Part shown: positions 1 through 64,000 of the stretch, in pieces
Position numbering within the stretch: the stretch's first letter is position 1
How the letters are laid out: each line of letters opens with the position of its first letter
Assembly (NCBI GenBank): GCA_038231135.1
Contig: JBBRLX010000013.1
Coordinates: 1-64,000 of the forward strand
Reading direction: 5' to 3'
DNA: 64,000 nucleotides
From: Candidatus Eiseniibacteriota bacterium
Lineage (GTDB): Bacteria > Eisenbacteria > RBG-16-71-46
Translations under genes and position numbers: made by a program
Notes under the pieces: generated by a model
Database searches by the model: none
Seen by the model: the letters and a program-made list of their open reading frames with translations, nothing else
What the model was told of the DNA's origin: nothing

Positions 1-141
1 AACTGAGCCAGTGCGCAACACTGGGTGTCGCCTATGAAGGGAGGTGAGCCGACAACTCGCAGTCTGAAGGGCGGTTCATTGGAGGAGGGGTGCGGTAATC
101 TGGGTGTCGCCTAAGTGCGGCAAACTGGGTGTCGCTGGACA
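1..141 (-). mobile_element. Terminal region of an IS21-family-like insertion sequence (body lies left of the window)
   Basis: Minus strand begins TGTCCAGCGACACCCAG at 141. Three copies of the 21-bp unit GCGACACCCAGnnnnnCGCAC occur at 115-135, 90-110 (25-bp period) and 11-31. A TG end plus multiple terminal repeats is typical of IS21. Confidence 0.6.
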
Positions 142-356
142 ATATAATTAAAGGATCGCCAATCCGTATTGCTCTTGGCCAATAGCTGAAGATTATCTGG
201 TACGAGCGAGCCGGACAACGCAAGTGTATGATAACCGCGGAAGTCGCGGCTATCTTGCCGGGTAAACGTGCTTTGCGCTGTAGAGGTCGAGGCGGAGATC
301 GTGAGTGCAATCGTTGCAGCCCAAAAGGCGAGAGCAGGTGAATGCGGCCCGTTCAT
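111..356 (-). pseudogene. Secreted protein, probably truncated by the IS end
   Basis: Signal-peptide-like N-terminus (ALAFWAATIALTISASTSTA). The last ~10 codons and the stop lie inside the IS repeats. Confidence 0.45.
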
Positions 357-392
357 GTTGGGTCTCCGAGGAGTGTGTAAATCTGCCCTGAA

Positions 393-809
393 TTAGTGTC
401 TGACGATAATGTTCACTGTTTGCCCTGCTGACATTCCACCTTTGCCATCTCTTACAAAGCATTGGACCCAAGCCGTGTCAATAGCGTGGACCGATGCAGG
501 ACCGGGGTAAAATATGTGCGATGGGCCGTCTGTGTTATAGAGAAAGAACTTGTATGTTGGATTGCCTTTGATCAGAAGTCTGGCATCCGTGACCCAATCA
601 TAGACCAATTGATCGCCATCCGGATCTCTCGCAGTACACGAGACAACTGTAGAATCGGACGAACCGATGGTATCGGGTCGAGCGGTGACCGACACTAGGT
701 AAGGGTTTCGGTTCGAATCCAGTTTGCACGAGCAGATCGTGCTAATGCCGATGAGAATGACCGACTGCAACAAGGGTCGGAGGCTCTGGGCGTGATGCAG
801 TTGCTTCAT
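393..809 (-). CDS. Lipoprotein with Ig/PKD-like domain
   Basis: Hydrophobic stretch ending ICSC; NRNP...ARDPDGDQLVYDW and VRDGKGG are Ig/PKD-like motifs. Confidence 0.65.
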   Translation of the reverse strand: MKQLHHAQSLRPLLQSVILIGISTICSCKLDSNRNPYLVSVTARPDTIGSSDSTVVSCTARDPDGDQLVYDWVTDARLLIKGNPTYKFFLYNTDGPSHIFYPGPASVHAIDTAWVQCFVRDGKGGMSAGQTVNIIVRH

Positions 810-1148
810 ACGATTGGCTCCTCCTTAACCAGCCGCCGCAAGCCATACCTCTTATGGGAATGGGTCGCACTCTTGGGCGACCAGGACCCCGTCGAGATGA
901 AGGCGGACGGAACGCGGCATGCTTGTCATCCTGACATGTGCAAATTGATGGCAACGGTTCCAGACAACCCCTTCTCACACAGCACCCCCTACCTATCAGT
1001 CACAATCGCAGGATAGTGAGTATCGTGCGATAGATTCGGACGATCCAGATCGATTCGAGGACCTCGCCGGACGCAACGCCGGACGGACCTTGAGGCGACG
1101 GAGTAGCTTGGCTGTGCAGCGGACAGCGAGCATCTGGCTGCGTGCAGA

Positions 1149-1634
1149 CTACGCCGCCTGGACCGTCCAGCGGTCCTTTTTGGTCATCAGTTTCACCCTC
1201 GTGGCCGTCGCCTTTCTCGGGTCGATCGTCTTGAGTCGCTCCGTTGGGTAGCCGCTCGTCAGCTTTCCTTGTGCGACAAGGAAACGCAGCAGCCGGTCCG
1301 CCTGGGGCCCAATAGGGGCTGCGTCATTCTCCCAGCGAGACACCGTCTCCTCAGCGACGCCCATGTGCTTGGCGAAGTCCGAACCGGACCATCCGAGGCT
1401 TTTTCGCAGAAAGCGAACCTCTTCACCCGTAAAGCGGGTGGACTTGTCGATGAGGATCTTGGCGATCAATCGGTGGAGTTCCTCGATGTGCGGGATCGAG
1501 ATCTCGTAGTTGTCACAGCGCAGGCAGCGGGCCACGTCCAAGCCGACGAGCGTCACGTGCTTGAGGCCAGACTCGTCGTACCGGTAGCTCTCCTTCCGGA
1601 CCTTCATCGTGGCTCCGCACTCAGTGCACTTCAT
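1149..1634 (-). CDS. MqsA/YgiT-type zinc-finger + XRE HTH antitoxin
   Basis: MKCTECG...CLRC zinc ribbon followed by HTH (RFLRKSLGWSGSDFAKHMGVAEETVSRWEN). ATG at 1634. Confidence 0.9.
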   Translation of the reverse strand: MKCTECGATMKVRKESYRYDESGLKHVTLVGLDVARCLRCDNYEISIPHIEELHRLIAKILIDKSTRFTGEEVRFLRKSLGWSGSDFAKHMGVAEETVSRWENDAAPIGPQADRLLRFLVAQGKLTSGYPTERLKTIDPRKATATRVKLMTKKDRWTVQAA

Positions 1635-1660
1635 CGGGTTCTCCGTTCGTTGCTTGGCCG

Positions 1661-1954
1661 TCAGCGGCCACTTCTCCATGCGGTCACCACCACGAGCTCC
1701 CGCTCCGAGCGGAACGCGATTACAACCATGATCTTGTTGGTCTCGACCCGATACCTCCAGGTTCCGTGCTCGTACTCGCCCGGACGGACGACGCCTCCGC
1801 GAAGCACGTTCTCGCAGTCGACCGTCGTGAGGTCGTCGTCGAGCATCTCGTCCTTGGCGTGCTTCGAATAGGTGAATCGGCCGCCTCTGAGGATGTGGCA
1901 CATCAGCCGTTTTGCGGCTTCCGGTACCAGCGGCTCGTCCATATGGGTCCCCAT
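1661..1954 (-). CDS. DUF4258-family (RelE-like) toxin
   Basis: YSKHAKDEM...DCENVLRGG...WRYRVE...VVVTAW; lies directly upstream of the MqsA-like antitoxin. Confidence 0.8.
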   Translation of the reverse strand: MGTHMDEPLVPEAAKRLMCHILRGGRFTYSKHAKDEMLDDDLTTVDCENVLRGGVVRPGEYEHGTWRYRVETNKIMVVIAFRSERELVVVTAWRSGR

Positions 1955-1956
1955 TT

Positions 1957-1992
1957 TGGCAGCAAACTTGACTATTTGTCAAGTTGTTGCCA
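1957..1992. promoter_or_regulatory. Palindromic operator overlapping the TA promoter
   Basis: AACTTGAC-N5-GTCAAGTT (1965-1985) within a longer imperfect dyad TGGCAGCA...TGTTGCCA. Minus-strand TTGACA at 1982-1977 with CAAAAT 18 nt downstream. Confidence 0.65.
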
Positions 1993-2208
1993 GAGCGCCA
2001 CGTTGGATCCTAGTTAGCTACGGTTCGCCGATAAACGACCCGTCTGGATAACTGGCCAGCGTCTTGGCCCGCAGATCCATCCACTCTGCTTTGTGCTCCA
2101 TTCTCCGCATGCGAGATCCTCTCTTCCAAGTGGATCGCAAGGACCTTCGCAACAGGGTCCTCGCCACAAGGCAGCCCGCGATGCCCCATATTGCGCTGTT
2201 GCCGATGG

Positions 2209-2540
2209 CTATGGATTGGAACCTGCTCTATCGTAACTCTCACCCTTCCAAGTCATGGTCGCGCAACGTGCCGCGACGTAGATGAACGACAACCACTCAT
2301 GGACGTATATGCCGGAGACGAAGCAATCCTTTGGCACCTTGGAGACCGCAGGAACCTTTGACTCCGACGGTCCATCCGTCAGATCAACCCATAAACGTCT
2401 GCTCTTCCCGATGGGAGCCCCGGGACTCGGTGGCTCCATCACCAGAAACTCCAATCCATCCATCACGAGTTCGGCGTCCCGTTGATCTCAGTGTCGTGGA
2501 ATCCATTCGGCAGCGATTGAGCGAGCTCTTTCAGCGTCAC
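2209..2540 (-). pseudogene. Degenerate hypothetical protein
   Basis: GTG at 2540 reads MTLKELAQSLPNGFHDTEIN then stops; a second frame continues ...DGLEFLVMEPP...SFIYVAAR. Looks like one gene with an internal deletion or frameshift. Confidence 0.4.
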
Positions 2541-2686
2541 CTCGGATCCCCCCCCCTTGTATTGCTCAGTTGGAAGTCTTTCACCTCGCAAGAGCCATGA
2601 CTACGACCGCCACTAGCCAGCCGGTCATGCACGCGCAACTCGCGCGATCACAATGCGCAAAACATGGAGCGTGTACCACGCTCCGG

Positions 2687-4681
2687 TCATGGGCCCGCAG
2701 TGAACGTCACAGCCCGCACATGCGCCAGCACGTTCGCCACCGGCATCACGCCCAGGTCGACGAGGCCGCCCGGGTGCACGAACGTCAGCGTGTCCACCCC
2801 GCGCCCAAGCACCGTGCCGTGCGCCACATCCCGCAGCTCCACGCGCATCTGGGTGTCGGAATCGATGGCCAGCCGCCAGAGCCCGGCTGGCAACTCGAGC
2901 CCCACGAGCAGCGCGGGCGTCTGTTGCGTCGCATGCATCGCCGGCCGCCCGGTCGCATCGAGTCCCACGACGCTCGCCGGGTTCGCCGACAACTGCCAAC
3001 CCGGCACGACGACCCGTCCCGGCGATCGCGCGATGCCGAGCGCTCCGCCCTCGCGGCGCGTCCAGATGCGGGAGCGCACCCGGAAGGGCTCGTCGCCTTC
3101 GTAGGTCGCGAGCCTGTACGACGCCTGGAACTCGGGGTCGGCCACCAACTGCTTACCGCCGATGAAGCAGCCGGTGTCGCGGCCCGTCGGCAGGCACAGC
3201 AGCACCAGGTCCGGCTTGCGCGACAGCACGTAGCGGCCATTCCCCAGCTCGTGACCCAGCCGGCCACTGCCGAATCCCGGTGGCGGATGATGCGCGAGCC
3301 AGCGGTCGTTGAGCCCCAGCATGTCGATCGCCGGTAGCCGCGACCAGTAGGGCACGGCGCCCGCGGGATCGACCGCGATGAGCGGGGCGCGGTCGCCGAA
3401 CGCGCGCGCGAGGAACTTTCCCACCGGTTTGCCATCCAGCTCCCAGCGTTCGAGCCGCGTCCGCGCCGCGGCGGGGTCGGCGAGTTGCAGGCCGCCGAAT
3501 ACCAGCGCCAGCACCGCCAAAGTGCCCCACGCCCACGCCGGCGCGCGCGCAGCACCGGCACGCCGCACCGCCTCGGCGGCGAGGAACGCGAGCAGCACGC
3601 ACAGCGGCAACAGGAAGCGCCGGCCCGGGAACAGATCGCCGCCGATCACAGCAACGTAGGCGGCCCACACCAGCGCCACGACGACGGGCAGCACCATCGC
3701 GCCGCGGCCGTCGCGGAGCCGGCGCGACACGCCCCACGCGAGCGCGACACCGAGCACGAGCGGCGCGTAACCGAACAGCCCGTCGACCAGATAGAGCAAA
3801 CCGCTGCCGAGATGCGCAATCGAGAACCCGAGCTTCACCCGCGCGGAGTTCGCGATCCATTCGCCATAGTAGGCGAGCCGGAACGTGAGCTGAGCCAGCG
3901 TGAACGCGAGCGGCCCCGCGGCCAGTCGCAGCACCAGCGGCCGCGTCGCGGGCATGCAGCGGCGAGCGACCATCACGCCCGCGATCGTCCCGAGTGCCAG
4001 TACGAAGCCGTCGGGACGCGTGATGCACAGGAGCCCGAGCAGCACTCCCGACACGGTCGCGGCGCGCCGCGACGGGTCGGGCGCCAGGAGCCGCAGCGTC
4101 AGCGCCACAGCCCACGCGAGCAGCGCGGTCACGAGCGTGCCCTCGAGTCCGCCGATCGTCCACACCGCGATCGGCGCGGCGAGCGCGATCGCGAGCGTGC
4201 CCGCGAGCGCCGGCAGCGCTCCCCCGGCCGAGGCCGGCGCGAACGCCCACGCCAGCGCCGCCACGGTGGCGGCGCCGCCGGCGAATCCCAGCAGGCGCGC
4301 CGCAGTCACTAGATCGATGCCGGCGGCGCCGAGCCCCGAGCACAGCAGCACCCACAGCAGATTCGAGTAGCCCTCGACGCGCTCGCCGTCGTTCCAGGTC
4401 AGGCCATGGCCGTGCAGGAACCGGTCGGCGTAGCGCAGCGAAATGAACGCGTCGTCGGCGATGAACGGCAGATAGCGGCTCGCGTGGAGCGCAAGCACGC
4501 CGAACGCGAGCACGGCGAGGAACACTCCGAGGCCGTCCGCGGTGGTCGGCGCGGCGGCCGGACGCGCGGAGCCCACCGGGGTCGTTTCGTGCTGGCCGCG
4601 CTCGCGTCCCGGGACTGGACTGCGCCCCGTGGTCGAACCGCTTTCGGTCCGCGAGCCGCGTTCACGCCGCTTCATGCCCAA
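2687..4681 (-). CDS. Polytopic membrane protein, GT-C/AftB-like glycosyltransferase
   Basis: DDAFISLRYA...GLTWNDGERVEGYSNLLW, GLE, TRPDG, GGDLFPGRRF and DMLGLND motifs; many TM helices. Confidence 0.75.
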   Translation of the reverse strand: MGMKRRERGSRTESGSTTGRSPVPGRERGQHETTPVGSARPAAAPTTADGLGVFLAVLAFGVLALHASRYLPFIADDAFISLRYADRFLHGHGLTWNDGERVEGYSNLLWVLLCSGLGAAGIDLVTAARLLGFAGGAATVAALAWAFAPASAGGALPALAGTLAIALAAPIAVWTIGGLEGTLVTALLAWAVALTLRLLAPDPSRRAATVSGVLLGLLCITRPDGFVLALGTIAGVMVARRCMPATRPLVLRLAAGPLAFTLAQLTFRLAYYGEWIANSARVKLGFSIAHLGSGLLYLVDGLFGYAPLVLGVALAWGVSRRLRDGRGAMVLPVVVALVWAAYVAVIGGDLFPGRRFLLPLCVLLAFLAAEAVRRAGAARAPAWAWGTLAVLALVFGGLQLADPAAARTRLERWELDGKPVGKFLARAFGDRAPLIAVDPAGAVPYWSRLPAIDMLGLNDRWLAHHPPPGFGSGRLGHELGNGRYVLSRKPDLVLLCLPTGRDTGCFIGGKQLVADPEFQASYRLATYEGDEPFRVRSRIWTRREGGALGIARSPGRVVVPGWQLSANPASVVGLDATGRPAMHATQQTPALLVGLELPAGLWRLAIDSDTQMRVELRDVAHGTVLGRGVDTLTFVHPGGLVDLGVMPVANVLAHVRAVTFTAGP

Positions 4682-4711
4682 ATCTCTGGCCGGCGCTTAC
4701 GGGCCGCGGAG

Positions 4712-5578
4712 CTAGCTCACGGCCTTGAGCTCGAACCCGGCGTCCTCGAGCTCGCACAGGTCGGCCACCAGGCCCTGGGCGCCATGGCGGCGCGCGAACG
4801 CGGCGCCATCCTCGAACTCGGCGCCGTTCGCACACAGCTCCTTGGCGAGCACCGGCACCTTCGACGCGGCGAGTGCCGCGAGCGCTTCGTCGCGGCTGGG
4901 CTTCATGCCGAGGCCGCTCGCGTTCACCGGCGCCACGAGATAATCGGGCGTTACGTTCCACTGGGCGAGCCGCTCGACCATCAACCCCAGATTGTGCGTC
5001 TCGATGCCGGCGGCGCCGTGGAACCGCGACCGCACGAGCCGCACGAACGTCTCGAACAGCCGGCGATTGCCGGCGGCGAGCGCGCAGTCGGCGAGCCAGG
5101 CGTCGAGCACCACCCCGCGCAGGTCGCGCATGCGCACGCCCTCGAGCTCGGACTCGATCAGCACCGGCAGCCGGATGGACCAGTCGCCGCCGTAGAGCGA
5201 CGCGGGCCGCGTGAAGCGGGCGACCGCAGTGCGCACCCCTGCCTGCTGGCCGGGACGCGCGGCGTGGCGGCGCAGGACCGGCTCGATGCCGGGCTCGAGC
5301 TCCAGGCGTTCCTGTTCGGTCAGCGACGGAATCACGGCGTGCAGCGGGATCGGCTTGTTCAGGATCGCCGTGGCCTGCGCGAGCAGCAACGTCGGGCTCC
5401 CGAGCACGCCGCCGGCGCCGGCGTCGAGCGCGCGCGACAGCGTGACGGCCAGCGCCTTGGGCTCGCGATAGCGGTCCGCCACGTCGAGCGTGCGATCGCG
5501 GGTGGCCAGCGACACGCCGTTCAGCGAGCGCGTCCCGAGCAGCACGTGCGGCGTCGCCGCGCGCGGCGCCGGGCTCAC
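4712..5578 (-). CDS. Conserved hypothetical protein (TIM-barrel/aldo-keto-reductase-like)
   Basis: GTG overlaps the upstream TGA; LLGTRSLNGVS, GIETHN and PVNASGLGMKP; GC3-rich coding bias. Confidence 0.6.
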   Translation of the reverse strand: MSPAPRAATPHVLLGTRSLNGVSLATRDRTLDVADRYREPKALAVTLSRALDAGAGGVLGSPTLLLAQATAILNKPIPLHAVIPSLTEQERLELEPGIEPVLRRHAARPGQQAGVRTAVARFTRPASLYGGDWSIRLPVLIESELEGVRMRDLRGVVLDAWLADCALAAGNRRLFETFVRLVRSRFHGAAGIETHNLGLMVERLAQWNVTPDYLVAPVNASGLGMKPSRDEALAALAASKVPVLAKELCANGAEFEDGAAFARRHGAQGLVADLCELEDAGFELKAVS

Positions 5579-6666
5579 GCCGCCACCTTCACCGCGGCAC
5601 CGGCGGTCGCCGCGGACGCGTACAGCGCATCGGTCAGGCGTGCCGCGCCGAGCGTGGCCGCGAGCGCAGTGTCGGATTCGGCGCCGCCCGTCGCCCATTC
5701 GAGGAATGTCGCGTCCTCGATCCAGCGGGCATCGCCGTCGACCTCGAAACGCGCCAGCTGGGGCATATCGCCGCGCGACAGCCGGGTCACGCCGGCGGGA
5801 TAGGCCCCCGGCGTCACCATATCGAGCTCGATCGCATCCTCCGAGATCAGCATGCGCCCGCGCTCCGCCTCGATCTCGATCACCGTCGACGGCTTGGGAT
5901 ACCCGGGCATGCTCCACGACACCTCGAGCTCCACACGCGCGCGCGCGCCGGCCGTCCAACGGCCGTGCAACTCGTCATCGAGCGGCCCGTAGAGCGTCCG
6001 CGCGGTGGCGGTCGCCTCTTCCGGAGCGCCGAACATGTGAATCAGCAGGCACACCAACTCGGCGCCCACCTGCGACAGCGCGCCGCGCGAGGATGCCGAC
6101 AGCACCGCGGCCCGCTGCTGAACAGGATTGAACACCCGCGATACGGTTCGCGAGGCACGCACTTCGCGGATGGTTCCGAGAGCGCCGCCCGCGATCACGC
6201 CGCGCGCCCTCTGGAATACCGGATGATGCCGCAGCGGCAGCGCCAGCGACACGGCGCGCTCCCGCTCGCGCGAGCGTGCCAGCAACGGCTCGAGCTCCGG
6301 GGCGGCGGGCAGCGGGCAGCCTTCGAGCTGCACCGCGGCGCCGGCGTCGAGCGCCCGGCCCGCGTGCGTCACGGCGTCGGGGTAGGCGCCGAGGAACACG
6401 ATGTCGGGTTTCGCGCGCTGCAGCAGCGTGTCGAATGCGGCGTAGGTGCGGGCGCCGAGCCCCATGCCCTTGGCGTTGCGGCGCGCGTCTCGATCTGGGT
6501 CGCCGATGCCGGTCAGCTCGACCTCGGCGAACGTCGACAGCAGCGCCGCGTGCTGGATGCCGGAGCGCGCGAGACCGAACACGCCGACCCGGACGTGGCG
6601 AAGCGGCCGGGGTGTGTGGAGAGCGTGCGCCTGGGCACGCCGTACGAGGTCTTCCGTGACAGTCAT
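5575..6666 (-). CDS. Gfo/Idh/MocA family oxidoreductase
   Basis: VRVGVFGLARSGIQHA Rossmann start; GALGTIREV and SWSMPGY. The EKP motif is degenerate (EGC). Confidence 0.8.
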   Translation of the reverse strand: MTVTEDLVRRAQAHALHTPRPLRHVRVGVFGLARSGIQHAALLSTFAEVELTGIGDPDRDARRNAKGMGLGARTYAAFDTLLQRAKPDIVFLGAYPDAVTHAGRALDAGAAVQLEGCPLPAAPELEPLLARSRERERAVSLALPLRHHPVFQRARGVIAGGALGTIREVRASRTVSRVFNPVQQRAAVLSASSRGALSQVGAELVCLLIHMFGAPEEATATARTLYGPLDDELHGRWTAGARARVELEVSWSMPGYPKPSTVIEIEAERGRMLISEDAIELDMVTPGAYPAGVTRLSRGDMPQLARFEVDGDARWIEDATFLEWATGGAESDTALAATLGAARLTDALYASAATAGAAVKVAA

Positions 6667-6766
6667 CGCATCTCGGAGCGTAGTGGGTCGGGAGTGCTGG
6701 TGCAACGCGACGCCGCCCGAGCCGGAGGGGCCGGGCGGCGCGCGCTTGACGAACGTGACACGGACA

Positions 6767-7345
6767 CTATGCGGTCAGTTTGAACTCGATCGGCACGTCG
6801 TCGCGATCGTGCTCCTCGACGCGGAACAGCTCGTGCGGCGACAGCGACAGCCACCCGGCCACGTACTGGTCGGGGATCTGCTGGATGCGCGTGTTGAACG
6901 TGGTGACGGTGTCGTTGTAGAACTCGCGCCGGTCGGCGATGTGGTTCTCGAGTTCGCTGATCCGGGCCTGGAGTTGCAGGAACGACTGGTTGGCCTTCAG
7001 ATCCGGGTACGCCTCAGCGACCGCGAAGAACTGGCCCAGCGCGCGGGTCAGCTGGTTCTCGGCGTCGGCGCGCTGCGGGACGGTCTGAGCCTGGGCGAGC
7101 GCGCCGCGCGCGTCGCCCAGCTTGTCGAACACCGCCCGTTCGTGCTGCATGTAGCCTTCGCACACCTTGATCAGTTTGGGCAGCTCGTCGTGCCGCTGCT
7201 TGAGCAGCACGTCGATGTTCGCCCACGAGCGCGCGATGTTGTTCTTGAGCGCCACGAGGCTGTTGTAGATGGACAGCGCGTAGCCGATGGTGCCGATCGC
7301 CAGGAACAGCACGAGCACCGCCACGATCACTTCACCGATATACAT
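6767..7345 (-). CDS. lemA: LemA family protein
   Basis: N-terminal TM; YNSLV...WANIDVLLKQRHD...AEAYPDLKAN...RREFYN. Confidence 0.95.
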   Translation of the reverse strand: MYIGEVIVAVLVLFLAIGTIGYALSIYNSLVALKNNIARSWANIDVLLKQRHDELPKLIKVCEGYMQHERAVFDKLGDARGALAQAQTVPQRADAENQLTRALGQFFAVAEAYPDLKANQSFLQLQARISELENHIADRREFYNDTVTTFNTRIQQIPDQYVAGWLSLSPHELFRVEEHDRDDVPIEFKLTA

Positions 7346-7391
7346 GTCACCTCCGTGTGCGGAACGTGGCGCTTGGGGTGCGCCACACGGG

Positions 7392-8447
7392 TCATCGCGA
7401 AAGGTTGTGCGCCGACAGCCACATCAGCCAGAAGCCGAGGCCGAACAGCGTGAGCATCACGCCGCCGATCAGCTTGCCGAGCGTCGACAGGGCGAGCGAG
7501 GTTTCGACTGCGGTCATGGATTCGGCGCTGATCAGGAACGTGGGATCGTTCGTGCCCCGCCGGATCACGGCGGACACGCGGCTCTGCAGCGCCCGCAGCC
7601 GCGCCGGACCCGGCAGCGGCACCAGGGGTGCTGCGGGATCCTGGCTGCGCACCGAGACCCGAGCGCCGTCACGTGCCCAGGTCAGTCCGGGAACCGCGCC
7701 GGACGCGGCGAATGCGTCGGTTGCCTGCCCTGCTCCCAAACTGCCGGCGCGAAGCATCGCCGCCGCTGGAACCACGGACAGGCCTGGTACCCGCGGCGCG
7801 CTCGTCACGGCACCGTCGGTGCCAGTGGCCTCGAGGTCCGGCTCGATCCACGGTACCGCGTGCTCCGGAGTCAACCCGTCCTCGGGGTTCGCAATGTCGC
7901 TGCTCTGAGCCCTGGGCTCCGCGGAGCCGAGGATGAATACGTGCTGGCCCTCCACGAGCATGCGCTCGCGGAACCGCATGCCCGACAGCCGCCACAGATG
8001 CCGCTGCCACAGGTTCTGTTCGGCCATGTAGGACTCGTAGCAATCGGGCAGGCCGAAGCCCTGGCACTCCTCCTCCGATCCGGACGGCACGCGGCATTGC
8101 GAGCCTTCCGGATAGACGAGCGCGAGTCCGGTGCCGTCGTCGACGAAGAACGGCTGGCCCGAACTGCGGCGATGCACCGTCACCCAGCCGTTGCGCCGGT
8201 TCGACCGCACCGCGATGTCGACTTCCCAGTACGCGCAGCGATTCCCGCTGAACGGCGCGGCGATCTGGCTGCGCTCGAGCACGGCGCCCTGCACCTCCAC
8301 GAGCCCCATCGCCATCGACCGGATACGCGCGGTCGGCGTGTTCTCGATCATCCGGCGGATGCGCAGGTCCCGGAATCCGGTCACGTACATCACGGGGCCG
8401 GCGAGCAGCGAGAAGGTGGCGTAGACGGGGAGGTCGAGCCGCAGCAT
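7392..8447 (-). CDS. GIDE-domain membrane protein
   Basis: IENTPTARIRSMAMGLVEVQG, APFSG..C, PFFVDDGTG, RFRE and C-terminal FLIS plus TM; directly upstream of lemA. Confidence 0.8.
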   Translation of the reverse strand: MLRLDLPVYATFSLLAGPVMYVTGFRDLRIRRMIENTPTARIRSMAMGLVEVQGAVLERSQIAAPFSGNRCAYWEVDIAVRSNRRNGWVTVHRRSSGQPFFVDDGTGLALVYPEGSQCRVPSGSEEECQGFGLPDCYESYMAEQNLWQRHLWRLSGMRFRERMLVEGQHVFILGSAEPRAQSSDIANPEDGLTPEHAVPWIEPDLEATGTDGAVTSAPRVPGLSVVPAAAMLRAGSLGAGQATDAFAASGAVPGLTWARDGARVSVRSQDPAAPLVPLPGPARLRALQSRVSAVIRRGTNDPTFLISAESMTAVETSLALSTLGKLIGGVMLTLFGLGFWLMWLSAHNLSR

Positions 8448-8751
8448 GAGAACTCCGGGATCGGGACGAACCGCGCCCCATCACCATGCGGGGCACGGAC
8501 TCTATTGGAGGTATCGGCTCGGCCTACGCGCGCCCGAAGGGTGAATTTGCGCCCCCGTGACAGGGCGAAAATGGGCCGGAATTGGGGTGGAAGGGGTAGA
8601 AGGGGTGTGGTGCCGGCCCGGCCGGGGTGATAGCGTTTCCTTAGCGGGAGTGCCGAATTTTGGGGCGTGGCTCCGGAAGCGGCCGGGTATCCCGCGGAGC
8701 GTCGTCCCCTCGGCGCCGATCCGACCGGATCCCTACTTTCTAGGAGCTGCC

Positions 8752-9144
8752 ATGAAATCAGCCCTGATGATCCTGCTGGCCGCCTGTCTCACGTCGTCCG
8801 TGTTCGCCCCGGCGGCGCACGCGCGCGTCAACGTCGAGCGCACCGGCTCCGAGAATCCGGTGGTGGAAGTGGCGCGCTCGACCATCTACGGCGGGCTCGC
8901 GGGCCTCGTGGTCGGCAGCGCCCTGGCGCTCGCCTCCAGTTCCAGCGACGGCCAGGTCATCCGCTGGTGCTTCGTCGGCGGCACGATGGTGGGGCTGCTG
9001 GCCGGCACCTACTACGTGGCGCATCGCCCGTCAGCCGACGCGGTGCTGCAGCTCGACGGCGGCACGCTCCAGCTCCATCCGCCGACGTTCGAGCGGGCGC
9101 CGCTCGGCGGGTCGCAGGTGCCACTGGTGGCGGTGAGGTTCTAG
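8752..9144 (+). CDS. Small exported/membrane hypothetical protein (glycine-zipper-like)
   Basis: AGGAG RBS; signal peptide ending AHA; two Gly-rich hydrophobic helices; C-terminal Phe. Confidence 0.7.
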   Translation: MKSALMILLAACLTSSVFAPAAHARVNVERTGSENPVVEVARSTIYGGLAGLVVGSALALASSSSDGQVIRWCFVGGTMVGLLAGTYYVAHRPSADAVLQLDGGTLQLHPPTFERAPLGGSQVPLVAVRF

Positions 9145-9215
9145 GCGGGCAGTCCGCTCTGCCCTATCGTGCGACTGGCGCCACGCGCTTCCGCCCTGCG
9201 CCACCCACCGGCCCG

Positions 9216-10247
9216 ATGCCCACGCAGGCTCAGGCGGACGCGTGGGCCCACGACAAGACGAACGGGCAGATCCAGTCGATGCCGGCCGCGGTCAACAACT
9301 TAACCCGGTTGCTGCTCGCGACCGCCGTCGCGATGGAGGCGCGCTGGTACGAAGCTTTCGATCTCGTGCCCGCCGCGGACCTGGGCGTCCCGTGGGCGTC
9401 GCGTGTGAATCGTGTGATGCGCCGCTACGCGGAGGACCGGGTGCGGGTCGTCGCGCACACGGAAGCCGTCGGCTTCGTGGCCGTCAGCCGCGAATCCGGC
9501 CGCGGTGGACTCGACGTGATCTCCGTGATCGCCGAGCCGGAAGTCCTACCGGCGCGCGTCATCGCGGCGGCGTACGACGTCGCGGCCAGCTTCGCGAGCC
9601 TGCCGTCGACCGCTGCCTTCGTTCCAGCATTCGACCTTCCGCTCACCGGCCACGCGTGGGTCGTGCGCGAACGGGTGCTGGAGAACTACGTAGGCGACGA
9701 CCGCATCGAGAAGTCCGAGGTTACGATTCCCGCATGGACTGCAACAACGAGGCTCGACGACCTGATCGCAGCACCGGGCACCGGCTTCCCCGAAATCGCA
9801 CGATCGATTCTACGGCAGCTCGTTCCCGCCCCAGGTGGTGACACCGCCAATGCGGCACAGTCGGCGACGGCGCGGTTCGACACCAACGGCTTCAGCGCGG
9901 CGGCGCTCACAGTCCTGGAGGTCCTCGGAGCGGCTAGACCGTCTCCGCCGCAGCGCACCATCGAGCGCACGGTCGAAGTCCGCTTTGACCATCCGTTCGC
10001 GGTTGTTGCGGCGACGAACACGGACTCATTCAGCCGCCCGGAGGGAACCCTGTTGTGTGGGCTGCCAGCGTTCGGCGCCTGGGTGACCGTCGCCGCCGCG
10101 AAACCCGGCCATTTCGCCCGCCCGTCACGGCGCCTTGGGTTTCGTATCCCTCCGCCCCCGCCGCTCGTCGCGGCGTCCCCGTCGATACGCGTACGAGTAC
10201 ACCAGGTAGACCGCGATCACGTGGATCGCCCACCAGCCGAATTGTAG
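9216..10247 (+). pseudogene. N-terminally truncated serpin-family protein
   Basis: DAWAHDKTNGQI, LLLATAVAMEARW..F, hinge GFSAAALT and FDHPFAVV. The N-terminal helices are missing and the 3' end reads through into an opposite-strand gene. Confidence 0.65.
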
Positions 10248-10274
10248 AAACTTGAGTCCGTCAGGAAGCGACAT
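10125..10274 (-). CDS. 49-aa small membrane protein (below the ORF-track cutoff)
   Basis: MSLPDGLKFLQFGWWAIHVIAVYLVYSYAYRRGRRDERRGRRDTKPKAP: one TM plus basic tail. Its ATG overlaps the 3' end of the NUDIX gene. Confidence 0.65.
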   Translation of the reverse strand: MSLPDGLKFLQFGWWAIHVIAVYLVYSYAYRRGRRDERRGRRDTKPKAP

Positions 10275-10695
10275 CGCGGGCTCCCAGCGCGGCGATGAAC
10301 GCGCGATCGGCCTCGAGCACGGTGCCGAGATCGATGCCGCGCGGCTCGATCCATCGCCAGGCGTGTACTCCGTCCCCGGCCGTGAGCGGAGCCTCGGCGA
10401 GTGTGCAGCGCAGGAACGTGATCTCGACGCTCGGACCGCCCGGGTACTCGTGCTGCTCCACGTGCAGCCGCTCGATCACCTGCGCCTCCACGCCGAGTTC
10501 CTCCCGCACCTCGCGAACCACGGCCTGCTCGGGAGTCTCGCCGGGCTCTAGCTTGCCGCCCGGGAACTCCCACATCGACCCGAGCGCGCCGCCGGGCAGG
10601 CGCTGGGTCATGAGGATTCGCGCGCCGTCCCACACCACGGCCGCCGCCACGTTCAGCCGGCGCGGAGCGTTCGCGACACCGGCGTCGCCGCTCAC
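10261..10695 (-). CDS. mutT: MutT-like NUDIX pyrophosphohydrolase
   Basis: WEFPGGKLEPGETPEQAVVREVREELG Nudix box; GTGA overlap with the upstream stop. Confidence 0.85.
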   Translation of the reverse strand: MSGDAGVANAPRRLNVAAAVVWDGARILMTQRLPGGALGSMWEFPGGKLEPGETPEQAVVREVREELGVEAQVIERLHVEQHEYPGGPSVEITFLRCTLAEAPLTAGDGVHAWRWIEPRGIDLGTVLEADRAFIAALGARDVAS

Positions 10696-11321
10696 GGCCG
10701 GGCCGTCGGCGCATCGGCGAGGAAGCGCTCGAACATCTGGAGATAGCGGCGGTCGCCGCGGTCCCGCGCCGCCACGCACTCCCGGGCGACGCGGTGGAAC
10801 AGCGCCGCGTGGTCGGCACGCACCGGCCGCAGGCGCAGCGCGCGCGGCAGCTTGAGGTAGGTGGGCGGACTGTCGATCACCAGCGGGCTGCGCGCGAGCG
10901 CCCACAGATCGCACTGTCGCTCGCCGCGCGGCACCAGGCTTCGCGCCTGCAGCAGATGCGTCATCTCGTGCGCGATCGTGAACAGCTCCGTGCGCCGCGG
11001 CCGCAGCCAGATGCCGGGCCGTTCGGGATCGAGCGAGCCCCAGCCCAGCACGCCGCGCTTCTGCGCCAGCCCCACGCGAATCGTAACGCCGGCCATCTCG
11101 GGGAAGAACCCGCGCACGAACTCGATGCGCTCGCGGATGCGCTCGAAGTGCGGCGACCGCAGCACGAGCCGGGAGAACGACCAGCGCGCCGCCGCAAGCT
11201 CGAATCCGAGGCCGAGCTGTTCCAGGCGTTCCGGCGCGCGCCGGCGCCGCACCGCGGCGGTGGCCGCACGCGGTGCACATGGAATGCGAACGATCAGCGA
11301 GCGACGGCGCCGGACCGGCAT
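10692..11321 (-). CDS. HEXXH-containing putative zinc metallopeptidase
   Basis: TIAHEMTHLLQ...GERQCD. Confidence 0.6.
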   Translation of the reverse strand: MPVRRRRSLIVRIPCAPRAATAAVRRRRAPERLEQLGLGFELAAARWSFSRLVLRSPHFERIRERIEFVRGFFPEMAGVTIRVGLAQKRGVLGWGSLDPERPGIWLRPRRTELFTIAHEMTHLLQARSLVPRGERQCDLWALARSPLVIDSPPTYLKLPRALRLRPVRADHAALFHRVARECVAARDRGDRRYLQMFERFLADAPTARP

Positions 11322-11468
11322 CCGTTGTGGATAGCACAAGCACGCGGTGGGCACAATCGACGGCCCCGCGTTTGCCGCTGCCCGCCGGCTCTGCAATGCT
11401 CGCCCGTCGATTCCCGACCCCCGGCCCACGACTCGTCCTGGATCACCCCTCGAGCTCAATCAAATCGC

Positions 11469-12200
11469 ATGGCACCCGCTCCCGAACTCTCGATCGTCGT
11501 CCCCGCCCACAACGAGCGCGACAACCTCGGCCCGCTGATCGCGGAGCTGCGTGCGGCGGTGGCCGCCACCGGGCGGACCGCCGAATACGTGCTGGTTGAC
11601 GACGCGAGCACGGATGGGTCTGCGGAGTTGCTCGCCGCCGCCGCAGAGCAGGACCCATGCGTGCGGCCGGTGTTCCTCGCCGCGCGCGTCGGGCAGAGCG
11701 GCGCGCTCGCCGCCGGCCTCACCCGGGTACGCGGCGCGATCGTCGTCACGCTCGATGCGGACCTCCAGAACGATCCCGCCGACCTGCCGCGGGTGCTGGC
11801 CGCGCTCGATGGCGCCGACGTGGTGTCGGGCATCCGCGCCGGGCGCCAGGACACATGGGTGCGGCTGGTGTCGTCCAGGATCGCGAACGGGGTGCGGCGC
11901 GCGCTGCTCGGCGACCGTATCACCGACATCGGCTGCTCGTTCAAGGCGTACCGCAGGGAGGCGCTCGACGGGCTGCCGATGTTCGTCGGCGTTCACCGCT
12001 TCCTGCCCGCGCTGTGCCAGTTCCGCGGCGCCAGGGTGGTGGAGGTGGAAGTGTCGCATCGCGCCCGCCGCCATGGCGTTTCGAAGTACGGGGTGTCGAA
12101 TCGGCTGTGGCGCGGCATCCACGACCTGATCGGCGTGAGCTGGCTCAAGGTACGGCTGATCCGCTACAGCATCCGCGGCGGGGGCACGTCGGAGCGCTGA
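11469..12200 (+). CDS. GT2 glycosyltransferase (polyprenol-phosphate sugar synthase/ArnC-like)
   Basis: SIVVPAHNE, VDDASTD, GQSGA, TLDADLQNDP, DIGCSFK, HRFLP, R..G.SKY. Confidence 0.9.
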   Translation: MAPAPELSIVVPAHNERDNLGPLIAELRAAVAATGRTAEYVLVDDASTDGSAELLAAAAEQDPCVRPVFLAARVGQSGALAAGLTRVRGAIVVTLDADLQNDPADLPRVLAALDGADVVSGIRAGRQDTWVRLVSSRIANGVRRALLGDRITDIGCSFKAYRREALDGLPMFVGVHRFLPALCQFRGARVVEVEVSHRARRHGVSKYGVSNRLWRGIHDLIGVSWLKVRLIRYSIRGGGTSER

Positions 12201-12376
12201 CTGCGCAACCGCGGCCGGTCACCCACGCCGGTCGATCTTTTCGGTTTCGTGACAGCGATGGGTCGATTCCGGGGCATTTCACATGGCGTCCGCGCCGGCG
12301 CGCTCCTATAGTCGGATCGCTGCCCCTGCGACATCGGACGGTCAACCTGTTGAGGATGGATCCTCGAGGAGTAGAC

Positions 12377-12973
12377 ATGCGTCACCTGGGCCTCATCGGC
12401 GCGCTGTGTGGCGCGCTCCTGCTTCCGCCGGCGGCTCATGCCGCCACCCCTCCAGCGAACGTGACTCCGCCCCCGCCCACGAACACCCCGCTGGCCACGC
12501 CCGCCGGTATGCTCACCGGCGTCGAGGTGATGTCCGCAACCGTGATGCAGGAGGGCCAGAGCTCGTTCTCGGGCCTCGCGATCCGCGCGCGGTTCCAGCC
12601 ACCCCAGGTGATGAAGCAGATCGAGGTGATGCCCACGCTTGAGTGGTGGCGCAACAGCAACACGATCAAGCCGTTCGGCATCTCGACCACGCGCAAGGAC
12701 GCCACACTCGGCGTCGACGCGCGCTGGAACTTCTCGACCGGCACGTTCAAGCCCTACATCGGCGCGGGCTACGGGCTGCACTTTCTATCGGAGAGCTTCA
12801 CCTCGCCGACCCTGAACGACTCGAAATCGCTGACCAAGGGCGGCCTCGCGGTGCTGGGCGGCGTGGCGTTCGCGCTGTCGGGCAAGTTCGACAACTTCCT
12901 CGACGTGAAGTACCACCACGTGACGGACTACCGCCAGCTGAAGATCAACTGGGGCATCAGCTACAACCTGTAG
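12377..12973 (+). CDS. Outer-membrane beta-barrel protein (8-stranded type)
   Basis: GAGGAG RBS; signal peptide; KPYIGAGYG; terminal strand INWGISYNL. Confidence 0.75.
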   Translation: MRHLGLIGALCGALLLPPAAHAATPPANVTPPPPTNTPLATPAGMLTGVEVMSATVMQEGQSSFSGLAIRARFQPPQVMKQIEVMPTLEWWRNSNTIKPFGISTTRKDATLGVDARWNFSTGTFKPYIGAGYGLHFLSESFTSPTLNDSKSLTKGGLAVLGGVAFALSGKFDNFLDVKYHHVTDYRQLKINWGISYNL

Positions 12974-12980
12974 AGTCCTG

Positions 12981-15395
12981 ATGGGTGCGCGGCACGGATG
13001 GGCGGACCGGTTGCGGCCGCACCGCCGCGTCCTCGCGGCCGCCGCCGTCGTGCTGCTGCTGGCCGGGCTCTTGGTGCCGTTCTCAGTCCGCGTATACGCG
13101 CTCGCCGACCGCAGGGCCGCGGGGCCGGCCTGGCGGTTTCCGTCGCGGGTGTATTCCGACGCCGTGGTGCTCACGGCCGGGCGCGTGCTGCCGCCCGCCT
13201 ATCTGCTCGCGGAGTTGGATGCGCGCGGCTACACGCGCGAGGCGGCGGTGGCGGAACCGGGCACCTACGCGGCCACCCCCGCCGGATTCGACATCCACCT
13301 GCGCGGATTCCGCGACGCCCAGGATCCCGCCGGCACGGGCGGCCCTGAGATCGTGCGGCTGGCACTCGACGACAGCACACTGCTGCGCGTCGACCGGGAC
13401 CCGGTAGCACGGGGCGCGGGCGCGGCCGCGGCCGCGCCCGACCTCGCTCACGCCCCAAGGCTCGAGCCCGCGCTGGTGTCGATCCTCGTCGGCAGCGAGG
13501 GCGTGCGCCGCAGCTACGTGACGCTCGACCGGATTCCGCGCGCGGTGCAGGACGCCGTGATCGCGGCCGAGGACCGGCGCTTCTACAGCCACCTCGGCAT
13601 CGATCCATGGTCGGACATGCGCGCGCTGGTCGCCAATCTGAGAGCGAACGGCATCCGCGAGGGCGGCAGCACGATCACACAGCAGCTCGCGCGCGGCCTG
13701 TTCCTCGGCGGCCGCCGGTCGTGGACGCGCAAGCTGGCGGAGCTGCCGCTCGCGATGGGGCTCGAGCTGCTGCTGGGCAAGCACCGCATCCTCGAGATGT
13801 ATCTCAACATGGTGTACTGGGGGCAGGCGGACGGCGGCGGCATCGGCGGCATCGCCGAGGCCAGCCGGTGGTACTTCGACGTTCCGGTCGAGGCGCTGCG
13901 CACGGATCAGGCGGCGATGCTCGCGGGGATCATTCGGGCGCCCAATACGATCGATCCGTTCGATCATCCGCAGGCCGCGCTCCGGATGCGCAACCAGGTG
14001 CTATCCGATCTCGTGGCCACCCACCGGCTCGACCCGGGCGAGGCGCGGCGGCTCGCACAGCTGCCACTGGGCCTGCACCGCGGCCCGCCGCCGATCGAGC
14101 TGCATCCGTCCTACACGGGCTACGTCCGGCAACTGCTGTCGCGGCGCTTCGGCCTCTACGCCACCGAGTCGTGGGGCCTCGAGATCTTCACCACCATGGA
14201 TCTGGCGTTCCAGATCGAGGCCGAGCGCGGGCTGCCGGCCGGGCTCGAGCGGCTCGATCCGGCGCGGCCGCGCGGCGTGCGGCTCGAAGGCGCGTTCGTG
14301 GCGCTCGAACCGGGCACCGAAGCGGTGCGCGCCGTCGTGGGCGGCCGCAATCCGGATGCCGGCGACTACAACCGCGCCACGCAGGCGCGGCGCCAGACCG
14401 GCTCGGCGATCAAGCCGATCGTGTACGCGGCGGCGTTGTCCGAGGCCCACGTCTCGTTCACGCCGGCCTCCACGGTGCCCAACGAGCTGCGCTCGTTCGG
14501 CGCCGGCCGCTACGCGTGGACGCCCCGCAACGACGACGACCACTACACGAAGACGGTGACGCTCGCGAACGCGCTGGCCCGGTCGCTGAACGTGGCCACG
14601 GCGAACCTGGTGCAGATCATCCACCCGACCACCGTGGCCTACATGGCCGAGCGGTTCGGGCTCGGGCGGCTCAAGCCGGTCATGAGCATCGGACTCGGCA
14701 CGAACGAAGTGTCGCTGCTCGAACTGACCGATGCGTTCGCGGTGTTCGACGGCGGCGGCATCCGGCACGGCGCGTCGCCGATCCGGGTGGTGATCGACAA
14801 CCGCGGCCGGACGATCCTCGATCCCGACCGGACCGCGGATCAGGTGCTGCCGCCCGAGATCGCGGCGGTCATGACCGGGCTGCTCGAGAACGTGGTGAAC
14901 TATGGCGTCGCGCGCCCGTTGCGCACCCGCTACGGCTTCGACCGTCCGGTCGCGGGCAAGACTGGGACGACGAACAACTTCCACGACGCGTGGTTCGTGG
15001 GATTCACGCCGCAGCTCGTGGCCGGCGTGTGGCTGGGGTTCGACCGGCCGCGGAGCCTGGGGCGCTATGCGGCCTACACCGCGCTGCCGGTATGGGCGTC
15101 GATCGTGGGCGGGCTGATCGGCGCGTTCCCGAAGACGCCGTTCGCGAGCGACGTCGGCCTCGAACACCGTGCCATCGATCCGTGGACCGGCATGCTGGCC
15201 GATTCCTCGAGTTGCCCGTCGATGATGGTGCCGTTCCTGCCGGGCACGGGGCCGATCATCTCGTGCGGCACGGCCCCCGGCTTCTTCCCGGACGCTTCGG
15301 ACTCGCCGTACATGCCCGATTCGGTGGGCGGAATCGTGCGGCCGCTGCCCGACGATTCAACCTACGACGCAGTGCCGGACACGACGCAGGACTGA
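12981..15395 (+). CDS. mrcB: Class A penicillin-binding protein (PBP1B-like)
   Basis: UB2H-like segment; EDRRF and GGSTITQQL; transpeptidase motifs SAIK, SLN and KTG. Confidence 0.9.
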   Translation: MGARHGWADRLRPHRRVLAAAAVVLLLAGLLVPFSVRVYALADRRAAGPAWRFPSRVYSDAVVLTAGRVLPPAYLLAELDARGYTREAAVAEPGTYAATPAGFDIHLRGFRDAQDPAGTGGPEIVRLALDDSTLLRVDRDPVARGAGAAAAAPDLAHAPRLEPALVSILVGSEGVRRSYVTLDRIPRAVQDAVIAAEDRRFYSHLGIDPWSDMRALVANLRANGIREGGSTITQQLARGLFLGGRRSWTRKLAELPLAMGLELLLGKHRILEMYLNMVYWGQADGGGIGGIAEASRWYFDVPVEALRTDQAAMLAGIIRAPNTIDPFDHPQAALRMRNQVLSDLVATHRLDPGEARRLAQLPLGLHRGPPPIELHPSYTGYVRQLLSRRFGLYATESWGLEIFTTMDLAFQIEAERGLPAGLERLDPARPRGVRLEGAFVALEPGTEAVRAVVGGRNPDAGDYNRATQARRQTGSAIKPIVYAAALSEAHVSFTPASTVPNELRSFGAGRYAWTPRNDDDHYTKTVTLANALARSLNVATANLVQIIHPTTVAYMAERFGLGRLKPVMSIGLGTNEVSLLELTDAFAVFDGGGIRHGASPIRVVIDNRGRTILDPDRTADQVLPPEIAAVMTGLLENVVNYGVARPLRTRYGFDRPVAGKTGTTNNFHDAWFVGFTPQLVAGVWLGFDRPRSLGRYAAYTALPVWASIVGGLIGAFPKTPFASDVGLEHRAIDPWTGMLADSSSCPSMMVPFLPGTGPIISCGTAPGFFPDASDSPYMPDSVGGIVRPLPDDSTYDAVPDTTQD

Positions 15396-15429
15396 ACGGG
15401 GCGCGGGCGCCGGGCCGTCGTGCGCGGCG

Positions 15430-15879
15430 TCAGAACGAAAAGCCGAGCAGCCCCGGGTCCGGCATCATCTCGGGGCTCCAGGCGTCGGCCATGAGTTCGA
15501 CGTCGCACTCCTGCGGCACCACGCTCATCGTGGCCTCCTTCACCCCGGCCAGCATCTGCGGGGCGTAGGGGCAGAACGGCGTCGTGAGCATCATCCGCAC
15601 GTGCGTGCGGCCCTCGAGAAAGTGGATCTCCCGGATCAGACCGAGGTCGATCACCGACAGGCCGATCTCGGGGTCCATAACCTCTTCGAGCGCGGCGCGC
15701 ACCGCGATCTCCTGCTGGGACGGCGCACTCGAGCGCGGATCCGTGGCGGCCGATCCCGGGGCGGCGGCGGGACTCGTGGTGTCGCCCGGGTTCGTGGCAT
15801 CACCGGCGTTCGAGGCTCCGTGCGCGTTCGTTGCGTCGGACGCCGGCACCGGCGTTCCGAATTCCTGTGGTTCGTTCAT
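15430..15879 (-). CDS. sufT: DUF59/SufT Fe-S assembly factor
   Basis: DPEIGLSVIDLGLI...LTTPFCP...WSPEMM. Confidence 0.9.
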   Translation of the reverse strand: MNEPQEFGTPVPASDATNAHGASNAGDATNPGDTTSPAAAPGSAATDPRSSAPSQQEIAVRAALEEVMDPEIGLSVIDLGLIREIHFLEGRTHVRMMLTTPFCPYAPQMLAGVKEATMSVVPQECDVELMADAWSPEMMPDPGLLGFSF

Positions 15880-16190
15880 GCCCAGCCCACCTGGATCTCG
15901 TCCCCCGTGATGCGGACGGTATAGGTTGGAACCGGCGACGTGGCGGGCAGACACAGCACCTCGCCGGTTCGGATGTCGAAGCGCGCCCCATGACGGGGGC
16001 ACTCGATGACGTTGCCTTCGATCGGACCCTCGGCGAGCGGGCCGCCGTCGTGCGTGCAGACGTCGTCGATCGCGTAGTACCCATCGTCCAGATGGAACAC
16101 CGCCACCGACTGGTCGTCGAGCCGGACGATCTTGACCCCGCCCGTGGGGATCTCGCCCACCCTGGCGACCGTGACGAAGCCGTCGCTCAT
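15876..16190 (-). CDS. Rieske-type ferredoxin
   Basis: CTH...CPRH. Confidence 0.92.
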   Translation of the reverse strand: MSDGFVTVARVGEIPTGGVKIVRLDDQSVAVFHLDDGYYAIDDVCTHDGGPLAEGPIEGNVIECPRHGARFDIRTGEVLCLPATSPVPTYTVRITGDEIQVGWA

Positions 16191-16224
16191 CCAACTCCCT
16201 TCGCGCTCGCGCGCCTGCTGCGTG

Positions 16225-16626
16225 TCATTCGTCGTCATCGGGCCAGCGATCGATGCCATAGAGTCCCGCCTTCATGGTCTTGAGCGCGAGCAGCGCACAC
16301 TTGAGCCGCACCGGACCGAGCTCGATGCCGAGCATCTCGAGCACGTCGCCGCTGCCGAGCCGCTTCGCCTCGTCCAGCTTCATGCCTTCGATGCGCTCGG
16401 TCAGCATCGAGGCCGCCGCCTGGCTGATCGAGCAGCCGTGGCCGTTGAACCGCGATTCGACGATCACGTCGTCCCGCACGCGGAACTCCATGCGCAGCCG
16501 GTCACCGCACAGCGGATTCGAATCCTCGAACGCGAAGTCCGGCTGGTCGAGCGTGCCGTGATTCCGCGGGTGCTTGTAGTGCTCGAGGATCGTCTCGCGG
16601 AACAGCTCGTCGAATTCGCCCATCAT
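16225..16626 (-). CDS. sufU: SufU/IscU-type scaffold
   Basis: ILEHYKHPRN, NPLCGD, GCSIS, RLKCA. Confidence 0.92.
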   Translation of the reverse strand: MMGEFDELFRETILEHYKHPRNHGTLDQPDFAFEDSNPLCGDRLRMEFRVRDDVIVESRFNGHGCSISQAAASMLTERIEGMKLDEAKRLGSGDVLEMLGIELGPVRLKCALLALKTMKAGLYGIDRWPDDDE

Positions 16627-17882
16627 CCGAACACCTTGCGGGCACGGTGCAGCCCGCGCACGAGCGCATCGATGTCATCGGTCGTGGTGTAGCAGTGGAA
16701 CGACGCGCGCGCCGTCGCCGGCACCCCGAACCTCACGTGCAGCGGCATCGCGCAGTGATGGCCGGCGCGCACCGCGATGCCGTCTGCGTCGAGCACCGTG
16801 GCGATGTCGTGCGGGTGCAGGTCGCCGAGCGTGAACGCGATCGCGGCGCCGCGGCGATCGGCGCCCGGGCCCAGCACGCGCAGCTCCGGCACCTCGAGCA
16901 GCCGCGGCAGCGCATAGTCGACGAGTTCTCGATCGTGGGCCCACACCGCGTCCATGCCGACGCCTTCCAGCCAGTCCACCGCCGCGCCGAGTCCCACGGC
17001 CTCGGTGATCGCCATGGTGCCGGCCTCGAACTTCCATGGGACGTCGTTCCAGGTCGAGCCTTGGAGCGTCACCTCGCGGATCATCTCGCCGCCACCGAGG
17101 AACGGCGGCATGGATTCGAGCAGCGCCCGGCGCGCCCACAGCACGCCGATGCCGGTGGGCCCCAGCATCTTGTGACCGGTGAACGCCACGAAGTCCGCGC
17201 CCAGCGCGCGCACGTCGACCGGCAGATGCGGGACGCTCTGCGACGCGTCGACGAGCGCGAGCGCGCCGGCGTCGTGGGCCATGCGCGCCAGCTCCGCCAC
17301 CGGGTTCACGGTGCCGAGCACGTTCGAGATGTGCACGACGCTCACCAGATTCACGCGGCCGCGGGCCAGCTCGGTCGCTGCGCCCTCGAGGTCGAGCTCG
17401 CCCGCGTCCGTCACCGGGATGAACCGCAGTTCCACGCCGCGCTCGGCGGCGAGGATGTGCCACGGCACCAGGTTCGCGTGGTGCTCCATCCCGGTGAGCA
17501 GGATGGCGTCGCCGGCCACGAGATTCGCGCGCGCCCACGAGTAGGCGACGAGATTGATCGACTCGGTCGCGTTGCGCGTGAACACCACCTCGGCGGGTGA
17601 CGGGGCGCCGATGAAATTCGCGACGCGGCGGCGCGCGTCCTCGTAGGCGGCGGTCGCCTGTTCGGCGATCCGGTACACGCCTCGGTGGATGTTCGCGTTG
17701 CAGGTGCGGTAGTGGCGGTCCATCGCCTCGAGCACCGCGTCCGGCTTCTGCGACGTCGCGGCGCTGTCGAGGTAGACCAGCGGGCGGTCCCGGTCACGCA
17801 GGATCGGGAACTGCTGCCGCAGCGCGTGCGCGTCGAGCGCACCGCGCACCTGTGCCGGCGCTGGATCCCGCGCGAGCGTCAC
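16623..17882 (-). CDS. sufS: Cysteine desulfurase SufS
   Basis: YLDSAATSQKP, TGHKM and RAGHHCA (class II). Confidence 0.95.
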   Translation of the reverse strand: MTLARDPAPAQVRGALDAHALRQQFPILRDRDRPLVYLDSAATSQKPDAVLEAMDRHYRTCNANIHRGVYRIAEQATAAYEDARRRVANFIGAPSPAEVVFTRNATESINLVAYSWARANLVAGDAILLTGMEHHANLVPWHILAAERGVELRFIPVTDAGELDLEGAATELARGRVNLVSVVHISNVLGTVNPVAELARMAHDAGALALVDASQSVPHLPVDVRALGADFVAFTGHKMLGPTGIGVLWARRALLESMPPFLGGGEMIREVTLQGSTWNDVPWKFEAGTMAITEAVGLGAAVDWLEGVGMDAVWAHDRELVDYALPRLLEVPELRVLGPGADRRGAAIAFTLGDLHPHDIATVLDADGIAVRAGHHCAMPLHVRFGVPATARASFHCYTTTDDIDALVRGLHRARKVFG

Positions 17883-17925
17883 GTTCGCCTCCCCGTCCGG
17901 CCGGCCGCGGGCGTCGCGCCCAGCC

Positions 17926-19275
17926 TCAACCGATCTTCCGCTCGATCTCGCGGCGCAGGGCCTCGCGCACGCGATCGAGTGGAATGCGGTCGAGCACCGG
18001 AGCGAAGAACCCCTCGACGATCAGCCGCTGCGCCTCGAGCCGCGGCAGGCCCCGCGCCATGAGGTAGTACATCTGCTCGTCGTCGACGTGCCCGATCGTC
18101 GCGCCGTGCGTGCAGCGCACGTCGTTCGCGAGGATCTCGAGGCCGGGGATGCTGTCGGCGCGAGCCTGGTCCGACAGCAGCAGGTTGCGGTTCGCCTGGT
18201 AGGCGTCGGTGCGCTGGGCGCCCTCGCTCACCTGGATCAGCCCCTGGTACACGCTGCGCGCGCGGTCCTTGAGGCAGCTCTTGATGAGCAGGTCGCTCGT
18301 CGTGTGATCGACCAGGTGCCGCTGCAGCGTATGCACGTGGAAGTGCTGGCGTGAGTCGCCGAACATGAACCCGTGCACGAATGCCTGCGCGCCCGGGCCG
18401 GCGAGATCGAAGTACGCATTCGCCTTCGCCATCCGGCTGCCGAGCACCGTCTGCACCCACTGCAGCTCGGCCCCGCGGCCGATCCGGGCGCGGTGGTTCG
18501 AGTACTCGTAGACGTTGCGGTCCCAATCCTGAAGCGTCGCGAACACCAGCCGGGAGTCGTCGCCGACGAACACCTCGGTGCCGCCCAGGTGGCTCGTGAT
18601 GCCGTTGCCGCTCTGGGACAACTGCTCGTCGATCACGGTGGCCTGGGCGTTCCTGCCCAGCACCACGACCGACCGCGTCGCCGCGATCACGCCGGGCGCG
18701 TCGAGCCACTGCACGAACCGGATCGGCAGCGCCGCCTGGACGCCGTCCGGCACGTGAACGAACACGCCGCCCGCGTGCAGCGCGGATCCGATCGCGGTCC
18801 ACCGGTCGTAGGCGCCGTCGATCAGCGAGCCGTAGTGAGCCTGCAGCAGGCTGCCATGGTGCGCGAACGCGTGCTCGAGCGAACACACCGTGACGCCCTG
18901 GCGGGCCAGCTCCTCGGGCACGCTCTCGAATACGACGTCGCGGTTGTGCTGGACGACGATCGCGGCGGCGCCGGCGTCCTCGGCCAGACGGTCGCGAACC
19001 GCCTCCGGCAGATCGCCGAGCGAGCGAGCCGGTGCGCCGGACACGAACGGTTCGAGACTGCCGATCGCCGCCTCGAGCGTGCGGAAGTCGGTGCGACGCC
19101 ACAGCTCGTCCTCGCGGCCGGGGAACGGCAGCACGACCGCCGCCGCGGCGGCGATGCGGCGCTGCTCCGCGGCCCACTCGGGCTCGCCGGCGGCGCGTGC
19201 CCGCGCGGCGGCACGTGTGAACCAGGCATCGAAATCGAGAGCCGGTGGCGGCGCCATCTGAACGGGCATCGTCAT
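17926..19275 (-). CDS. sufD: Fe-S cluster assembly protein SufD
   Basis: [25 protein letters not shown]. Confidence 0.95.
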
Positions 19276-20687
19276 CCGACCGAGCCCTCCATCTGGAGCT
19301 GGATCAGGCGGTTCATCTCGACCGCGTATTCCATCGGCAGCTCCTTCACGATCGGCTCGATGAAGCCCGACACGATCATCGCCGCGGCCTCCTCCTTGCC
19401 GATGCCACGGCTCTGCAGGTAGAAGATCTGCTCGTCGCCGATCTTGGACACCGTCGCCTCGTGCCCGATCGAGACCTGGTCCTCTTCGATCTCCATGTAG
19501 GGATACGTATCGGACCGCGATTCCGGATCGAGGATCAGCGCGTCGCAATTGACCGTGCTACGGCTGTTCACCGACCCCTTCGTGACCTTGACGAGCCCGC
19601 GATAGCCCGCGCGCCCACCGTCCTTGCTGATGGACTTCGAGATGATCTTGCTCGTGGTGTTCGGCGCCGCGTGCGTGATCTTGGCGCCCGCGTCCTGATG
19701 CTGATCCTTGCCCGCGAACGCGATCGACAGCACCTCGCCGTGGGCCCCCGGCTCCTTGAGGATGACGGCGGGGTATTTCATCGTGAGCTTGGATCCCAGA
19801 TTCCCGTCGACCCACTCCATGGTGGCGTCTCGATACGCGACGGCACGCTTCGTCACCAGGTTGTAGACGTTGTTCGACCAGTTCTGAATGGTCGTATAAC
19901 GGCACCGGCCGCCACGCTTCACGATGATTTCGACAACCGCGGAATGCAATGAATCACTCGAATATATCGGGGCGGTACAGCCTTCCACGTAATGCACGTA
20001 CGCGCCTTCGTCGACGATGATCAGCGTGCGCTCGAACTGGCCCATGTCGCGGGTGTTGATGCGGAAGTACGCCTGCAGCGGCACGTCGACCTTGACGCCC
20101 TTGGGCACGTAGATGAACGAGCCGCCCGACCACACCGCGGAATTGAGCGCCGCGAACTTGTTGTCGTTGAACGGAATCACGGTGCCGAAGTATTCGCGGA
20201 ACAGCGCCTCGTGCTCCTTGAGCCCGTGATCGCACGACAGGAAGATCACGCCCTGCTGCTCGAGGCTCTCCTTGATCTTGTGGTACACGACCTCGGAGTC
20301 GTACTGGGCGCCCACGCCCGACAGGAACTTCTGCTCCGCCTCGGGAATGCCGAGCTTGTCGAACGTGCGCTTCATGTCGGCGGGCACGTCGTCCCACGAC
20401 TTCACTTCGTCCGACGTCGGCTTGACGTAGTAGTAGATGTCCTGGAAATCGATGTGCGTGAGATCGCCACCCCAGGTGGGCAGCGGCTTCTTCCAGAACG
20501 TCTCGAGCGCCTTCAGCCGGTAGTCGAGCATCCACTGCGGCTCGCCCTTCATGGCCGAGATCTCGGCCACGATCGCGGGATCGAGGCCCTTACGGCTCTT
20601 GAACACGTGCTGCTCTTTGTCGTGGAACCCGAACTTCTCCGCGTATTCGCCGCGAAGGTCGAGCCCGGTGTTGTCGGTCGTGGTCAT
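19272..20687 (-). CDS. sufB: Fe-S cluster assembly protein SufB
   Basis: [29 protein letters not shown]. Confidence 0.97.
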
Positions 20688-21484
20688 CGTGCCTCCACTT
20701 CGTTCGCGACGCGGACCCAGTCGTAGCCCTTGCCTTCGAGCTCCAGCGCGAGGCCGGGGCCGCCGGACATCGCAATGCGGCCGTCGATCATGACGTGCAC
20801 GAACTGCGGCTTGATGTAGTTGAGGATGCGGTTGTAGTGCGTGATCACGAGCACGCCCAGCTCCGGACCCGCGAGCGTGTTCACGCCCTCCGACACGATC
20901 TTGAGCGCGTCGATGTCGAGTCCGGAATCGGTCTCGTCCATCACCGCGATCTGCGGCTTGAGCAGCGCCATCTGGAGGATCTCCGCGCGCTTCTTCTCGC
21001 CACCCGAGAAGCCGTCGTTCAGGTAGCGGGTCGCGAACGACTCGTCCATGCGGAGCTTCGCCATGCTGTCGCGCAGCAGCGCCCGGAATTCCTTGGGGTT
21101 GATCCCCTTGCGATGCGGCACCGTGCCGTTGCCCTCGTGGCCCGCCTGCAGCCGCGCGTTGAGCGCGGTGCGCAGGAAGTTCGCGACGGTGACGCCCGGG
21201 ATCGCGACCGGATACTGGAACGCCATGAACAGGCCGCGGCGCGAGCGCTCGTCGGGCTCGAGTCCGAGCACGCTGTCACCCTGGAACAGGATGTCGCCGC
21301 CGGTCACCTCGTAGCGCGGATGCCCCATGAGCGTGTTCGCGAACGTGCTCTTGCCCGAGCCGTTCGGCCCCATCAGCGCATGGATCTGGCCCTTGCTCAC
21401 TTCGAGGGACAGCCCCTTGAGGATTTCCTTGCCCTCCACGGCCACATGGAGGTCCCTGACGATCAGATCCGGCGTCGTGCTCAT
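20684..21484 (-). CDS. sufC: Fe-S assembly ATPase SufC
   Basis: [28 protein letters not shown]. Confidence 0.97.
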
Positions 21485-21581
21485 TCAGATTCCTCGATTC
21501 CGCGATTCGCGGTCGGTTGCGTGTCGATCGGCACCGCGCTCGCGGTGTTCATGCGCCGGGGGCTCCGGCGCGGCAGTTGCA

Positions 21582-21944
21582 TCAGGCGGAGAAGCTCTCT
21601 CCGCAGGCACAGTTGTGACGCACGTTCGGGTTGTTGAACTTGAAGCCCGAGCCCATGAGGCCCGTCACGAAGTCGATCTCGGTGCCCGCGAGCAGCGTCA
21701 TGCTCTTCACGTCCACCACCAGCTTGACGCCATTGCTGTCGACGATCTGATCGCCCTCGGCGCCGCCGTCACAGAACTCCATGAAGTACGAATTGCCGGA
21801 GCAGCCGCCGCCGCGCACCCCGATGCGGAGAGCCTGTTCGGGGGTTCCGCGCTGCGTGAGCAGCTCTTTTACCTTGTCCGCCGCGGCCAGCGACATCGTG
21901 ACGCCGGTCCGGATGGGATTCTGATTCATGATCGGAAGAGTCAT
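21582..21944 (-). CDS. sufA: A-type Fe-S carrier (IscA/SufA/HesB)
   Basis: GGGCSG...NPN...CACGESF. Confidence 0.93.
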   Translation of the reverse strand: MTLPIMNQNPIRTGVTMSLAAADKVKELLTQRGTPEQALRIGVRGGGCSGNSYFMEFCDGGAEGDQIVDSNGVKLVVDVKSMTLLAGTEIDFVTGLMGSGFKFNNPNVRHNCACGESFSA

Positions 21945-21963
21945 GGCGCTCGTGGGTCCTCGT

Positions 21964-22518
21964 CTATGGGTCGGTTCGGGTGTGAATGTCTTCGATGCGA
22001 ATCATCGCCCGCGCGGCCGGGCGTTGCGGCGACGACGTGAGACCGGCGACCAGCGCCGGCTCCTGATCCACGCCGTGATCGAATGAACAATGGACGCAGC
22101 CCAGGACGTCGTCCGGGGAGTCGCAGCGACGGCACGTTTCGAGCCACGCCAGCCCCTCGCCCAGCTCGCGCTCAAGCTGCTGATATTTTCGAATCGACTC
22201 GCGCGTGTCCCCGAGCTTGCGCTCGAACAACGCGCGCAAATCGTTCATCGCCTCGGTGCCGATGCCGGATCCCCACCACGCCTGCAGCAGCTCACGCATG
22301 TCCTGCAGCGAGAACCCCAGCGTGTGGAGCAGGTCGATCCAGCGCACCCGGTCGGCCGCCGCGGGCTCGTACAGCCGGAACCCGCCGCTCGACCGGGTCG
22401 CCGGCTGCAGCAGACCCAGCTCCTCGTAGAGATGGATCGCCCGGACCGTCTTACCGGTCTGGCGGGCCAGGTCTCCGATGCGCAGCAACTGAGGATGTTG
22501 GATCACCGGCGCTCCCAT
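21964..22518 (-). CDS. MerR-family regulator with C-terminal CxxC-x8-CxxC
   Basis: RIGDLARQTGKTVRAIHLYEELGLL...GFRLY; tail CRRCDSPDDVLGCVHC. Confidence 0.9.
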   Translation of the reverse strand: MGAPVIQHPQLLRIGDLARQTGKTVRAIHLYEELGLLQPATRSSGGFRLYEPAAADRVRWIDLLHTLGFSLQDMRELLQAWWGSGIGTEAMNDLRALFERKLGDTRESIRKYQQLERELGEGLAWLETCRRCDSPDDVLGCVHCSFDHGVDQEPALVAGLTSSPQRPAARAMIRIEDIHTRTDP

Positions 22519-22525
22519 CGAGGCC

Positions 22526-22585
22526 AACCCTTACGTACACGTTAGATTCACACTGGAACGTACCGCGCCACGGTGAGTTCGTCAA
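22526..22585 (-). promoter_or_regulatory. Sigma70-like promoter of the merR-suf operon plus downstream dyad
   Basis: TTGACG (22585-22580), 17 nt, TACGTT (22562-22557); imperfect dyad CCTTACGTACACGTTAG at ~22529-22545. Confidence 0.55.
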
Positions 22586-23131
22586 TTACAGCATTCCAGT
22601 GCATGACAATTGCCTGACGTCAAGCCGGTTGGTGTGGCTGGCGGTGGATCTCATGATGCGCCCGCCGGCGGAGCGCGATCACCGATGGGCGACTCCTCCC
22701 GGGTCGTGAATTTTTTTCTGGCCCCGTTTTCCATGTGGACTTTCTGTCGCATGTCGGCTGCCGGTGCGATCGGCGAAAACCCTCCCCGCCCCACTCGACC
22801 ATGCGACGCAACGGACGTGATCGCAATGCGTCATGCCGAATCGTCGTGGCCATCCACGCCGTCGTGGGGCCGCCGATTCCGGCGAACGGGACCGGGTTGA
22901 AATGACCTGATTCTGTGATCCGGAAACATTGCGCTTTGCGTTGCGTGGGTTAGTTCCCGCTAAAGGCAAGTTGCAACGCCTCCGATATCCCGTTTCAGAA
23001 ATCACCCTGGTGACCGGCCGCGAGGCCGGAGCGATGCGGCGCGTGACCACGCCGGCGCACCGCCATCAGGCAAGGCGGCGGCGCGGATGACCCACGCCGC
23101 CGCGGACCACGGGATACGGGAGGACACGGAA

Positions 23132-23641
23132 ATGCATGACTCGAGGAACAGGTGGCTCACCGCGCTGCTCGCGATCGCGATCGCGACTCCGGTCGCGTCC
23201 GCCGCGCGCGCGGACGTGCAGGTCAACCTCACGGCGCAGCGCGTCGTCCACGACACCCAGGGCCACGACGTGCTGGTGGCCGGCGATCAGGCCCGTCCGG
23301 GCGAGTTGCTCGAATACCGCGCGGTGTATCGCAACACCGGCTCGCGGAACGTGCAGAAGTTGATGGCGACGCTGCCCATTCCGCAGGGCATGGAATACGT
23401 CCCGAGCACGGCCGCGCCCGCCCTGGTGCTGGCGAGCACCGACGGCCGGAAGTTCGAGCCGGTTCCGTTGCAGCGCAAGGTCCGGCTCACCGACGGGCGT
23501 GAGGTCATGCGCGACGTGCCGGCCGGCGAATACCGCTGGCTGCGCTGGCCGATCGGCACGCTGCCCGGTCGCGGCGAGCGCCTGGTGCAGGCGCGCGTGC
23601 GGGTGTCCTCGCTGGTCGCCGTCTCGAATTCACGCCACTGA
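23132..23641 (+). CDS. Secreted single DUF11-like protein lacking the isopeptide Lys/Asp (putative chaperone)
   Basis: GGAGGA RBS; signal peptide ending ARA; ARPGELLEYRAVYRNTG...LPIPQGMEYVP...VQARVRV. Confidence 0.8.
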   Translation: MHDSRNRWLTALLAIAIATPVASAARADVQVNLTAQRVVHDTQGHDVLVAGDQARPGELLEYRAVYRNTGSRNVQKLMATLPIPQGMEYVPSTAAPALVLASTDGRKFEPVPLQRKVRLTDGREVMRDVPAGEYRWLRWPIGTLPGRGERLVQARVRVSSLVAVSNSRH

Positions 23642-23769
23642 TTCCTACGTGTCCCGGCGCCGCGACTCCGGTCGCGATGGCGCCTCGAAAACGCATTTCC
23701 GCGCGCTTCCCCGGCGTGGCCGTCCACGGCTCAACGTTCGTCCCTCGCATTGAATCGGAGTGCCCCACC

Positions 23770-26379
23770 ATGATCGGTGTTCATCCTGTTCCCGGCCGCC
23801 GCACGTCGCGCATCCTGTGCGCGGCGCTGCTCGGCGGCTCCCTGCTGCTCGCGACACTCGCGGGCGTCCGCTCCGCCATCGCGGCCCCGGCCGCCGGCAC
23901 GCCGATCGGCAACCAGGCCTCGGCGTCCTACCTCGACGCTTCGTCCACGAGTCGCACGGCGACGTCCAATCTCGTGACCACGATCGTGCAGCAGGTCGCG
24001 AGCTTCACGCTGAACGCCAACGGCAACCGCATCGCGGCGCCGGGCGGCCAGGTGGTGTTCCCGCACTCCCTCACCAACACCGGCAACGGCACGGATACGT
24101 TCCCGCTGTCGCTGACGAATCTCGGCGGCGACAACTTCGACCTCACCGGGCTCACGATCTACCCGGACGCGAACGGCGACGGCGTGCCCGACAACTACAC
24201 CGCGATCAACACGACCGGGCCCCTCGTGGCCGGCGACGTGTTCCAGTTCGTGGTCGTGGGCAACGTGCCCGGCACGCAGATCGGCGGTGACATCTCGCGC
24301 GTGCGCGTGAACGCCGCGAGCGCGTTCGATGGCGCTCAGACCTCGACGAACACCGACGTCACCACGGTGTCCGGCAACGCGGTGATCAGCGTCACCAAGT
24401 CGATCAGCCAGCCCGCCGGCAACTCGCCCAGCGGTCCCTATACCTACACGCTGTCCTACACGAACTCCGGCAACAACGCCGCCACGGCCCTCAAGCTGTC
24501 GGACGCGATTCCCGCCGGCATGACGTATGTCGCGGGCAGCGCGCGGTGGAGCGTGACCGGCGCCGCGGTGCTCACGGACGCGAGCAACGTGGACGCGCAG
24601 GGTGTCGTCCCGAACACCGTGGTCTACGACTTCGGCGTCACCGCGGGCGGGACCATGACCGCCACGATCAACACGGTGCCCGCCGGCGGGAACGCCACGC
24701 TGACGTTCAACGTCAACGTGAACGCGGGCCTCGGGCCGCAGACGATCAACAACAGCTCCACCTACTCGTACAACGATGGCGCAGGCAACGTGGGTCCGTT
24801 CACGACGAACCTGGCGCCGTTCGACATCAACCAGAGCGTGTCGCTCACGTTCACCGGCCAGACGATCGCGGCGGCGGTGCAGGGCGCGACGCTCACGTAC
24901 ACGAACACGGTCACGAACACCGGCAACGGTTCCGACCGGTTCGACATCACGTTCGGCACGAACACGTTCCCGGCCGGCACGAACATGACGCTGTACCAGA
25001 GCGACGGCGTCACGCCGCTCTCGGACTCGAACGGCAACGGCACGCCGGACACCGGTCCGCTCGCGGCCGGTGGCACGTACGCCATCGTGCTCAAGGCCAT
25101 GCTGCCGCCGTCGGCCACCGGCGGTCCCTACTCGGTGCAGAAGATCGCGACGTCGGTGTCGGATCCGTCGCGCACCGCCACGGCCACCGACGTGCTGACT
25201 ACGATCACGGCGAACGCGGTCGACGTCACGAACAACTCGGTCGGCGGTCCCGGCGTGGGCGCCGGCCCCGAAGCCTCCGCGGTCGTGACGCTGCCTATCC
25301 TGCCCGGCAACACCGGGCGGTTCACGCTGTTCGTCACGAACAACGCGACGCTCGCGGACAACTTCGACATGGCGGCGAGCACCGACCCGACGTTCGCGTC
25401 GGTCACGCTGCCCGCCGGCTGGGGTGTGACGTTCCGCAACGTGGTGAACGCGGTGATTACGAACTCGGGCAACGTCGGCGCCACGAACAGCGTGCAGGTG
25501 TTCGCCGACGTGACGGTGCCGGCGGGCTACGTGGCGGGCACGGTGGACCTGTACTTCCGCGCGCGCTCGCCCGTGTCGCTCGCCACCGACCGGCTCCACG
25601 ACGCCGTGAGCGTCACGGCGCAGCGCGGCCTGACGCTGGTGCCGAACGGCAACGGCCAGGTCACGCCGGGCGGCGTGACGACCTACACCCACATCCTGGC
25701 GAACACCGGCAACGTGGTGGAGGGCGCGGGCACCGGCAGCGTCGTCGCGCTCACGATGACGAATTCGCAGGGGGCGTGGGGATCGGCACTGTACGTCGAC
25801 TCCAACAACAACGGCTCGTTCGACGCGGGTGACGCGGCGATCTCCGATCTCGGCACGCTCGGCGGCATCGCGCCGGGGGCCAGCCTGCGACTGTTCGTGC
25901 GGGTGTTCTCGCCGGCCGGAGCCCCGATCGGCCAGACCGATCTCACCACGCTGACCGCGACGACCACGAACGGCACGTACATCACCTCGGTGCCGCCGGT
26001 GGTGCAGGCGACCGACCAGACCACGGTGCTGAACGGCCAGCTGTCGATCGTGAAGCAGCAGGTGCTCGACGCCAACTGCGACGGCGTTCCCGACGGCGCG
26101 TACGGCGGCGGCAACATCACGGCCGGCGCCAACCCCGGCGTGTGCCTGCGATATCAGATCGTGGTCACCAACGTCGGCACCGCGTCGGTGACGAACGTGG
26201 TGGTGGACGACGCCACTCCGGCCGGCACGAAGTATTCGAGCGCGGTCGCGGCGTCCGTCACGCAGGGGTCGATCGTGACCCCGGCGAACGGCGCGGCGGG
26301 ATCGGTGGTGGCCACCATCGGCACCATCGCCCCCAACCAGTCGGTGACGATCACGTTCGGCATCCGGATCGACCCGTAG
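23770..26379 (+). CDS. Secreted multi-Ig DUF11 protein (putative major filament subunit)
   Basis: Signal peptide; N-terminal GTPIGNQA segment; repeated TNTGNxxDxF Ig modules; one complete and one C-terminally truncated DUF11. Confidence 0.85.
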   Translation: MIGVHPVPGRRTSRILCAALLGGSLLLATLAGVRSAIAAPAAGTPIGNQASASYLDASSTSRTATSNLVTTIVQQVASFTLNANGNRIAAPGGQVVFPHSLTNTGNGTDTFPLSLTNLGGDNFDLTGLTIYPDANGDGVPDNYTAINTTGPLVAGDVFQFVVVGNVPGTQIGGDISRVRVNAASAFDGAQTSTNTDVTTVSGNAVISVTKSISQPAGNSPSGPYTYTLSYTNSGNNAATALKLSDAIPAGMTYVAGSARWSVTGAAVLTDASNVDAQGVVPNTVVYDFGVTAGGTMTATINTVPAGGNATLTFNVNVNAGLGPQTINNSSTYSYNDGAGNVGPFTTNLAPFDINQSVSLTFTGQTIAAAVQGATLTYTNTVTNTGNGSDRFDITFGTNTFPAGTNMTLYQSDGVTPLSDSNGNGTPDTGPLAAGGTYAIVLKAMLPPSATGGPYSVQKIATSVSDPSRTATATDVLTTITANAVDVTNNSVGGPGVGAGPEASAVVTLPILPGNTGRFTLFVTNNATLADNFDMAASTDPTFASVTLPAGWGVTFRNVVNAVITNSGNVGATNSVQVFADVTVPAGYVAGTVDLYFRARSPVSLATDRLHDAVSVTAQRGLTLVPNGNGQVTPGGVTTYTHILANTGNVVEGAGTGSVVALTMTNSQGAWGSALYVDSNNNGSFDAGDAAISDLGTLGGIAPGASLRLFVRVFSPAGAPIGQTDLTTLTATTTNGTYITSVPPVVQATDQTTVLNGQLSIVKQQVLDANCDGVPDGAYGGGNITAGANPGVCLRYQIVVTNVGTASVTNVVVDDATPAGTKYSSAVAASVTQGSIVTPANGAAGSVVATIGTIAPNQSVTITFGIRIDP

Positions 26380-26459
26380 CACCGGGCCGGTCTTCATCCT
26401 TCCGCTCCGCGGCGCCATCCTTAGCGATGCGCGCCGCGGAGCACGGGTGTTCGTCCGCC

Positions 26460-29400
26460 ATGCAGATGATCGAAGCGCGTTCCGGGTGCCGGTTCCGTCT
26501 CCCCGCCTGGTTCGCGGTGGTGGCGGGCTTCGCCATGGGCGCTCTGAGTGAGGTCGCGGCGCCACCGGCGATTGCGGGCGCGCCGCCCGGCACGCCGATC
26601 GACAACGTGGCCTCCGGGACCGGCATCGACAGCGCGACGCTCGAGCCGATCGAGGTGCGATCGAACCTGGTGCGGGCGATCGTCGGCACGTCGCAGGCCA
26701 TCGTGCTCGACGGCAGCGACACTCGAACGGCGCCGCCCGGCGCGCACCTCACATTCGCCCATCACGTGGCCAACCTCGGCAACGTCGCGACCACGGTGCG
26801 ATTCAGCTGTGCGACGGGGGCCGGCAGCGACTTCACGCTCGCGAACCCGGCGCTGCTCGTGGACGTGAACGGCGACGGCATCGCCGGGCCCGGCGAACCC
26901 GTGCTCGCGAGCGGCGATTCGCTGACGCTCGGCCCCGGCGAGGCCGCCGAGCTCGTCGCGCAATGCGACGTGCCCGCGGCCGCGGCCGGTTCGAGTCGCG
27001 CCATGCTCGAGGTCGGCGCGTCGCCCACGTTCGGCGGCCCCGTCCTCACGGCCACGGACACCGTGCTCACGCCGCCGCCGCCCACGATCGCGTTCTACGG
27101 CGACGGTTCGTTCGCCGCGCCGATCCGGGTGTCGTCCGCCAACCGCCCGCTGTATCTGCAGGCGGTGGCGCCGGGCTGCGACCTGCGCCCCGGCGTGCGC
27201 GACACGCTGCAGCTCGCGATCCGCTCCGTCCTCACCGGCGACGTGCAGAACTTCCGCGCGATCGAGACCGCGGCCAACTCGGGCGTGTTCCGCGTGGAGC
27301 CGTACGTCGCCACCGCGCTGGTGGGCGCGCTCGCGACGACTTCGCCGGGAGTGCTCCAGGTGCGCCCCGACGACGAAGTCGTCGCCACGCTCGACGGCTG
27401 CGGCGGAACGCAGGTCGAGGCGCGGGTATTCATCGAGCCGCGCGGCGTGGTGTTCGACGCGGCGAACGGCTATCCGGTGGCGGGAGCGCGCGTGGCGCTG
27501 ATCGACGTCACCGGCGCCGCCAACGGCGGCGACGCCGGCGGCCCCGCGCGCGTGTTCCTGGCGGACGGCGTCACTCCCGCGCCCGCGGACGTGCTCACCG
27601 ACGCCTCGGGCCGCTACCACTTCGAATGGGTCGCCGCGAGCACGTATCGCGTCGACATCGCGGTCCCCACCGGCTTCGGGTTCCCGAGCGCGCTCGCGCC
27701 GGGTGCGGTCGCGCCCGGCTACGTGATCGACGCCGACGGCTCCTACGGCCGGCCCTTCACGATCGCCGCGGGCGGCGGTCCGGTGCGGTTCGACCTGCCG
27801 CTCGACGCGCTGGGCACCGCCACGATGTTCGTGGAGAAGTCCGCTGGCCGGCCGTTCGCGGAGCCGGGCGACGCCGTGGACTACACCGTGCGGATCGTGA
27901 ACGCCTCGACGCGCGCGATCACCGCGGCGCGACTGGACGACGCGCTGCCGCCGGGGTTCGCCTACGTGCCGGGCACGGCGCGCCTCGACACCCGCGCCCT
28001 CGCCGACCCCTCCCCCGGCGCGCGCGTGTCGTTCGCGCTCGGCACGCTCGCGCCGAACGCGACGGTCGAGTTGCGCTACCGCGCGCGGATCGGCGCCGGC
28101 GCGGCCCCCGGCGATGCGTGGAACCGCGCCGTCGCGTCGGGCGACGGCGCGTCGTCCAACGTCGCTGCGGCGAAGGTGACGGTGACGGGCGGGGTGTTCG
28201 CCGACGAGGCGGCGCTGCTGGGCACGGTGTACGTCGACCGGAACGGCGACCGCCGGCGCGGATCCGACGACCCCGGCATGCCGGGCGTGCGGCTGTATCT
28301 CGACGACGGCACGTTCGCGATCAGCGACGGCGCGGGCCAGTACAGCTTCTACGGCATCACGCCCCGCACGCACGCGCTGCAGGTCGATGCGACCACGCTG
28401 CCGCCGGGCGCCCGGCTGCTCGCCACGTCGCACCGCGACGCCGGCAGTCCCGGATCGCGCCTGGTGGCGCTTCAGCGCGGCGATCTGGTGCGCGCGGACT
28501 TCGCGCTCGCCGCGGATTCCGTCACGCGCGAGGCGCCGGCCGAACGGCGCCGGCTCATCGCAGGCGACGACGAGCTCGGCCGCGGGGTGCACCGGCCGCT
28601 CGACACCCACGACGATCCGGCGCTGCCCGGCGACCCGCGTTCGCGGCCGCCGGCGGGACTCGTGGACGAGGGCCGCCGCATGCCGCTGTTCGGCCCGGCC
28701 GCGCGCCAGCAGGGTGCGAACCTGCCGGGCGACGCCGCGCCCATCGTGGCGCCGGCGGCATCACCGGCGCCGCCGCCCACGGCACAGCAGCCGGATCCCA
28801 GGGAATCGACTTCGATCGGTGATGCCGGAGCACCGCCGCGCGGGATGGACGGCGGAGCGCAGGACATCGTCGAACGCTCGCTCGCCACCGACGTCGGCAC
28901 CGGATTCATCGGCCTCGCCGACGGCGACACGCTGGACGTGGATCAGATCACGGTGCGGGTGCGCGGGCGGCAGGATCACGCGCTCGAGCTGAGCGTGAAC
29001 CACGTGGCGATCCCCGCCACCCGGGTGGGACGCCGCGTGACGCTCGAGCGCCGCGGAGCCGAGGCGTGGGAATACGTGGGCGTGAACCTCGCGCCGGGCC
29101 CGAACCTGCTCGAGTTGACCGAGCGTGACGCCGGGGGCGCCGCGACCGGGCACGCCGCCATCACGGTGCTCGCGCCCGGGCACTTCGAGCGCATCGAGCT
29201 GCTGGCGCCGGCCACCGTCGCGGCCGACGGACACTCGGATGCCGTGGTGCGGTGCGCACGCTCGACGCGCATGGGGTGCCCGCGGCCTGCCGCTCGATCG
29301 TGACGCTCGAGACCACCCGCGGCCAGTGGCACACGACCGATCTCGATCCCGCGTCTCCGGGGCTGCAGATCGCCGTGGTGGGCGGCACCGCCGAGGCGCG

Positions 29401-31936
29401 GCTCACGGCGCCGTCCGAGCCCGGCACGGCGACGGTGCGCGCCACGGCCGGCGGCATTCACGGCGACGCGCCGCTCGAGTTCGTACCGGAGCTGCGGCCG
29501 CTGCTCGCGGTCGGCAGCGTGGAGGGCATGCTGGCGTGGAATCGTGCGCGGGGATTCGCGACCCGCGACCTCGCGCGCACGGGGTTCGAGCAGGCGTTCA
29601 CGAGTCTCGTCGCCGGGTCCGACGACGGCGGTCTCGGCGGCGGCGCGCGCGCAGCGCTGTTCCTCAAGGGACGGCTGAGCCGCGACGTGCTCGTCACGCT
29701 CGGCTACGATTCCGACCGGCCGGCGAATCTGCGCCGCCTGCGCGACATCCAGCCCGACGCGTTCTATCCCGTCTATGGCGACGCCTCGGTGCGCGGCTAC
29801 GAGGCGCAGTCGACGGGCCGGCTGTATGCGCGCCTCGATCGCCGCGGCGCGGCACTCGCCTACGGCGACTTCGTCGCGCAGGGCGCGAGCGGCGCGCAGA
29901 GCCTCACCCAGTACAGCCGCAGCCTCACCGGCGTCCAGCAGCACTGGGAGAGCTCGCGGCTGCGCGTCGACACGTTCGCCAGCCGGGCCCTGGCGGGCGA
30001 GCGCGTGGAGGAGTTCCCCGGCCGTGGCATCTCGGGACCCTACACGCTCGCGCGCGCGCCGATCGTCGAGAACAGCGAGCGCGTCGAGATCGTGGTGCGG
30101 GACCGCAACCAGCCGTCGGTGATCGTGACCGCCACCGCGCGCGAACGCTTCGCCGACTACGAGATCGAGCCGCTCACCGGCCGGATTCTGTTCAAGGAGC
30201 CGGTGCCGGCGTTCGACGCCGCGCTCGACCCGGTGTCGATCCGCGTGAGCTATTCCGTGGAAGGCGGCGGGGATCCGGTGTGGGTGTCGGGCATGGAGAC
30301 GCGGCTCAAGCTTGGCGGCGCGAGCGAGGTCGGCGCCACGCTCGTCGACGACCGCGACCCGCTCCATCCCTACCGGCTCGGCGGCGTATTCTTCGGCCAT
30401 CGCCTGGATGCGCGCTCGACGTTCGAGGCGGAGCTCGCCCACTCGGCGAACTCGGGCGCCGGTGGCAGCGCGGCGCGGTTCGAGCTGCGCCGCGACGGCG
30501 CCGATGGCGATGGCCGGCTGTTCGGATCGATCACCGACGGCGGCTTCGTCAATCCCCACGCCGGCTTCAGCCCCGGTCACGGCGAGGCCGGCCTGCGCTG
30601 GAACAAGCGGCTCGACGCGCGCACGCGCCTGCTCGCGGACGGCGTGTTCAGCTCCGACGCCGCGGCCGCCACGCGGCACGGCGGATTGCTGCTCGGCCTC
30701 GACCGCTCGTTCGGCGGCTCGGTGCACGGCGAGTTCGGCGCCCGCATCGCGGGCGAGCACGCCCGCCCCGGCCCCACCGATCCCACGAGCCTGTCGCTGC
30801 GATCCAAGCTGCTCGCCCAGCTGCCGTGGCATCCGGAGCTGAGCGCCTACGGCGAATACGAGCGCGACGTGCTCGGCACCGGGCGCGAGCTCGCAGCACT
30901 CGGCGCGGAGTACCGGTTGCGCGCGCACGGGCGCCTGTATGTGCGCCACGAGCTGGCGTCCACGCTGGGCAGCGCATTCGAGCTGTCGACGTCGCAACGC
31001 CGGCTGGCATCCGTGGCCGGGTTCGACGCGGACCTCGGTCCCTCGACGCACGTGTTCAGCGAATACCGGATCGCCGACGCGCTGCCCGCCCGCGAGGCCG
31101 AGGCGGCTCTCGGGCTGCGCAACACCTGGCAGCTCGATGGCGGGCTGCGCGTCACCGGCGCGTTCGAGCGCGTGCACCCGCTGCAGGGCGGCGACGGCAC
31201 GGGCCCGAGCACGGCGGTGAGCGGCGGCATCGAATCCACCGACGCGGACGACGTCAAGGCGTCGGCGCGCATGGAGCTGCGCACCTCGCGCGCCAGCGAC
31301 AACTGGCTGTCGAGCACCGCGGTCGCGGTGCGGCTCGACAGCTCGTGGTCCGCGCTTGGCCGCAATCTGGCCACGATCACCGACGAACGCGCCGCCGGCG
31401 TCACCACGCGCGAGCGCATGCAGCTCGGCCTGGCGTTCCGGCCCTCGGACGACGCGGCGTTCGACGCGCTCGGTCGCTACGAGCTGCACCTGGATCGCGA
31501 GCACCCCACGCCCGTCACCCGCAGCCGCCGCACGGCCCACGTACTGTCGGCCAATGTCACCGGGCAAATGTTCGACGTGGTGGACGTGTCGTTCGCGTAC
31601 GCGGCCAAGCGCGTGTTCGACCGGTCCGATGCCATCGGCTCGAGCGGGTCCGCGCAATGGGTGCACGGCCACTGGTCGCGCGAGTTCGGCGCGACCTGGG
31701 ATGCGGGACTCAACACCAGCGCGCTGTTCGCGGACGGCGGACGGCGCGACGGCCTCGGCGTCGAGCTGGGCCGCAGCCTCGCAAACGGCCTGTGGCTGTC
31801 GGCCGGCTGGAACCGGTTCGGGTATTCCGACCCCGATCTGCCCGACGAGACCTACACGCGCGCCGGCTTCTACATGCGCATGCGCGCCCGGCTCGCGCCG
31901 TCGCTGTTCGACCGGCTCACGCGGGGGACGCCGTGA
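26460..31936 (+). CDS. Large secreted DUF11/SdrD-B/Ig protein with C-terminal OM beta-barrel; split by a 1-nt frameshift at ~29251
   Basis: ORFs ending at 29303 and 31936 join as ...DAVVRVRTLDAHG... if one G is restored (~1825 aa). The last ~800 aa show amphipathic beta-strand patterning. Confidence 0.8.
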
Positions 31937-34900
31937 TGCGGCGGCTCGTTGCGGGGCTCCGCGTGGCCGCCACCGCCGCGGTGATCGCGGCGACGCTGTT
32001 CGCCGCGGGCACGGCCCGGGCGCAGATCGTGCGCTCGTTCACGCCGCGGTTCTCGACCAACGACCACGGCGACGTGACGCTGATCGGCAACACGCTGATG
32101 AGCTGCAGCGGCAACGGCAATGCCTGCAAACAGGGCCGTCTCGGCGCCGGCGGCAGCATCAACGACGACGACTTCGCGATGGCGTACGTCGACATCGACG
32201 CCGACGGCACCACGTTCTGCTCCAGCAACGCCACGTTGGCGCTGCCGGTGGGCGCCACGGTGCTGTGGGCGGGTCTCTACTGGCAGGGCGATTCCAACAA
32301 TGGCGCGCGCAACCAGGTGAAGTTCTCGACGCCGGTGGCGGCCTACACCGCGATGACCGCGACGCAGCTCGACGTGACCGGCACCGCGTATCAGGGGTTT
32401 ATCGACGTCACCGCGCGCGTGCAGGCGGGCGGCAACGGCGCCTATACGGTGGCGAACGTACAATCGACGACGGGCGCGACCTATTTCGCGGGCTGGGCGC
32501 TGGCCGTGGCCTACCGGCTCGCCAGCAATCCCTCGCGCAACCTGGTGGTCGAGGACGGTTACGCCCAGGTCGCGGCCGGCGCCACGGTGACGATCCCCGT
32601 GAGTGGGTTCCTGACGCCACCCGGCGGCATCGTGAACACGCGGCTCGGCGTGGTGACGGGCGAGGGCGACCTCGGCCTCACGGGAGACGCGTTCCAGATC
32701 AACGGCACGACGTTGTCCGACGCCGCGAATCCGGCGGACAACTTCTTCAACAGCTCGATCAGCCAGTTCGGCGTCAACGTCACCACCAAAAACCCCAACT
32801 ACGTGAACCAGCTCGGCTGGGACGTCGACATGGTGTCGGCGAACGGCGTGCTGCCGAACGGCGCGACGAGCGCCACGATCACGCTGACGTCCGCCAGCGA
32901 CCGCTACTACCCGTCGGTCGTGACGTTCGCGACCGATCTCTACCAGCCGGTGTACACCGGCAACGGGTTCTTCAAGTCGGTGGCCGATCTCAACGGAGGA
33001 TCGGTGCGGCCCGGCGACGTGCTGGAGTACACCGTTCGCATGAACAACTCCGGCGACGATGCCTCGACGAACACCGTCGTGCGCGACACGCTGCCCGCCA
33101 ACGTCACCTACGTCGCGGGCTCGCTGTCGGTGGTGAACGGCCCGAACACCGGCGCCAAGACCGACGCAATCGGCGACGACGTGATGGAGTACGACCCGGC
33201 CACGCGCATCGTCACCGCGCGACTCGGCACTGGCGCCACGGGCACGCTGGGCGGCCGCGTCGACCCGGACGTGCAGACCACCGTGAAGTTCCGCGCGGCG
33301 GTGAACCTGCCACTCGCGAACGGCAGCGTGGTGTCGAACCAGGCGCTCGCGAATTTCAACGCCGCCCAGCTCGGCACCGCGCTCAGCGCCGCGAGTGATG
33401 CGGACACGCTAACCGCGGGCAACCAGCGCACGAATGTGACGGTGGTGGCCCAGACGCTGAGCGGCACCGTGTTCGAGGACGTGAACTACGGCGGCGGCGC
33501 CGGGCGCACCAAGGCGGCGTCCGCCGGCGTGGCGCGGCCGGGCGCGCGCGTCGAGTTGTACGGTGCTGCCGGCCAATACCTCGCGGCCGACACCACCGAC
33601 GTCAATGGCCTGTACTCGTTCGACGGCATCGGCCCCGGCAGCCTCACCGTGCGGGTCGTGAGCTCCATGGTGACGTCGTCGCGGCCCGGCGCCGTCGCCG
33701 GACTGCTGCCGGTGCAGACGTTCCGCGTGGACGCCTCCAGCGGCGCCGCGGTGAACGACGCGGTCCGTGTCGGCGGCGAGGTGCCGTCCAAGGTCGACGC
33801 CGGCATGAACACGACGAACGCGACGCTGGCGTCGCTCACGACGGCCGGCGCGACCGCTCAGTCGATCGCGCCGGTCACCACGGGCACCGTCAACTTCACG
33901 GGCGTGGACTTCGGGTTCAACTTCGATGTCATCGTGAACGCCAACGACTCGGGCCAGGGCAGCCTGCGGCAGTTCCTGACCAACGCGAACGCGCTCCAGA
34001 ACACCGGCCTCGCGCAGTCCGGGCTCACCGGCGGCATCGAGACGTCGATCTTCATGGTCAGCGACGGCGCCGCCCACGCGGGATTGCGGACCGGGCTCGC
34101 GAGCCTGCTCACCGGCGGCGTTGTCGCGATCGCCCCCATCACGACGCTGCCCGCGATCACCGACCCGGCGCGGCTCGACGGCACCACGCAGACCACGAAC
34201 GTCGGCAACACCAACGCGGGCACGCTGAATTCCACGATCGCGGTGGGCGCCGACGGCCTCACGGTGACCGCACTCGCGCGGCCGGAGGTTGAGATCAAGG
34301 ACGGCGCCAGCCTGGCGCTCGGCGTCGACGTGCAGGCGTCGGGCGTCACGCTCACCGGGCTCGCGATCTATGGCTTCGGCAACACACCGGCGAACGACGC
34401 CCACGCCAACGTGCGCATCGGTGCGACCGCGGGCACGGCGGTGATCGACGGGTGCGCGATCGGCGTGAGCGCCTCGAGCTTCGCCGACCCCGGCGCCGCG
34501 GCGCGCAGCGGTGGCGACGCGGTGCGTGTGATCGGCGGCGACGACGGCATCCTGCGCAACAGCATCGTGGCCTACGCGGCGGGCAACGGCGTCGCGCTGG
34601 CGACGAACTCCGATCGCTGGACTCTCACCGGCAACGAGATCCGCGGCAACGCCATCGGCAATGCGTCGCGCGACGCGGTGTCGCTCGAGGCGAGCGCGAG
34701 CGACGTGGTGCGCGGCAACCGCATCGCGGACACCGAGGGCTGCGGCATCGACGCTCGCACCAGCACCGGGTCCGGCACGTTCGAGAACAACACGATCTCG
34801 CGCAGCGGCCTCGGCGCCGCCGGCACGCCCGAGACGCCCGGGGTGCGGCTCGGGGGTACGGCGAACCGCGTCGACCGCAACGTGCTGTTCGACAACTACG

Positions 34901-36876
34901 GCGCGGGCGTGCTGGTGATGTCGAGCTCCTCGGCGAACACCATCACCAAGAACTCGATGTACAACAACGGCGGCATCACGAACAACGCCGCCGCCGCCGC
35001 GACCGGACAGCTCGGCATCGATCTCGAGTCGGCCACGGACGACGTGAACCGCGGCACCGCGCCCTATGTGACGCTGGACGATCTCGCCGACGCGGACGCG
35101 GGCGGCAACGGGCTCTTGAACTTCCCGGTGCTCGAGAGCGCCGTGCTCGCGGGCGGCAACCTGACGCTCACCGGCTGGGCGCGACCCGGGTCCGTGATCG
35201 AATTGTTCGTGTCGGATTCCGATCCGTCCGGATTCGGCGAGGGCAAGACCTGGCTGACGACACTCACCGAAGGCTCGGTGTCGGACCTCGACGCGTCGTC
35301 GAGCACGTTCTCCGGCACGATCAACGGACTCGTCCAGGGCACCGACAACACGAACCGGTTCCGGTTCACGTTTGCGGCCCCGGGGGGCGTCGCGGGCGGC
35401 GTGCGGCTCACGGCGACCGCCACGCTGTCGCAGGCGACATCCGAGTTCTCGGGACAGGTCACCGTCGCGGGCGGCGTGAGTGTGGCGGGCTATGGCTATC
35501 TGGATGTGAATCACAGTCTCAATCGCGACGCGGCGGAGGCCGGCACCGGCGCCACGCTCTACGCGAAGCTCGTCGCGTCCTCGACCCCGGGCAGCGCCCA
35601 GGCGGTCGTGGCGATCGACGCCGTGACCGGCGCGTATGCGTTCTCCTACGTGACCGCCGGTACCTACACGATCGTGCTCGACGACAACAACGCCGCGAGC
35701 GACGTCGCTCCCGCCTATCCCGTGGGCATGATCGGCACCGAGGTTTCGAACGGGGCGCGCCCGCTCACGGTCGCCAACGCGAACCTGGCGGACCAGGACT
35801 TCGGCATGTGGCGCGGCAGCCGGGCCGACGGCATCGTGTTCCGCGACGACGGCGCGGGCGGCGGCACCGCCAACGACGGCGTGAACCAGGCCGGCGAGGG
35901 CGCCGTGGGCGGCGTGCGCGTCGCGCTCGCGAACGCGGCGTGCGCAGGCGGCCGCTGCGACAGCACGCTCACCGACGGCGCGGGTGCCTTCACGCTGTGG
36001 ATCCCGAACGGCGCCGTGGGCACCAGCACGCAGGCGCTCGAGACGAATCCCTCGGGCTGGGTGTCCACCGGCGGCGGCGCCGGGACGACCGGTGGCGCCT
36101 ACTCGCGCAACTCCGACATGGTCACGTTCACCCCGGCAGGCGGCGTGGCGTATTCCGGGCTCCGGTTCGGGGACGTCCCGCCCAACACGTTCGCGCCGAA
36201 CGGCAACCGCAGCGGCACACCGGGCGCCGCGGTGTTCCACCCGCATACCTTCATCGCCGGCAGCGGCGGCAGCGTGAGCTTCACGGCCGTCGAATCGCCG
36301 TCGCCCGCGATTCCCGGCTGGACGGCGGAGCTGTACCGCGACCTGAACTGCAACGGCAGCGTGGATGCCGGCGACAACCCCGTGACGGCACCCGTGGTCG
36401 TGACCGCGGGTCAGACGCTATGCCTCGTGCTCAAGCACTTCATCCCCGGCGGCGCGCCCGCCGGCGCCAGCGAGCAGGTGACACTCGGCGCCAGCATGAG
36501 CTACACGAACGCGTCCCCCGCGCTCGTCACGGTCGTGTCGCTGGGCGACCGCACGACGGTGATCTCCGCCGGCAGTCTCGAGATCGTGAAGACCGTGGAC
36601 CTCGCGAGTGCCAGGCCTGGCGACGTGCTCACCTACACGATCACCTACCGCAACCTGGGGCCCGCGCCGCTATCGGCGATCCTGCTGCAGGACGCCACTC
36701 CCGCCTACACCGTGTTCCAGAGCGCGAGCTGCGGCGCCGCCGGCAACGGCATCACCGCCTGCAACGTGACCGCGCAACCGGCGGTGAACGCGTCCGGCCC
36801 GGTGCGCTGGACGCTGACCGGCGCACTCACGCCCGGGGGAGCGGGGGCGGTGACGTTCCAGGTGAAGGTGCAGTAG
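31936..36876 (+). CDS. Large secreted adhesin (head domain, DUF11, SdrD-B-like, parallel beta-helix, truncated C-terminal DUF11)
   Basis: TGATG overlap; signal peptide ending ARA; SGTVFEDVN and GIVFRDDG SdrD-B-like starts; GNxI/NxI beta-helix rungs; 1646 aa. Confidence 0.85.
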   Translation: MRRLVAGLRVAATAAVIAATLFAAGTARAQIVRSFTPRFSTNDHGDVTLIGNTLMSCSGNGNACKQGRLGAGGSINDDDFAMAYVDIDADGTTFCSSNATLALPVGATVLWAGLYWQGDSNNGARNQVKFSTPVAAYTAMTATQLDVTGTAYQGFIDVTARVQAGGNGAYTVANVQSTTGATYFAGWALAVAYRLASNPSRNLVVEDGYAQVAAGATVTIPVSGFLTPPGGIVNTRLGVVTGEGDLGLTGDAFQINGTTLSDAANPADNFFNSSISQFGVNVTTKNPNYVNQLGWDVDMVSANGVLPNGATSATITLTSASDRYYPSVVTFATDLYQPVYTGNGFFKSVADLNGGSVRPGDVLEYTVRMNNSGDDASTNTVVRDTLPANVTYVAGSLSVVNGPNTGAKTDAIGDDVMEYDPATRIVTARLGTGATGTLGGRVDPDVQTTVKFRAAVNLPLANGSVVSNQALANFNAAQLGTALSAASDADTLTAGNQRTNVTVVAQTLSGTVFEDVNYGGGAGRTKAASAGVARPGARVELYGAAGQYLAADTTDVNGLYSFDGIGPGSLTVRVVSSMVTSSRPGAVAGLLPVQTFRVDASSGAAVNDAVRVGGEVPSKVDAGMNTTNATLASLTTAGATAQSIAPVTTGTVNFTGVDFGFNFDVIVNANDSGQGSLRQFLTNANALQNTGLAQSGLTGGIETSIFMVSDGAAHAGLRTGLASLLTGGVVAIAPITTLPAITDPARLDGTTQTTNVGNTNAGTLNSTIAVGADGLTVTALARPEVEIKDGASLALGVDVQASGVTLTGLAIYGFGNTPANDAHANVRIGATAGTAVIDGCAIGVSASSFADPGAAARSGGDAVRVIGGDDGILRNSIVAYAAGNGVALATNSDRWTLTGNEIRGNAIGNASRDAVSLEASASDVVRGNRIADTEGCGIDARTSTGSGTFENNTISRSGLGAAGTPETPGVRLGGTANRVDRNVLFDNYGAGVLVMSSSSANTITKNSMYNNGGITNNAAAAATGQLGIDLESATDDVNRGTAPYVTLDDLADADAGGNGLLNFPVLESAVLAGGNLTLTGWARPGSVIELFVSDSDPSGFGEGKTWLTTLTEGSVSDLDASSSTFSGTINGLVQGTDNTNRFRFTFAAPGGVAGGVRLTATATLSQATSEFSGQVTVAGGVSVAGYGYLDVNHSLNRDAAEAGTGATLYAKLVASSTPGSAQAVVAIDAVTGAYAFSYVTAGTYTIVLDDNNAASDVAPAYPVGMIGTEVSNGARPLTVANANLADQDFGMWRGSRADGIVFRDDGAGGGTANDGVNQAGEGAVGGVRVALANAACAGGRCDSTLTDGAGAFTLWIPNGAVGTSTQALETNPSGWVSTGGGAGTTGGAYSRNSDMVTFTPAGGVAYSGLRFGDVPPNTFAPNGNRSGTPGAAVFHPHTFIAGSGGSVSFTAVESPSPAIPGWTAELYRDLNCNGSVDAGDNPVTAPVVVTAGQTLCLVLKHFIPGGAPAGASEQVTLGASMSYTNASPALVTVVSLGDRTTVISAGSLEIVKTVDLASARPGDVLTYTITYRNLGPAPLSAILLQDATPAYTVFQSASCGAAGNGITACNVTAQPAVNASGPVRWTLTGALTPGGAGAVTFQVKVQ

Positions 36877-36928
36877 GGGCGAGTGGCAGAGGTCCGCGGA
36901 CGACCCGTCGGGCGTTGCGGCGAATTCT

Positions 36929-37087
36929 CTAGCAGGCTGCTGAAAAAGGCGGTACCGATCGTGCCGGAATGCAGATCTGGCGTCCTGGCCGCGGACGGGT
37001 GCACGAATTTGCTGAGGTTTTCAAGTTCTTCTCGTCGGGCCATCAACGCGAAATGAGGTCCGGAAAGGTTTTTCAGCAGCCTGCTAG
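36929..37087. mobile_element. MITE (IS5/IS1182-like ends, no transposase)
   Basis: CTAG-CAGGCTGCTGAAAAA (36929-36947) and its perfect inverse TTTTTCAGCAGCCTG-CTAG (37069-37087). Confidence 0.75.
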
Positions 37088-38706
37088 CGTTCCCTGCGCA
37101 CCAATACCAATGTCATGTCGTCGGTGCGCGGCTGATCTTCGAGGAATGCAGTCACCTGCCCCACCACCGCCACGGCCGCGCGCTCGAGCTCCGGCTCGCG
37201 GGCGTTGTCCGCCAGCGCCTTGGCGAGCCGGGCGTCGTCGAAGAACGCGTCGCCGTTCTGCGCTTCGGGCAGGCCATCCGTGAACACCGCCAGCAGCGCC
37301 CCCGGCTCGAGCGTCACCTCGCCCGCCACGAACGGGAAGTCGGCCAGCACTCCGACCGGCACCGCGGTCGCCTCGAGCAGCGCGGGTGCGCCGTCCCCGA
37401 ACACCATCGGCGAATTGTGCCCCGCGTTCACATAGCGGAGCCGGCCGGTCGCGGGATCGAGACTGGCGATGAACATGGTGACGAAATGCCCGGCATCGGT
37501 GCTGCGATAGACGACGGCATTGAGCCGCGTCGTGAGATCCGCGGGGTCGGGGCAGATGTCGTACAGCACCCGTGCCGAGGACAGCACCGAGGACATCAGC
37601 AGCGCGGCGCCCATGCCCTTGCCGGACACGTCGCCGACCAGGAACACCAGCGTGCCGTCCGCGCGCACGTGGAAATCGTACAGATCGCCGCCCACCTCGA
37701 AGCAGGTCTCGAGCTGGGCGTGGCAGCCCCAGCCCGGCACCACCGGGGGCTTCGTCAGCAGCGTGCGCTGGATGCGCGTGGCCGTCGCCAGTTCCTGCGC
37801 CATGCGCAGCCGGGCCTGCTCGGCTTCGAGCAGCCGCGCGTTCGTGATCTTCACGGCGGCCATGTTGCCGAGCAGCGTGAACACCTCGAGCTGTTCCTCG
37901 TCGTAGGACACGGTGAGCGCGTTGCTGTCGACGTACAGCAGCCCGAGCACCCGCTCGTTGTCGAACAACGGCACCGCCATCGCCGAATGAATGCCCTGCG
38001 ACACGATGCTCATCTGCGCCTGGAACCGCGGATCCATCGTGGCGTCCCGGGTGATCACGGACGTGCACTCGTTCAGGACCGTGTCCATGATCGTGCGGGA
38101 CAGCACCAGCGGCTCCCGCGCGCCCACCCCGCGAGTGCGGGCGGCGATCTGCACCGGCTCGGCACCGGGATCCTCGCGCAGCAGCATGATGAGCCGGGTC
38201 GCCGGCACCGCCTGTTCGACCAGCCGCAGCAGTTCCTCGCAGGTCTCCCGCAGCGGCCGCGGCAGCACCAGTACCCGGCCGGCCTCGGTGAGCACGCGCA
38301 CCAGCCGTGCGATGTCGGGGCGCGCGCTGCGCGCCTCGGCGCGCTCGAGGATCTGCTGCGCCCGGATCTTGACCGACGACCCCAGGCCCACGGATTCGCT
38401 GAACTGGGTCTTTGGCTCGCCCGCATCCGAGCCCATGCGCACGAGCACGTGGCCGAACTCGATGGTGTCGCCCACCGCGAGCGGGTGCACATCGCGCACG
38501 TCGACGCCGTTCACGCGCGTGCCATTGCGGCTGCCCAGGTCGCGAACCGCCCAGCCGCTGCCCTGGCGCACGACTTCGGCGTGCTCCTTGGACACGGTGG
38601 CGTCCGGCAGGTGGACGGTATTCTTCGACGACCGGCCCACGGTGAGCGTTCCCTCGAGCGGCCAGCTGCGGCGCTCGCCGTTGAGGACCGCCGTGAGTTC
38701 GGTCAT
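37084..38706 (-). CDS. FHA-GAF-PP2C (SpoIIE/RsbU-like) phosphatase
   Basis: FHA (VGRS, VSKEHA, DLGSRNGT), GAF (SAMAVPL..LGLLYVD), PP2C (GGDLYD, DVSGKG, NAGH, TDG, DDMT). Confidence 0.93.
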   Translation of the reverse strand: MTELTAVLNGERRSWPLEGTLTVGRSSKNTVHLPDATVSKEHAEVVRQGSGWAVRDLGSRNGTRVNGVDVRDVHPLAVGDTIEFGHVLVRMGSDAGEPKTQFSESVGLGSSVKIRAQQILERAEARSARPDIARLVRVLTEAGRVLVLPRPLRETCEELLRLVEQAVPATRLIMLLREDPGAEPVQIAARTRGVGAREPLVLSRTIMDTVLNECTSVITRDATMDPRFQAQMSIVSQGIHSAMAVPLFDNERVLGLLYVDSNALTVSYDEEQLEVFTLLGNMAAVKITNARLLEAEQARLRMAQELATATRIQRTLLTKPPVVPGWGCHAQLETCFEVGGDLYDFHVRADGTLVFLVGDVSGKGMGAALLMSSVLSSARVLYDICPDPADLTTRLNAVVYRSTDAGHFVTMFIASLDPATGRLRYVNAGHNSPMVFGDGAPALLEATAVPVGVLADFPFVAGEVTLEPGALLAVFTDGLPEAQNGDAFFDDARLAKALADNAREPELERAAVAVVGQVTAFLEDQPRTDDMTLVLVRRER

Positions 38707-39082
38707 CGCTGGTTCCGGAGCCCGCCGGCGGCTGCGCGCCAGCCGGGCGCGAGCATGGGCACGTCATGGATGGGTGTGGAACTCCGTCGGCTGTGGCGCA
38801 TATCCGTCGGAATCTACCCGACTTAGGGCGTCCCGCGTCAATTCTCCGCCAAGTGCTTCGGAAAGCACTGGTCGCGCGGCGGCCTGACGGGTTAGCTTGT
38901 GCCCACGACCCGCAGCGAGACCGGTTCAGATCGCATTCAGGGACATCCCCTGGTTCGGGGTATGGTACCGGGCGCTTACGGGTAGCCGGATGACCCCCTC
39001 GTCACTGCCGTGAATCGTTCGAAGACTTCGAACGGCACGACATCGTCACCGGTCGAACGAGTGGGCGAAACGGGGAGCATCC

Positions 39083-40615
39083 TTGCTGTCGGTTTCGGTG
39101 GTCGTTCCGGCCTATAACGAAGAAGCGCTGCTGTCCGATACCCTCGACGCCCTGCTGGCCCAGGACTACCAGGGTCCGCTGCAGATCATCGTCGTCGACA
39201 ACGCCAGCACCGACGGCACCGGCCGGATCGCCCGGGAGCGCTCGGTCACCGTGGTTACCGAGCCCGACCGCGGCTACTGCAACGCGCTGGTCGCAGGGTT
39301 CGCCGCCGCGACCGGCGACATCGTCGCCTGCACCGACGCCGACACCATCGTGCCCCCCGACTGGATCTCGCGGTTCGTCGCCGAATACGAGCGCCATCCC
39401 GGGATCGTCTCGATCGGCGGCGGCATCGAATTCGTCGACCAGAACTGGAAGAGCTGGTTCCTGACGGCGCTGATCCTGCCGCTCGTCAACGGGGTCGACC
39501 GGCGCAATCCCCAGGGACCGCACCTGTGGGGCGCCAACCTGTCGGTGCGGCGCACGGCATTCGAGGCGGTGGGTGGCTGGAACCGCGCATTCAGCCTGCA
39601 GGCGGACAGCGAGCTGTCGGAGCGGATGCGCCGTGTGGGCCGCGTGATCCTGATTCCGTCGCTGTCCGTGCGCACGTCGTCGCGGCGCTGGAACCAGGCG
39701 CTGATGCGGAACATGTACCTGTATGCGTCGAATTTCGTGTGGTTCCAGTTGTTCCACAAGCCGCTGTATCGCGAATTCCCCGCGGTGCGTTCCGTGGTGC
39801 GATCCGCGACGCGCGAGGCGGCGGCCCAGGTGCGCCGGCCGGCGTTCGCGGTGTCGTTGGTCCTGGTCGGCGTGTTCGCCGGAGTCGTGTACTCGGCGCT
39901 CGCACCGCGGTCGAATGCGTTCGGCCGCACCTACTGGTCGGGCGCCACCACCGACAAGGTCGTCGCGCTGACGTTCGACGACGGCCCGAACGAGCCGTAT
40001 ACCTCGCAGGTGCTCGCGATCCTCAAGCGCGAGCACGTGCGCGCGACGTTCTTCCTGATCGGCTCCAACATCCGCCGCGATCCCGCCGCTGCCGCCCGCA
40101 TCGCGCGTGACGGACACGTGATTGGAAATCATTCGGACACCCATCCGGCGCGCTTCGCGCTGAAGCCCGTGCCGGAACTCCGCCACGAGCTCGACTCGGC
40201 GGAGAACTCGATTCACGAGGCGACGGCGCTGTATCCGCGGTTCTTCCGGCCGCCCCAGGGACTGCGCTCGCCGTGGCTCATGGGAGTGCTGTCCGAGGAT
40301 TCGCTGGTGGCGGTCACCTGGGACGATACGCCGCAGGATTGGGACCCGCTGCCGCCCGACGAGCTCGTGAAGCGCGCGCTGACGCAGGCGCATCCGGGGG
40401 CGATCATCCTGCTGCACGACGGGATGAACCTGACGCCCGATGCCGATCAGAGCCGCACGGTGACCGCGCTGCCGCGCATCATCGATGGATTGCGGGCCCA
40501 GGGCTACCGGTTCGTCACGATCCCCGAACTGCTGGGCGGCCGCGCGTATCTGTCGCAGTGGCCCGCGGGACCGTCACGCGCCGTCGCCGTCAACCCGCGC
40601 CGGGACCAGCCCTGA
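39083..40615 (+). CDS. GT2 glycosyltransferase / NodB polysaccharide deacetylase fusion
   Basis: GT2 (VVVPAYNEE, VDNASTD, TDAD, TSSRR), then a TM, then NodB (TFDDGP, NHSDTH, RPPQG, LLHDG). Confidence 0.88.
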   Translation: MLSVSVVVPAYNEEALLSDTLDALLAQDYQGPLQIIVVDNASTDGTGRIARERSVTVVTEPDRGYCNALVAGFAAATGDIVACTDADTIVPPDWISRFVAEYERHPGIVSIGGGIEFVDQNWKSWFLTALILPLVNGVDRRNPQGPHLWGANLSVRRTAFEAVGGWNRAFSLQADSELSERMRRVGRVILIPSLSVRTSSRRWNQALMRNMYLYASNFVWFQLFHKPLYREFPAVRSVVRSATREAAAQVRRPAFAVSLVLVGVFAGVVYSALAPRSNAFGRTYWSGATTDKVVALTFDDGPNEPYTSQVLAILKREHVRATFFLIGSNIRRDPAAAARIARDGHVIGNHSDTHPARFALKPVPELRHELDSAENSIHEATALYPRFFRPPQGLRSPWLMGVLSEDSLVAVTWDDTPQDWDPLPPDELVKRALTQAHPGAIILLHDGMNLTPDADQSRTVTALPRIIDGLRAQGYRFVTIPELLGGRAYLSQWPAGPSRAVAVNPRRDQP

Positions 40616-40619
40616 GCTG

Positions 40620-41990
40620 CTAGGGTTTCGGCGGCTGTCCGGCCGCCTGCAGCGCACGCCAGTCCTTGAGCCCGCCCGGCACCACGGCCGTGCCCTTCGC
40701 GATGCGGTCGTTCCACGATTCGAACGGCGCGGTCGTGATGTCCTTCATCGTGATGCACGTCGGCACCGGGCACACCGACGCGCACAGGTTGCAGCCGATG
40801 CATTCGGTCTCGTCGACCCACACCGTGTGAGCTCCGGTGGCATGGGCGGTGGCGATCGCGGCGTCGCGCGTCGGCGCCTTGTGGCCGGACGCGAGCGGAT
40901 CGTCCACGTTGTGGATGCAATGAACCGCCGTGTCGCGGCACGCGATGTAGCACAGGTTGCAGCCGATGCACTTCGACGGATCGACGTGCGCGACGACCTT
41001 GTAGTTGAGGTCGAGCTCGCCCCAGTCGGCATACGCCGGAACGGCGGCGCGGTGCAACTGCTTCACCGACGTCATGCCCTTCTCGTCGAGATAGTTCGAC
41101 AGTCCGTCGATCATGTCCTCGACGATCCGGAATCCGTAGTGCATCGCCGCGGTGCACACCTGGACGCTGGTGGAGCCGAGCGCGATGAACTCCGCCGCGT
41201 CCCGCCACGTCGCGATGCCGCCGATGCCCGAGATCGGGATCGTCACGCGCGGGTCACGCGCCAGCGCCGCCACCATGTGCAGCGCGATCGGCTTCACCGC
41301 GGGGCCGCAATACCCGCCGTTCGTCGACTTCCCGCCGACGACCGGGTACGGCACCATCTTGTCGAGATCGACGCCGACGATGCTCTTGATCGTGTTGATG
41401 AGCGACAGGCCGTGCGCGCCGGCTTCGACCGCCGCGATGCCGGGCTCGAGGATGTCGCCGATGTTGGGCGTGAGCTTGATCAGCACGGGAATCTTCGAGT
41501 ACTGCACCGCCCAGCCCGCGACCACCTTGAGCACTTCCGGTTCCTGCCCCACCGCCGAGCCCATGCCGCGTTCGCACATGCCGTGCGGGCAGCCGAAGTT
41601 GAGCTCGAGACCGTCGCAACCGGTATCGACCGCCGCCTTGATGATGTCCTGCCAGTCCTGCTGTGACTCGACCATCAGCGACACGATCACCGCGTGCTTC
41701 GGGTACTTCTTCTTCACCGCCGTGATCTCGCGCAGGTTCACCTCGAGCGGCCGGTCGGTGATCAGCTCGATGTTGTTGAACCCGACCATGCGCTGGCCGC
41801 CCACGTCGATCGAGCCGAACCGGCTGCTGGTGTCGACGATCGGGTCGCCGAGCGTCTTCCACACCGCGCCCCCCCAGCCGTAGTCGAACGCGCGCATGAT
41901 CTGCTCGCCGCTGTTCGTGGGCGGAGCGCTGGCGAGCCAGAACGGATTCGGGCTGCGAATCCCGGCGAAATCGATGGACAGGTCGGCCAT
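40620..41990 (-). CDS. preA: Dihydropyrimidine dehydrogenase subunit PreA
   Basis: NPFWLASAPPT, NNIELI, NFGCPHG, KLTPN; two CIGCxxC ferredoxin motifs. Confidence 0.95.
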   Translation of the reverse strand: MADLSIDFAGIRSPNPFWLASAPPTNSGEQIMRAFDYGWGGAVWKTLGDPIVDTSSRFGSIDVGGQRMVGFNNIELITDRPLEVNLREITAVKKKYPKHAVIVSLMVESQQDWQDIIKAAVDTGCDGLELNFGCPHGMCERGMGSAVGQEPEVLKVVAGWAVQYSKIPVLIKLTPNIGDILEPGIAAVEAGAHGLSLINTIKSIVGVDLDKMVPYPVVGGKSTNGGYCGPAVKPIALHMVAALARDPRVTIPISGIGGIATWRDAAEFIALGSTSVQVCTAAMHYGFRIVEDMIDGLSNYLDEKGMTSVKQLHRAAVPAYADWGELDLNYKVVAHVDPSKCIGCNLCYIACRDTAVHCIHNVDDPLASGHKAPTRDAAIATAHATGAHTVWVDETECIGCNLCASVCPVPTCITMKDITTAPFESWNDRIAKGTAVVPGGLKDWRALQAAGQPPKP

Positions 41991-42180
41991 GGCAGGAGCC
42001 TCGGAACGATTCGCGGCGCGCTCACGGGCGGGAATTCGCGGCTCACGGGCCTGCGATGACAGGCGGCGATAGTAGCATGGGGCGGCGCGGGGTTCGAAGG
42101 AATGGCGTCATGCAGGCGCCCAGGCAATCCGCGGTGCGCAGCCCGCCGAAATTGCCGGCCACGCACACCGCGGCGGCCCG

Positions 42181-42909
42181 TCACCGGTATCTCATCCTGA
42201 GCGCGCCCCATGACGCCGCTCGCACCGGCACCGCGCACGAGCCGCCCGTGGCATACATCACCGGCAGGCCCGGCAACAGCACGGCGCACAGCTCCTGCGT
42301 TCCCGCCACCGAGATGTTCCAGCTCGAGCAGTTGGTGCACAAGGCCTCGGTGATCAGTTCCGGGCGCGAGCCGTTACCGGCGCAACTGTCGCCGAACGAG
42401 GTGAAATTCACGCACAGGAACGCCTGGCCGAGAAACCGCACCGACTTCGACAGATGGAGCGTGAACTCATGAGGACCAGACACGACGCCGGCGAGCGTGA
42501 ACACCTCCGGTGCCATCAGCGACGCCAGCGTATCCGGCGACCGGCAGGCCGAATCCCCCATCACGGCCACCACGGAGATTTCGACCGGCTGATCGCACGG
42601 ATGCGCAACGTCCAGTGCCACGTGCACGTCCTGGAAGGTCGCGCTATCCGGAGCGGGACACGTCGCGCACTCGAGCAGCGTGTAGTAGCGGTCGTTGGGC
42701 GGCAGCAGGTAATCCGCGCGATACACGCCGGGCCCTGCCGCACCCATGGTGCATGCGGTCGACGATGGCGTGGGGGAACCCCCGATCCTGTACCAGGGTC
42801 CCGCCGGCAGCGGATGGACGACGGGCGGCGGTTTGGAGGGGGCTGCGAGCGCACTGCCGATCCCGAGGAGACATAGGAACAGACAGATACCGGGTATCCA
42901 GCGAGTCAC
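42181..42909 (-). CDS. Secreted Cys-rich protein with C-terminal SWGxxxxxYR motif
   Basis: GTG at 42909; signal peptide ending ALA; C-terminus PVRAASWGALRMRYR. Confidence 0.7.
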   Translation of the reverse strand: MTRWIPGICLFLCLLGIGSALAAPSKPPPVVHPLPAGPWYRIGGSPTPSSTACTMGAAGPGVYRADYLLPPNDRYYTLLECATCPAPDSATFQDVHVALDVAHPCDQPVEISVVAVMGDSACRSPDTLASLMAPEVFTLAGVVSGPHEFTLHLSKSVRFLGQAFLCVNFTSFGDSCAGNGSRPELITEALCTNCSSWNISVAGTQELCAVLLPGLPVMYATGGSCAVPVRAASWGALRMRYR

Positions 42910-43081
42910 GGGAACCTCGGAAACGGCATGGGGGTGAGGCCCGGTCGTGCGCCCGGCGCGGGTTTCCACTTCATATCCGCGCACGGTCGGAGCATACTGG
43001 GCGCCGGAGACATGGGCAATCTCCTTCTCGACACCGGCCGGGCAATCCTGCGGTGAATGTTCCGCAATGAGGTGTGCAAGG

Positions 43082-45391
43082 ATGTCGCTGCGCCGCCTGG
43101 CTCTGCTCTCCTTCGCAATAGTATTGGTGCTGCTGGGTGGTTGCGCCCGGAAGTTGCGCCAGATCCTGGAGCCCAACCAGGCTCCTGCCGTCCGATTCGA
43201 ACTGCCGCGCGTGGTGACGAAGTCCGCCCAGTCTCGAACCTACGAGGTTCGCTGGAAGGGGCTGGACCCGGACGGGCATGTCGACCACTACCTCGTTGCG
43301 ATCGACCCGCCGTCTTCGGATCCAGCCTCGATCGCGTGGATGGCAACGGATCGGACATCGCAGCAGGTGGTGGTGGCGGAGCACATCGACGGCGGCCATT
43401 CCCAGATCCGCCGGCTCGTGGTTCGCGCCGTGGACGACCTCGGCGCCATGTCACCCGTTGCCTTGACCAAGCTGAATCCCGACAACGTGCCGCCCAGTGT
43501 GCGGATCACATGCCCGCTTGTGAATGCGTATCGGGATCAGTTCGGAAGACTCGTCTATGGCACGGCCTACTTCCCCGGAGCCGTGCGCGTCGAGTGGCAG
43601 GGCGACGATTCGGATGGCACCGGTACGCACCGTCCCACGCTCTACAAGTATATCCTGCTCGGCCCGGACACCGAGTTCCCGCCTCTACTGGCGATCAGCA
43701 ACCCGGATTCGTTCTACAACTACTACGCCCATCATCCGTCAGGTCCGTGGACCGGTTGGACGGATCGCGCGCCCGATTCGACATTCGTCACCCTCAGGAA
43801 TCTGGCCAGTGGTCGTCACCTGTTCGCCGTGATCGCGTTCGACGAACAGGGCGAGGATTCCCATGTGCCATCTCTTGCGATCAATATGCTGTCGATCGTT
43901 TCATCGAACACGGGGACCCTCAATCCGCGCTTCAGGGTATTTGCCGAAGATATGGAATATGGACGACCCAACGGCCTATCGCCCGCAGTGTTTCGCGTTC
44001 AAGTGCCGGAGTTCACTTCGATACGCTGGCATGTCGAACCCGATTTCGAAACCTGTGACCTGATGAACCAGTATCGATGGGTGCTCGACCCGGCGGCCGT
44101 CGATGATTTCACTCCGCGCTCGGGCGTGAACGACATCCATCACTGGAGCGCGTGGAGCCAGGCGGATACTCTGGCGCGATTGGGTCCGTTCCAGGCGCCG
44201 CTGCCGCCCAAGCGCGATGTTCACCTGCTCTACGTCGAAGGCGATGACGGTCTGGCCCGCAGTCGCGCGATTATCTCGCTGATTGTCGTCCCCCCGACCT
44301 TCACAAAGGATGTGCTGATCGTCGACGATACTCGGCTGCGTCCGGACTTCGTCGTGGGCGGAGCACTGCAACCTCCCTCCGGTCCATGGCCGACGGCCGC
44401 CGAATTGGACACGTTCCTGTATGCGCGCGGCGGCGTGACGTGGCAGGGACACCTGGAAGGCACTGTCAGCCTGCCCGGGATGTTCCACGGCTACTCCTGC
44501 GACACGCTCGGCACCCGCGGACTCGGATTTGCCGTGGTCCCGCTTTCGACGCTGCTGCAATACCGCCGCGTGATCTGGATCGCCGATGGGTTGTCTGCGG
44601 CACTCGTCAAGCCGCCCAACGATCCCGTGGCCCCCGAGACCTGGCTCCGGTTCATGGGTGGACACGGCCCGATGGTGCTCGCCACCTACGTCCGCCTCGG
44701 CGGAAAGCTGTGGCTCATGGGCGGCGGGGCCGCGTATGCCATTTCGGACCCGGTCAACGATCCTAGCAACGACGTTCCGACGAAGACCTATTCCTCTGCG
44801 AGCCCTCGCAATGAGCTCGGACCGGGCCGGTTCATGTACGACATCGCCAAGTGGCAGTCTGAGTATCGCATCGCACGGCCGGCTCCCAGGTTTGCGCGCG
44901 CCCGCGGACGCTTCGCGGGGACGGCCACTTATTCGCAGTTGCCCGCCGCTCTGCACCCGAAGTCGCCGATCACGGATCTCGTCGCACTGGAAGCTCCCGG
45001 TCGCAATCCCGCGGACTTCTATCAGACTGTGGAATCCGTCGAGTTCCTGCAGAAGCCGAATCCGGTCGTGGAAGACGTGGGCGGTCCCGTATCGACGCTC
45101 GACACGCTGTTCCGGGTTTCCGCACCCACGCTGCCCGATTCCGGTGAAGGCAATACGGGCGTGGACCTCGAACGCAATCCGGAATACCCGGTCATGACAT
45201 ACGCTCACGGACCATCATTGATGGGCGGCTCGATGGTGACCACCGGCTTCCCGATCTGGTTTCTGCAGCGCGGGGAATGCCGTCAGATCGTGGACTTCGT
45301 GATGCATGACCTGTGGGGGCTGAATCGGGCGGCAGTGCCGGCCGCGGCGGCCGCGCGGCGGGGCGCAATGACTCGATCCTTGAACCGGTGA
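43082..45391 (+). CDS. Large lipoprotein with Ig/FN3-like modules
   Basis: Lipobox LGGC; NQAP..WKGLDPDG..VRAVDDLG and NVPP..WQGDDSDG..AFDEQG repeats; VLIVDD C-terminal domain. Confidence 0.8.
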   Translation: MSLRRLALLSFAIVLVLLGGCARKLRQILEPNQAPAVRFELPRVVTKSAQSRTYEVRWKGLDPDGHVDHYLVAIDPPSSDPASIAWMATDRTSQQVVVAEHIDGGHSQIRRLVVRAVDDLGAMSPVALTKLNPDNVPPSVRITCPLVNAYRDQFGRLVYGTAYFPGAVRVEWQGDDSDGTGTHRPTLYKYILLGPDTEFPPLLAISNPDSFYNYYAHHPSGPWTGWTDRAPDSTFVTLRNLASGRHLFAVIAFDEQGEDSHVPSLAINMLSIVSSNTGTLNPRFRVFAEDMEYGRPNGLSPAVFRVQVPEFTSIRWHVEPDFETCDLMNQYRWVLDPAAVDDFTPRSGVNDIHHWSAWSQADTLARLGPFQAPLPPKRDVHLLYVEGDDGLARSRAIISLIVVPPTFTKDVLIVDDTRLRPDFVVGGALQPPSGPWPTAAELDTFLYARGGVTWQGHLEGTVSLPGMFHGYSCDTLGTRGLGFAVVPLSTLLQYRRVIWIADGLSAALVKPPNDPVAPETWLRFMGGHGPMVLATYVRLGGKLWLMGGGAAYAISDPVNDPSNDVPTKTYSSASPRNELGPGRFMYDIAKWQSEYRIARPAPRFARARGRFAGTATYSQLPAALHPKSPITDLVALEAPGRNPADFYQTVESVEFLQKPNPVVEDVGGPVSTLDTLFRVSAPTLPDSGEGNTGVDLERNPEYPVMTYAHGPSLMGGSMVTTGFPIWFLQRGECRQIVDFVMHDLWGLNRAAVPAAAAARRGAMTRSLNR

Positions 45392-45418
45392 ATCAAGTCT
45401 CCTGACCTTGTGCCGGAA

Positions 45419-45814
45419 TCAGGGTGTGAGCACGACCCGGCGGGTGATGGTCGAGGGGCCGCATCGAAACCGTACAAAATAAAAGCCCGCTCGATCATTC
45501 GGCCCCGGCGTCCACGTCGCCTCGAACTCGCCCGGATCCCGGTCGCCCTGATACAGCGTCGCGATCTGGCGGCCGATGATGTCGAATAATACGAGACGCG
45601 AACGCCGGCGGCCGCCTGAGCCGTCCGCTCGCACCCCAAGGTGAACACGGAGGGAAGGAGTTGGCCGCCGGCGGGAAGTCGGCACCCGCGGGCCCGACCT
45701 TCCGCGCCGGTGTGCCCAAGGGTGTCGGAGGCTGTGGGCGGGGCCGCTTGTCCCTGAGCCCGGCCGAACGCGAAAGCGTGAGCTCGAGCCGCTGCTCGAG
45801 CGAGAACGCGCCAC
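45419..45814 (-). pseudogene. Eroded remnant of a FlgD-Ig/T9SS-like C-terminal domain
   Basis: LVLFDIIGRQIATL...GFYFVRF...RRVVL with no coherent upstream frame. Confidence 0.55.
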
Positions 45815-46259
45815 GCGGAGGTCGGCTCAGGGGGCGCCGTCCACCAGGCCCGACCCCGCCGTCCGTCAAGGTGGAGGCCCGCAGGCACTACCTTGGACGG
45901 GAACTGCAGGCTCCGTGGTAGCCTTCCCAGACCTACGAGCGGAAGGCCCAACTCGTTCCGGCCAGCCGCTCCGAAGGGAGTCGGCGGCCGAGGGAAAGTC
46001 TGCGCCGCGCCCGGGCGCGGTGACCGTTCCCGTGAATTGGAGAAAGCGACACGGGGCGGCCCGAATCGGACATGGCGCGGGTCGGTGTCACCCTCCGTCT
46101 GTCCATCCGTGGACGCTTGGTGACGGTTGGTGGGCACGGCTGCGATGCAAGTCGCTGTGGGACCCCAGCCGCGTCCTGGCGTACAATTTGCGTCGAGGGG
46201 CGTGACGTCGCCGGCCCCAATAGCAGTCAGTGTTCATCCGCTCAGGGGTGATTCCGTCT

Positions 46260-47564
46260 ATGAAACCTTGGACCGCTTCGTACTTTCTCGTCGCTACGTC
46301 ACTGCTTCTGGTCTCGATCGTCGCGCATCCCGCGTCGGCCGCGGCCACCGGTGACCTGGTCTGGTCGCTGCAGGTGAGCGGCGACCGTGCGCAGCTTGTG
46401 GTGAACAAGTTTGCCCAGTCGTCGGGGGCGTTCCCGACGCCCTTGCGCAACATCCGCGTCTCGCGTCTTCAGCCCCGGAACACGGGAACCGGCGAAGGCC
46501 GCATCCTGTCCCTTGATGGCTACCTGTCGCCGCTGGAGGTCACCGAGAACGGCGAGATCACGGCCGGCGCGAGCGTACCCCAGAGCGTGCCCTTGTCGTT
46601 CGTCCCCACGCGACTGGTTTCCGGCGGTGGGGCCTTCCTCATGCCCAAGATGCCGGAGCGAATGAGACCGCTGGCAATTCCCGCGACGTTCCGGGCACGC
46701 TACGAGGTGTCGATTCCCGCTCTCGTGGATTCCGCCGATCGCCTCGACCTATGGACCGTCTCGCCGGACAAGAGCGTGGCCGTGGTCAACACGGGTCGCT
46801 CGACACGGCTCATCAACATGGCCACCGCGGCCGCGACCGATATGCCCGAGGGACCGCTGGGTGGGGTGTGTTTCGCCCCACGCGCCACAATCTTTGCCGC
46901 GGCAGCGATCTCGGGTCCCAGGCCACGGATGGGCGGACCGGCCCTGGCCTATTGCGTGACGGTCAGGAACTGGCGGACCGGGCAATCCTTGAAGAGCGAG
47001 CCGGCCGGCGGGGTCAGCAAGTTGGCATTCCTGCCGTCCCGCGACTATGTCGTGTTCACGCGGCACAACGGCGGTAGGCCCGCCGAAACGGTGGCGATGA
47101 GCACGACGACTGGAGTGTCGACGATCCTGCCGGGTATCCCCGACGGGGATCGCTACTACTCCGCCACCGACGGATTGCACATGTTGGTCGTGAAACCCGT
47201 GCTCACGCGGGGAAACGAGGAGCTCGGCTATGGCAGGGCCTCGTACTACGACATCACGGACCTCGGCAGTCCGAAGCTGCTCGCGGAGTACGACGCCAGC
47301 GACTTGATCCTGTCGGGAGCGGTGAGTGACGACGGAAAGCTGGTGGCCCTGCAGGTGCTCGAGAACGGCGACGCCACGCGGCTCACGAGACGGGTGGTCG
47401 TTTTGGATCAGGACCTGCACGTGGTGTTCGAGCCCGTCCGGCGCTCTCCGGACCGAGGGGTCCAGTTCGCGGGACGGTACCTGTTCACGGGCATCCAGGG
47501 GAACACGGTCGAGTTGATCGCGGCGAGGCCTACGTCGATTAGCGCCTTTGACTTCAACCGGTAA
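46260..47564 (+). CDS. Secreted protein, possible beta-propeller
   Basis: Signal peptide; VSPDKS, FAPRA, FLPSRD and VSDDGK blade-like motifs. Confidence 0.65.
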   Translation: MKPWTASYFLVATSLLLVSIVAHPASAAATGDLVWSLQVSGDRAQLVVNKFAQSSGAFPTPLRNIRVSRLQPRNTGTGEGRILSLDGYLSPLEVTENGEITAGASVPQSVPLSFVPTRLVSGGGAFLMPKMPERMRPLAIPATFRARYEVSIPALVDSADRLDLWTVSPDKSVAVVNTGRSTRLINMATAAATDMPEGPLGGVCFAPRATIFAAAAISGPRPRMGGPALAYCVTVRNWRTGQSLKSEPAGGVSKLAFLPSRDYVVFTRHNGGRPAETVAMSTTTGVSTILPGIPDGDRYYSATDGLHMLVVKPVLTRGNEELGYGRASYYDITDLGSPKLLAEYDASDLILSGAVSDDGKLVALQVLENGDATRLTRRVVVLDQDLHVVFEPVRRSPDRGVQFAGRYLFTGIQGNTVELIAARPTSISAFDFNR

Positions 47565-47575
47565 AGGAGCGGGCC

Positions 47576-49051
47576 GTGATCAAGACTGCTCTCTCTGGCG
47601 TTCTTACCTTGGTCTGCCTCTCCGGCGCCCCCGCGAGGGCGCAGCAGGTGTTTCCAGGCAATCCGCTCCCGAACACGACGAATCCGGCGGTGATCAACAA
47701 GTTCATGCAACTGGATGTCGTCGACGCCGGCAACCTGCATCCCGCCGTCGACATCACGGCGAACACCGGGGACGTCGTTCGCGTCCCCCTGGCCGCGGGG
47801 AAGACCGGCATCGTTCAGTCTGTGGAGTCCGACGGGATCGCCATCAGCGCCACGGACCAGCAGAATGGGCAGTACGCGCTGATCCACCTGATCCACGTGG
47901 TTCCCAACCCGTCCCTGTCGGTCGGGACGCCCGTGACGTCCTCGACGCAGGCCGGCACGATCATCAGCGGGCCAGGTCACCTGCACCTGACGCTCTATTT
48001 GTCCTCCGCCTTTTCGTGGGGAGGGGAGGACATCGTGAATCCCGAGATCTTCGACTTCTCGGGGAGCTGGAAGACCGACACATACTACCCGGAGATCGAT
48101 ACCCGGACGGACTACATCCTCCAGCCGCCCGGACAGATGACCTACTGGTGGGTCTTCGCTCATGACCAGGAGAACGCCGACCCGAGATACCTCAACGGCA
48201 TCTGGGCGTTGAGCCTGGAGATCGACGGCGTCGAGGTGGACGGTTTCGCGTTCGACAAGTTCCTCGGCAAGTCGGGGTTCTATCCGCCCACCGCGTCGGA
48301 GTACTACTACTGCACGGCGCCGTCCTGCATTCCACCGACGTCGGGATTCAACAATCCGAGCGTGCTCGAGTACAAGCTGGGATGGCTCACCCAGGGGGGA
48401 AGGCATCTGTGGCAGATCAAGGCGTGGGACACCGTCGACAACCGCGCGGTATACCCGGATCTCCCAACCGGGGCCCTCGCGAGCATGGGGGGCGAAATCC
48501 TGGACGACGGGACCGTCCGGCTCACGTGGTACCTGATCTCGGCGGACGGAGCGAGCAGCTTCGACGTCCTCCAGGCCCCTCAGGAGATCGGTCCGTACGA
48601 GAAGGCCAATACCGATCCGATCGCGGTCCTGGGGGACCAACAGACCTACCAGTTCCTGTCGAAGATTCCTGAGGGTTGGGCGACCGTCTGGTACCGGCTC
48701 ATGGAGAACCATGCGGATGGCACGAGCGTCCAGATGACAGAGACGAGCGTGAAAGCGCCTCCGTTGATCGAGACGGTCCAAGTGGTCCCGAACCCGAGCG
48801 ACGGCATCGTCACGGTCCAGGCGTCGCTGGCGCGGACCGACATCGGCAGGGTGGCCATCTACGATCCCAGCGGTCGCAGGGTGAAGCTCCTGTACTCCGG
48901 CGCGCTGGCGCGAGGCACGCAGCGGTGGACCTGGGATGCGACGGACAGCGACGGCAATCGCGTCAGCCCCGGGAACTACTTCCTCGTCATCGACGCCTCG
49001 CAAGCTGGCGAACGCGTCGTTCACCGGGCCAAGGTCGCGGTAGTTCGCTGA
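47576..49051 (+). CDS. Secreted M23-like peptidase with C-terminal FlgD-Ig domain
   Basis: AAGGAG RBS; signal peptide; HPAVD (HxxxD) and HLH; PNP...IYDPSGRRVK..WDATDSDGNRVSPGNYF. Confidence 0.75.
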   Translation: MIKTALSGVLTLVCLSGAPARAQQVFPGNPLPNTTNPAVINKFMQLDVVDAGNLHPAVDITANTGDVVRVPLAAGKTGIVQSVESDGIAISATDQQNGQYALIHLIHVVPNPSLSVGTPVTSSTQAGTIISGPGHLHLTLYLSSAFSWGGEDIVNPEIFDFSGSWKTDTYYPEIDTRTDYILQPPGQMTYWWVFAHDQENADPRYLNGIWALSLEIDGVEVDGFAFDKFLGKSGFYPPTASEYYYCTAPSCIPPTSGFNNPSVLEYKLGWLTQGGRHLWQIKAWDTVDNRAVYPDLPTGALASMGGEILDDGTVRLTWYLISADGASSFDVLQAPQEIGPYEKANTDPIAVLGDQQTYQFLSKIPEGWATVWYRLMENHADGTSVQMTETSVKAPPLIETVQVVPNPSDGIVTVQASLARTDIGRVAIYDPSGRRVKLLYSGALARGTQRWTWDATDSDGNRVSPGNYFLVIDASQAGERVVHRAKVAVVR

Positions 49052-49644
49052 AACGCAGGAGCGGTCTCCGTGGCAGGCCCCTTGCCCAGCCTCACGAGCG
49101 GAAGGCCACCTCAACGCATCCTCGCTCGCCTCAGCGCGCATCCCGATTTCTGTCTCGCCGGCCACCACGGCCGGCCGTATGCTCGATCTCGGCGATTCGG
49201 ACTTCCCTCGAGGAGCCCCGCGAGGATTAACCCGGACACCCGTCCACTCCCCGGACCCGCGGACAACCCTGGCAACGCAGCCCGGGGGTGGCGGCAAAAA
49301 TTTCCTGAGCGGCCCGCTCTGCCCGCGGGCCGTTTCCGCTGTATCGCGCGCGCACCGTCCGTGCCCGAAATGATTCGCGAGGGGTCAGGGCCCCCGAGCG
49401 ACAGGCCCACAGGGCCGTCCATTTCGTGGCGCCGGACAGCTTCGGTTTCAGGTCGGCGGCCGGCTTGCGAGCCGGACGACGATCCCAAGACGGGCCGCCC
49501 TTCAAGGCGGCACGGCGCAGCCTGAGTGTGGCCCGGTGATGAAAGACGTATCTCATCACCGGGCCACACTCAGGTGGAAGCGAAGCTGTCCGGCGCCGTA
49601 GCCGAGACAGAACGCTGAACAGACGCAGGTGAAACACGCGTCGT

Positions 49645-49677
49645 AACTGCAAACCATTGGGACGATGGTTTGCAGTT
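49645..49677. repeat. Perfect 13-bp inverted repeat in a long intergenic region
   Basis: AACTGCAAACCAT-N7-ATGGTTTGCAGTT. Confidence 0.6.
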
Positions 49678-49968
49678 GTTCCGAGCCCGGCCGGGACGTG
49701 CCAGCGGCACGTATCGGCCGGGCGATGGGCGGTCTGGCTCGGCGGAGTGCGACGGACGGTGTGCGCGCAAGCCAAGGGTGAAGGCCGGGCGCATGCCGGC
49801 CGAGGGGGCGGGGGACTGACGCCCCCTGCTCCTGCGTGCCGGACCATCTGGCCGACCGCGGACGGTCGGCGGGTGTCGAATTTACGACAGCACGGCCGCA
49901 GGCGATCTCAAGCTTCCGAAGCCCCGCGCTCAATCACTTGACGGCCTTCTCCACAGGCGGCCCAAGAC

Positions 49969-51598
49969 CTACTTCATCGCTACGAGCCGCCGCGTTCCAT
50001 GGAGCCTACCGTCCACGAGGAACCGAAGCACGTAGATTCCGGGGCCCGATTCCAAGCCGCCGGCTCCTTCCCGCCGCCAAATTATCGTGTGCTCACCAGC
50101 TGACTGCGCGGCGTCGACCAGCGTCGCGATTCGTCGCCCATGAATGTCGAACAAGTCGAGCTTGACCATACCTTGCTTGGCTACAGTGTAGGCGATGCGG
50201 ACCGCGCCGCTCGACGGGTTCGGCCCAATGGCTCGGATCCCGGAAACGTATCCTTCGCCGTCTCTCACGCCGAGATACGGCGTCAAGTAAACGGACGCCT
50301 CCGATGACATCCCCGAGCTACCTGTCGCGTTCACTGCCGCACGTAGTAGAACACTGAGTCGGTCGACGGCGGGGTTTGGTCGAGAAATGATGTGCCCGTG
50401 AGAGGGCCGAAAATGACCGGGGGCGCGGTGGGATACCGCTGTCGGACCGTGGCGCAATCGGTCAAGTGTACCCAATCGCGATACAGGTAATAGCCGGTGA
50501 CGGTCCCAGCCGACGCCGTCCATGATATCTGGACGCCGCCCTCGCTCGTGCTCACCGTCGCCGAGGTGTTCGTTGGCGTAGAAGGTGGCGTCGAAGACGT
50601 TCCCTGGGTTCGGGCACTCGTCGTGTACCCCGTGGTGACCCCCGGTACGTTCAGCTCATAATAGTAGGCGCGATTATAGGTGGCGGGCACTGTCCACTGG
50701 TAATGGCGGTTGTCAGACGTGACAGAAAGGTCGTGGCTGTCGAACGACCCGAGCAACGCATACGGCCCCCAGCACGCATCGGAAGATAGAATTTGGTACG
50801 TGTAGCTCCTCGATGGGTCGCTCTCCTCCCAACGGAGCGTGTCACCCGCCGTCGCGGGTGATGCCGTAAACGCGTAGCTGACCTCAGTCGGCGCATCGTA
50901 AAGGTGCTCTATCCCCTGAATGTCCCAAAATTCCGGTGTGATTTGGAACGTGCCGCACTCAAGCCCGACCCCCCACATGGTCACTGAATCGCAGGCCGCA
51001 ATGCTCGCGTTGTTATAGGGTGGCCCGACATCAAAAAGCCCCCACCAGTGCCCCATCTCATGGGTCAGCACGCCGGTGAGGTCCGCGTGCGAGTAGGTGG
51101 GATCGCAGTTGCTCGTATAGCAATCGGTCACCCAGTCAAAGGTGGGGTTGTCGCCACGGACATACGTCCTGCAACGCTTGTGGGTGCCGTCCGGGAAGTA
51201 TGAAATGAACGTGATTGCAAGTGAGCCACTCGTTGGGGATCCCCAGTAGCTCGAGTACACGCTGTTGCTTAAGACGTCCACCATCAGCGCCTTAGTCGTT
51301 CTGTGCCGGCCGATTCGATGAACACCGGGAAGGACGTGTCGTCGTACCAAGTGCCATAAGCATCGAAGACGGTCTGGTTGATTGTCGCGTTACCTATGGG
51401 GGTCTCGGTGATTGAGCCCAGGACACCGTAGAGAAGGTACGACCCCGAACTGAAACGGTGGCAATAAATGCCACCGCCGTAGTTATAGCGCGAAACCACG
51501 TAGCAATCACTGGATTCGGGACCGCATTGGGCGTGCACGTTGGACGCGAAGGCTTCCCCGACAATCATCCCCATTATGCGCTTAGAGAGCATGATCAC
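49969..51598 (-). pseudogene. Metzincin (matrixin-like) + FN3 + FlgD-Ig protein broken by two frameshifts (~51300, ~50338)
   Basis: Three overlapping ORFs: signal/N-terminus; HEMGHWWGLFD with Met-turn SVTM and FN3; PNP..FDIHGRRI..GIY tail. Restoring one G gives YYVRAVN. Confidence 0.75.
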
Positions 51599-52428
51599 TC
51601 CTGCCGGGGGTGGGCCGCCGCGCGTAGACGGCTGACGGTTTGCGTGAGCGAGGCCCCCAGGGCAGGGACGAGGTCGCGCCGAACTGCTATGGCCCCGCCC
51701 AGTACGCCCACAACTTCGTACGCGCCACCCTCACCGGCCTTCAGCGCAAAAATGGTCGTCGAATCCGGGTCTACGGGTCCGTAAGTCGTGTACACACGCA
51801 ACTGGCTGGTGGGCAGTGTGCCGGTGACCACGCTGTCGACCAACACTTCCGAACAGTAAATGCGTCGTCCGCCAATCGTACATGGAGAAGAGCTACGATG
51901 AGCACGGCCCACCACGATGAGCGCGCTATTCGAGGCAAGCCCCTCCAAGCTCATCCGCTTGATGCCGTTTGCTACGGCAGACTCAGCCCCCTGAAAGGCA
52001 GTGAGGCGCACGACTCCGCCGTCGCCATAGAACTCAGGATGAAGGGAGAGCGCCAAGCGTCCATCCGTCAGCGGATTCGCGAACAGGATGCAACGCGTAG
52101 GCCCCCCGCGCACCCAACCCTCGACCATTCCCCTCCATGAGTTTACGTAGGTTGGGAAGTAGAGGCGAACCGTCTTCTCTCCGCCGTCGCCTTTCAGCCA
52201 GCGGTCAGGCCTGAAGCTGACCCATGCCCAAAGCGTACCTTCCTCATCGAGGCTGTCATGGACAGCCTCTGCCGTGCCGACGCCGATGAGCTTCGACTGA
52301 CTCACGGCAAAGTCGACCTTTTCCTGCACGGTGAGGGGATGGGCCGGAGGACGCCAACTGGTGGCGCGCGCGGGTGACGCGGCGCAGAGCACAGAAGCGA
52401 AAATGAGGATGGCAGGAAGAGATCTCAT
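51595..52428 (-). CDS. Secreted protein with two TIMP-like/OB-fold repeats
   Basis: GGAGG RBS; signal peptide ending ARA; AVSQSKLIGVGT..WLKG and SLEGLASNSALIVVGR..VVTG. Confidence 0.6.
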   Translation of the reverse strand: MRSLPAILIFASVLCAASPARATSWRPPAHPLTVQEKVDFAVSQSKLIGVGTAEAVHDSLDEEGTLWAWVSFRPDRWLKGDGGEKTVRLYFPTYVNSWRGMVEGWVRGGPTRCILFANPLTDGRLALSLHPEFYGDGGVVRLTAFQGAESAVANGIKRMSLEGLASNSALIVVGRAHRSSSPCTIGGRRIYCSEVLVDSVVTGTLPTSQLRVYTTYGPVDPDSTTIFALKAGEGGAYEVVGVLGGAIAVRRDLVPALGASLTQTVSRLRAAAHPRQE

Positions 52429-52680
52429 TCCATGCCTCCACGGCTAACGCGAACATCACGTCCGGTCAAGACTGCCGCCCAGAAAACATACATTACACAA
52501 CCCCGACGAGACTTTTACTACGCACTCGCAAATCTTCTCACGATATGTGCCCCAAGCCCAACAGGGTCGGACCACGGGACCGGGGACGTTCGCCAACGAA
52601 GACTGGAGAGCGCCGCAACAACAGCAATGCGGGTGGTTGGCTGGGGCCGTGGTGCGAAGGGTCATCGGGAAAATCCGAAC

Positions 52681-53448
52681 TTACAACTCCACGCCCTGCT
52701 CCCGGGCGAGCTGCTTGATCCGGGCGGTGAAATAGGCGCCAGCATTGGCCACGCTCCCAGCGCGCCGGGCTTCCTTGGTCTCGGAGAGAGCGCGGTAAAC
52801 GATCTGATCTGGCACCCGCTGCGCAACCTTCCGATAGAAGCCCATCGAGTGGCGATCGCCGAGCTCTTGGAGCATCTGTTCGGCTAGGTCACTGGTCTTG
52901 ATCAGTCGATCCTTGGATTGCGTAGCAACGTTAACGTTCTTAAGTACACCCTCGAGTAACGTACTCATGCTGGGGATATTTTCCCTCCCTGAGGAGGAAA
53001 AATCCCCCCTTGATGAGGAAGAAATCCCCTTTACGGGTGGTGGTTCGCTGGCCTGTCGGGGCTGCTCGGGACGTAATGGGGAAAATTTCCCCATTACGCG
53101 TTCACGGGTACTCTTGGCGCCCGAAGTCACCCGTCGCAACAACAATTCCACGGCATCCTCGTCAACCAGCGGAACCTCGAAAAATACCCGGTAGAGGTCC
53201 GTGGTTCGGAACGGTCGCCCGGTCTGAGGATCGATCGCGTGATCGGCTTGGCGCTTGATGAAGCCGTGCGTTTCGAGCACCACGAGGCACTTCCGCAGCG
53301 TCTTGCGATCCTTGATGCCGCACTCGCGAGCGAGTGTTTCCTGCCGCGTGCGCCAGTTGTCCCGGATCTCTCCGCTTCGGGCGTTGTAGTAGCAGTGCTT
53401 CCGCAGGTTCACGTACACGGTCGTGGTGGTGGGCCCAAGCATGGGCAC
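52681..53448 (-). CDS. Plasmid/phage-type winged-HTH replication initiator (probably 5'-truncated)
   Basis: LGPT..VYVNLR..QETLARECGI.DRKTLRK.LVVLETHGFIKR; low-complexity linker; C-terminal ..RALSETKEA..VANAGAYF. Confidence 0.65.
   Translation of the reverse strand: MPMLGPTTTTVYVNLRKHCYYNARSGEIRDNWRTRQETLARECGIKDRKTLRKCLVVLETHGFIKRQADHAIDPQTGRPFRTTDLYRVFFEVPLVDEDAVELLLRRVTSGAKSTRERVMGKFSPLRPEQPRQASEPPPVKGISSSSRGDFSSSGRENIPSMSTLLEGVLKNVNVATQSKDRLIKTSDLAEQMLQELGDRHSMGFYRKVAQRVPDQIVYRALSETKEARRAGSVANAGAYFTARIKQLAREQGVEL
52969..53091. repeat. Iteron-like repeats inside the rep gene
   Basis: 21-bp period TGAGGAGGAAAAATCCCCCCT / TGATGAGGAAGAAATCCCCTT (52990-53031), a related GGGGATATTTTCCC copy before and GGGGAAAATTTCCC at ~53078. 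Confidence 0.55.
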
Positions 53449-53745
53449 CGGTCGAGATCGCGCACGACGAGGTCACGAGCTGGTTCCACGGGCCCGAACG
53501 GCCTCAGGATCTCGAATCGCAGATCACCCAGTCCCCTGAGCCAGCCTGCCGGCGTAACGACGTCGAGCTTGCCGTCGCCGTCGAAATCGGCCGCGATGGG
53601 GACCGTCGGAGGCCCGGCCAGGAGTCCGTATGGGCCGTGGAACGGCAACTCCTCGGCCCACAGCACCGAAGGCGCACCGACGACCGCAACGATCAGCAAC
53701 CCCGCGGACAGCGCTTCGGCGGATGCCCGGACGAGCCGAGGCCAT
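53409..53745 (-). pseudogene. Truncated secreted FG-GAP/VCBS repeat protein
   Basis: AADFDGDGKLDVV, then DLVVRDLD cut at the rep junction. The signal peptide needs a frameshift in G4 at ~53700. Confidence 0.55.
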
Positions 53746-53898
53746 CGAACGCGAGTTGCCGGCTCCGAAGCGATCACTACTTGATTGTATCCCGCTTCCA
53801 GGTTCCAGCGCTCCACGAAAACCCGGTCGCCACCTTGGCGCCCCCCCTCCCTTCTGGAATGATGCGACCGGAGCCACCCAACCCGTCGGGAGTCCCAC

Positions 53899-56454
53899 GT
53901 GACCGCCCTCGCCGCGCTCGAAACCGTGCTGCTGATCGTCGCCATCATCGTGGCGACGCGCGGCGTCGAGCCGGCGGCGCCCCCGCACGGACGCCGGTTC
54001 GTGTGGATCGCAGTCCTGCTGGCGTTGCAGGCCGCCCTGTTCTACGGCTTCGTGGCGGTCCTCCGCCGCACGCACTGGGGCATCGAGTCGGGTTCGATGC
54101 CGGGCGTCGCGGTCGTGTTCCAGGGACTGCGCGCGCTGCTCCTGCTCGCCGCGGTGAGGTCGTGGCTGCGGATCGTCGGCGGCGAACTCAATCGCGTGCC
54201 GAAGCGCGTGATCGTCGCGGTGGCGGTGTTCACGTTCGGCTGGGGCAGCGGCGGGCTGCCTGTGATCGCGGCGATCGCGCTGATGTTCGTGCTCGATCGC
54301 ATGAAGTGGATCGAGGCGATCACCGGCTGGCGGCGCGGCGCGGGCCTGGCCGGCTGCCTCGTGCTGCTCGCGCTGCTGTCGATCCTGCCATTCGCCTCGG
54401 TCCAGCACGGCGCCATTCACGCGCGGCTCGCCCTGAACGCCCCGCACTGGCCGCCGCCGCTGCTATTCGGCGCGACCGATCCCCGCGCGGCGGCGGAGCT
54501 GGCGATCCTCCGGCCGCTCGACCGGTTCGTGCAGGCGCTCGTCGACCTGTTCCGCGCGCAGTTGGTGATCGCGTCCGCCAAGCTGCTGTTCCTGCCGGTC
54601 CGCCTGTCGGGCATGAGTCTCAAGCGCCGGTTCACGATCAACTACCTGCTGGTGCGGTCGATCCCCGCGTTCCTGTCGGGACTGATCCTGGTGGTGTTCG
54701 GGTATCTGGTGTTCGGGCAGGCGAAGCTGGCGCGCGTGCGCGGCGGGTTGGAACGGACGCTCGCCCGCGCCGGCACCGTAGCTGCGGTGCTCGCCGACGA
54801 TCCGGCTGTGCGCGACCGCCGGCCATTCGATCGGGCACGGATCGAGCGTGCGGCGCGCTGGATGGATGCCGACAGCACGCACGTGAGCATTGTCGTCCGC
54901 GATCCCCGGGTCCGGGTGCCGGCGTCGGAGGACACGCTCACGCCGGGCACGGCCCGGGACGATTCCGTGTGGGCGGCGGCCACGAATCCCGGCGTCCCGG
55001 GACCGCTGCTCGTGAGATCATTCGCCGGCGCGGACAGCGGCGAAGCGAGCGGCCTGGTGGTCGCCGGAGACCGGTTCTACCTTGGAGTTCGCCGCGTGCT
55101 GGCGGAGGGGCGCGCGATCGAAGTGTTCACGCCCGTCGATTCCGCATACCTGGCGCGGATCATGGAGCCCATCGGCGGCGATCTGCGTATTACGGCCCAT
55201 CCGGACCAGCGATTGGGCGGCGGCCGCATGGAATTGCTGACACCTCACTGGATTCCCCAGGTCGTCACCGTCAGCGCGCGCGAACCCGATCCGGGCGGGC
55301 GTCCCCAGCGGCGCTGGTACCTGGCGCGCAGCTACGTACCGGAAGGTGACTGGAGCGGCGAGCCGCTGACAAGCGACCGCGGCGCCGTCGAGGTGAAGCT
55401 CGAGACCCTACCCCAAAGCCTGCTCCGCGGCGCCACTCGGTCGTTCGCGAGCGTGTACGCCAACCTGATGACGCTGCTCATCGTGATCGCGATCGTCATG
55501 GTGTTCTCGATGATCGAACGCTTCGCGGTGCGCTCGGGGCGCAGCATCATCGATGCGGTGCTCGACGAGATGACCACGCTGCGCGACGCGACCGAACGGT
55601 TCGGCGCCGGCGACCTGTCCTACCGCCTGCCGGTGCGGGGCCGGGACGAGTTCAGCGTGGTCGCGACGTCGTTCAACCGGATGGCCGAGAACCTCGAGAG
55701 CCAGCGGAGCGAGCTGGTCACGAAACAGCGGCTCGACCAGGACCTCGAAGTGGCGCGGGTGATCCAGCAACGCTTCCTGCCGCGGACGGCGCCCACCGTC
55801 GCGGGGCTGGACGCCGCCGGAATCTCGGTGCCGAGCCGTGAGGTGGGCGGGGATCTGTTCCAGTGGTTCGCACACGCCGACGGCCCGCTGGGGCTCGCAC
55901 TGGGGGACGTGTCGGGCAAGAGCATGTCGGCCGCGCTGCTGATGTCGAACGTGCTCGCGGCGCTGCGCACCCAGGCGTTCGACCGCGTCGACCTGGCCGA
56001 CACGCTGGGGCGCACGAACCGGCTGCTGCTCGACATGACGGATCCCGGCACGTTCGTGACGCTGTTTTACGGCGAGGCCGATTGCGCCGCGGGCACGCTG
56101 CGCTACGCCTCCGCCGGCCATAACCCGCCGCTGCTGCTGCGTGCGGGTGGCGGCGCGGACTGGCTGCGCGAGGGCGGCGTGCCGCTCGGCATCCTGCCCG
56201 AAGCGAGCTATGCGGTCGCCTCGACGCGATTCGAGCCCGGGGACATGCTGATCGTCTATTCGGACGGCGTGACCGAGGCGCGGCGCCCCGACGATCAGAT
56301 GTACGGCGAGGATCGGCTCGCAGCACTGGCTGCCACGCTGCACGGCCGCCCGGCGCAATCGGTGCTCGACGGCGTGCTGGCCAGCGTGAATGCGTTCGCC
56401 GCGGGCGCGGCGCAGGCCGACGATCTCACGATCGTGGTGGTGCGCCGGGTGTAA
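53899..56454 (+). CDS. Membrane-bound HAMP + PP2C (SpoIIE) phosphatase
   Basis: Multiple TMs; GDLSYRL..DEFSVVA.SFNRM HAMP; GGDLF, DVSGK, SAGH, SDG, DDLT. Confidence 0.9.
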   Translation: MTALAALETVLLIVAIIVATRGVEPAAPPHGRRFVWIAVLLALQAALFYGFVAVLRRTHWGIESGSMPGVAVVFQGLRALLLLAAVRSWLRIVGGELNRVPKRVIVAVAVFTFGWGSGGLPVIAAIALMFVLDRMKWIEAITGWRRGAGLAGCLVLLALLSILPFASVQHGAIHARLALNAPHWPPPLLFGATDPRAAAELAILRPLDRFVQALVDLFRAQLVIASAKLLFLPVRLSGMSLKRRFTINYLLVRSIPAFLSGLILVVFGYLVFGQAKLARVRGGLERTLARAGTVAAVLADDPAVRDRRPFDRARIERAARWMDADSTHVSIVVRDPRVRVPASEDTLTPGTARDDSVWAAATNPGVPGPLLVRSFAGADSGEASGLVVAGDRFYLGVRRVLAEGRAIEVFTPVDSAYLARIMEPIGGDLRITAHPDQRLGGGRMELLTPHWIPQVVTVSAREPDPGGRPQRRWYLARSYVPEGDWSGEPLTSDRGAVEVKLETLPQSLLRGATRSFASVYANLMTLLIVIAIVMVFSMIERFAVRSGRSIIDAVLDEMTTLRDATERFGAGDLSYRLPVRGRDEFSVVATSFNRMAENLESQRSELVTKQRLDQDLEVARVIQQRFLPRTAPTVAGLDAAGISVPSREVGGDLFQWFAHADGPLGLALGDVSGKSMSAALLMSNVLAALRTQAFDRVDLADTLGRTNRLLLDMTDPGTFVTLFYGEADCAAGTLRYASAGHNPPLLLRAGGGADWLREGGVPLGILPEASYAVASTRFEPGDMLIVYSDGVTEARRPDDQMYGEDRLAALAATLHGRPAQSVLDGVLASVNAFAAGAAQADDLTIVVVRRV

Positions 56455-56630
56455 CGCCGGACACTGCCGCGCCACCCCGCGACGATCCCGTGTCCTAAGG
56501 AGGGCTGAGGCTCGAGCCACGCCCCCGTTCGACTCCGGGGTGGCGCCGGCCACGCGTTGGGACCCACGACGGGTCACGACGCCCGAACCGGTTGCGCGTG
56601 CCCGATCCCTCTGCTTCAATCGCCGCGCTC

Positions 56631-57800
56631 ATGCTCACCATCGCCGTACCGCGCGAAACCCTGCCGGGCGAACTCCGCGTCGCCCAGGTGCCCGATACCA
56701 CCGCCCGACTGGTGGCTGCGGGCGCGGATGTCCGCGTTCAGGCCGGCGCCGGCGAACGCGCCGGGCATCGCGACGACGCCTATGCGCAGGCCGGGGCGAA
56801 GCTCGTCCCGGATGCGCGCGCCCTGTATGCCGGTGCCGGGCTCGTCCTCAAGGTGCGCGAGCCGCGGCAGGACGCGACGCTGGGAACGCACGAGCTCGAG
56901 CTGATGGATCCGGGCACGGCGCTCGTGAGCTTCCTCAACCTCCAGGCGAATCCCGATCTGCTCGAGCGGCTGCTGCAACGCCGCATCACCGCGTTCGCGA
57001 TGGAGCAGATGCCACGCACCACGCGGGCCCAGCGCATGGACGCCCTGTCGTCGATGAGCACGGTCGCGGGCTACAAGGCGGTGCTGCTGGCGGCGAACAC
57101 GCTCGGCCGGTTCTTCCCGCTGCTGATGACGGCGGCCGGCACCATCGCCCCCACCCGGGCGTTCGTGCTCGGCGCCGGAGTGGCCGGGCTGCAGGCGATC
57201 GCCACGGCGCGGCGGCTGGGCGCGGTGGTCGAGGCGTTCGACGTGCGTCCGGCGGTGCGCGAGGAGGTGCAGAGCCTGGGTGCGACGTTCGTGGCCACCG
57301 AGCTGGCGAGCGAGAGTAACGTCGCGGCGGGCGGCTACGCGAAGCAGTTGTCGCACGACGACGAGGCGCGCGAGCGCGAGCTGCTCCACAAGCACGTGGC
57401 GGCGTCCGACGTGGTCATCGCCACCGCGAACATTCCCGGCCGCCGTGCGCCCGTGCTCGTGACGGCCGCGATGGTCGAGGACATGCGGCAGGGCTCGGTG
57501 ATCGTCGACCTGGCCGCGGAGACCGGCGGCAATTGCGAGCTGACGAAGCCGGGCGAGACCGTGGTCGTGAACGGCGTCACGATCCTCGGACCCGTGAACC
57601 TGGCCGCGGCGCTGCCGGTGCACGCGAGCCAGATGTATGCGCGCAACCTGCTCGCGTTCACGCAGCTCGTGCTCAAGGACGGCGCGCTGAACTTCGATTT
57701 CTCGGACGACATCGTCGCCGGCACGTGCGTCGCCCGCGACGGCGCGAGGCCCGCCGGCGCGGCGCCGCCCGCGCCCACTCCCGTGCCGGCGGCCTCATGA
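56631..57800 (+). CDS. pntA: NAD(P) transhydrogenase alpha subunit, domain I
   Basis: RAQRMDALSSM, GAGVAGLQA, DLAAETGGNC. Confidence 0.95.
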   Translation: MLTIAVPRETLPGELRVAQVPDTTARLVAAGADVRVQAGAGERAGHRDDAYAQAGAKLVPDARALYAGAGLVLKVREPRQDATLGTHELELMDPGTALVSFLNLQANPDLLERLLQRRITAFAMEQMPRTTRAQRMDALSSMSTVAGYKAVLLAANTLGRFFPLLMTAAGTIAPTRAFVLGAGVAGLQAIATARRLGAVVEAFDVRPAVREEVQSLGATFVATELASESNVAAGGYAKQLSHDDEARERELLHKHVAASDVVIATANIPGRRAPVLVTAAMVEDMRQGSVIVDLAAETGGNCELTKPGETVVVNGVTILGPVNLAAALPVHASQMYARNLLAFTQLVLKDGALNFDFSDDIVAGTCVARDGARPAGAAPPAPTPVPAAS

Positions 57801-58096
57801 GCTACGAACTGCTCACGCTGGTCTACGTGTTCGTGCTCGCGATCTTCGTGGGCTTCGAAGTCATCTCCAAGGTGCCGGTGGTGCTCCACACGCCGCTCAT
57901 GTCCGGCACCAACGCGATCCACGGCATCGTGGTGATCGGCGGCATCATCGTGCTCGGCACCGGCACCGGCCCGCTCGAGTGGCTGCTGGGATTCATCGCG
58001 GTGGTGTTCGGCGCGGCGAACCTCGCGGGCGGGTTCGTCGTCACCGACCGCATGCTCGAGATGTTCAAGGGCCGGCCCAAGCCGGGCGGCAAGTAG
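57797..58096 (+). CDS. pntAB: NAD(P) transhydrogenase alpha subunit part 2 (membrane)
   Basis: LHTPLMSGTNAIHG...GGFVVTDRMLEMF; ATGA overlap. Confidence 0.95.
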   Translation: MSYELLTLVYVFVLAIFVGFEVISKVPVVLHTPLMSGTNAIHGIVVIGGIIVLGTGTGPLEWLLGFIAVVFGAANLAGGFVVTDRMLEMFKGRPKPGGK

Positions 58097-58099
58097 GCG

Positions 58100-59539
58100 A
58101 TGCGCTCCGACATCCCGGTCGCGATCCACTTCGCCTACCTCGTCGCGTCGATCCTGTTCATCGTCGGCCTCAAGTTCCTCAGCTCGCCCGCCCGCGCCCG
58201 GCGCGGCAACCAGCTCGCGGCGGCGGGCATGCTGATCGCGATCGGCGCCACGATGCTGATTCCCGGCGTCCGGCTGTCGCCGGTGCTGTTCCTGGGGCTG
58301 GCACTCGGCGGCGGCGCGGGGGTGTGGGCGGCGCGCCGGGTGGCGATCACCGACATGCCGCAGATGGTCGCGATCCTCAACGGACTGGGCGGCGGCGCCG
58401 CCGCGGCGGTGTCGGTGGCGGAGATCTGGCGCGCCGCGCACCCCGATCTCGCGGAAGCGCTGATATCGGCGCTGGGCGTGAGCGCGCGCCAGGGTGCGCG
58501 CCACGGCGCGTCGATGATCGAGCTGCTGGGCGTGCTGATCGGGTCGGTGTCGTTCAGCGGCAGCGTGATCGCGTGGGGCAAGCTCCAGGGCGTCATGCCG
58601 GAGAAGGCGATCGCCGGCGGCTGGGTGCGGCTCGTGAACATCGGGATCGTGCTCGCGATCGCGATCGCCGGCTACGTCGCGATGACCGGCGGCGGCACCG
58701 CGGCCGTGGTGATGTTCACGCTCGGCTCGCTCGCGTTCGGCGTGTTCATGGTGGTGCCGATCGGCGGCGCCGACATGCCGGTGGTGATCTCGCTGCTCAA
58801 CTCGTGCACCGGGCTCGCCGCGGCGTCCACCGGCTTCACGCTCGACAACCGCGCGCTGATCATCGCGGGCACGCTGGTCGGCGCCTCGGGCACGCTGCTC
58901 ACCCGGATGATGTGCAAGGCGATGAACCGTTCGCTGGCCAACGTGCTGTTCAGCGGATTCGGCGCCGGCGCCCCGGCGGCCGCGGGCGGCGCGAAGGTGG
59001 CGGCGCGACCGGTGCGCGAGATCGGTCCCGAGGACGCGGCGGTGCTGCTGTCCAATATCCGCTCGCTGATCATCATCCCCGGCTACGGCATGGCCGTCGC
59101 CCAGGCGCAGCACGCCGTGCGCGAGATGGCAGACTTGCTGGCCAAGCGGGGCGTGGACGTGAAGTACGCGATCCATCCCGTCGCGGGGCGCATGCCCGGG
59201 CACATGAACGTGCTGCTCGCGGAGGCGAATGTGCCCTACACGCAGCTCTACGACCTCGACCAGATCAACCCGGAGTTCGAACGCGCCGACGTGGCGCTGG
59301 TGATCGGCGCGAACGACGTCGTGAACCCGGCGGCGCGCACCGATTCCGCGAGCCCGATCTACGGCATGCCGATCCTCGACGCCGACAAGGCGCAGCACTG
59401 TATCATCATCAAGCGCAGCATGAGCCCGGGGTTCGCGGGCATCGACAATCCGATCTACTACGAGCCGCGCACGATGATGATGTTCGGCGACGCCAGGGGC
59501 GCCGTCACGAAGCTGAACGAAGCGCTGAAGGCCATGTAG
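58100..59539 (+). CDS. pntB: NAD(P) transhydrogenase beta subunit
   Basis: GGADMPVVISLLNS, PGYGMAVAQAQ, HPVAGRMPGHMNV, GANDVVNPAA. Confidence 0.97.
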   Translation: MRSDIPVAIHFAYLVASILFIVGLKFLSSPARARRGNQLAAAGMLIAIGATMLIPGVRLSPVLFLGLALGGGAGVWAARRVAITDMPQMVAILNGLGGGAAAAVSVAEIWRAAHPDLAEALISALGVSARQGARHGASMIELLGVLIGSVSFSGSVIAWGKLQGVMPEKAIAGGWVRLVNIGIVLAIAIAGYVAMTGGGTAAVVMFTLGSLAFGVFMVVPIGGADMPVVISLLNSCTGLAAASTGFTLDNRALIIAGTLVGASGTLLTRMMCKAMNRSLANVLFSGFGAGAPAAAGGAKVAARPVREIGPEDAAVLLSNIRSLIIIPGYGMAVAQAQHAVREMADLLAKRGVDVKYAIHPVAGRMPGHMNVLLAEANVPYTQLYDLDQINPEFERADVALVIGANDVVNPAARTDSASPIYGMPILDADKAQHCIIIKRSMSPGFAGIDNPIYYEPRTMMMFGDARGAVTKLNEALKAM

Positions 59540-59561
59540 CCACACCCAGCACGGAGCACGC

Positions 59562-61277
59562 TTGCCCACCGATCGAGAGTTCCCGAGCCGCGCCGCCACC
59601 GCGTTCCGCGCGATCGCGCTCGGGGTGGGGCTGGCGGTCGCCGCGATCCTCGCGTCCTGCCGGGAGGGCCCGAACCCCCGCGCCTACGCCCCGGGCCCCG
59701 CACTCGACGGGCCGCGCCAGCGTGGCGGACATGCGGTATTCGTACGCGAGGACGATCCCGACTTCCTCGACCCGGCGCTGTCCTACGGTACCTACACGGC
59801 GCCCGTCATCCTCGGCGTGTTCCGCACGCTGCTCGAGTATGCCGATTCGACCGGGCTGCCCGGCACCCGGCTCGTTCCCGAGCTGGCGCAGAGCCTGCCC
59901 GACGTCCGTGAGGACGGCAGGCTCTACTGCTTCAAGATCCGCCCCGACGCACGATTCTCGGCGCCCGTGCGGCGGCACGTCACCGCGGCCGATTTCAAGT
60001 ATTCGATGGAGCGGCTGTTCAAGGTCGGGTCGCCGGGCATCAATTTCTACCGCAACATCGTGGGCGTCCAGACGGTGCTCGAGGGACGCGACACCCTGGT
60101 CCAGGGCATCGTGGCCCACGGTGATTCCCTGTACTTCCGGCTGCTCCACCCCGATCCGGTATTCACCTCGGTGCTCACGCTGCCGTTCACGGCGCCGGTG
60201 CCGCGCGAGATCGCGTCCCAGCATCCGAACGATTTCTCACAGCACACGGTCTCGACCGGTCCGTTCATGGTGGCCGAGTTCACCCCGCGCCGCCGCGTGA
60301 TCCTGGTGCGGAACCCCGACTACTTCGGCACTCCCGCGTGGCTCGACACGTTCGAGTTGCGCCTCGGCGTTTCCGCGCTCAACGGCGTCGGCTTGATCCG
60401 GCGCGGCCTGGCGGACGGGGGATTCTTCGAATTGCCGGCGGGCGAGTTCGCACGCCTGCGCGGCGACCCATGGTGGCATAACCAGGTGATGCTCGCCGAC
60501 GGCATCAACACGGAGTACCTGTTCATGAACACGCGCATCAAGCCGTTCGACGACGTGCGGGTGCGGCAGGCGGTGAACTGGGCGATCGACCGGCGCGCGA
60601 TCGCCAAGGCGTATTCCGGCAAGGGCGTCCCCGCCGGTGAGTTCATGCCGCCGAGCATGCCGGGGTTCGTAGCGCTCGGCCGCTATCAGGGTCCCGACAC
60701 CGCGAAGGCGCGCGCGCTGCTGCGCGCCGCCGGGTATCCGAACGGCATCCAGGCCACGCTGTACGGCTGGACCGTCGAGCCCAGCCCGCGCATGCTCGCG
60801 CTGCTCCAGCAGGAGCTCGATCAGGCCGGCATCCACACCCGGCTCGACATCGGCGAAGCCGCCGGTTACACCAGCATGGCCGAGAACGTCTCGAACCACA
60901 TCGCGTTCGGCATGTACAGCTGGTACGCGGACTATCTCGATCCGTCGAACTTCTTCGACACGCTGCTGAACGGCCATCGCATTCAGCCGATCCACAACAA
61001 CAACCTGAGCCTGTACGACGATCCGCTCACGAACGAGCTGATCGATCGGGCGATGGCGACGGCGGATGACTCCACGCGCATCCACCTGTGGCAACGCGTG
61101 GACCGGCGCGTCATGGACATGGCGCCGATCGCCCCCACGCTGCACCTGCAGGAGAGCCGGTTCTTCGGCCCGCGACTGGGGGGCTGGTATCGCCACGTGA
61201 CGCGCCTGCTGAAGATCGAGGATCTCTACATCAAGCGGCCCGCGGCGGACACGGCGCGCGCGGGAGCACCGGCGTGA
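59562..61277 (+). CDS. Peptide/nickel ABC substrate-binding lipoprotein (family 5)
   Basis: Lipobox LASC; LDP; TGPF; PFDDVRVRQAVNWAIDR. Confidence 0.92.
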   Translation: MPTDREFPSRAATAFRAIALGVGLAVAAILASCREGPNPRAYAPGPALDGPRQRGGHAVFVREDDPDFLDPALSYGTYTAPVILGVFRTLLEYADSTGLPGTRLVPELAQSLPDVREDGRLYCFKIRPDARFSAPVRRHVTAADFKYSMERLFKVGSPGINFYRNIVGVQTVLEGRDTLVQGIVAHGDSLYFRLLHPDPVFTSVLTLPFTAPVPREIASQHPNDFSQHTVSTGPFMVAEFTPRRRVILVRNPDYFGTPAWLDTFELRLGVSALNGVGLIRRGLADGGFFELPAGEFARLRGDPWWHNQVMLADGINTEYLFMNTRIKPFDDVRVRQAVNWAIDRRAIAKAYSGKGVPAGEFMPPSMPGFVALGRYQGPDTAKARALLRAAGYPNGIQATLYGWTVEPSPRMLALLQQELDQAGIHTRLDIGEAAGYTSMAENVSNHIAFGMYSWYADYLDPSNFFDTLLNGHRIQPIHNNNLSLYDDPLTNELIDRAMATADDSTRIHLWQRVDRRVMDMAPIAPTLHLQESRFFGPRLGGWYRHVTRLLKIEDLYIKRPAADTARAGAPA

Positions 61278-61323
61278 GCGGCCCGGCAGCGGCGCCCGGC
61301 GCCGCGACCTCCATGTTGGCGGC

Positions 61324-62271
61324 ATGAGCGCCGAACCCATCGACGCCGTCGGCGTGCCGCCGGTGACGCCGCTGTGGCACGACCTGTGGCGCCGGTTCGC
61401 GAGCGACGGCGCCGCTGTGGCGGGGCTCGTGGGCCTGGCGATCGTCGTGCTGGGAGCGCTCGCCGCGCCGTGGATCGTGCACGACGTGCTGCATCAATCC
61501 CCGTTCGACCAGCGCCTGATGGAGCACATCACGATCCACGGCCGCCAGACCGACGTGGTGTCGGACCTGGGGCTGCCCGTGGGCCCGAATCCCGCGTTCC
61601 CGCTGGGCGCCGATCTCGTGGGCCGCGACGTGCTGTCGCGGATCCTCTATGGCGCGCGCGTGTCGCTGGTCATCTCGAGCCTGGGGACGCTGCTGGCGCT
61701 GCTGCTCGGACTCGCCGCCGGGCTGCTGGCGGGGTACTACCGTGGCGTGTGGGACATGGTGATCTCGCGATTCGTCGACGCGATGATGGCGATCCCGGTG
61801 CTGCTGCTCGCGATCGCGCTGGCGTCGGTGCTCCGCTCCGGCAGCATGGTGATGATGGTGCTGATCCTCGCGATGGTGAACTGGACCTACCTTGCGCGCA
61901 TCGTGCGGGCCGAGGTGCTGTCGCTGCGCGAGCGCGACTTCATCGAGGCGGCACGGGCGCTCGGGGCCGGCGACCGCGCGATCCTGGCGCGCCATCTGCT
62001 GCCCAACCTGGCGGGGCCGGTGATCGTGTTCTCGACGCTGTCGCTCGCCGGCAACATCCTGCTCGAGAGCGCGCTGTCGTACCTCGGCGTCGGAATCCAG
62101 GCGCCCACGCCGTCGTGGGGCAACATGATCCAGGAAGGCCTGCCGCTGTTCAACGTGGCGTGGTGGATCACGGTGTTCCCGGGCCTCGCGATCATCCTCA
62201 CCGTGCTCAGCCTGAATCTCGTGGGCGACGGCGTGAAGCAGGCCATCGATCCGCGCGGCGGCGACGCATGA
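61324..62271 (+). CDS. Peptide ABC permease (DppC/OppC-like)
   Basis: LGAD..GRDVLSRILYGARVSL, EAA motif, PSWGNMI. Confidence 0.93.
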   Translation: MSAEPIDAVGVPPVTPLWHDLWRRFASDGAAVAGLVGLAIVVLGALAAPWIVHDVLHQSPFDQRLMEHITIHGRQTDVVSDLGLPVGPNPAFPLGADLVGRDVLSRILYGARVSLVISSLGTLLALLLGLAAGLLAGYYRGVWDMVISRFVDAMMAIPVLLLAIALASVLRSGSMVMMVLILAMVNWTYLARIVRAEVLSLRERDFIEAARALGAGDRAILARHLLPNLAGPVIVFSTLSLAGNILLESALSYLGVGIQAPTPSWGNMIQEGLPLFNVAWWITVFPGLAIILTVLSLNLVGDGVKQAIDPRGGDA

Positions 62272-63218
62272 TCACCTGGCTGATTCGCCGGCTGCTGTGG
62301 AGCGGCCTGGTGCTGCTGATCGTCACCGCGGTGACGTTCACGATCTTCTTCGCCGTGCCCGGCAAACCGGCCGAACTGATCGCCGGCAAGTACGCGTCGA
62401 AGGAGACGATCGCGCTGATCGAGAAGCGGCTCGGCCTCGATCAACCGGCGCCCGTCCAGTTCGTGCGGTTCGCCGGCAATGCCGTGCGCGGCGACTGGGG
62501 CTACTCCTACGTGAGCCAGCAGCCGGTGCTCGGCACCATCCTGACGGCGTTTCCGAAGACGCTGTCGCTCACCGTGGGCGCGGTGCTGCTGTGGCTGCTG
62601 GTAGGCATCCCGCTCGGGGTGCTGGGCGCGACGCGGCCCAGGTCGTCGTGGGATCGAGCCGCGACGGTGTTCGCGCTCGTCGGCATCTCGGCCCCCGCCT
62701 ACTGGGTCGGCCTCGTGCTGCTGAGCCTGTTCGCCGACCGGCTCGGCTGGTTCCCGCTCGGCGAATACGTCGCGGTCACCGAGGGCGGCGTCGCGTCGTG
62801 GGCGCTGCACCTGGTGCTGCCGTGGGTGACGCTGGCACTGCTGTATGCCGGGTTCTACGCGCGGTTCACGCGCTCAACAATGCTCGACGTCGGGCGGCTC
62901 GACTACGTGCGCACTGCGCGCGCCAAGGGTCTCGCCGAAGGCGACGTGGTGTCGCGCCACATCCTGCGCAACGCGCTGCTGCCGATCGTGACGCTGCTCG
63001 GCATCGACATCGCGTATCTGATGGGCGGCGCCGTGCTCACGGAATCCGTGTTCGGCATCCCGGGGATCGGCGGCCTGGCGTGGAAGGCGATCCGCCAGCG
63101 CGATCTGCCGATGGTGATGGGGACCGTGCTGTTCTCGGCCATCTTCATCGTGCTCGCGAACCTGGTCGTGGACGTGTTCTATCGCACACTCGATCCGAGG
63201 ATTCAGACGGAAGGCTGA
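62268..63218 (+). CDS. Peptide ABC permease (DppB/OppB-like)
   Basis: IRRLL, LGLDQP, DYVRTARAKGL, ESVFGIPGIG, LDPRI. Confidence 0.93.
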   Translation: MITWLIRRLLWSGLVLLIVTAVTFTIFFAVPGKPAELIAGKYASKETIALIEKRLGLDQPAPVQFVRFAGNAVRGDWGYSYVSQQPVLGTILTAFPKTLSLTVGAVLLWLLVGIPLGVLGATRPRSSWDRAATVFALVGISAPAYWVGLVLLSLFADRLGWFPLGEYVAVTEGGVASWALHLVLPWVTLALLYAGFYARFTRSTMLDVGRLDYVRTARAKGLAEGDVVSRHILRNALLPIVTLLGIDIAYLMGGAVLTESVFGIPGIGGLAWKAIRQRDLPMVMGTVLFSAIFIVLANLVVDVFYRTLDPRIQTEG

Positions 63219-63223
63219 GATGG

Positions 63224-64000
63224 CTAGCGATGCCCCGCGTGCATCGGCGAATCCGGCCGCACGGTCACGCCCATCGCGGCGCACATCGAGCGTGCCGCGC
63301 GCTTGCCGTCCTGCGCGGCGTTCACGACCTCCTGCCCGCCGCTGGTCGCGTCACCGCCGGCCCACACCTTGCGGTTGCCGGTCAGGCCCGTCATCGGGTC
63401 CGCGACGACGCGGCCCTTCGGGTCGATCGTGACGCCGGGCAGCGCCTCGGCCACCGCGCGCAGCTTGGCCTGGCCGATGCCGAGCACCGCGAGATCCGCG
63501 ACCAGCTCGCCGCCGCCTTCGAGCTCGAGGCCGGTGAGCTGGCCGGCCACGTCGCGCAGGAACCGGTGGGGCACGGCGCGCTCGAGCATCACGACGCCGT
63601 CCTTGAGCGCCAGCTCCATCTCGTGGGCGTAGCCGGGCATCTCGGCCCGGGTGCGGCGATACACCAGGGTGACGCTCGGCACGCCGAGCTTCGCCAGCTC
63701 GCGAGCGGCGTCGATCGCGGTGTTGCCGCCGCCGATCACCAGCGCGCACTCGATGCCGTCGAGACCGAAGCCGGGTTCGAGCTTCATGCGCTCGATCCAC
63801 TCGGTCGCCCCCAGCACTCCGGGACCCTGCTCGCCCTCGATGCCGAGTCTGGCGTCGGCGCCGAGCCCCGTGCCCAGGAACACGCCGTCGTAATCCCGCA
63901 GCAGATCGGCGGGCTTGACGTCGCGGCCCACCTCGACGCCGTCGCGGATCGTGACGCCGAGCGAGCGGATGAAGTCGACCTCCATCAGCGCCCCGTCGAC
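63224..64000 (-). CDS. preT: PreT/GltD-like NAD(P)-dependent oxidoreductase (5' end outside window)
   Basis: VIGGGNTAIDAA, LVYRR, WAGGD...EVVNAAQDGK. Confidence 0.75.
   Translation of the reverse strand, partial: VDGALMEVDFIRSLGVTIRDGVEVGRDVKPADLLRDYDGVFLGTGLGADARLGIEGEQGPGVLGATEWIERMKLEPGFGLDGIECALVIGGGNTAIDAARELAKLGVPSVTLVYRRTRAEMPGYAHEMELALKDGVVMLERAVPHRFLRDVAGQLTGLELEGGGELVADLAVLGIGQAKLRAVAEALPGVTIDPKGRVVADPMTGLTGNRKVWAGGDATSGGQEVVNAAQDGKRAARSMCAAMGVTVRPDSPMHAGHR

Follow-up and report, generated by a model that had tools for sequence, protein, structure and literature searches.

A candidate covalently locked pilus operon built on a naturally split DUF11/CLIPPER domain in Candidatus Eiseniibacteriota

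Operon layout

The window (the whole stretch of DNA that was analysed, 64,000 nucleotides of Candidatus Eiseniibacteriota contig JBBRLX010000013.1) carries an operon of four co-oriented genes on the forward strand, which encode a small protein, an 869-aa putative pilin, a barrel protein and a 1646-aa putative adhesin, and close homologues of these proteins carry the label Ca. Eisenbacteria. Two recurring parts are named here: a socket is a DUF11 domain truncated at its C-terminal end, and a tab is an Asn-bearing N-terminal segment resembling the part that the socket lacks. The features are as follows.

23132..23641, + strand: small secreted protein, 169 aa; TIGR01451 match; DUF11-like domain of the socket type only, lacking the isopeptide Lys and Asp
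23770..26379, + strand: pilin, 869 aa; donor tab behind the signal peptide, then an Ig-like domain, a complete DUF11, three further Ig-like domains and the C-terminal socket
23893..23988, + strand: pilin donor tab, residues 42-73, with Asn48; strand pattern equal to that of the internal second half; matches the post-socket segment of fused concatemers
26041..26376, + strand: pilin C-terminal socket, with K762, D814 and the Cys770-Cys792 pair; stops directly after FxVxV
26460-31936, + strand: whole barrel gene, in two frames in the window with a switch near 29250
26460..29303, + strand: barrel gene, 5' frame; from the signal peptide through donor tab and stalk domains to a complete DUF11 and SdrD_B
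26586..26684, + strand: barrel donor tab, residues 43-75, with Asn49; Asn kept in 62/64 barrel N-termini
29245..29255, + strand: one-base frameshift that breaks the barrel gene into two frames; runs X2 and X4 carry the extra base, X1 does not
29252..31936, + strand: barrel gene, 3' frame; large beta-barrel, predicted for the outer membrane, of a family without a known name
31936..36876, + strand: tip adhesin of 1646 aa; after the signal peptide come a head, a complete DUF11, SdrD_B, a beta-helix and a C-terminal socket, and a tab is lacking
36577..36873, + strand: adhesin C-terminal socket, with K1552 and D1586; end lies 6-9 residues past the last Phe column in 36/36 homologues

A signal-like hydrophobic N-terminal segment with an Ala-rich end site was recognised by eye on each of the four operon proteins. 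The AlphaFold2 model of the pilin is nearly all beta (mean pLDDT 91.8). No promoter-like site was found at the operon, and terminator-like sites there did not exceed chance level.

In the window, the barrel gene is read as two overlapping ORFs in different frames, split by a one-base shift. Run X1, possibly the source of the assembly, has the window's version at the shift site, while run X2 of that study differs from it over 1301 bases only by one added base at that site, and a relative's contig in run X4 also has the added base. Since the junction lies in a single frame in 11/11 relative loci covering the site as well, the barrel is normally one protein of ~1825 aa, and the frameshift in this assembly points to a possible loss of function of this copy in that population. 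A preliminary description of this DNA had taken the barrel as a single protein, which holds for the relatives and for X2 but fails for the window as assembled.

A DUF11 domain divided between proteins

Complete internal DUF11 domains, each with an intramolecular Lys-Asp-Asn triad, were found in the pilin (K210/D245/N328), the barrel protein (K460/D494/N555) and the adhesin (K347/D384/N468), and these proteins score 45.9, 36.3 and 43.6 bits, respectively, against PF01345 (CLIPPER/DUF11; curated cut-off 24.6). The C-terminal domains of the pilin and the adhesin, in contrast, lack the last two strands and stop before the Asn strand, and with it the intramolecular triad is absent. Of the 114 positions of Pfam DUF11 they match 14-81 (pilin) and 2-84 (adhesin) only; they keep K762 and D814 (pilin) and K1552 and D1586 (adhesin), and are followed by chain ends 6 residues past F863 and 5 residues past F1641. 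The Asn-bearing piece is located after the signal peptides of the pilin and the barrel protein. The preliminary description had already reported that the terminal DUF11 domains keep Lys and Asp without the Asn segment and that this segment reappears behind the two signal peptides; both observations were reproduced, and all of the motifs that it quoted lie where it had placed them in the three proteins.

Profile-profile comparison (hhalign) paired the N-terminal tab with the second half of the internal domain (P=95.8%) and the terminal socket with its first half (P=98.1%), and gave no likeness between tab and socket (0.2%). These matches to the two halves of the internal domain are, as judged from the profiles, not chance. 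The preliminary description had proposed a donor strand; a donated N-terminal piece does exist, although it is predicted from the models to be a two-strand hairpin of ~30 residues and not a single strand. In a covariation analysis of the pilin (MI-APC, 330 rows, Neff 154), C770-C792 was the strongest pair, and the best tab-socket pairs were artefacts of invariant columns (z up to 4.0, against 3.5-3.8 in control domains).

Conservation of the split across homologues

The division of the domain was followed in 123 pilins, made up of the window's own, 112 full-length proteins among 150 listed 50%-cluster representatives and 10 closer homologues. The split triad N48+K762+D814 is present together in 120/123 (35-69% identity), a count that the choice of the 112 representatives for full length favours by selecting proteins that keep both ends, and 3/123 are short of a split-triad residue. 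The internal pilin triad is complete in 119/123. Taken singly, N48 is kept in 122/123, K762 in 121/123 and D814 in 122/123, against a median of 28% over the pilin's 69 Asn positions, and the C-terminal end lies 6-13 residues from the F863 column in 123/123.

Gene order was surveyed at 79 loci from named genomes, drawn from the best 80 of 482 confirmed. At 76/79 loci the small gene stands before the pilin gene, the barrel gene comes next at 64 and the adhesin gene follows the barrel at 48; most loci without a barrel or an adhesin stop at a contig or flank edge. From 54 adhesin frames, 18 were left out (12 truncated, 6 fragmentary with no socket match), and the 36 complete adhesins all have a socket with Lys and Asp (36/36) and no tab (0/36). 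Among 64 barrel N-termini, the tab Asn was found in 62 (60 by pattern, 2 on reading), with Ser in one and one frameshifted or unreadable. Ser replaces Asn in the barrel tabs of loci L057 and L036, and such substitutions imply that a bond at the barrel tab is not universal. With synteny, split halves and donor Asn conserved to this extent, the order put forward in the preliminary description, from an acceptor-only tip through pilin copies to a donor-only barrel, extends across the homologous loci.

The small and pilin genes share the same 18/41 related genomes, and the barrel gene occurs in those 18 plus 3 more, all of them kin and not independent cases. The same design is found at plasmid loci of Thermus thermophilus HB8, Acinetobacter haemolyticus, Pacificitalea and Sinorhizobium (the last with Ser, not Asn, in its barrel tab), and records of the operon are labelled Ca. 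Eisenbacteria, Proteobacteria, Verrucomicrobia, Acidobacteria, Armatimonadota, Nitrospirota and Thermus.

Natural fusions join socket to tab

Single chains of 2-5 pilin units occur at the Nitrospirota-labelled loci L048 and L109 and in the proteins P0121 and P0122. In these fused concatemers the next tab begins 4-8 residues after the last strand of each socket, and the end and the start of the window pilin align to opposite sides of a concatemer junction. Across seven aligned junctions, Lys is present in 7/7, Asp or Glu in 7/7 and Asn in 7/7. The suggestion that the concatemer genomes do without a barrel was rejected, as both carry 2-3 barrel genes elsewhere.

One junction was modelled as a single domain (AlphaFold2; 7 junctions plus 35 socket-only rows; pLDDT 93.7, pTM 0.88), and the tab in this model has the same four short strands as the pilin N-terminus and the internal second half. 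The best fold match of the model is the pilin BcpA (VIA Z 14.8). Against the CLIPPER structure 9IFR it gives Z 11.8 and rmsd 2.2 over 120/123 residues (Foldseek rank 27), and 9IFR is the sole PDB sequence match of the junction profile (E 0.0025). The donor Asn aligns to Asn806 of 9IFR, numbered from the CTTC motif, and the aligned Asp is chain residue 44, which by the same numbering is one off the Asp748 of the paper. With the whole pilin as query, Foldseek returned generic Ig chains only, and phmmer of the pilin against the PDB found nothing. The junction is thus predicted to fold as one CLIPPER-like domain, and the fusions, as modelled, show socket and tab forming one complete CLIPPER domain in cis, with pairing in trans lying beyond this evidence.

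The barrel and its one-piece paralogue

The 3' part of the barrel gene is predicted to encode a large outer-membrane beta-barrel of a family without a name. Weak Pfam matches were obtained for 30 homologues (DUF2490 6/30, OMP_b-brl 4/30, Porin_4 2/30), and PF03797, the type Va autotransporter barrel, was not among the 14 families that they matched at E up to 0.5. In the ESM Atlas the barrel goes at 0.96 to clusters that are unnamed or called 'outer membrane beta-barrel'. A rough pick of amphipathic strands gave 29, compared to a mean of 12 and a maximum of 22 in 200 shuffles, and the barrels end in barrel-type strands, not in a socket. The barrel profile had no match among PDB sequences and none to an usher.

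A barrel paralogue (38% identity) lies at the end of a frame of 4862 codons, located on contig C11 of the same genome. This giant frame has 28 Pfam DUF11 matches, 24 of them with the Lys-Asp-Asn pattern (by regular expression), and no tab; five similar giants were examined in relatives. The position of this paralogue indicates that the barrel family also terminates one-piece head-stalk-barrel adhesins, with which the operon chain adhesin-pilin(n)-barrel is, as read from the domain order, collinear. The barrel may also export its passenger.

The small protein, a candidate assembly route and its alternatives

The small protein matches the pilin socket (hhalign P=95.5%) and is itself a truncated socket that stops at the same strand. 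With the Lys column placed by strand pattern, no Lys occurs there in 76/76 small proteins, and the Asp column is occupied by Leu, Val or Ile in 76/76. The preliminary description had called this protein a chaperone; a reading as a socket without catalytic activity, which would cap tabs, fits better, and it is likely, going by its profile, to act as a reversible cap (an inverse chaperone) for donor tabs. A role closer to that of FimC, in which it donates a strand to protect sockets, would alter this one step only and seems unlikely. Exposed sockets would need protection, and compared with the pilin socket the small protein carries an inserted hairpin, at residues ~108-130, that could serve as the donor; against this stand its own truncated-socket architecture, the lack of a tab-like segment (hhalign 0.2%) and the lack of any Pfam match, including one to the PapD family, so that a PapD-like chaperone was not found in the operon.

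We consider it fairly probable that the operon builds a surface fibre from tab-into-socket joins, likely locked by isopeptide bonds, in the order adhesin <- pilin(n) <- outer-membrane barrel. All four proteins would leave via Sec. The N-terminal two-strand tab of each subunit would complete the truncated C-terminal DUF11/CLIPPER domain of the preceding subunit, a trans complementation that we hold to be very probable, and the rejoined Lys-Asp-Asn triad would make an intermolecular isopeptide bond, for which the chances are good. The small socket without Lys and Asp may cap tabs reversibly and block early polymerisation or ring closure. A chain with more than one pilin copy is also likely. Subunits may be added at the periplasmic side, beginning with the tip, and leave through the barrel, whose tab would end and anchor the chain, a route to which we give a slight preference; elongation at the outer tip, from a tab that the barrel displays, is the less probable course, although a real possibility. 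That the barrel exports as well as anchors is moderately probable. The product would correspond to the one-piece head-stalk-barrel adhesin of the same genome, in modular form and with variable length. The interpretation in the preliminary description is supported at the level of sequence and of the fusion model.

Other products of the same parts can be envisaged. A fixed three-piece adhesin, with one adhesin, one or very few 869-aa spacers and one barrel joined by the same covalent links, would form no long fibre. The adhesin socket and the barrel tab differ in sequence from those of the pilin and could encode such an order, barrels already have stalk domains, and the one-piece paralogues indicate that a finite adhesin suffices; we nevertheless regard it as rather improbable, as natural concatemers with as many as five copies unite pilin socket and pilin tab in one domain, and the pilin tab is far better conserved than the barrel tab, as expected if it fits several sockets. 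The links could also be non-covalent, as in a donor-strand pilus of the chaperone-usher kind, with the triad kept for reasons of fold only. The bond is absent from some DUF11 domains according to the available text of PMC12617251, oligomers of BsaA N35A last until boiled according to that of 10.1101/2024.11.04.621531, and Ser-for-Asn barrel tabs exist. Such a pilus is nonetheless quite improbable: buried Lys and Asp kept in 121-122/123 sockets and lost in 76/76 small proteins are hard to explain without catalysis. Lastly, the pilin might dock its tab into its own socket and so form a ring or small oligomer, with the operon making a matrix or S-layer-like component and no fibre. The tab pLDDT of ~90 in the pilin monomer model may reflect such self-docking, yet this reading leaves the tab-only barrel and the socket-only adhesin unexplained, the geometry of the concatemers is linear and the dedicated dead socket suggests that closure is prevented, which makes it the most remote of these readings.

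Relation to known systems

The Lys-Asn isopeptide bond of CLIPPER domains has been demonstrated by crystallography, with Asn806 as the bonded residue, in the available text of PMC12617251. The operon's domains share with CLIPPER/DUF11 (PF01345, 9IFR) the family, the Lys, Asp and Asn positions and the CnaA-like fold; they differ in that the bond described in that available text is intramolecular, in tandem stalks of single-chain adhesins, whereas the terminal domain of the operon is divided between proteins. The words 'split' and 'operon' have 0 occurrences in the main text of PMC12617251. No description of the operon or of a split CLIPPER was found in open PMC and bioRxiv text, and the supplements of PMC12617251 could list such proteins. 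Mentions of DUF11 in the available text of PMC13297417, PMC8779699, PMC9210967, 10.1101/2025.08.19.671072 and 10.1101/2024.09.26.615229 are not about this system.

The nearest published mechanism, in an unrelated family, is that of BsaA from Clostridium perfringens, in which an Asn-bearing N-terminal donor enters the neighbouring subunit and locks autocatalytically to its Lys, free of sortase (10.1101/2024.11.04.621531, available text). The exchange-and-lock chemistry proposed for the operon is alike; BsaA, in contrast, is a TasA-family protein of a monoderm with a Glu catalyst, one 11-residue donor and SipW processing, and a barrel, tip or cap is not described in the available part of that report. 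No TasA-family or SipW match was found among the operon proteins (Pfam, NCBIfam). The archaeal thread protein Saci_0406 also combines donor-strand complementation with a proposed intermolecular isopeptide and a putative cap, although its bond runs from an Asn side chain to the N-terminal amine of subunit n+2, in another fold family and without an outer membrane (available text of PMC9715654).

Chaperone-usher pili (FimH-FimA-FimC-FimD) resemble the operon in their acceptor-only tip, donor-plus-acceptor shaft, outer-membrane barrel and small periplasmic helper (PMC13721041, available text). They differ in being non-covalent, with one donor strand, single-domain pilins, a 24-strand usher and a strand-donating chaperone. 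PapH and FimI are the terminators of chaperone-usher pili, and unlike these pili the operon has its donor-only terminator fused to the barrel. At the level of sequence and fusion model, the logic of these pili is found here, with an N-terminal donor completing the incomplete Ig fold of a neighbour and a tip without a donor. The usher family PF00577 had 0 matches in the genome (93% complete), with a positive E. coli control.

Sortase-assembled pili (BcpA, RrgB, SpaD) are covalent polymers of multi-domain Cna-fold pilins, as is proposed for the operon, and BcpA is the top fold match of the junction, but there the inter-subunit bond is made by sortase at LPxTG, a motif found in none of the five operon frames. 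The genome's one sortase was rejected as a partner because it lies on another contig (C23), has its own substrate-like neighbour and would meet an operon without LPxTG. The earlier statement that the operon contains no sortase or classical usher is therefore borne out, and for the usher it extends genome-wide. The operon is thus outside the chaperone-usher, sortase and TasA families, with a proposed polarity like that of a chaperone-usher pilus and a proposed chemistry like that of BsaA.

Covalently linked pili are presented as a sortase-dependent monoderm trait in the available text of PMC13721041. Tentatively, and at a little less than an even chance, the operon may represent a widespread separate pilus class of two-membrane bacteria. 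Its parts would be a covalent polymer joined without sortase through an isopeptide domain that nature has split (a natural SpyTag/SpyCatcher), an inverse chaperone in the form of a dead socket, and a giant barrel family that acts as pore and terminal subunit and also exports one-piece CLIPPER adhesins. If true, this would place an enzyme-free covalent pilus in diderms and define a new barrel family exporting folded Ig-like chains. The tabs and sockets also offer natural tag-catcher pairs, possibly orthogonal and thermostable. The Thermus thermophilus HB8 locus (TTH_RS10905-10925), which may correspond to the old tags TTHB179-183, under which no papers were found, makes the operon directly testable.

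Variants and fusions of the barrel protein

The pilin homologue P0235 is a natural fusion in which the pilin N-terminal half, comprising the tab (the N-terminal Asn-bearing donor segment), the first domain and the internal DUF11, is joined to a barrel-type C-terminus, an arrangement which suggests that the barrel's stalk was derived from the pilin. In Thermus thermophilus HB8, the barrel region is divided as follows:
L033:14716-22793, split barrel gene on pTT27, two overlapping genes

The first product (897 aa) carries the tab and stalk. The second (1795 aa) has no more than a remote likeness to the barrel profile (E 7e-4).

An Acinetobacter haemolyticus plasmid also carries the operon:
L034:13825-16659, plasmid copy

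Here the annotation breaks the pilin gene into six pieces, and an OmpA-family gene sits between the barrel gene and the last gene.

Giant single-chain proteins

Pilin units are fused in one chain at two Nitrospirota-labelled loci:
L048:7352-17719, pilin concatemer giant
L109:91-12537, pilin concatemer giant

Both begin with a tab and end with DUF7933 repeats and a dockerin-like tail, the latter a weak match (E 0.011); each is possibly a tab-only anchor taking the barrel's place at its locus. Thermus hypothetical protein TTHA1873 (7WWO, 7WRK) was among the top fold matches (Z ~12) of model m0c82069bf986, the predicted socket-tab junction domain from the pilin concatemer.

The source genome, G000, encodes a different giant on contig C11:
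L116:2873-17458, (-) strand, one-piece giant adhesin, 4862-codon frame

Its head is followed by ~28 complete DUF11 repeats, and the chain also includes a barrel paralogous to the one in the operon. Relatives encode comparable giants, some with a C-terminal extension beyond the barrel.

Genomic surroundings

Divergent from the operon lie putative Fe-S cluster genes of the Suf type, together with a gene for a putative regulator resembling MerR:
17926-22527 of the window, (-) strand

GC content dips to 0.57 at 1-2000 and 0.60-0.63 at 50001-54000, versus ~0.69 elsewhere in the window. Contig C23 of G000 carries:
L117:4577-6371, sortase gene and adjoining small-protein gene

The small protein ends in LPRTA and a hydrophobic stretch; predicted outer-membrane barrels are also encoded in G000.

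Follow-up and report, generated by a model that had tools for sequence, protein, structure and literature searches.

The major subunit of a four-gene operon in a 64,000-nucleotide stretch of a Candidatus Eiseniibacteriota contig (the window) was confirmed to carry a DUF11 domain divided between its two termini, and this subunit probably forms the shaft of a long linear covalent surface fiber in which Lys762 of one copy is locked to Asn48 of the next, with catalysis by Asp814. The 869-aa subunit is encoded on the forward strand (23770..26379), as are all features described below unless stated otherwise, and is laid out as donor, Ig, intact CLIPPER, Ig, Ig, Ig and acceptor. A Sec-type signal peptide (23770..23883), with cleavage before approximately A39 placed by eye and from relatives, precedes a donor β-hairpin (23884..23994; residues 39–75) that corresponds to the last two DUF11 strands by hhalign and strand pattern and holds the predicted isopeptide Asn48, assigned by homology (codon AAC, 23911..23913). 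Ig modules 1 (23998..24378), 3 (24838..25209), 4 (25213..25614) and 5 (25621..26028) were delimited by the AF2 strand pattern, module 4 also being NPCBM_assoc-like by Pfam, and module 1 is followed by an intact DUF11/CLIPPER domain recognized by PF01345 (24382..24831; residues 205–354) with Lys210 (24397), Asp245 (24502) and Asn328 (24751). The acceptor (26038..26376), assigned by PF01345 and alignment, is a DUF11 domain without its last two strands that contains Lys762 (AAG, 26053, in LSIVK) and Asp814 (GAC, 26209, in DDATP); the protein ends in ITFGIRIDP, and the ORF stops where the donor hairpin of a DUF11 domain would belong. The ORF, the Asn, Lys and Asp codon positions, the C-terminal end and the presence of four DxNxxG loops were all read from the sequence as first noted.

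An AF2 model of the full-length subunit, built from an alignment of 50 sequences (pLDDT 86.3, pTM 0.42), comprises an N-terminal hairpin, five β modules and a C-terminal module joined by linkers of 3–6 residues. The original prediction had placed about five Ig modules between the halves; the model contains exactly five, one of which had been missed as an intact DUF11 domain with Lys210, Asp245 and Asn328. Pfam matched DUF11 twice in the subunit, Foldseek searches with the full-length model returned generic tandem-Ig chains, and PDB sequence searches, including one with the family profile, returned no relative. Scans for promoters and terminators stayed at chance level.

By sequence, the two ends of the major subunit were shown to be complementary parts of one DUF11 domain, in line with the division between termini originally proposed. 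Using profiles built from an alignment of 117 sequences (A2), hhalign placed the acceptor on columns 1–115 of the subunit's own internal intact DUF11 domain (probability 98.3), with the donor falling on columns 115–150 (probability 58.8, pairwise E 1.3e-5). In these profile–profile alignments, Asn48 falls on Asn328, and Lys762 and Asp814 fall on Lys210 and Asp245, so that homology to the internal triad supports the anticipated roles of the donor Asn and of the acceptor Lys and Asp. The acceptor scored 39.2 bits and the internal domain 40.3 bits against PF01345, both above the gathering cut-off of 24.6; of the 114 profile positions, the match covered 14–81 in the acceptor, 2–84 in the C-terminal domain of the tip protein and 2–98 in the internal domain, and the donor hairpin alone had no Pfam match. 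The contiguous domain characteristic of CLIPPER is found in the internal copy, and the terminal one is interrupted by the end of the ORF; the CLIPPER order of the triad (first strand, middle, penultimate strand) is reproduced through sequence equivalence to the internal domain. The same order occurs in the solved CLIPPER domain, whose Lys-Asp-Asn bond was shown by crystallography as Lys715–Asn806, presumably catalyzed by Asp748 (PMC12617251).

All six triad residues, split and internal, were invariant in 120 listed sequences, query included, of 1,991 close matches. Among 131 distant relatives (35–52% identity; those of 800–1,050 aa among 150 listed representatives), Asn48 was retained in 129, Lys762 in 130 and Asp814 in 130, and the internal Lys210, Asp245 and Asn328 were retained in 127, 129 and 127. 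Because other Asn/Asp positions in the Ig repeats of the subunit are equally conserved, conservation alone is no proof of a bond. APC-corrected mutual information (324 sequences, Neff 205) did not single out donor–acceptor contacts, since two of the 25 highest-ranking pairs involving the donor had their partner in the acceptor; its second-strongest covarying pair was Cys770–Cys792 of the acceptor, likely a disulfide. Nine of 120 listed short matches are members of approximately 440 aa (P0288, P0292, P0293, P0295, P0299, P0307, P0312, P0313 and P0331) that have two spacer modules and keep Asn, Lys and Asp; these may be adaptors or compact majors.

Asp/Asn-rich loops of the DxNxxG type bind Ca2+, and the four such loops first noted in the major subunit are present as Dx[DN]x[DN]G motifs in modules 1, 3 and 5 (24166, 25024 and 25798) and in the acceptor (26068). 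Shuffled versions of the sequence contained a mean of 0.094 loops and never reached four (0/10,000). The loops at 24166, 25024, 25798 and 26068 were strictly kept in 115, 86, 90 and 46 of the 131 relatives, respectively; they are putative Ca2+-binding sites through which, as originally suggested, Ca2+ might stiffen the subunit.

Natural tandem fusions place acceptor and donor side by side in one chain. In P0121 (3,865 aa), P0122 (2,023 aa), L040 and L074, the whole unit is repeated to give 3–5 units, and at the junctions the acceptor's final strand leads directly to the donor of the next unit. Across the 12 junctions of these four proteins, which are not independent, three of them looking closely related, Lys and Asn were present in every case (12/12) and the catalytic position was Asp in nine and Glu in three; PF01345 matches at fused junctions reached to positions 97–106 (n = 7), four of the seven above the cut-off. 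The first L074 junction folded as one domain in a structure prediction (pLDDT 90, pTM 0.86) from an alignment of 51 sequences, namely seven junctions, 43 intact domains, which favor a one-domain result, and the window's acceptor region. This model aligned with BcpA (Z 14.6, rmsd 2.2, 135 aligned) and with CLIPPER 9IFR (Z 11.5, rmsd 2.2, 119/123 residues aligned), on a scale where unrelated Ig-like folds, such as integrins, score approximately 12 too. The completed junction in this fused relative is modeled as a CnaA-like β-sandwich, and the fused junction is thus predicted by folding to be one complete CnaA-type domain. Thermus TTHA1873 (PDB 7WWO/7WRK), a one-domain protein with a dimeric form, scored Z 11.9 against the completed junction and is possibly relevant. 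The fused majors of Nitrospirota (L040:7328-17695 and L074:91-12537) have 3–4 junctions, Glu replaces the catalytic Asp at the second junction of each, and in L040 a separate unfused major lies immediately upstream of the fused one.

The partners encoded downstream each carry one half of the domain. The base protein (26427..31936; approximately 1,830 aa, start codon uncertain) has an N-terminal donor (Asn at 26604), a stalk of Ig, DUF11 and SdrD_B modules and a C-terminal putative outer-membrane barrel, and the tip adhesin (31933..36876; 1,647 aa) combines a β-helix, SdrD_B and DUF11 and finishes in an acceptor (Lys 36589, Asp 36691). Complete tips, including that of the window, had the acceptor Lys and Asp in 36/36 cases and a free donor in 0/36. 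Of the 713 base homologs, 120 were listed; the donor scored in 117 of these, compared with 1/120 when shuffled, and its Asn was present in 112. Of those without the Asn, four appear to have lost part of the N terminus and another four carry Ser or Ala in its place. Base proteins with such a substitution (P0435, P0462, P0463 and P0470; L006 and L012) suggest a non-covalent, perhaps releasable, anchor. Given acceptor-only tips and donor-only bases, the order can be read as tip (acceptor), shaft (both) and base (donor), and the natural fusions agree with this head-to-tail polarity, upholding the original prediction on that point.

This gene order recurs in 79 GTDB loci surveyed from the best 80 of 260 confirmed stretches: the base gene lay directly downstream of the major in 67/69 loci, and a complete acceptor-ended tip lay within 10 kb of the major in 35/46, the others possibly exceeding the fetched flank. 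Hosts in the 79 loci include Eisenbacteria, Acidobacteria, Beta- and Gammaproteobacteria, Verrucomicrobia, Nitrospirota and Balneola/Gracilimonas. Beyond the 260 confirmed GTDB stretches, the spread of the major subunit is reflected in 1,200 representatives at E≤1e-30. In Granulosicoccus (L078:38-17332), the order is rearranged: the major is preceded by a second donor/acceptor protein and the barrel gene and is directly followed by the tip.

Atlas clusters matched by the C-terminal 815 residues of the base protein bear the names hypothetical or outer-membrane protein, and the putative barrel is assigned from these names; searches of Pfam and NCBIfam matched no usher or autotransporter family in the base protein, and Pfam matched no autotransporter β-domain. 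A layout of signal peptide, passenger and C-terminal putative barrel, possibly comparable to that of Type Va autotransporters, was seen in the base and its one-chain paralogues. In the window assembly, the base gene has a one-base frameshift near 29250. A truly broken gene was considered. An extra base at 29250 is present in the contigs of run X3 and of run X2, the latter at a depth of 11.8 and with no other difference over 8.2 kb, and the homologs are single ORFs in 59 loci; run X1 agrees with the window. Runs X1 and X2 are possible sources of the window's DNA, and the frameshift is either an assembly error or a real subpopulation variant.

The same genome encodes a 4,845-aa one-chain adhesin (L080:1370-15907, reverse strand, G000:C11) with a signal peptide, an unannotated head of approximately 340 aa, 28 DUF11 stretches, SdrD_B and a base-like C-terminal putative barrel, which shares 36% identity with the window's base over 890 residues. 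All 26 of its regex-delimited DUF11 segments carry the K, D and N motifs. Comparable giant adhesins were seen in G002, G009, G016, G019 and G020. The base C-terminal region occurred in 11 of 21 related genomes and formed two groups. The close group (44–55%) co-occurred with the major in 9/9 relatives having a major, these being kin and not independent; in the distant group, the six long members fetched all had 10–15 repeats and no free donor, two of them being incomplete at the stretch edge. The operon thus resembles, in a split and extendable form, a CLIPPER adhesin that is made as one chain and anchored by a barrel.

Upstream of the major subunit lies a small secreted acceptor mimic of 184 aa (23087..23641) with a TIGR01451 match and a truncated DUF11 shape; its gene is directly upstream of the major in 73/75 loci with room for it. 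The small protein aligns to the acceptor (hhalign probability 95.9), stopping at the same strand, and has Ala at the Lys column and Thr at the Asp column, residues present in 56/75 and 59/75 of the small proteins compared; a donor sought in these small proteins gave 0/75 matches. The small protein can be seen as a natural equivalent of a non-reactive catcher and is possibly a donor-capping chaperone.

In the proposed assembly, Sec export and signal cleavage would be followed by growth from the tip, whose acceptor would come first, and then by n shaft subunits. The N-terminal hairpin of each major copy would complete the truncated C-terminal CLIPPER of the previous copy and would then be locked by a self-forming Lys762–Asn48 isopeptide bond with Asp814 as the catalyst; the acceptor mimic, having neither Lys nor Asp, would cap free hairpins reversibly. 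The barrel protein would terminate the chain with its donor and would anchor and probably export the fiber, and the product would resemble the one-chain adhesins of head, CLIPPER stalk and barrel, assembled from parts.

The same trans locking could also involve one or a few shaft copies and yield a protein-spliced adhesin with a fixed short stalk rather than a long pilus. The finite 10–28 repeats of the one-chain paralogues and the 3–5 units of the fused majors fit such a stalk, the base donor could capture the chain early, and no assembly motor was seen among the four operon genes; however, a subunit with two self-compatible ends has no inherent stop, and the presence of the acceptor mimic in 73/75 loci suggests controlled repeated addition. 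We consider a fixed short stalk unlikely. Quite improbable, in our view, is a polymer formed by donor-hairpin complementation in which the Lys/Asp/Asn bond does not form in trans: the buried Lys and Asp (130/131) and the Asn on a separate piece (129/131) are kept on par with the intact triad, and Lys and Asp are precisely the residues missing from the mimic, although the Asn is not found in four base proteins, Glu replaces Asp at three fused junctions and the bond is absent from some DUF11 domains (PMC12617251). Trans locking may nevertheless be dispensable, since four base donors lack the Asn and oligomers of BsaA N35A persist until heated (PMC11580942). Self-closure, in which the donor fills its own acceptor as a ring or closed dimers form to give a stabilized monomer or small oligomer, is highly improbable even though tag/catcher pairs at both termini readily cyclize proteins (SpyRings, PMC7844731) and five spacers with 3–6-residue linkers leave bending room compatible with a six-domain ring, as the split is kept with only two spacers, where a three-domain ring would need bends of approximately 120 degrees per joint, acceptor-only tips and donor-only bases have no cis partner, and the natural fusions encode a linear order. 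A linear chain is therefore judged far more likely than a ring because of the two-spacer members, the fusions and the one-sided partners. The original prediction had reasoned that the spacers disfavor closure; a linear chain is still favored, but five spacers are not a sufficient reason for it, given that SpyRings cyclize.

Covalent polymerization of pili has been described for sortase pili, for BsaA and for archaeal threads, which in the literature compared all occur outside diderm bacteria. The closest mechanism to the linear covalent fiber proposed here is the exchange-and-lock of Clostridium perfringens BsaA, shown by mutants, in which an Asn on an N-terminal donor and a Lys and catalytic acid on an acceptor give an autocatalytic intermolecular isopeptide polymer (PMC11580942). 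The same residue placement is found here by sequence; BsaA differs in belonging to the TasA family, using a Glu catalyst, being SipW-linked and occurring in a monoderm (PMC11580942), whereas the present system has a CnaA/CLIPPER fold, a two-strand donor, a seven-module subunit, tip and barrel partners and diderm hosts. No TasA/camelysin homology was matched in the operon by Pfam, NCBIfam or a family profile against PDB sequences. The archaeal thread protein Saci_0406 likewise combines donor-strand complementation with an intermolecular isopeptide; unlike the subunit described here, it is a single-domain archaeal protein with a non-canonical bond from Asn to the N-terminal amine, linking n to n+2 (PMC9715654).

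The subunit shares with CLIPPER/DUF11 (PF01345; 9IFR; PMC12617251) the family, the CnaA-like fold, the Lys-Asp-Asn triad order and occurrence in diderms, where CLIPPER forms adhesin stalks. CLIPPER is described in that source as intramolecular only, whereas here the domain is divided between termini and between genes; the words "split" and "strand exchange" have no occurrences in the main text of PMC12617251, and its supplements might mention incomplete domains. As in SpyTag/SpyCatcher, a split isopeptide domain would reunite, and the small protein resembles SpyDock (PMC7844731). The SpyTag/SpyCatcher-like pair originally envisaged holds as a natural split but not as Spy chemistry: SpyTag was engineered from CnaB2 with a Lys-Asp bond and a single-strand 13-residue tag (PMC7844731), whereas CnaA-type matches and a two-strand Asn donor were found here, with a predicted Lys-Asn bond, a catalytic Asp and a hairpin of approximately 36 residues.

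Several other candidates were rejected as matches. TLP-1 fibrils have single-domain subunits with a one-strand donor (PMC11494351), Litorilinea GhlA is an unsplit one-chain DUF11 filament of 49 repeats (bioRxiv 2025.08.19.671072), the "DUF11" matches of Tafi are DUF1102 (PMC11821415), and the compared parts of PMC3206015 revealed no connection of DUF3233 to the split-DUF11 system. The DUF11 passages of PMC13297417, PMC10787695 and PMC8779699 are silent on such a system, and a full-text literature search, with subscription journals and supplements outside its scope, found no paper on a split DUF11 pilus. Exchange-and-lock polymerization as predicted here, set in a new fold and ending on a dedicated outer-membrane base, is apparently undescribed.

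Chaperone-usher pili (Fim/Pap; FimH, FimA, FimI/PapH) have an acceptor-only tip, a donor-plus-acceptor shaft, a donor-only terminator, an outer-membrane barrel and a small periplasmic helper. The system described here shares this polarity logic, and the incomplete Ig fold completed by a neighbor's N-terminal extension has its analog here in a two-strand donor. The differences lie in the hairpin donor, the predicted covalent lock, the terminator fused to a barrel and a helper that mimics the acceptor instead of donating a strand; no usher (PapC/FimD) or PapD-family chaperone was matched among the four operon genes by Pfam or NCBIfam.

We see an even balance for and against the broader proposal that a one-chain CLIPPER adhesin anchored by a barrel was cut within a CLIPPER domain and gave rise to a widespread class of diderm pili. 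In this proposal, multi-domain blocks would be joined into a stalk again by autocatalytic isopeptide ligation without sortase, a non-reactive catcher would set the pace as a chaperone and the barrel donor would end the chain. If true, the broader proposal would amount to a new route of secretion and assembly and to a family of tag/catcher pairs of natural origin. The proposed fiber itself would be a covalent pilus formed without sortase in several diderm phyla; it would assign a function to an outer-membrane protein family that has no annotation and would connect one-chain fibrillar adhesins with pili in evolution. Such putative naturally evolved Lys-Asn pairs could be supplied as tools and would likely be orthogonal to SpyTag. 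The cultured carriers Polaromonas aquatica 36b22 and Roseateles aquatilis CCUG 48205 make the system testable.

On the reverse strand of the window, translations of 15430-22527 read as a Suf-type cluster for Fe-S assembly together with a MerR-like regulator, and this region is divergent from the operon. Convergent on the operon end, also on the reverse strand, is a gene at 37084-38706 that we take to resemble an FHA, GAF and PP2C-type phosphatase combination.

Follow-up and report, generated by a model that had tools for sequence, protein, structure and literature searches.

We have found that gene C, the third gene of an operon in the window (the whole 64,000-nucleotide stretch analysed), carries at its front end the piece that is missing from the neighbouring fibre subunits, and that it therefore likely exports the fibre and then locks covalently onto its base. 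The operon encodes, in order, a small acceptor-like protein (A), a pilin (B), the barrel (C) and a tip adhesin (D) (Table 1). The reading that we modestly favour is that a 38-stranded barrel exports a D/B fibre tip first, and that its own donor hairpin completes and covalently bonds the last subunit, which would end growth and anchor the fibre. Fold prediction, fold searches and statistics across the family back the membrane barrel, the orphan donor hairpin and the absence of an acceptor in gene C.

Table 1 Positions of the operon genes and of the parts of gene C in the window
Feature	Positions	Strand	Remarks
Gene A	23132..23641	+	Secreted ~140-aa DUF11-like domain (TIGR01451 match, DUF11 look-alikes in Atlas)
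Gene B, pilin	23770..26379	+	Signal peptide, N-terminal donor hairpin, Ig/DUF11 domains, C-terminal open DUF11 acceptor; donor Asn codon 23911; acceptor Lys 26053, Asp 26209
Gene C	26460..31936	+	Outer-membrane barrel protein of 1,825 codons; in this assembly a one-base gap at 29250 interrupts the frame
C donor beta-hairpin	26574..26687	+	Immediately follows the signal peptide; its Asn codon, AAC, is at 26604
Three Ig-like spacers (NEW3-like, second Ig, carboxypeptidase-regulatory-like)	26697..27812	+	Variable among homologues
Complete DUF11/CLIPPER domain	27819..28187	+	Lys 27837, Asp 27939, Asn 28122
SdrD-B-like domain and following helix	28206..28589	+	Present in 207/207
Disordered Pro/Ala linker	28590..28856	+	pLDDT under 50, residues 667–761
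Two Ig domains before the barrel (IgP1, invasin-D3-like)	28857..29485	+	The invasin-D3-like one crosses the break
38-stranded outer-membrane beta-barrel (predicted)	29498..31894	+	Structure model, fold searches
Inserted ~90-aa beta domain, plug-like	29993..30265	+	Follows strand 7 and precedes strand 8; strand parity puts it in an outer-face loop
Gene D, tip adhesin	31936..36876	+	N-terminal tip domain, beta-helix, C-terminal open DUF11 acceptor, no donor; acceptor Lys 36589, Asp 36691

The two open reading frames that cover gene C (26460–29303 and 29252–31936) are a single gene. Both are matched in order by all 120 full-length homologues tested, the codon GC3 signal switches frame near 29220–29280, and an intact allele is present in a sister sample (run X2), whose contigs are identical to the window over most of 20.1–40 kb except for one extra G behind 29250. 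The in-frame length is 1,825 codons, so that the frameshift and the repaired protein of about 1825 residues in the original prediction are both confirmed. The gap does occur in run X1 (depth about 30), from which the window probably comes; it is thus either a single-base null allele carried by one population or an error in the consensus of one run. Programmed frameshifting or recoding, or two real genes, are ruled out by the homologues spanning both frames together with the X2 allele.

The C-terminal DUF11 domains of B and D lack their last hairpin; that of B matches Pfam positions 14–84 of 114 (13–88 of 124 in the profile), and there the protein ends. The same open acceptor terminates 53 of 56 gene B homologues, with the Asp conserved in 53/53 of these and the Lys motif in 42/53, and an acceptor is likewise found at the C-terminus of 30 of 31 gene D homologues, all 30 with both Lys and Asp. 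The missing hairpin, with its isopeptide Asn, sits at the N-terminus of both B and C. In C it is seen in the structure model, outside the Ig1 matches, which begin at residue 38–42, and a donor profile derived from pilins matches the N-termini of 177 of 206 gene C homologues. The invariance of the Asn in alignment A6 is circular, because the rows were chosen by the motif, and was set aside in favour of this profile test. The donor of gene C itself has diverged, scoring 11.9 bits against the pilin profile (E 0.37 genome-wide). These data bear out the N-terminal donor and its Asn codon as originally placed, and the lack of an open acceptor in C also stands: every domain of the N-terminal half is modelled with all of its strands, and none of the 177 donor-type homologues ends in an open acceptor. 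As laid out by sequence, D has an acceptor only, B has both parts and C a donor only, which leaves one possible joining order, D-(B)n-C, with all chains running N to C.

Behind the donor, the arm of gene C contains a complete DUF11 domain, as do all 207 family members scored. It matches Pfam positions 4–106 of 114 and superposes on CLIPPER structure 9IFR over its full length (Z 14.3, 2.6 Å, 121/123 residues), sharing its CnaA-like fold and the Lys-Asp-Asn triad described for CLIPPER/DUF11 domains (PMC12617251); the strict triad is kept in 89 of 177 homologues. In the CLIPPER adhesins the bond lies within one domain, whereas B, D and C split the domain between chains. The SdrD-B-like domain and its helix are likely, we infer, to form the boundary between the exported and periplasmic parts, and IgP1 and the invasin-D3-like domain are likely periplasmic. 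IgP1 is present in 177/177 donor forms as against 0/11 single-chain forms, the latter amounting to one or two lineages. The Ig/carboxypeptidase-regulatory-like, complete DUF11 and SdrD-B-like modules foreseen from the sequence are all recovered (CarboxypepD_reg-like, DUF11 and SdrD_B matches), and the Pro/Ala linker is disordered as expected. The pair of Ig domains that separates the linker from the barrel, and the inserted barrel domain of roughly 90 residues, had not been noticed earlier.

To judge from the residues present, a donor Asn would meet Lys and an acid on the acceptor of another chain, as in exchange-and-lock fibres, among which an archaeal thread is reportedly also joined by a donor Asn-acceptor Lys bond. 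The known fibres have a TasA-type fold, monoderm or archaeal hosts and no outer-membrane pore, whereas the domains here are of the DUF11/CLIPPER type. In BsaA of Clostridium perfringens, the donor Asn is bonded to the acceptor Lys and the acid catalyst lies in the acceptor (PMC11580942).

The C-terminal 800 residues of C are modelled with 38 strands (pLDDT 78, pTM 0.67). Strand gaps of 8 or more residues all follow odd strands, and the even-to-odd turns are all of 2–7 residues. In the wide fold search all 50 matches listed are membrane barrels, several of which align from first to last strand on model residues 82–881; the longest alignment among the fold matches listed is to SprA (519 residues, Z 13.5, rmsd 13.3), and the barrel has no close structural match. 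PDB sequence searches with the barrel, the barrel profile, the pilin and an Acinetobacter D homologue gave no meaningful match. Five of the 16 long homologues scanned have OmpA-family domains behind the barrel, which places its C-terminal end in the periplasm, and a single closed barrel with both ends periplasmic is predicted. Coevolution between strands 1 and 38 is weak (score 1.28 against 0.67 ± 0.27) and tied with an unrelated pair. The R181–E615 coupling spans the barrel, and in the model loop 2 and the inserted domain, which is conserved also in stand-alone barrels, appear to occupy the lumen, leaving the pore partly filled. The earlier description of an usher-sized barrel with about 800 residues of amphipathic strands thus holds for the chain length, for the extent of the region and, on the strength of the model and fold searches, for its being a transmembrane barrel. 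It does not hold for the strand number, and amphipathic alternation fails to separate the barrel strands from soluble Ig strands and is therefore not evidence for a membrane barrel.

It is very improbable that the protein is a porin-like or envelope-tethering barrel with its Ig arm and partners in the periplasm, or that the 38 strands form two smaller barrels. The N-terminus of ordinary barrels is periplasmic, OmpA fusions tie this family to the cell wall and multi-barrel proteins are known (PMC13721041); against this, stalks of 20–40 Ig repeats with variable tip domains are too long for the periplasm, the short even-to-odd gaps leave no inter-barrel linker, and closed barrels align from first to last strand with model residues 82–881.

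By the standard barrel formula with an assumed shear, the ring would be about 68–69 Å wide, compared with 43–45 Å for 24 strands, and the predicted barrel is wider than the solved single-chain barrels in the literature compared. It belongs with neither the ushers, SprA nor FapF, the families against which comparison had been proposed. FapF is a trimer of 12-stranded barrels, unlike the 38-stranded model of C, and is not among the best 50 matches listed in either fold search. Chaperone-usher pili share with the present system donor-strand complementation, an acceptor-only tip, growth from the base (as we infer it here), and an outer-membrane barrel that has Ig domains close by and a plug-like domain set into it. 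In contrast, the donor here is a hairpin of two strands that carries the Asn for the bond, the putative terminator is part of the pore protein, and the TM-score to FimD is only 0.21–0.24. The gene C protein has no match to Usher (PF00577) or, by sequence, to the PDB; the genome, which is 93% complete, yielded no usher of the chaperone-usher type, and genes A–D have no Pfam or NCBIfam match to a PapD-like chaperone, gene A being DUF11-like. FimD has 24 strands, and its pilus has FimI as terminator and anchor (PMC12122975). The SprA/Sov type IX translocon likewise forms a giant barrel from one chain and lets folded domains through, with 36 strands and a width of about 7 nm in SprA (PMC7463736), but it has 2,100 or more residues against about 800 in the gene C barrel. 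SprA_N (PF14349) has no match in gene C, the SprA of the genome lies elsewhere (G000:C5), and no motor or PorV-type partners are seen in the operon. The likeness of the inserted domain to SprA is not significant (E 4.3). Three barrels with the same predicted strand number are reported in Deinococcus radiodurans (PMC9388160), in a passage that assigns them no function; the comparison is by strand number. DUF11 matches are present in D. radiodurans.

The operon is compact and widely kept, in Eisenbacteria, Betaproteobacteria, Desulfuromonadales, Verrucomicrobia, Gemmatimonadota, Acidobacteria and others. A and B adjoin C in 53/53 loci and A is present in all 53 with enough upstream DNA, whilst a D-like gene was found in 33 of 48 loci and not in the other 15. 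The start of gene D overlaps the stop of gene C (TGATG). The C-terminus of A stops where acceptors stop and lacks the catalytic Asp (D-x-x-P motif in 2/55 homologues), making it a candidate for a reversible donor cap or chaperone. We looked for a sigma-70-like promoter and found none, and terminator-like sites are no commoner than chance. The barrel family falls into about 2,600 clusters when its sequences are grouped at 50% identity, among which no characterised member was found; a single-sequence scan of genomes gave no matches, whereas the profile scan did. Neither this operon nor the barrel family is described in any paper that a literature search brought up, most subscription journals being out of its reach.

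Two other gene layouts bear on what the barrel may do. A 4,845-residue paralogue in the same genome has 27 complete DUF11 repeats, by Pfam match, followed by the same barrel, with no donor, and P0225 joins a gene D tip region (46% over 487 residues, E 5e-101) to 21–23 DUF11 repeats and the barrel. A donor and a long in-chain stalk are nearly exclusive, with four or more repeats in one of the 177 donor forms. Because the single-chain forms make up what is essentially a single clade, contrasts with them amount to one or two events. In two-gene loci, a stand-alone homologous barrel (HHalign probability 99.7) directly precedes a separate giant DUF11 gene in all 7 loci fetched, and both readable stalk C-termini end in DUF11, SdrD-B-like and peptidoglycan-binding OmpA domains. 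Since such a stalk is a separate chain with a periplasmic tail, something must pass it, most simply this barrel. The single-chain layout recalls type Va autotransporters, in which the passenger is N-terminal to a C-terminal barrel (as is the Ig arm in C); their barrel has 12 strands, and gene C has no Pfam match to that family. The two-gene layout recalls type Vb two-partner secretion, with a barrel gene beside a giant cargo gene. There the Omp85 barrel has 16 strands as against the 38 predicted, and neither C nor two stand-alone barrels have a Pfam match to Omp85 with POTRA, Omp85 genes lying elsewhere in the genome.

These relatives support tip-first threading through the pore, with the donor of the barrel as terminator and anchor, and lend indirect support to the export-pore and anchor roles originally proposed. 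They also weigh on the quite improbable alternative that the barrel displays its own arm in the manner of an autotransporter, B and D leaving by a type II secretin or SprA-type translocon and assembling themselves on the arm. Single-chain relatives need no further cargo, the genome has an SprA homologue and two secretins, and BsaA oligomers take a type IV pilus-associated route (PMC11580942). Stand-alone barrels are, however, paired with separate stalks, the operon is compact and alike across phyla, including Proteobacteria that are not known to have type IX secretion, and a 38-strand pore far exceeds what a 12-strand autotransporter barrel needs.

In the threading mechanism that we favour, subunits would leave the cytoplasm via Sec and be joined at the periplasmic base by donor-hairpin complementation, acceptor Lys and Asp forming an intermolecular isopeptide bond with donor Asn. 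The joined chain would be threaded outward through the barrel with D at the tip, until the C donor hairpin caps the last pilin, ends growth and ties the fibre to the cell; the C arm would exit last, its connection to strand 1 keeping it in place. More tentatively, gene A may cap donors reversibly and IgP1 may dock subunits. The energy source for extrusion is not evident, and the same genome possesses the other export routes named above. The C donor would lie beside the pore from the start, so some mechanism must prevent early termination. This difficulty is avoided if the C arm is displayed first and its donor nucleates the fibre, subunits then leaving by the wide pore and adding distally until D caps the tip. 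The same donor and acceptor inventory fits such a primer, and the predicted ring possibly has room for a resident chain and a passing subunit. We nevertheless consider it unlikely: the fused and two-gene relatives could be displayed only tip first from the periplasm, the lumen is apparently taken up in part by loop 2 and the inserted domain (R181–E615 coupling), and distal growth requires diffusion outside the cell. Termination by the C donor is the most economical reading.

On balance we lean towards a distinct and widespread secretion system in which a 38-stranded barrel threads folded Ig chains tip first, as one giant chain, as a barrel with a separate wall-anchored stalk, or as an operon whose subunits are spliced into such a chain through isopeptide bonds that form by themselves, the pore protein being the last covalent link. 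Export of a fibre by a barrel that then locks covalently to its base is likely a route not described before. If true, it would add a further route of protein export and fibre assembly in diderm bacteria, a covalent pilus that Gram-negative cells build without sortase, and the first pore to double as terminator and anchor. The 38-strand barrel would probe the size limit of BAM-assembled proteins, the split DUF11 pairs would provide natural catcher/tag ligation parts, and the three gene layouts would form a direct evolutionary link from giant single-chain adhesins to polymerised pili.

The barrel gene C, third of the four co-oriented genes A to D, is read in the window as two overlapping frames, which the original prediction took to be one frameshifted gene. 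Both frames were matched in order by all 120 full-length C homologues in the first protein search. Contigs from sequencing run X1 match the window exactly (depth about 30). X2 is a second sample within the same study, and across most of 20.1–40 kb its contigs depart from the window solely in one extra G behind 29250, which leaves C intact. Since homologues span both frames and X2 has the extra G, C is, as had been supposed, one gene, a single frame of 1,825 codons when repaired, broken in this population or this assembly. The one-base gap may mean that one population has lost the fibre naturally. The nearest named relatives in protein and genome searches are Candidatus Eisenbacteria, and the Omp85 genes present indicate a diderm host.

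Coordinates of the genes and loci discussed (G000, the genome of the window)
Feature	Location	Strand	Remarks
Gene A, small DUF11-like protein	window 23132–23641	+	
Gene B, pilin	window 23770–26379	+	
Gene C, donor, Ig arm and predicted barrel	window 26460–31936	+	frames 26460–29303 and 29252–31936
Gene D, tip adhesin	window 31936–36876	+	
Suf-type Fe-S cluster genes, MerR-family regulator	window 15430–22527	-	Pfam; suf names read off translations; divergent from operon
4,845-aa paralogue (L081)	G000:C11:54869–69457	-	stand-alone, downstream of his genes
2,103-codon ORF	G000:C5:35406–41717	+	SprA_N match; type IX translocon homologue
Acinetobacter haemolyticus plasmid p4 (L082)	CP085288.1: 7113–20620		same operon
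Variant locus (L089)	G007: 6329–16144		gene A between two short pilins, then C

The profile of a complete DUF11 repeat has 124 positions, with the isopeptide Asn near 99. The last domains of B and D are covered to position 88–89 only, where both proteins end, and the internal DUF11 of C to position 115; Pfam agrees on all three. Open acceptors, which carry Lys and Asp, end 53 of 56 B homologues (Asp 53/53, Lys motif 42/53) and 30 of 31 D homologues (Asp in all, Lys motif 30/30). The hairpin that they do not have sits directly after the signal peptide in B and C. A donor profile built from B donors only (cut-off 8 bits, first 160 residues) reached at least 8 bits in 177 of 206 C homologues, these being the proteins of at least 1,500 aa with a Met start out of 263, compared with 0/206 barrel windows and 1/206 shuffles; the aligned residue is Asn in 164 of 176. 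The C of the window gives a modest 11.9 bits. In the model of its N-terminal half (pLDDT 86) the domains are complete after the hairpin, fold matches to the first Ig begin at residue 38–42, and the DUF11 superposes on the entire 9IFR structure. Both the N-terminal donor and the complete DUF11 predicted for C are thus confirmed. This DUF11 also matches PDB 7WRK, the hypothetical protein TTHA1873 of Thermus thermophilus (Z 12.9, 2.4 Å). In CLIPPER a Lys–Asn bond is Asp-catalysed and the triad is absent from some domains (PMC12617251). The end of gene A is placed like that of an acceptor, but the Asp motif is found in just 2 of 55 homologues.

The barrel region of C was modelled by AlphaFold2 from 83 sequences (pLDDT 78, pTM 0.67). 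The strand count proposed as a check gave 38 strands over residues 85–881, counting neither the inserted domain nor the N-terminal Ig. Turns after even strands span 2–7 residues and gaps of at least 8 residues all follow odd strands, an alternation that in the model fits turns in the periplasm and loops on the outer face. Structural comparison, also proposed, found membrane barrels, FimD and SprA among them, but the overall fit is poor: Foldseek TM is at most 0.25 (MtrB, LptD, FimD, SlpA). The 50 matches listed in a wide fold search are all membrane barrels (Z 9.8–16, rmsd 6–20 Å); many cover model residues 82–881, and SprA has most aligned residues. Coevolution support for closure between strands 1 and 38 is weak, and the hydrophobic alternation of the strands is no better than in soluble controls. 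Strong coupling of R181 (loop 2) with E615 (strand 24) suggests that loop 2 crosses the lumen. By formula, with shear assumed, a 38-strand ring is 68–69 Å across versus 43–45 Å for 24 strands, the number in FimD (PMC12122975). SprA, with 36, was in 2020 called the largest identified (PMC7463736). Three 38-stranded barrels are predicted in D. radiodurans, in a source giving no function (PMC9388160); they may bear on the novelty of the C barrel. Two distant relatives (L085, L096; genomes G050, G099) have a barrel with a longer middle part than that of C, and so perhaps over 38 strands.

Of 16 long homologues, picked for length or C-terminal extensions, 5 carry OmpA-family domains behind the barrel. 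These domains place its C-terminus in the periplasm and, the strand number being even, the start of strand 1 also. Single-chain forms comprise a paralogue in this genome and ten database proteins, with 6–28 in-chain repeats and no donor. The paralogue has a tip domain, 27 DUF11 matches, an SdrD-B-like domain and a C-type barrel (36% identity), with Lys, Asp and Asn in 26 of 26 extracted repeats and the shortest SdrD-to-barrel gap seen, 36 aa; the N-terminus of another, P0225, is the tip region of D. Single-chain forms carry the order D-stalk-C within one polypeptide. All 207 fused members have the DUF11 and SdrD-B pair and the inserted domain. IgP1, the first of two Ig domains before the barrel, occurs in 177/177 donor forms versus 0/11 single-chain forms, a contrast amounting to one or two events, since 11 of 12 single-chain barrels fall in one clade of a tree that kept 101 of 266 rows after thinning. 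In two-gene forms a stand-alone barrel of ~900 aa, homologous to C from residue 191 through the last strand, directly precedes a giant DUF11 gene in 7/7 loci fetched, of about 9 such matches (L083/L091 in G134; L086/L090 in G056; L084; L092–L095). The giant frames have about 3,700 and 5,800 codons where complete, and both readable stalk ends are DUF11, SdrD-B-like, OmpA, OmpA. In these loci neither a donor nor gene A scored, except for one weak cross-match inside a stalk. In P0224 and P0250 the barrel precedes more DUF11 repeats, a membrane helix and MAP3K-TRAF-binding/TPR-S sensor domains, which suggests a trans-envelope signalling form.

The stalks of these relatives, tens of Ig domains, are too long for the periplasm and held at the C-terminal end, so they must cross the membrane tip-first. 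The operon form is most simply read likewise, and we moderately favour tip-first export in which the donor of C ends the chain and ties the fibre to the pore. D would enter the pore first, B subunits would join at the base, and the C donor, alone in having no acceptor behind it, would terminate the chain and fasten it to the pore; it would have to be held back until last, for which gene A is a putative candidate. The predicted roles in export, termination and anchoring thus gain comparative support from both kinds of relative, but a primer model, unlikely in our view, uses the same parts in reverse time order. Export of the subunits by another system is more doubtful still. A SprA homologue and two secretins in the genome would allow it, but no chaperone-usher usher was found there.

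In the best 80 of 496 confirmed loci, A and B precede C in all 53 that have sufficient DNA on that side, while 33/48 have a D-like gene downstream. By record title the hosts include Betaproteobacteria, Desulfuromonadales, Verrucomicrobia, Gemmatimonadota, Acidobacteria, Nitrospiraceae and Balneolaceae; the operon also occurs on an Acinetobacter plasmid, and 2,577 clusters at 50% identity have a match to the barrel region. On the plasmid, a separate OmpA-family gene sits between C and D, the tip domain is unlike that of the window, the pilin gene is fragmented, and arsenic-resistance genes and transposases lie near. The operon shares its logic with chaperone-usher pili, its chemistry (a predicted Lys–Asn bond across chains) with BsaA, where a bond of this type joins separate chains (PMC11580942), and its gene layout with type V secretion, but C does not have the defining barrel of any of them. 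Archaeal tafi are predicted donor-strand fibres with a terminator/anchor subunit (PMC11821415), Litorilinea has single-chain DUF11 hooks on a cell without BAM (10.1101/2025.08.19.671072), and a 2026 review records multi-barrel proteins (PMC13721041). The literature searched gave no description of this operon or barrel family, and the two together are a candidate for a new kind of system.
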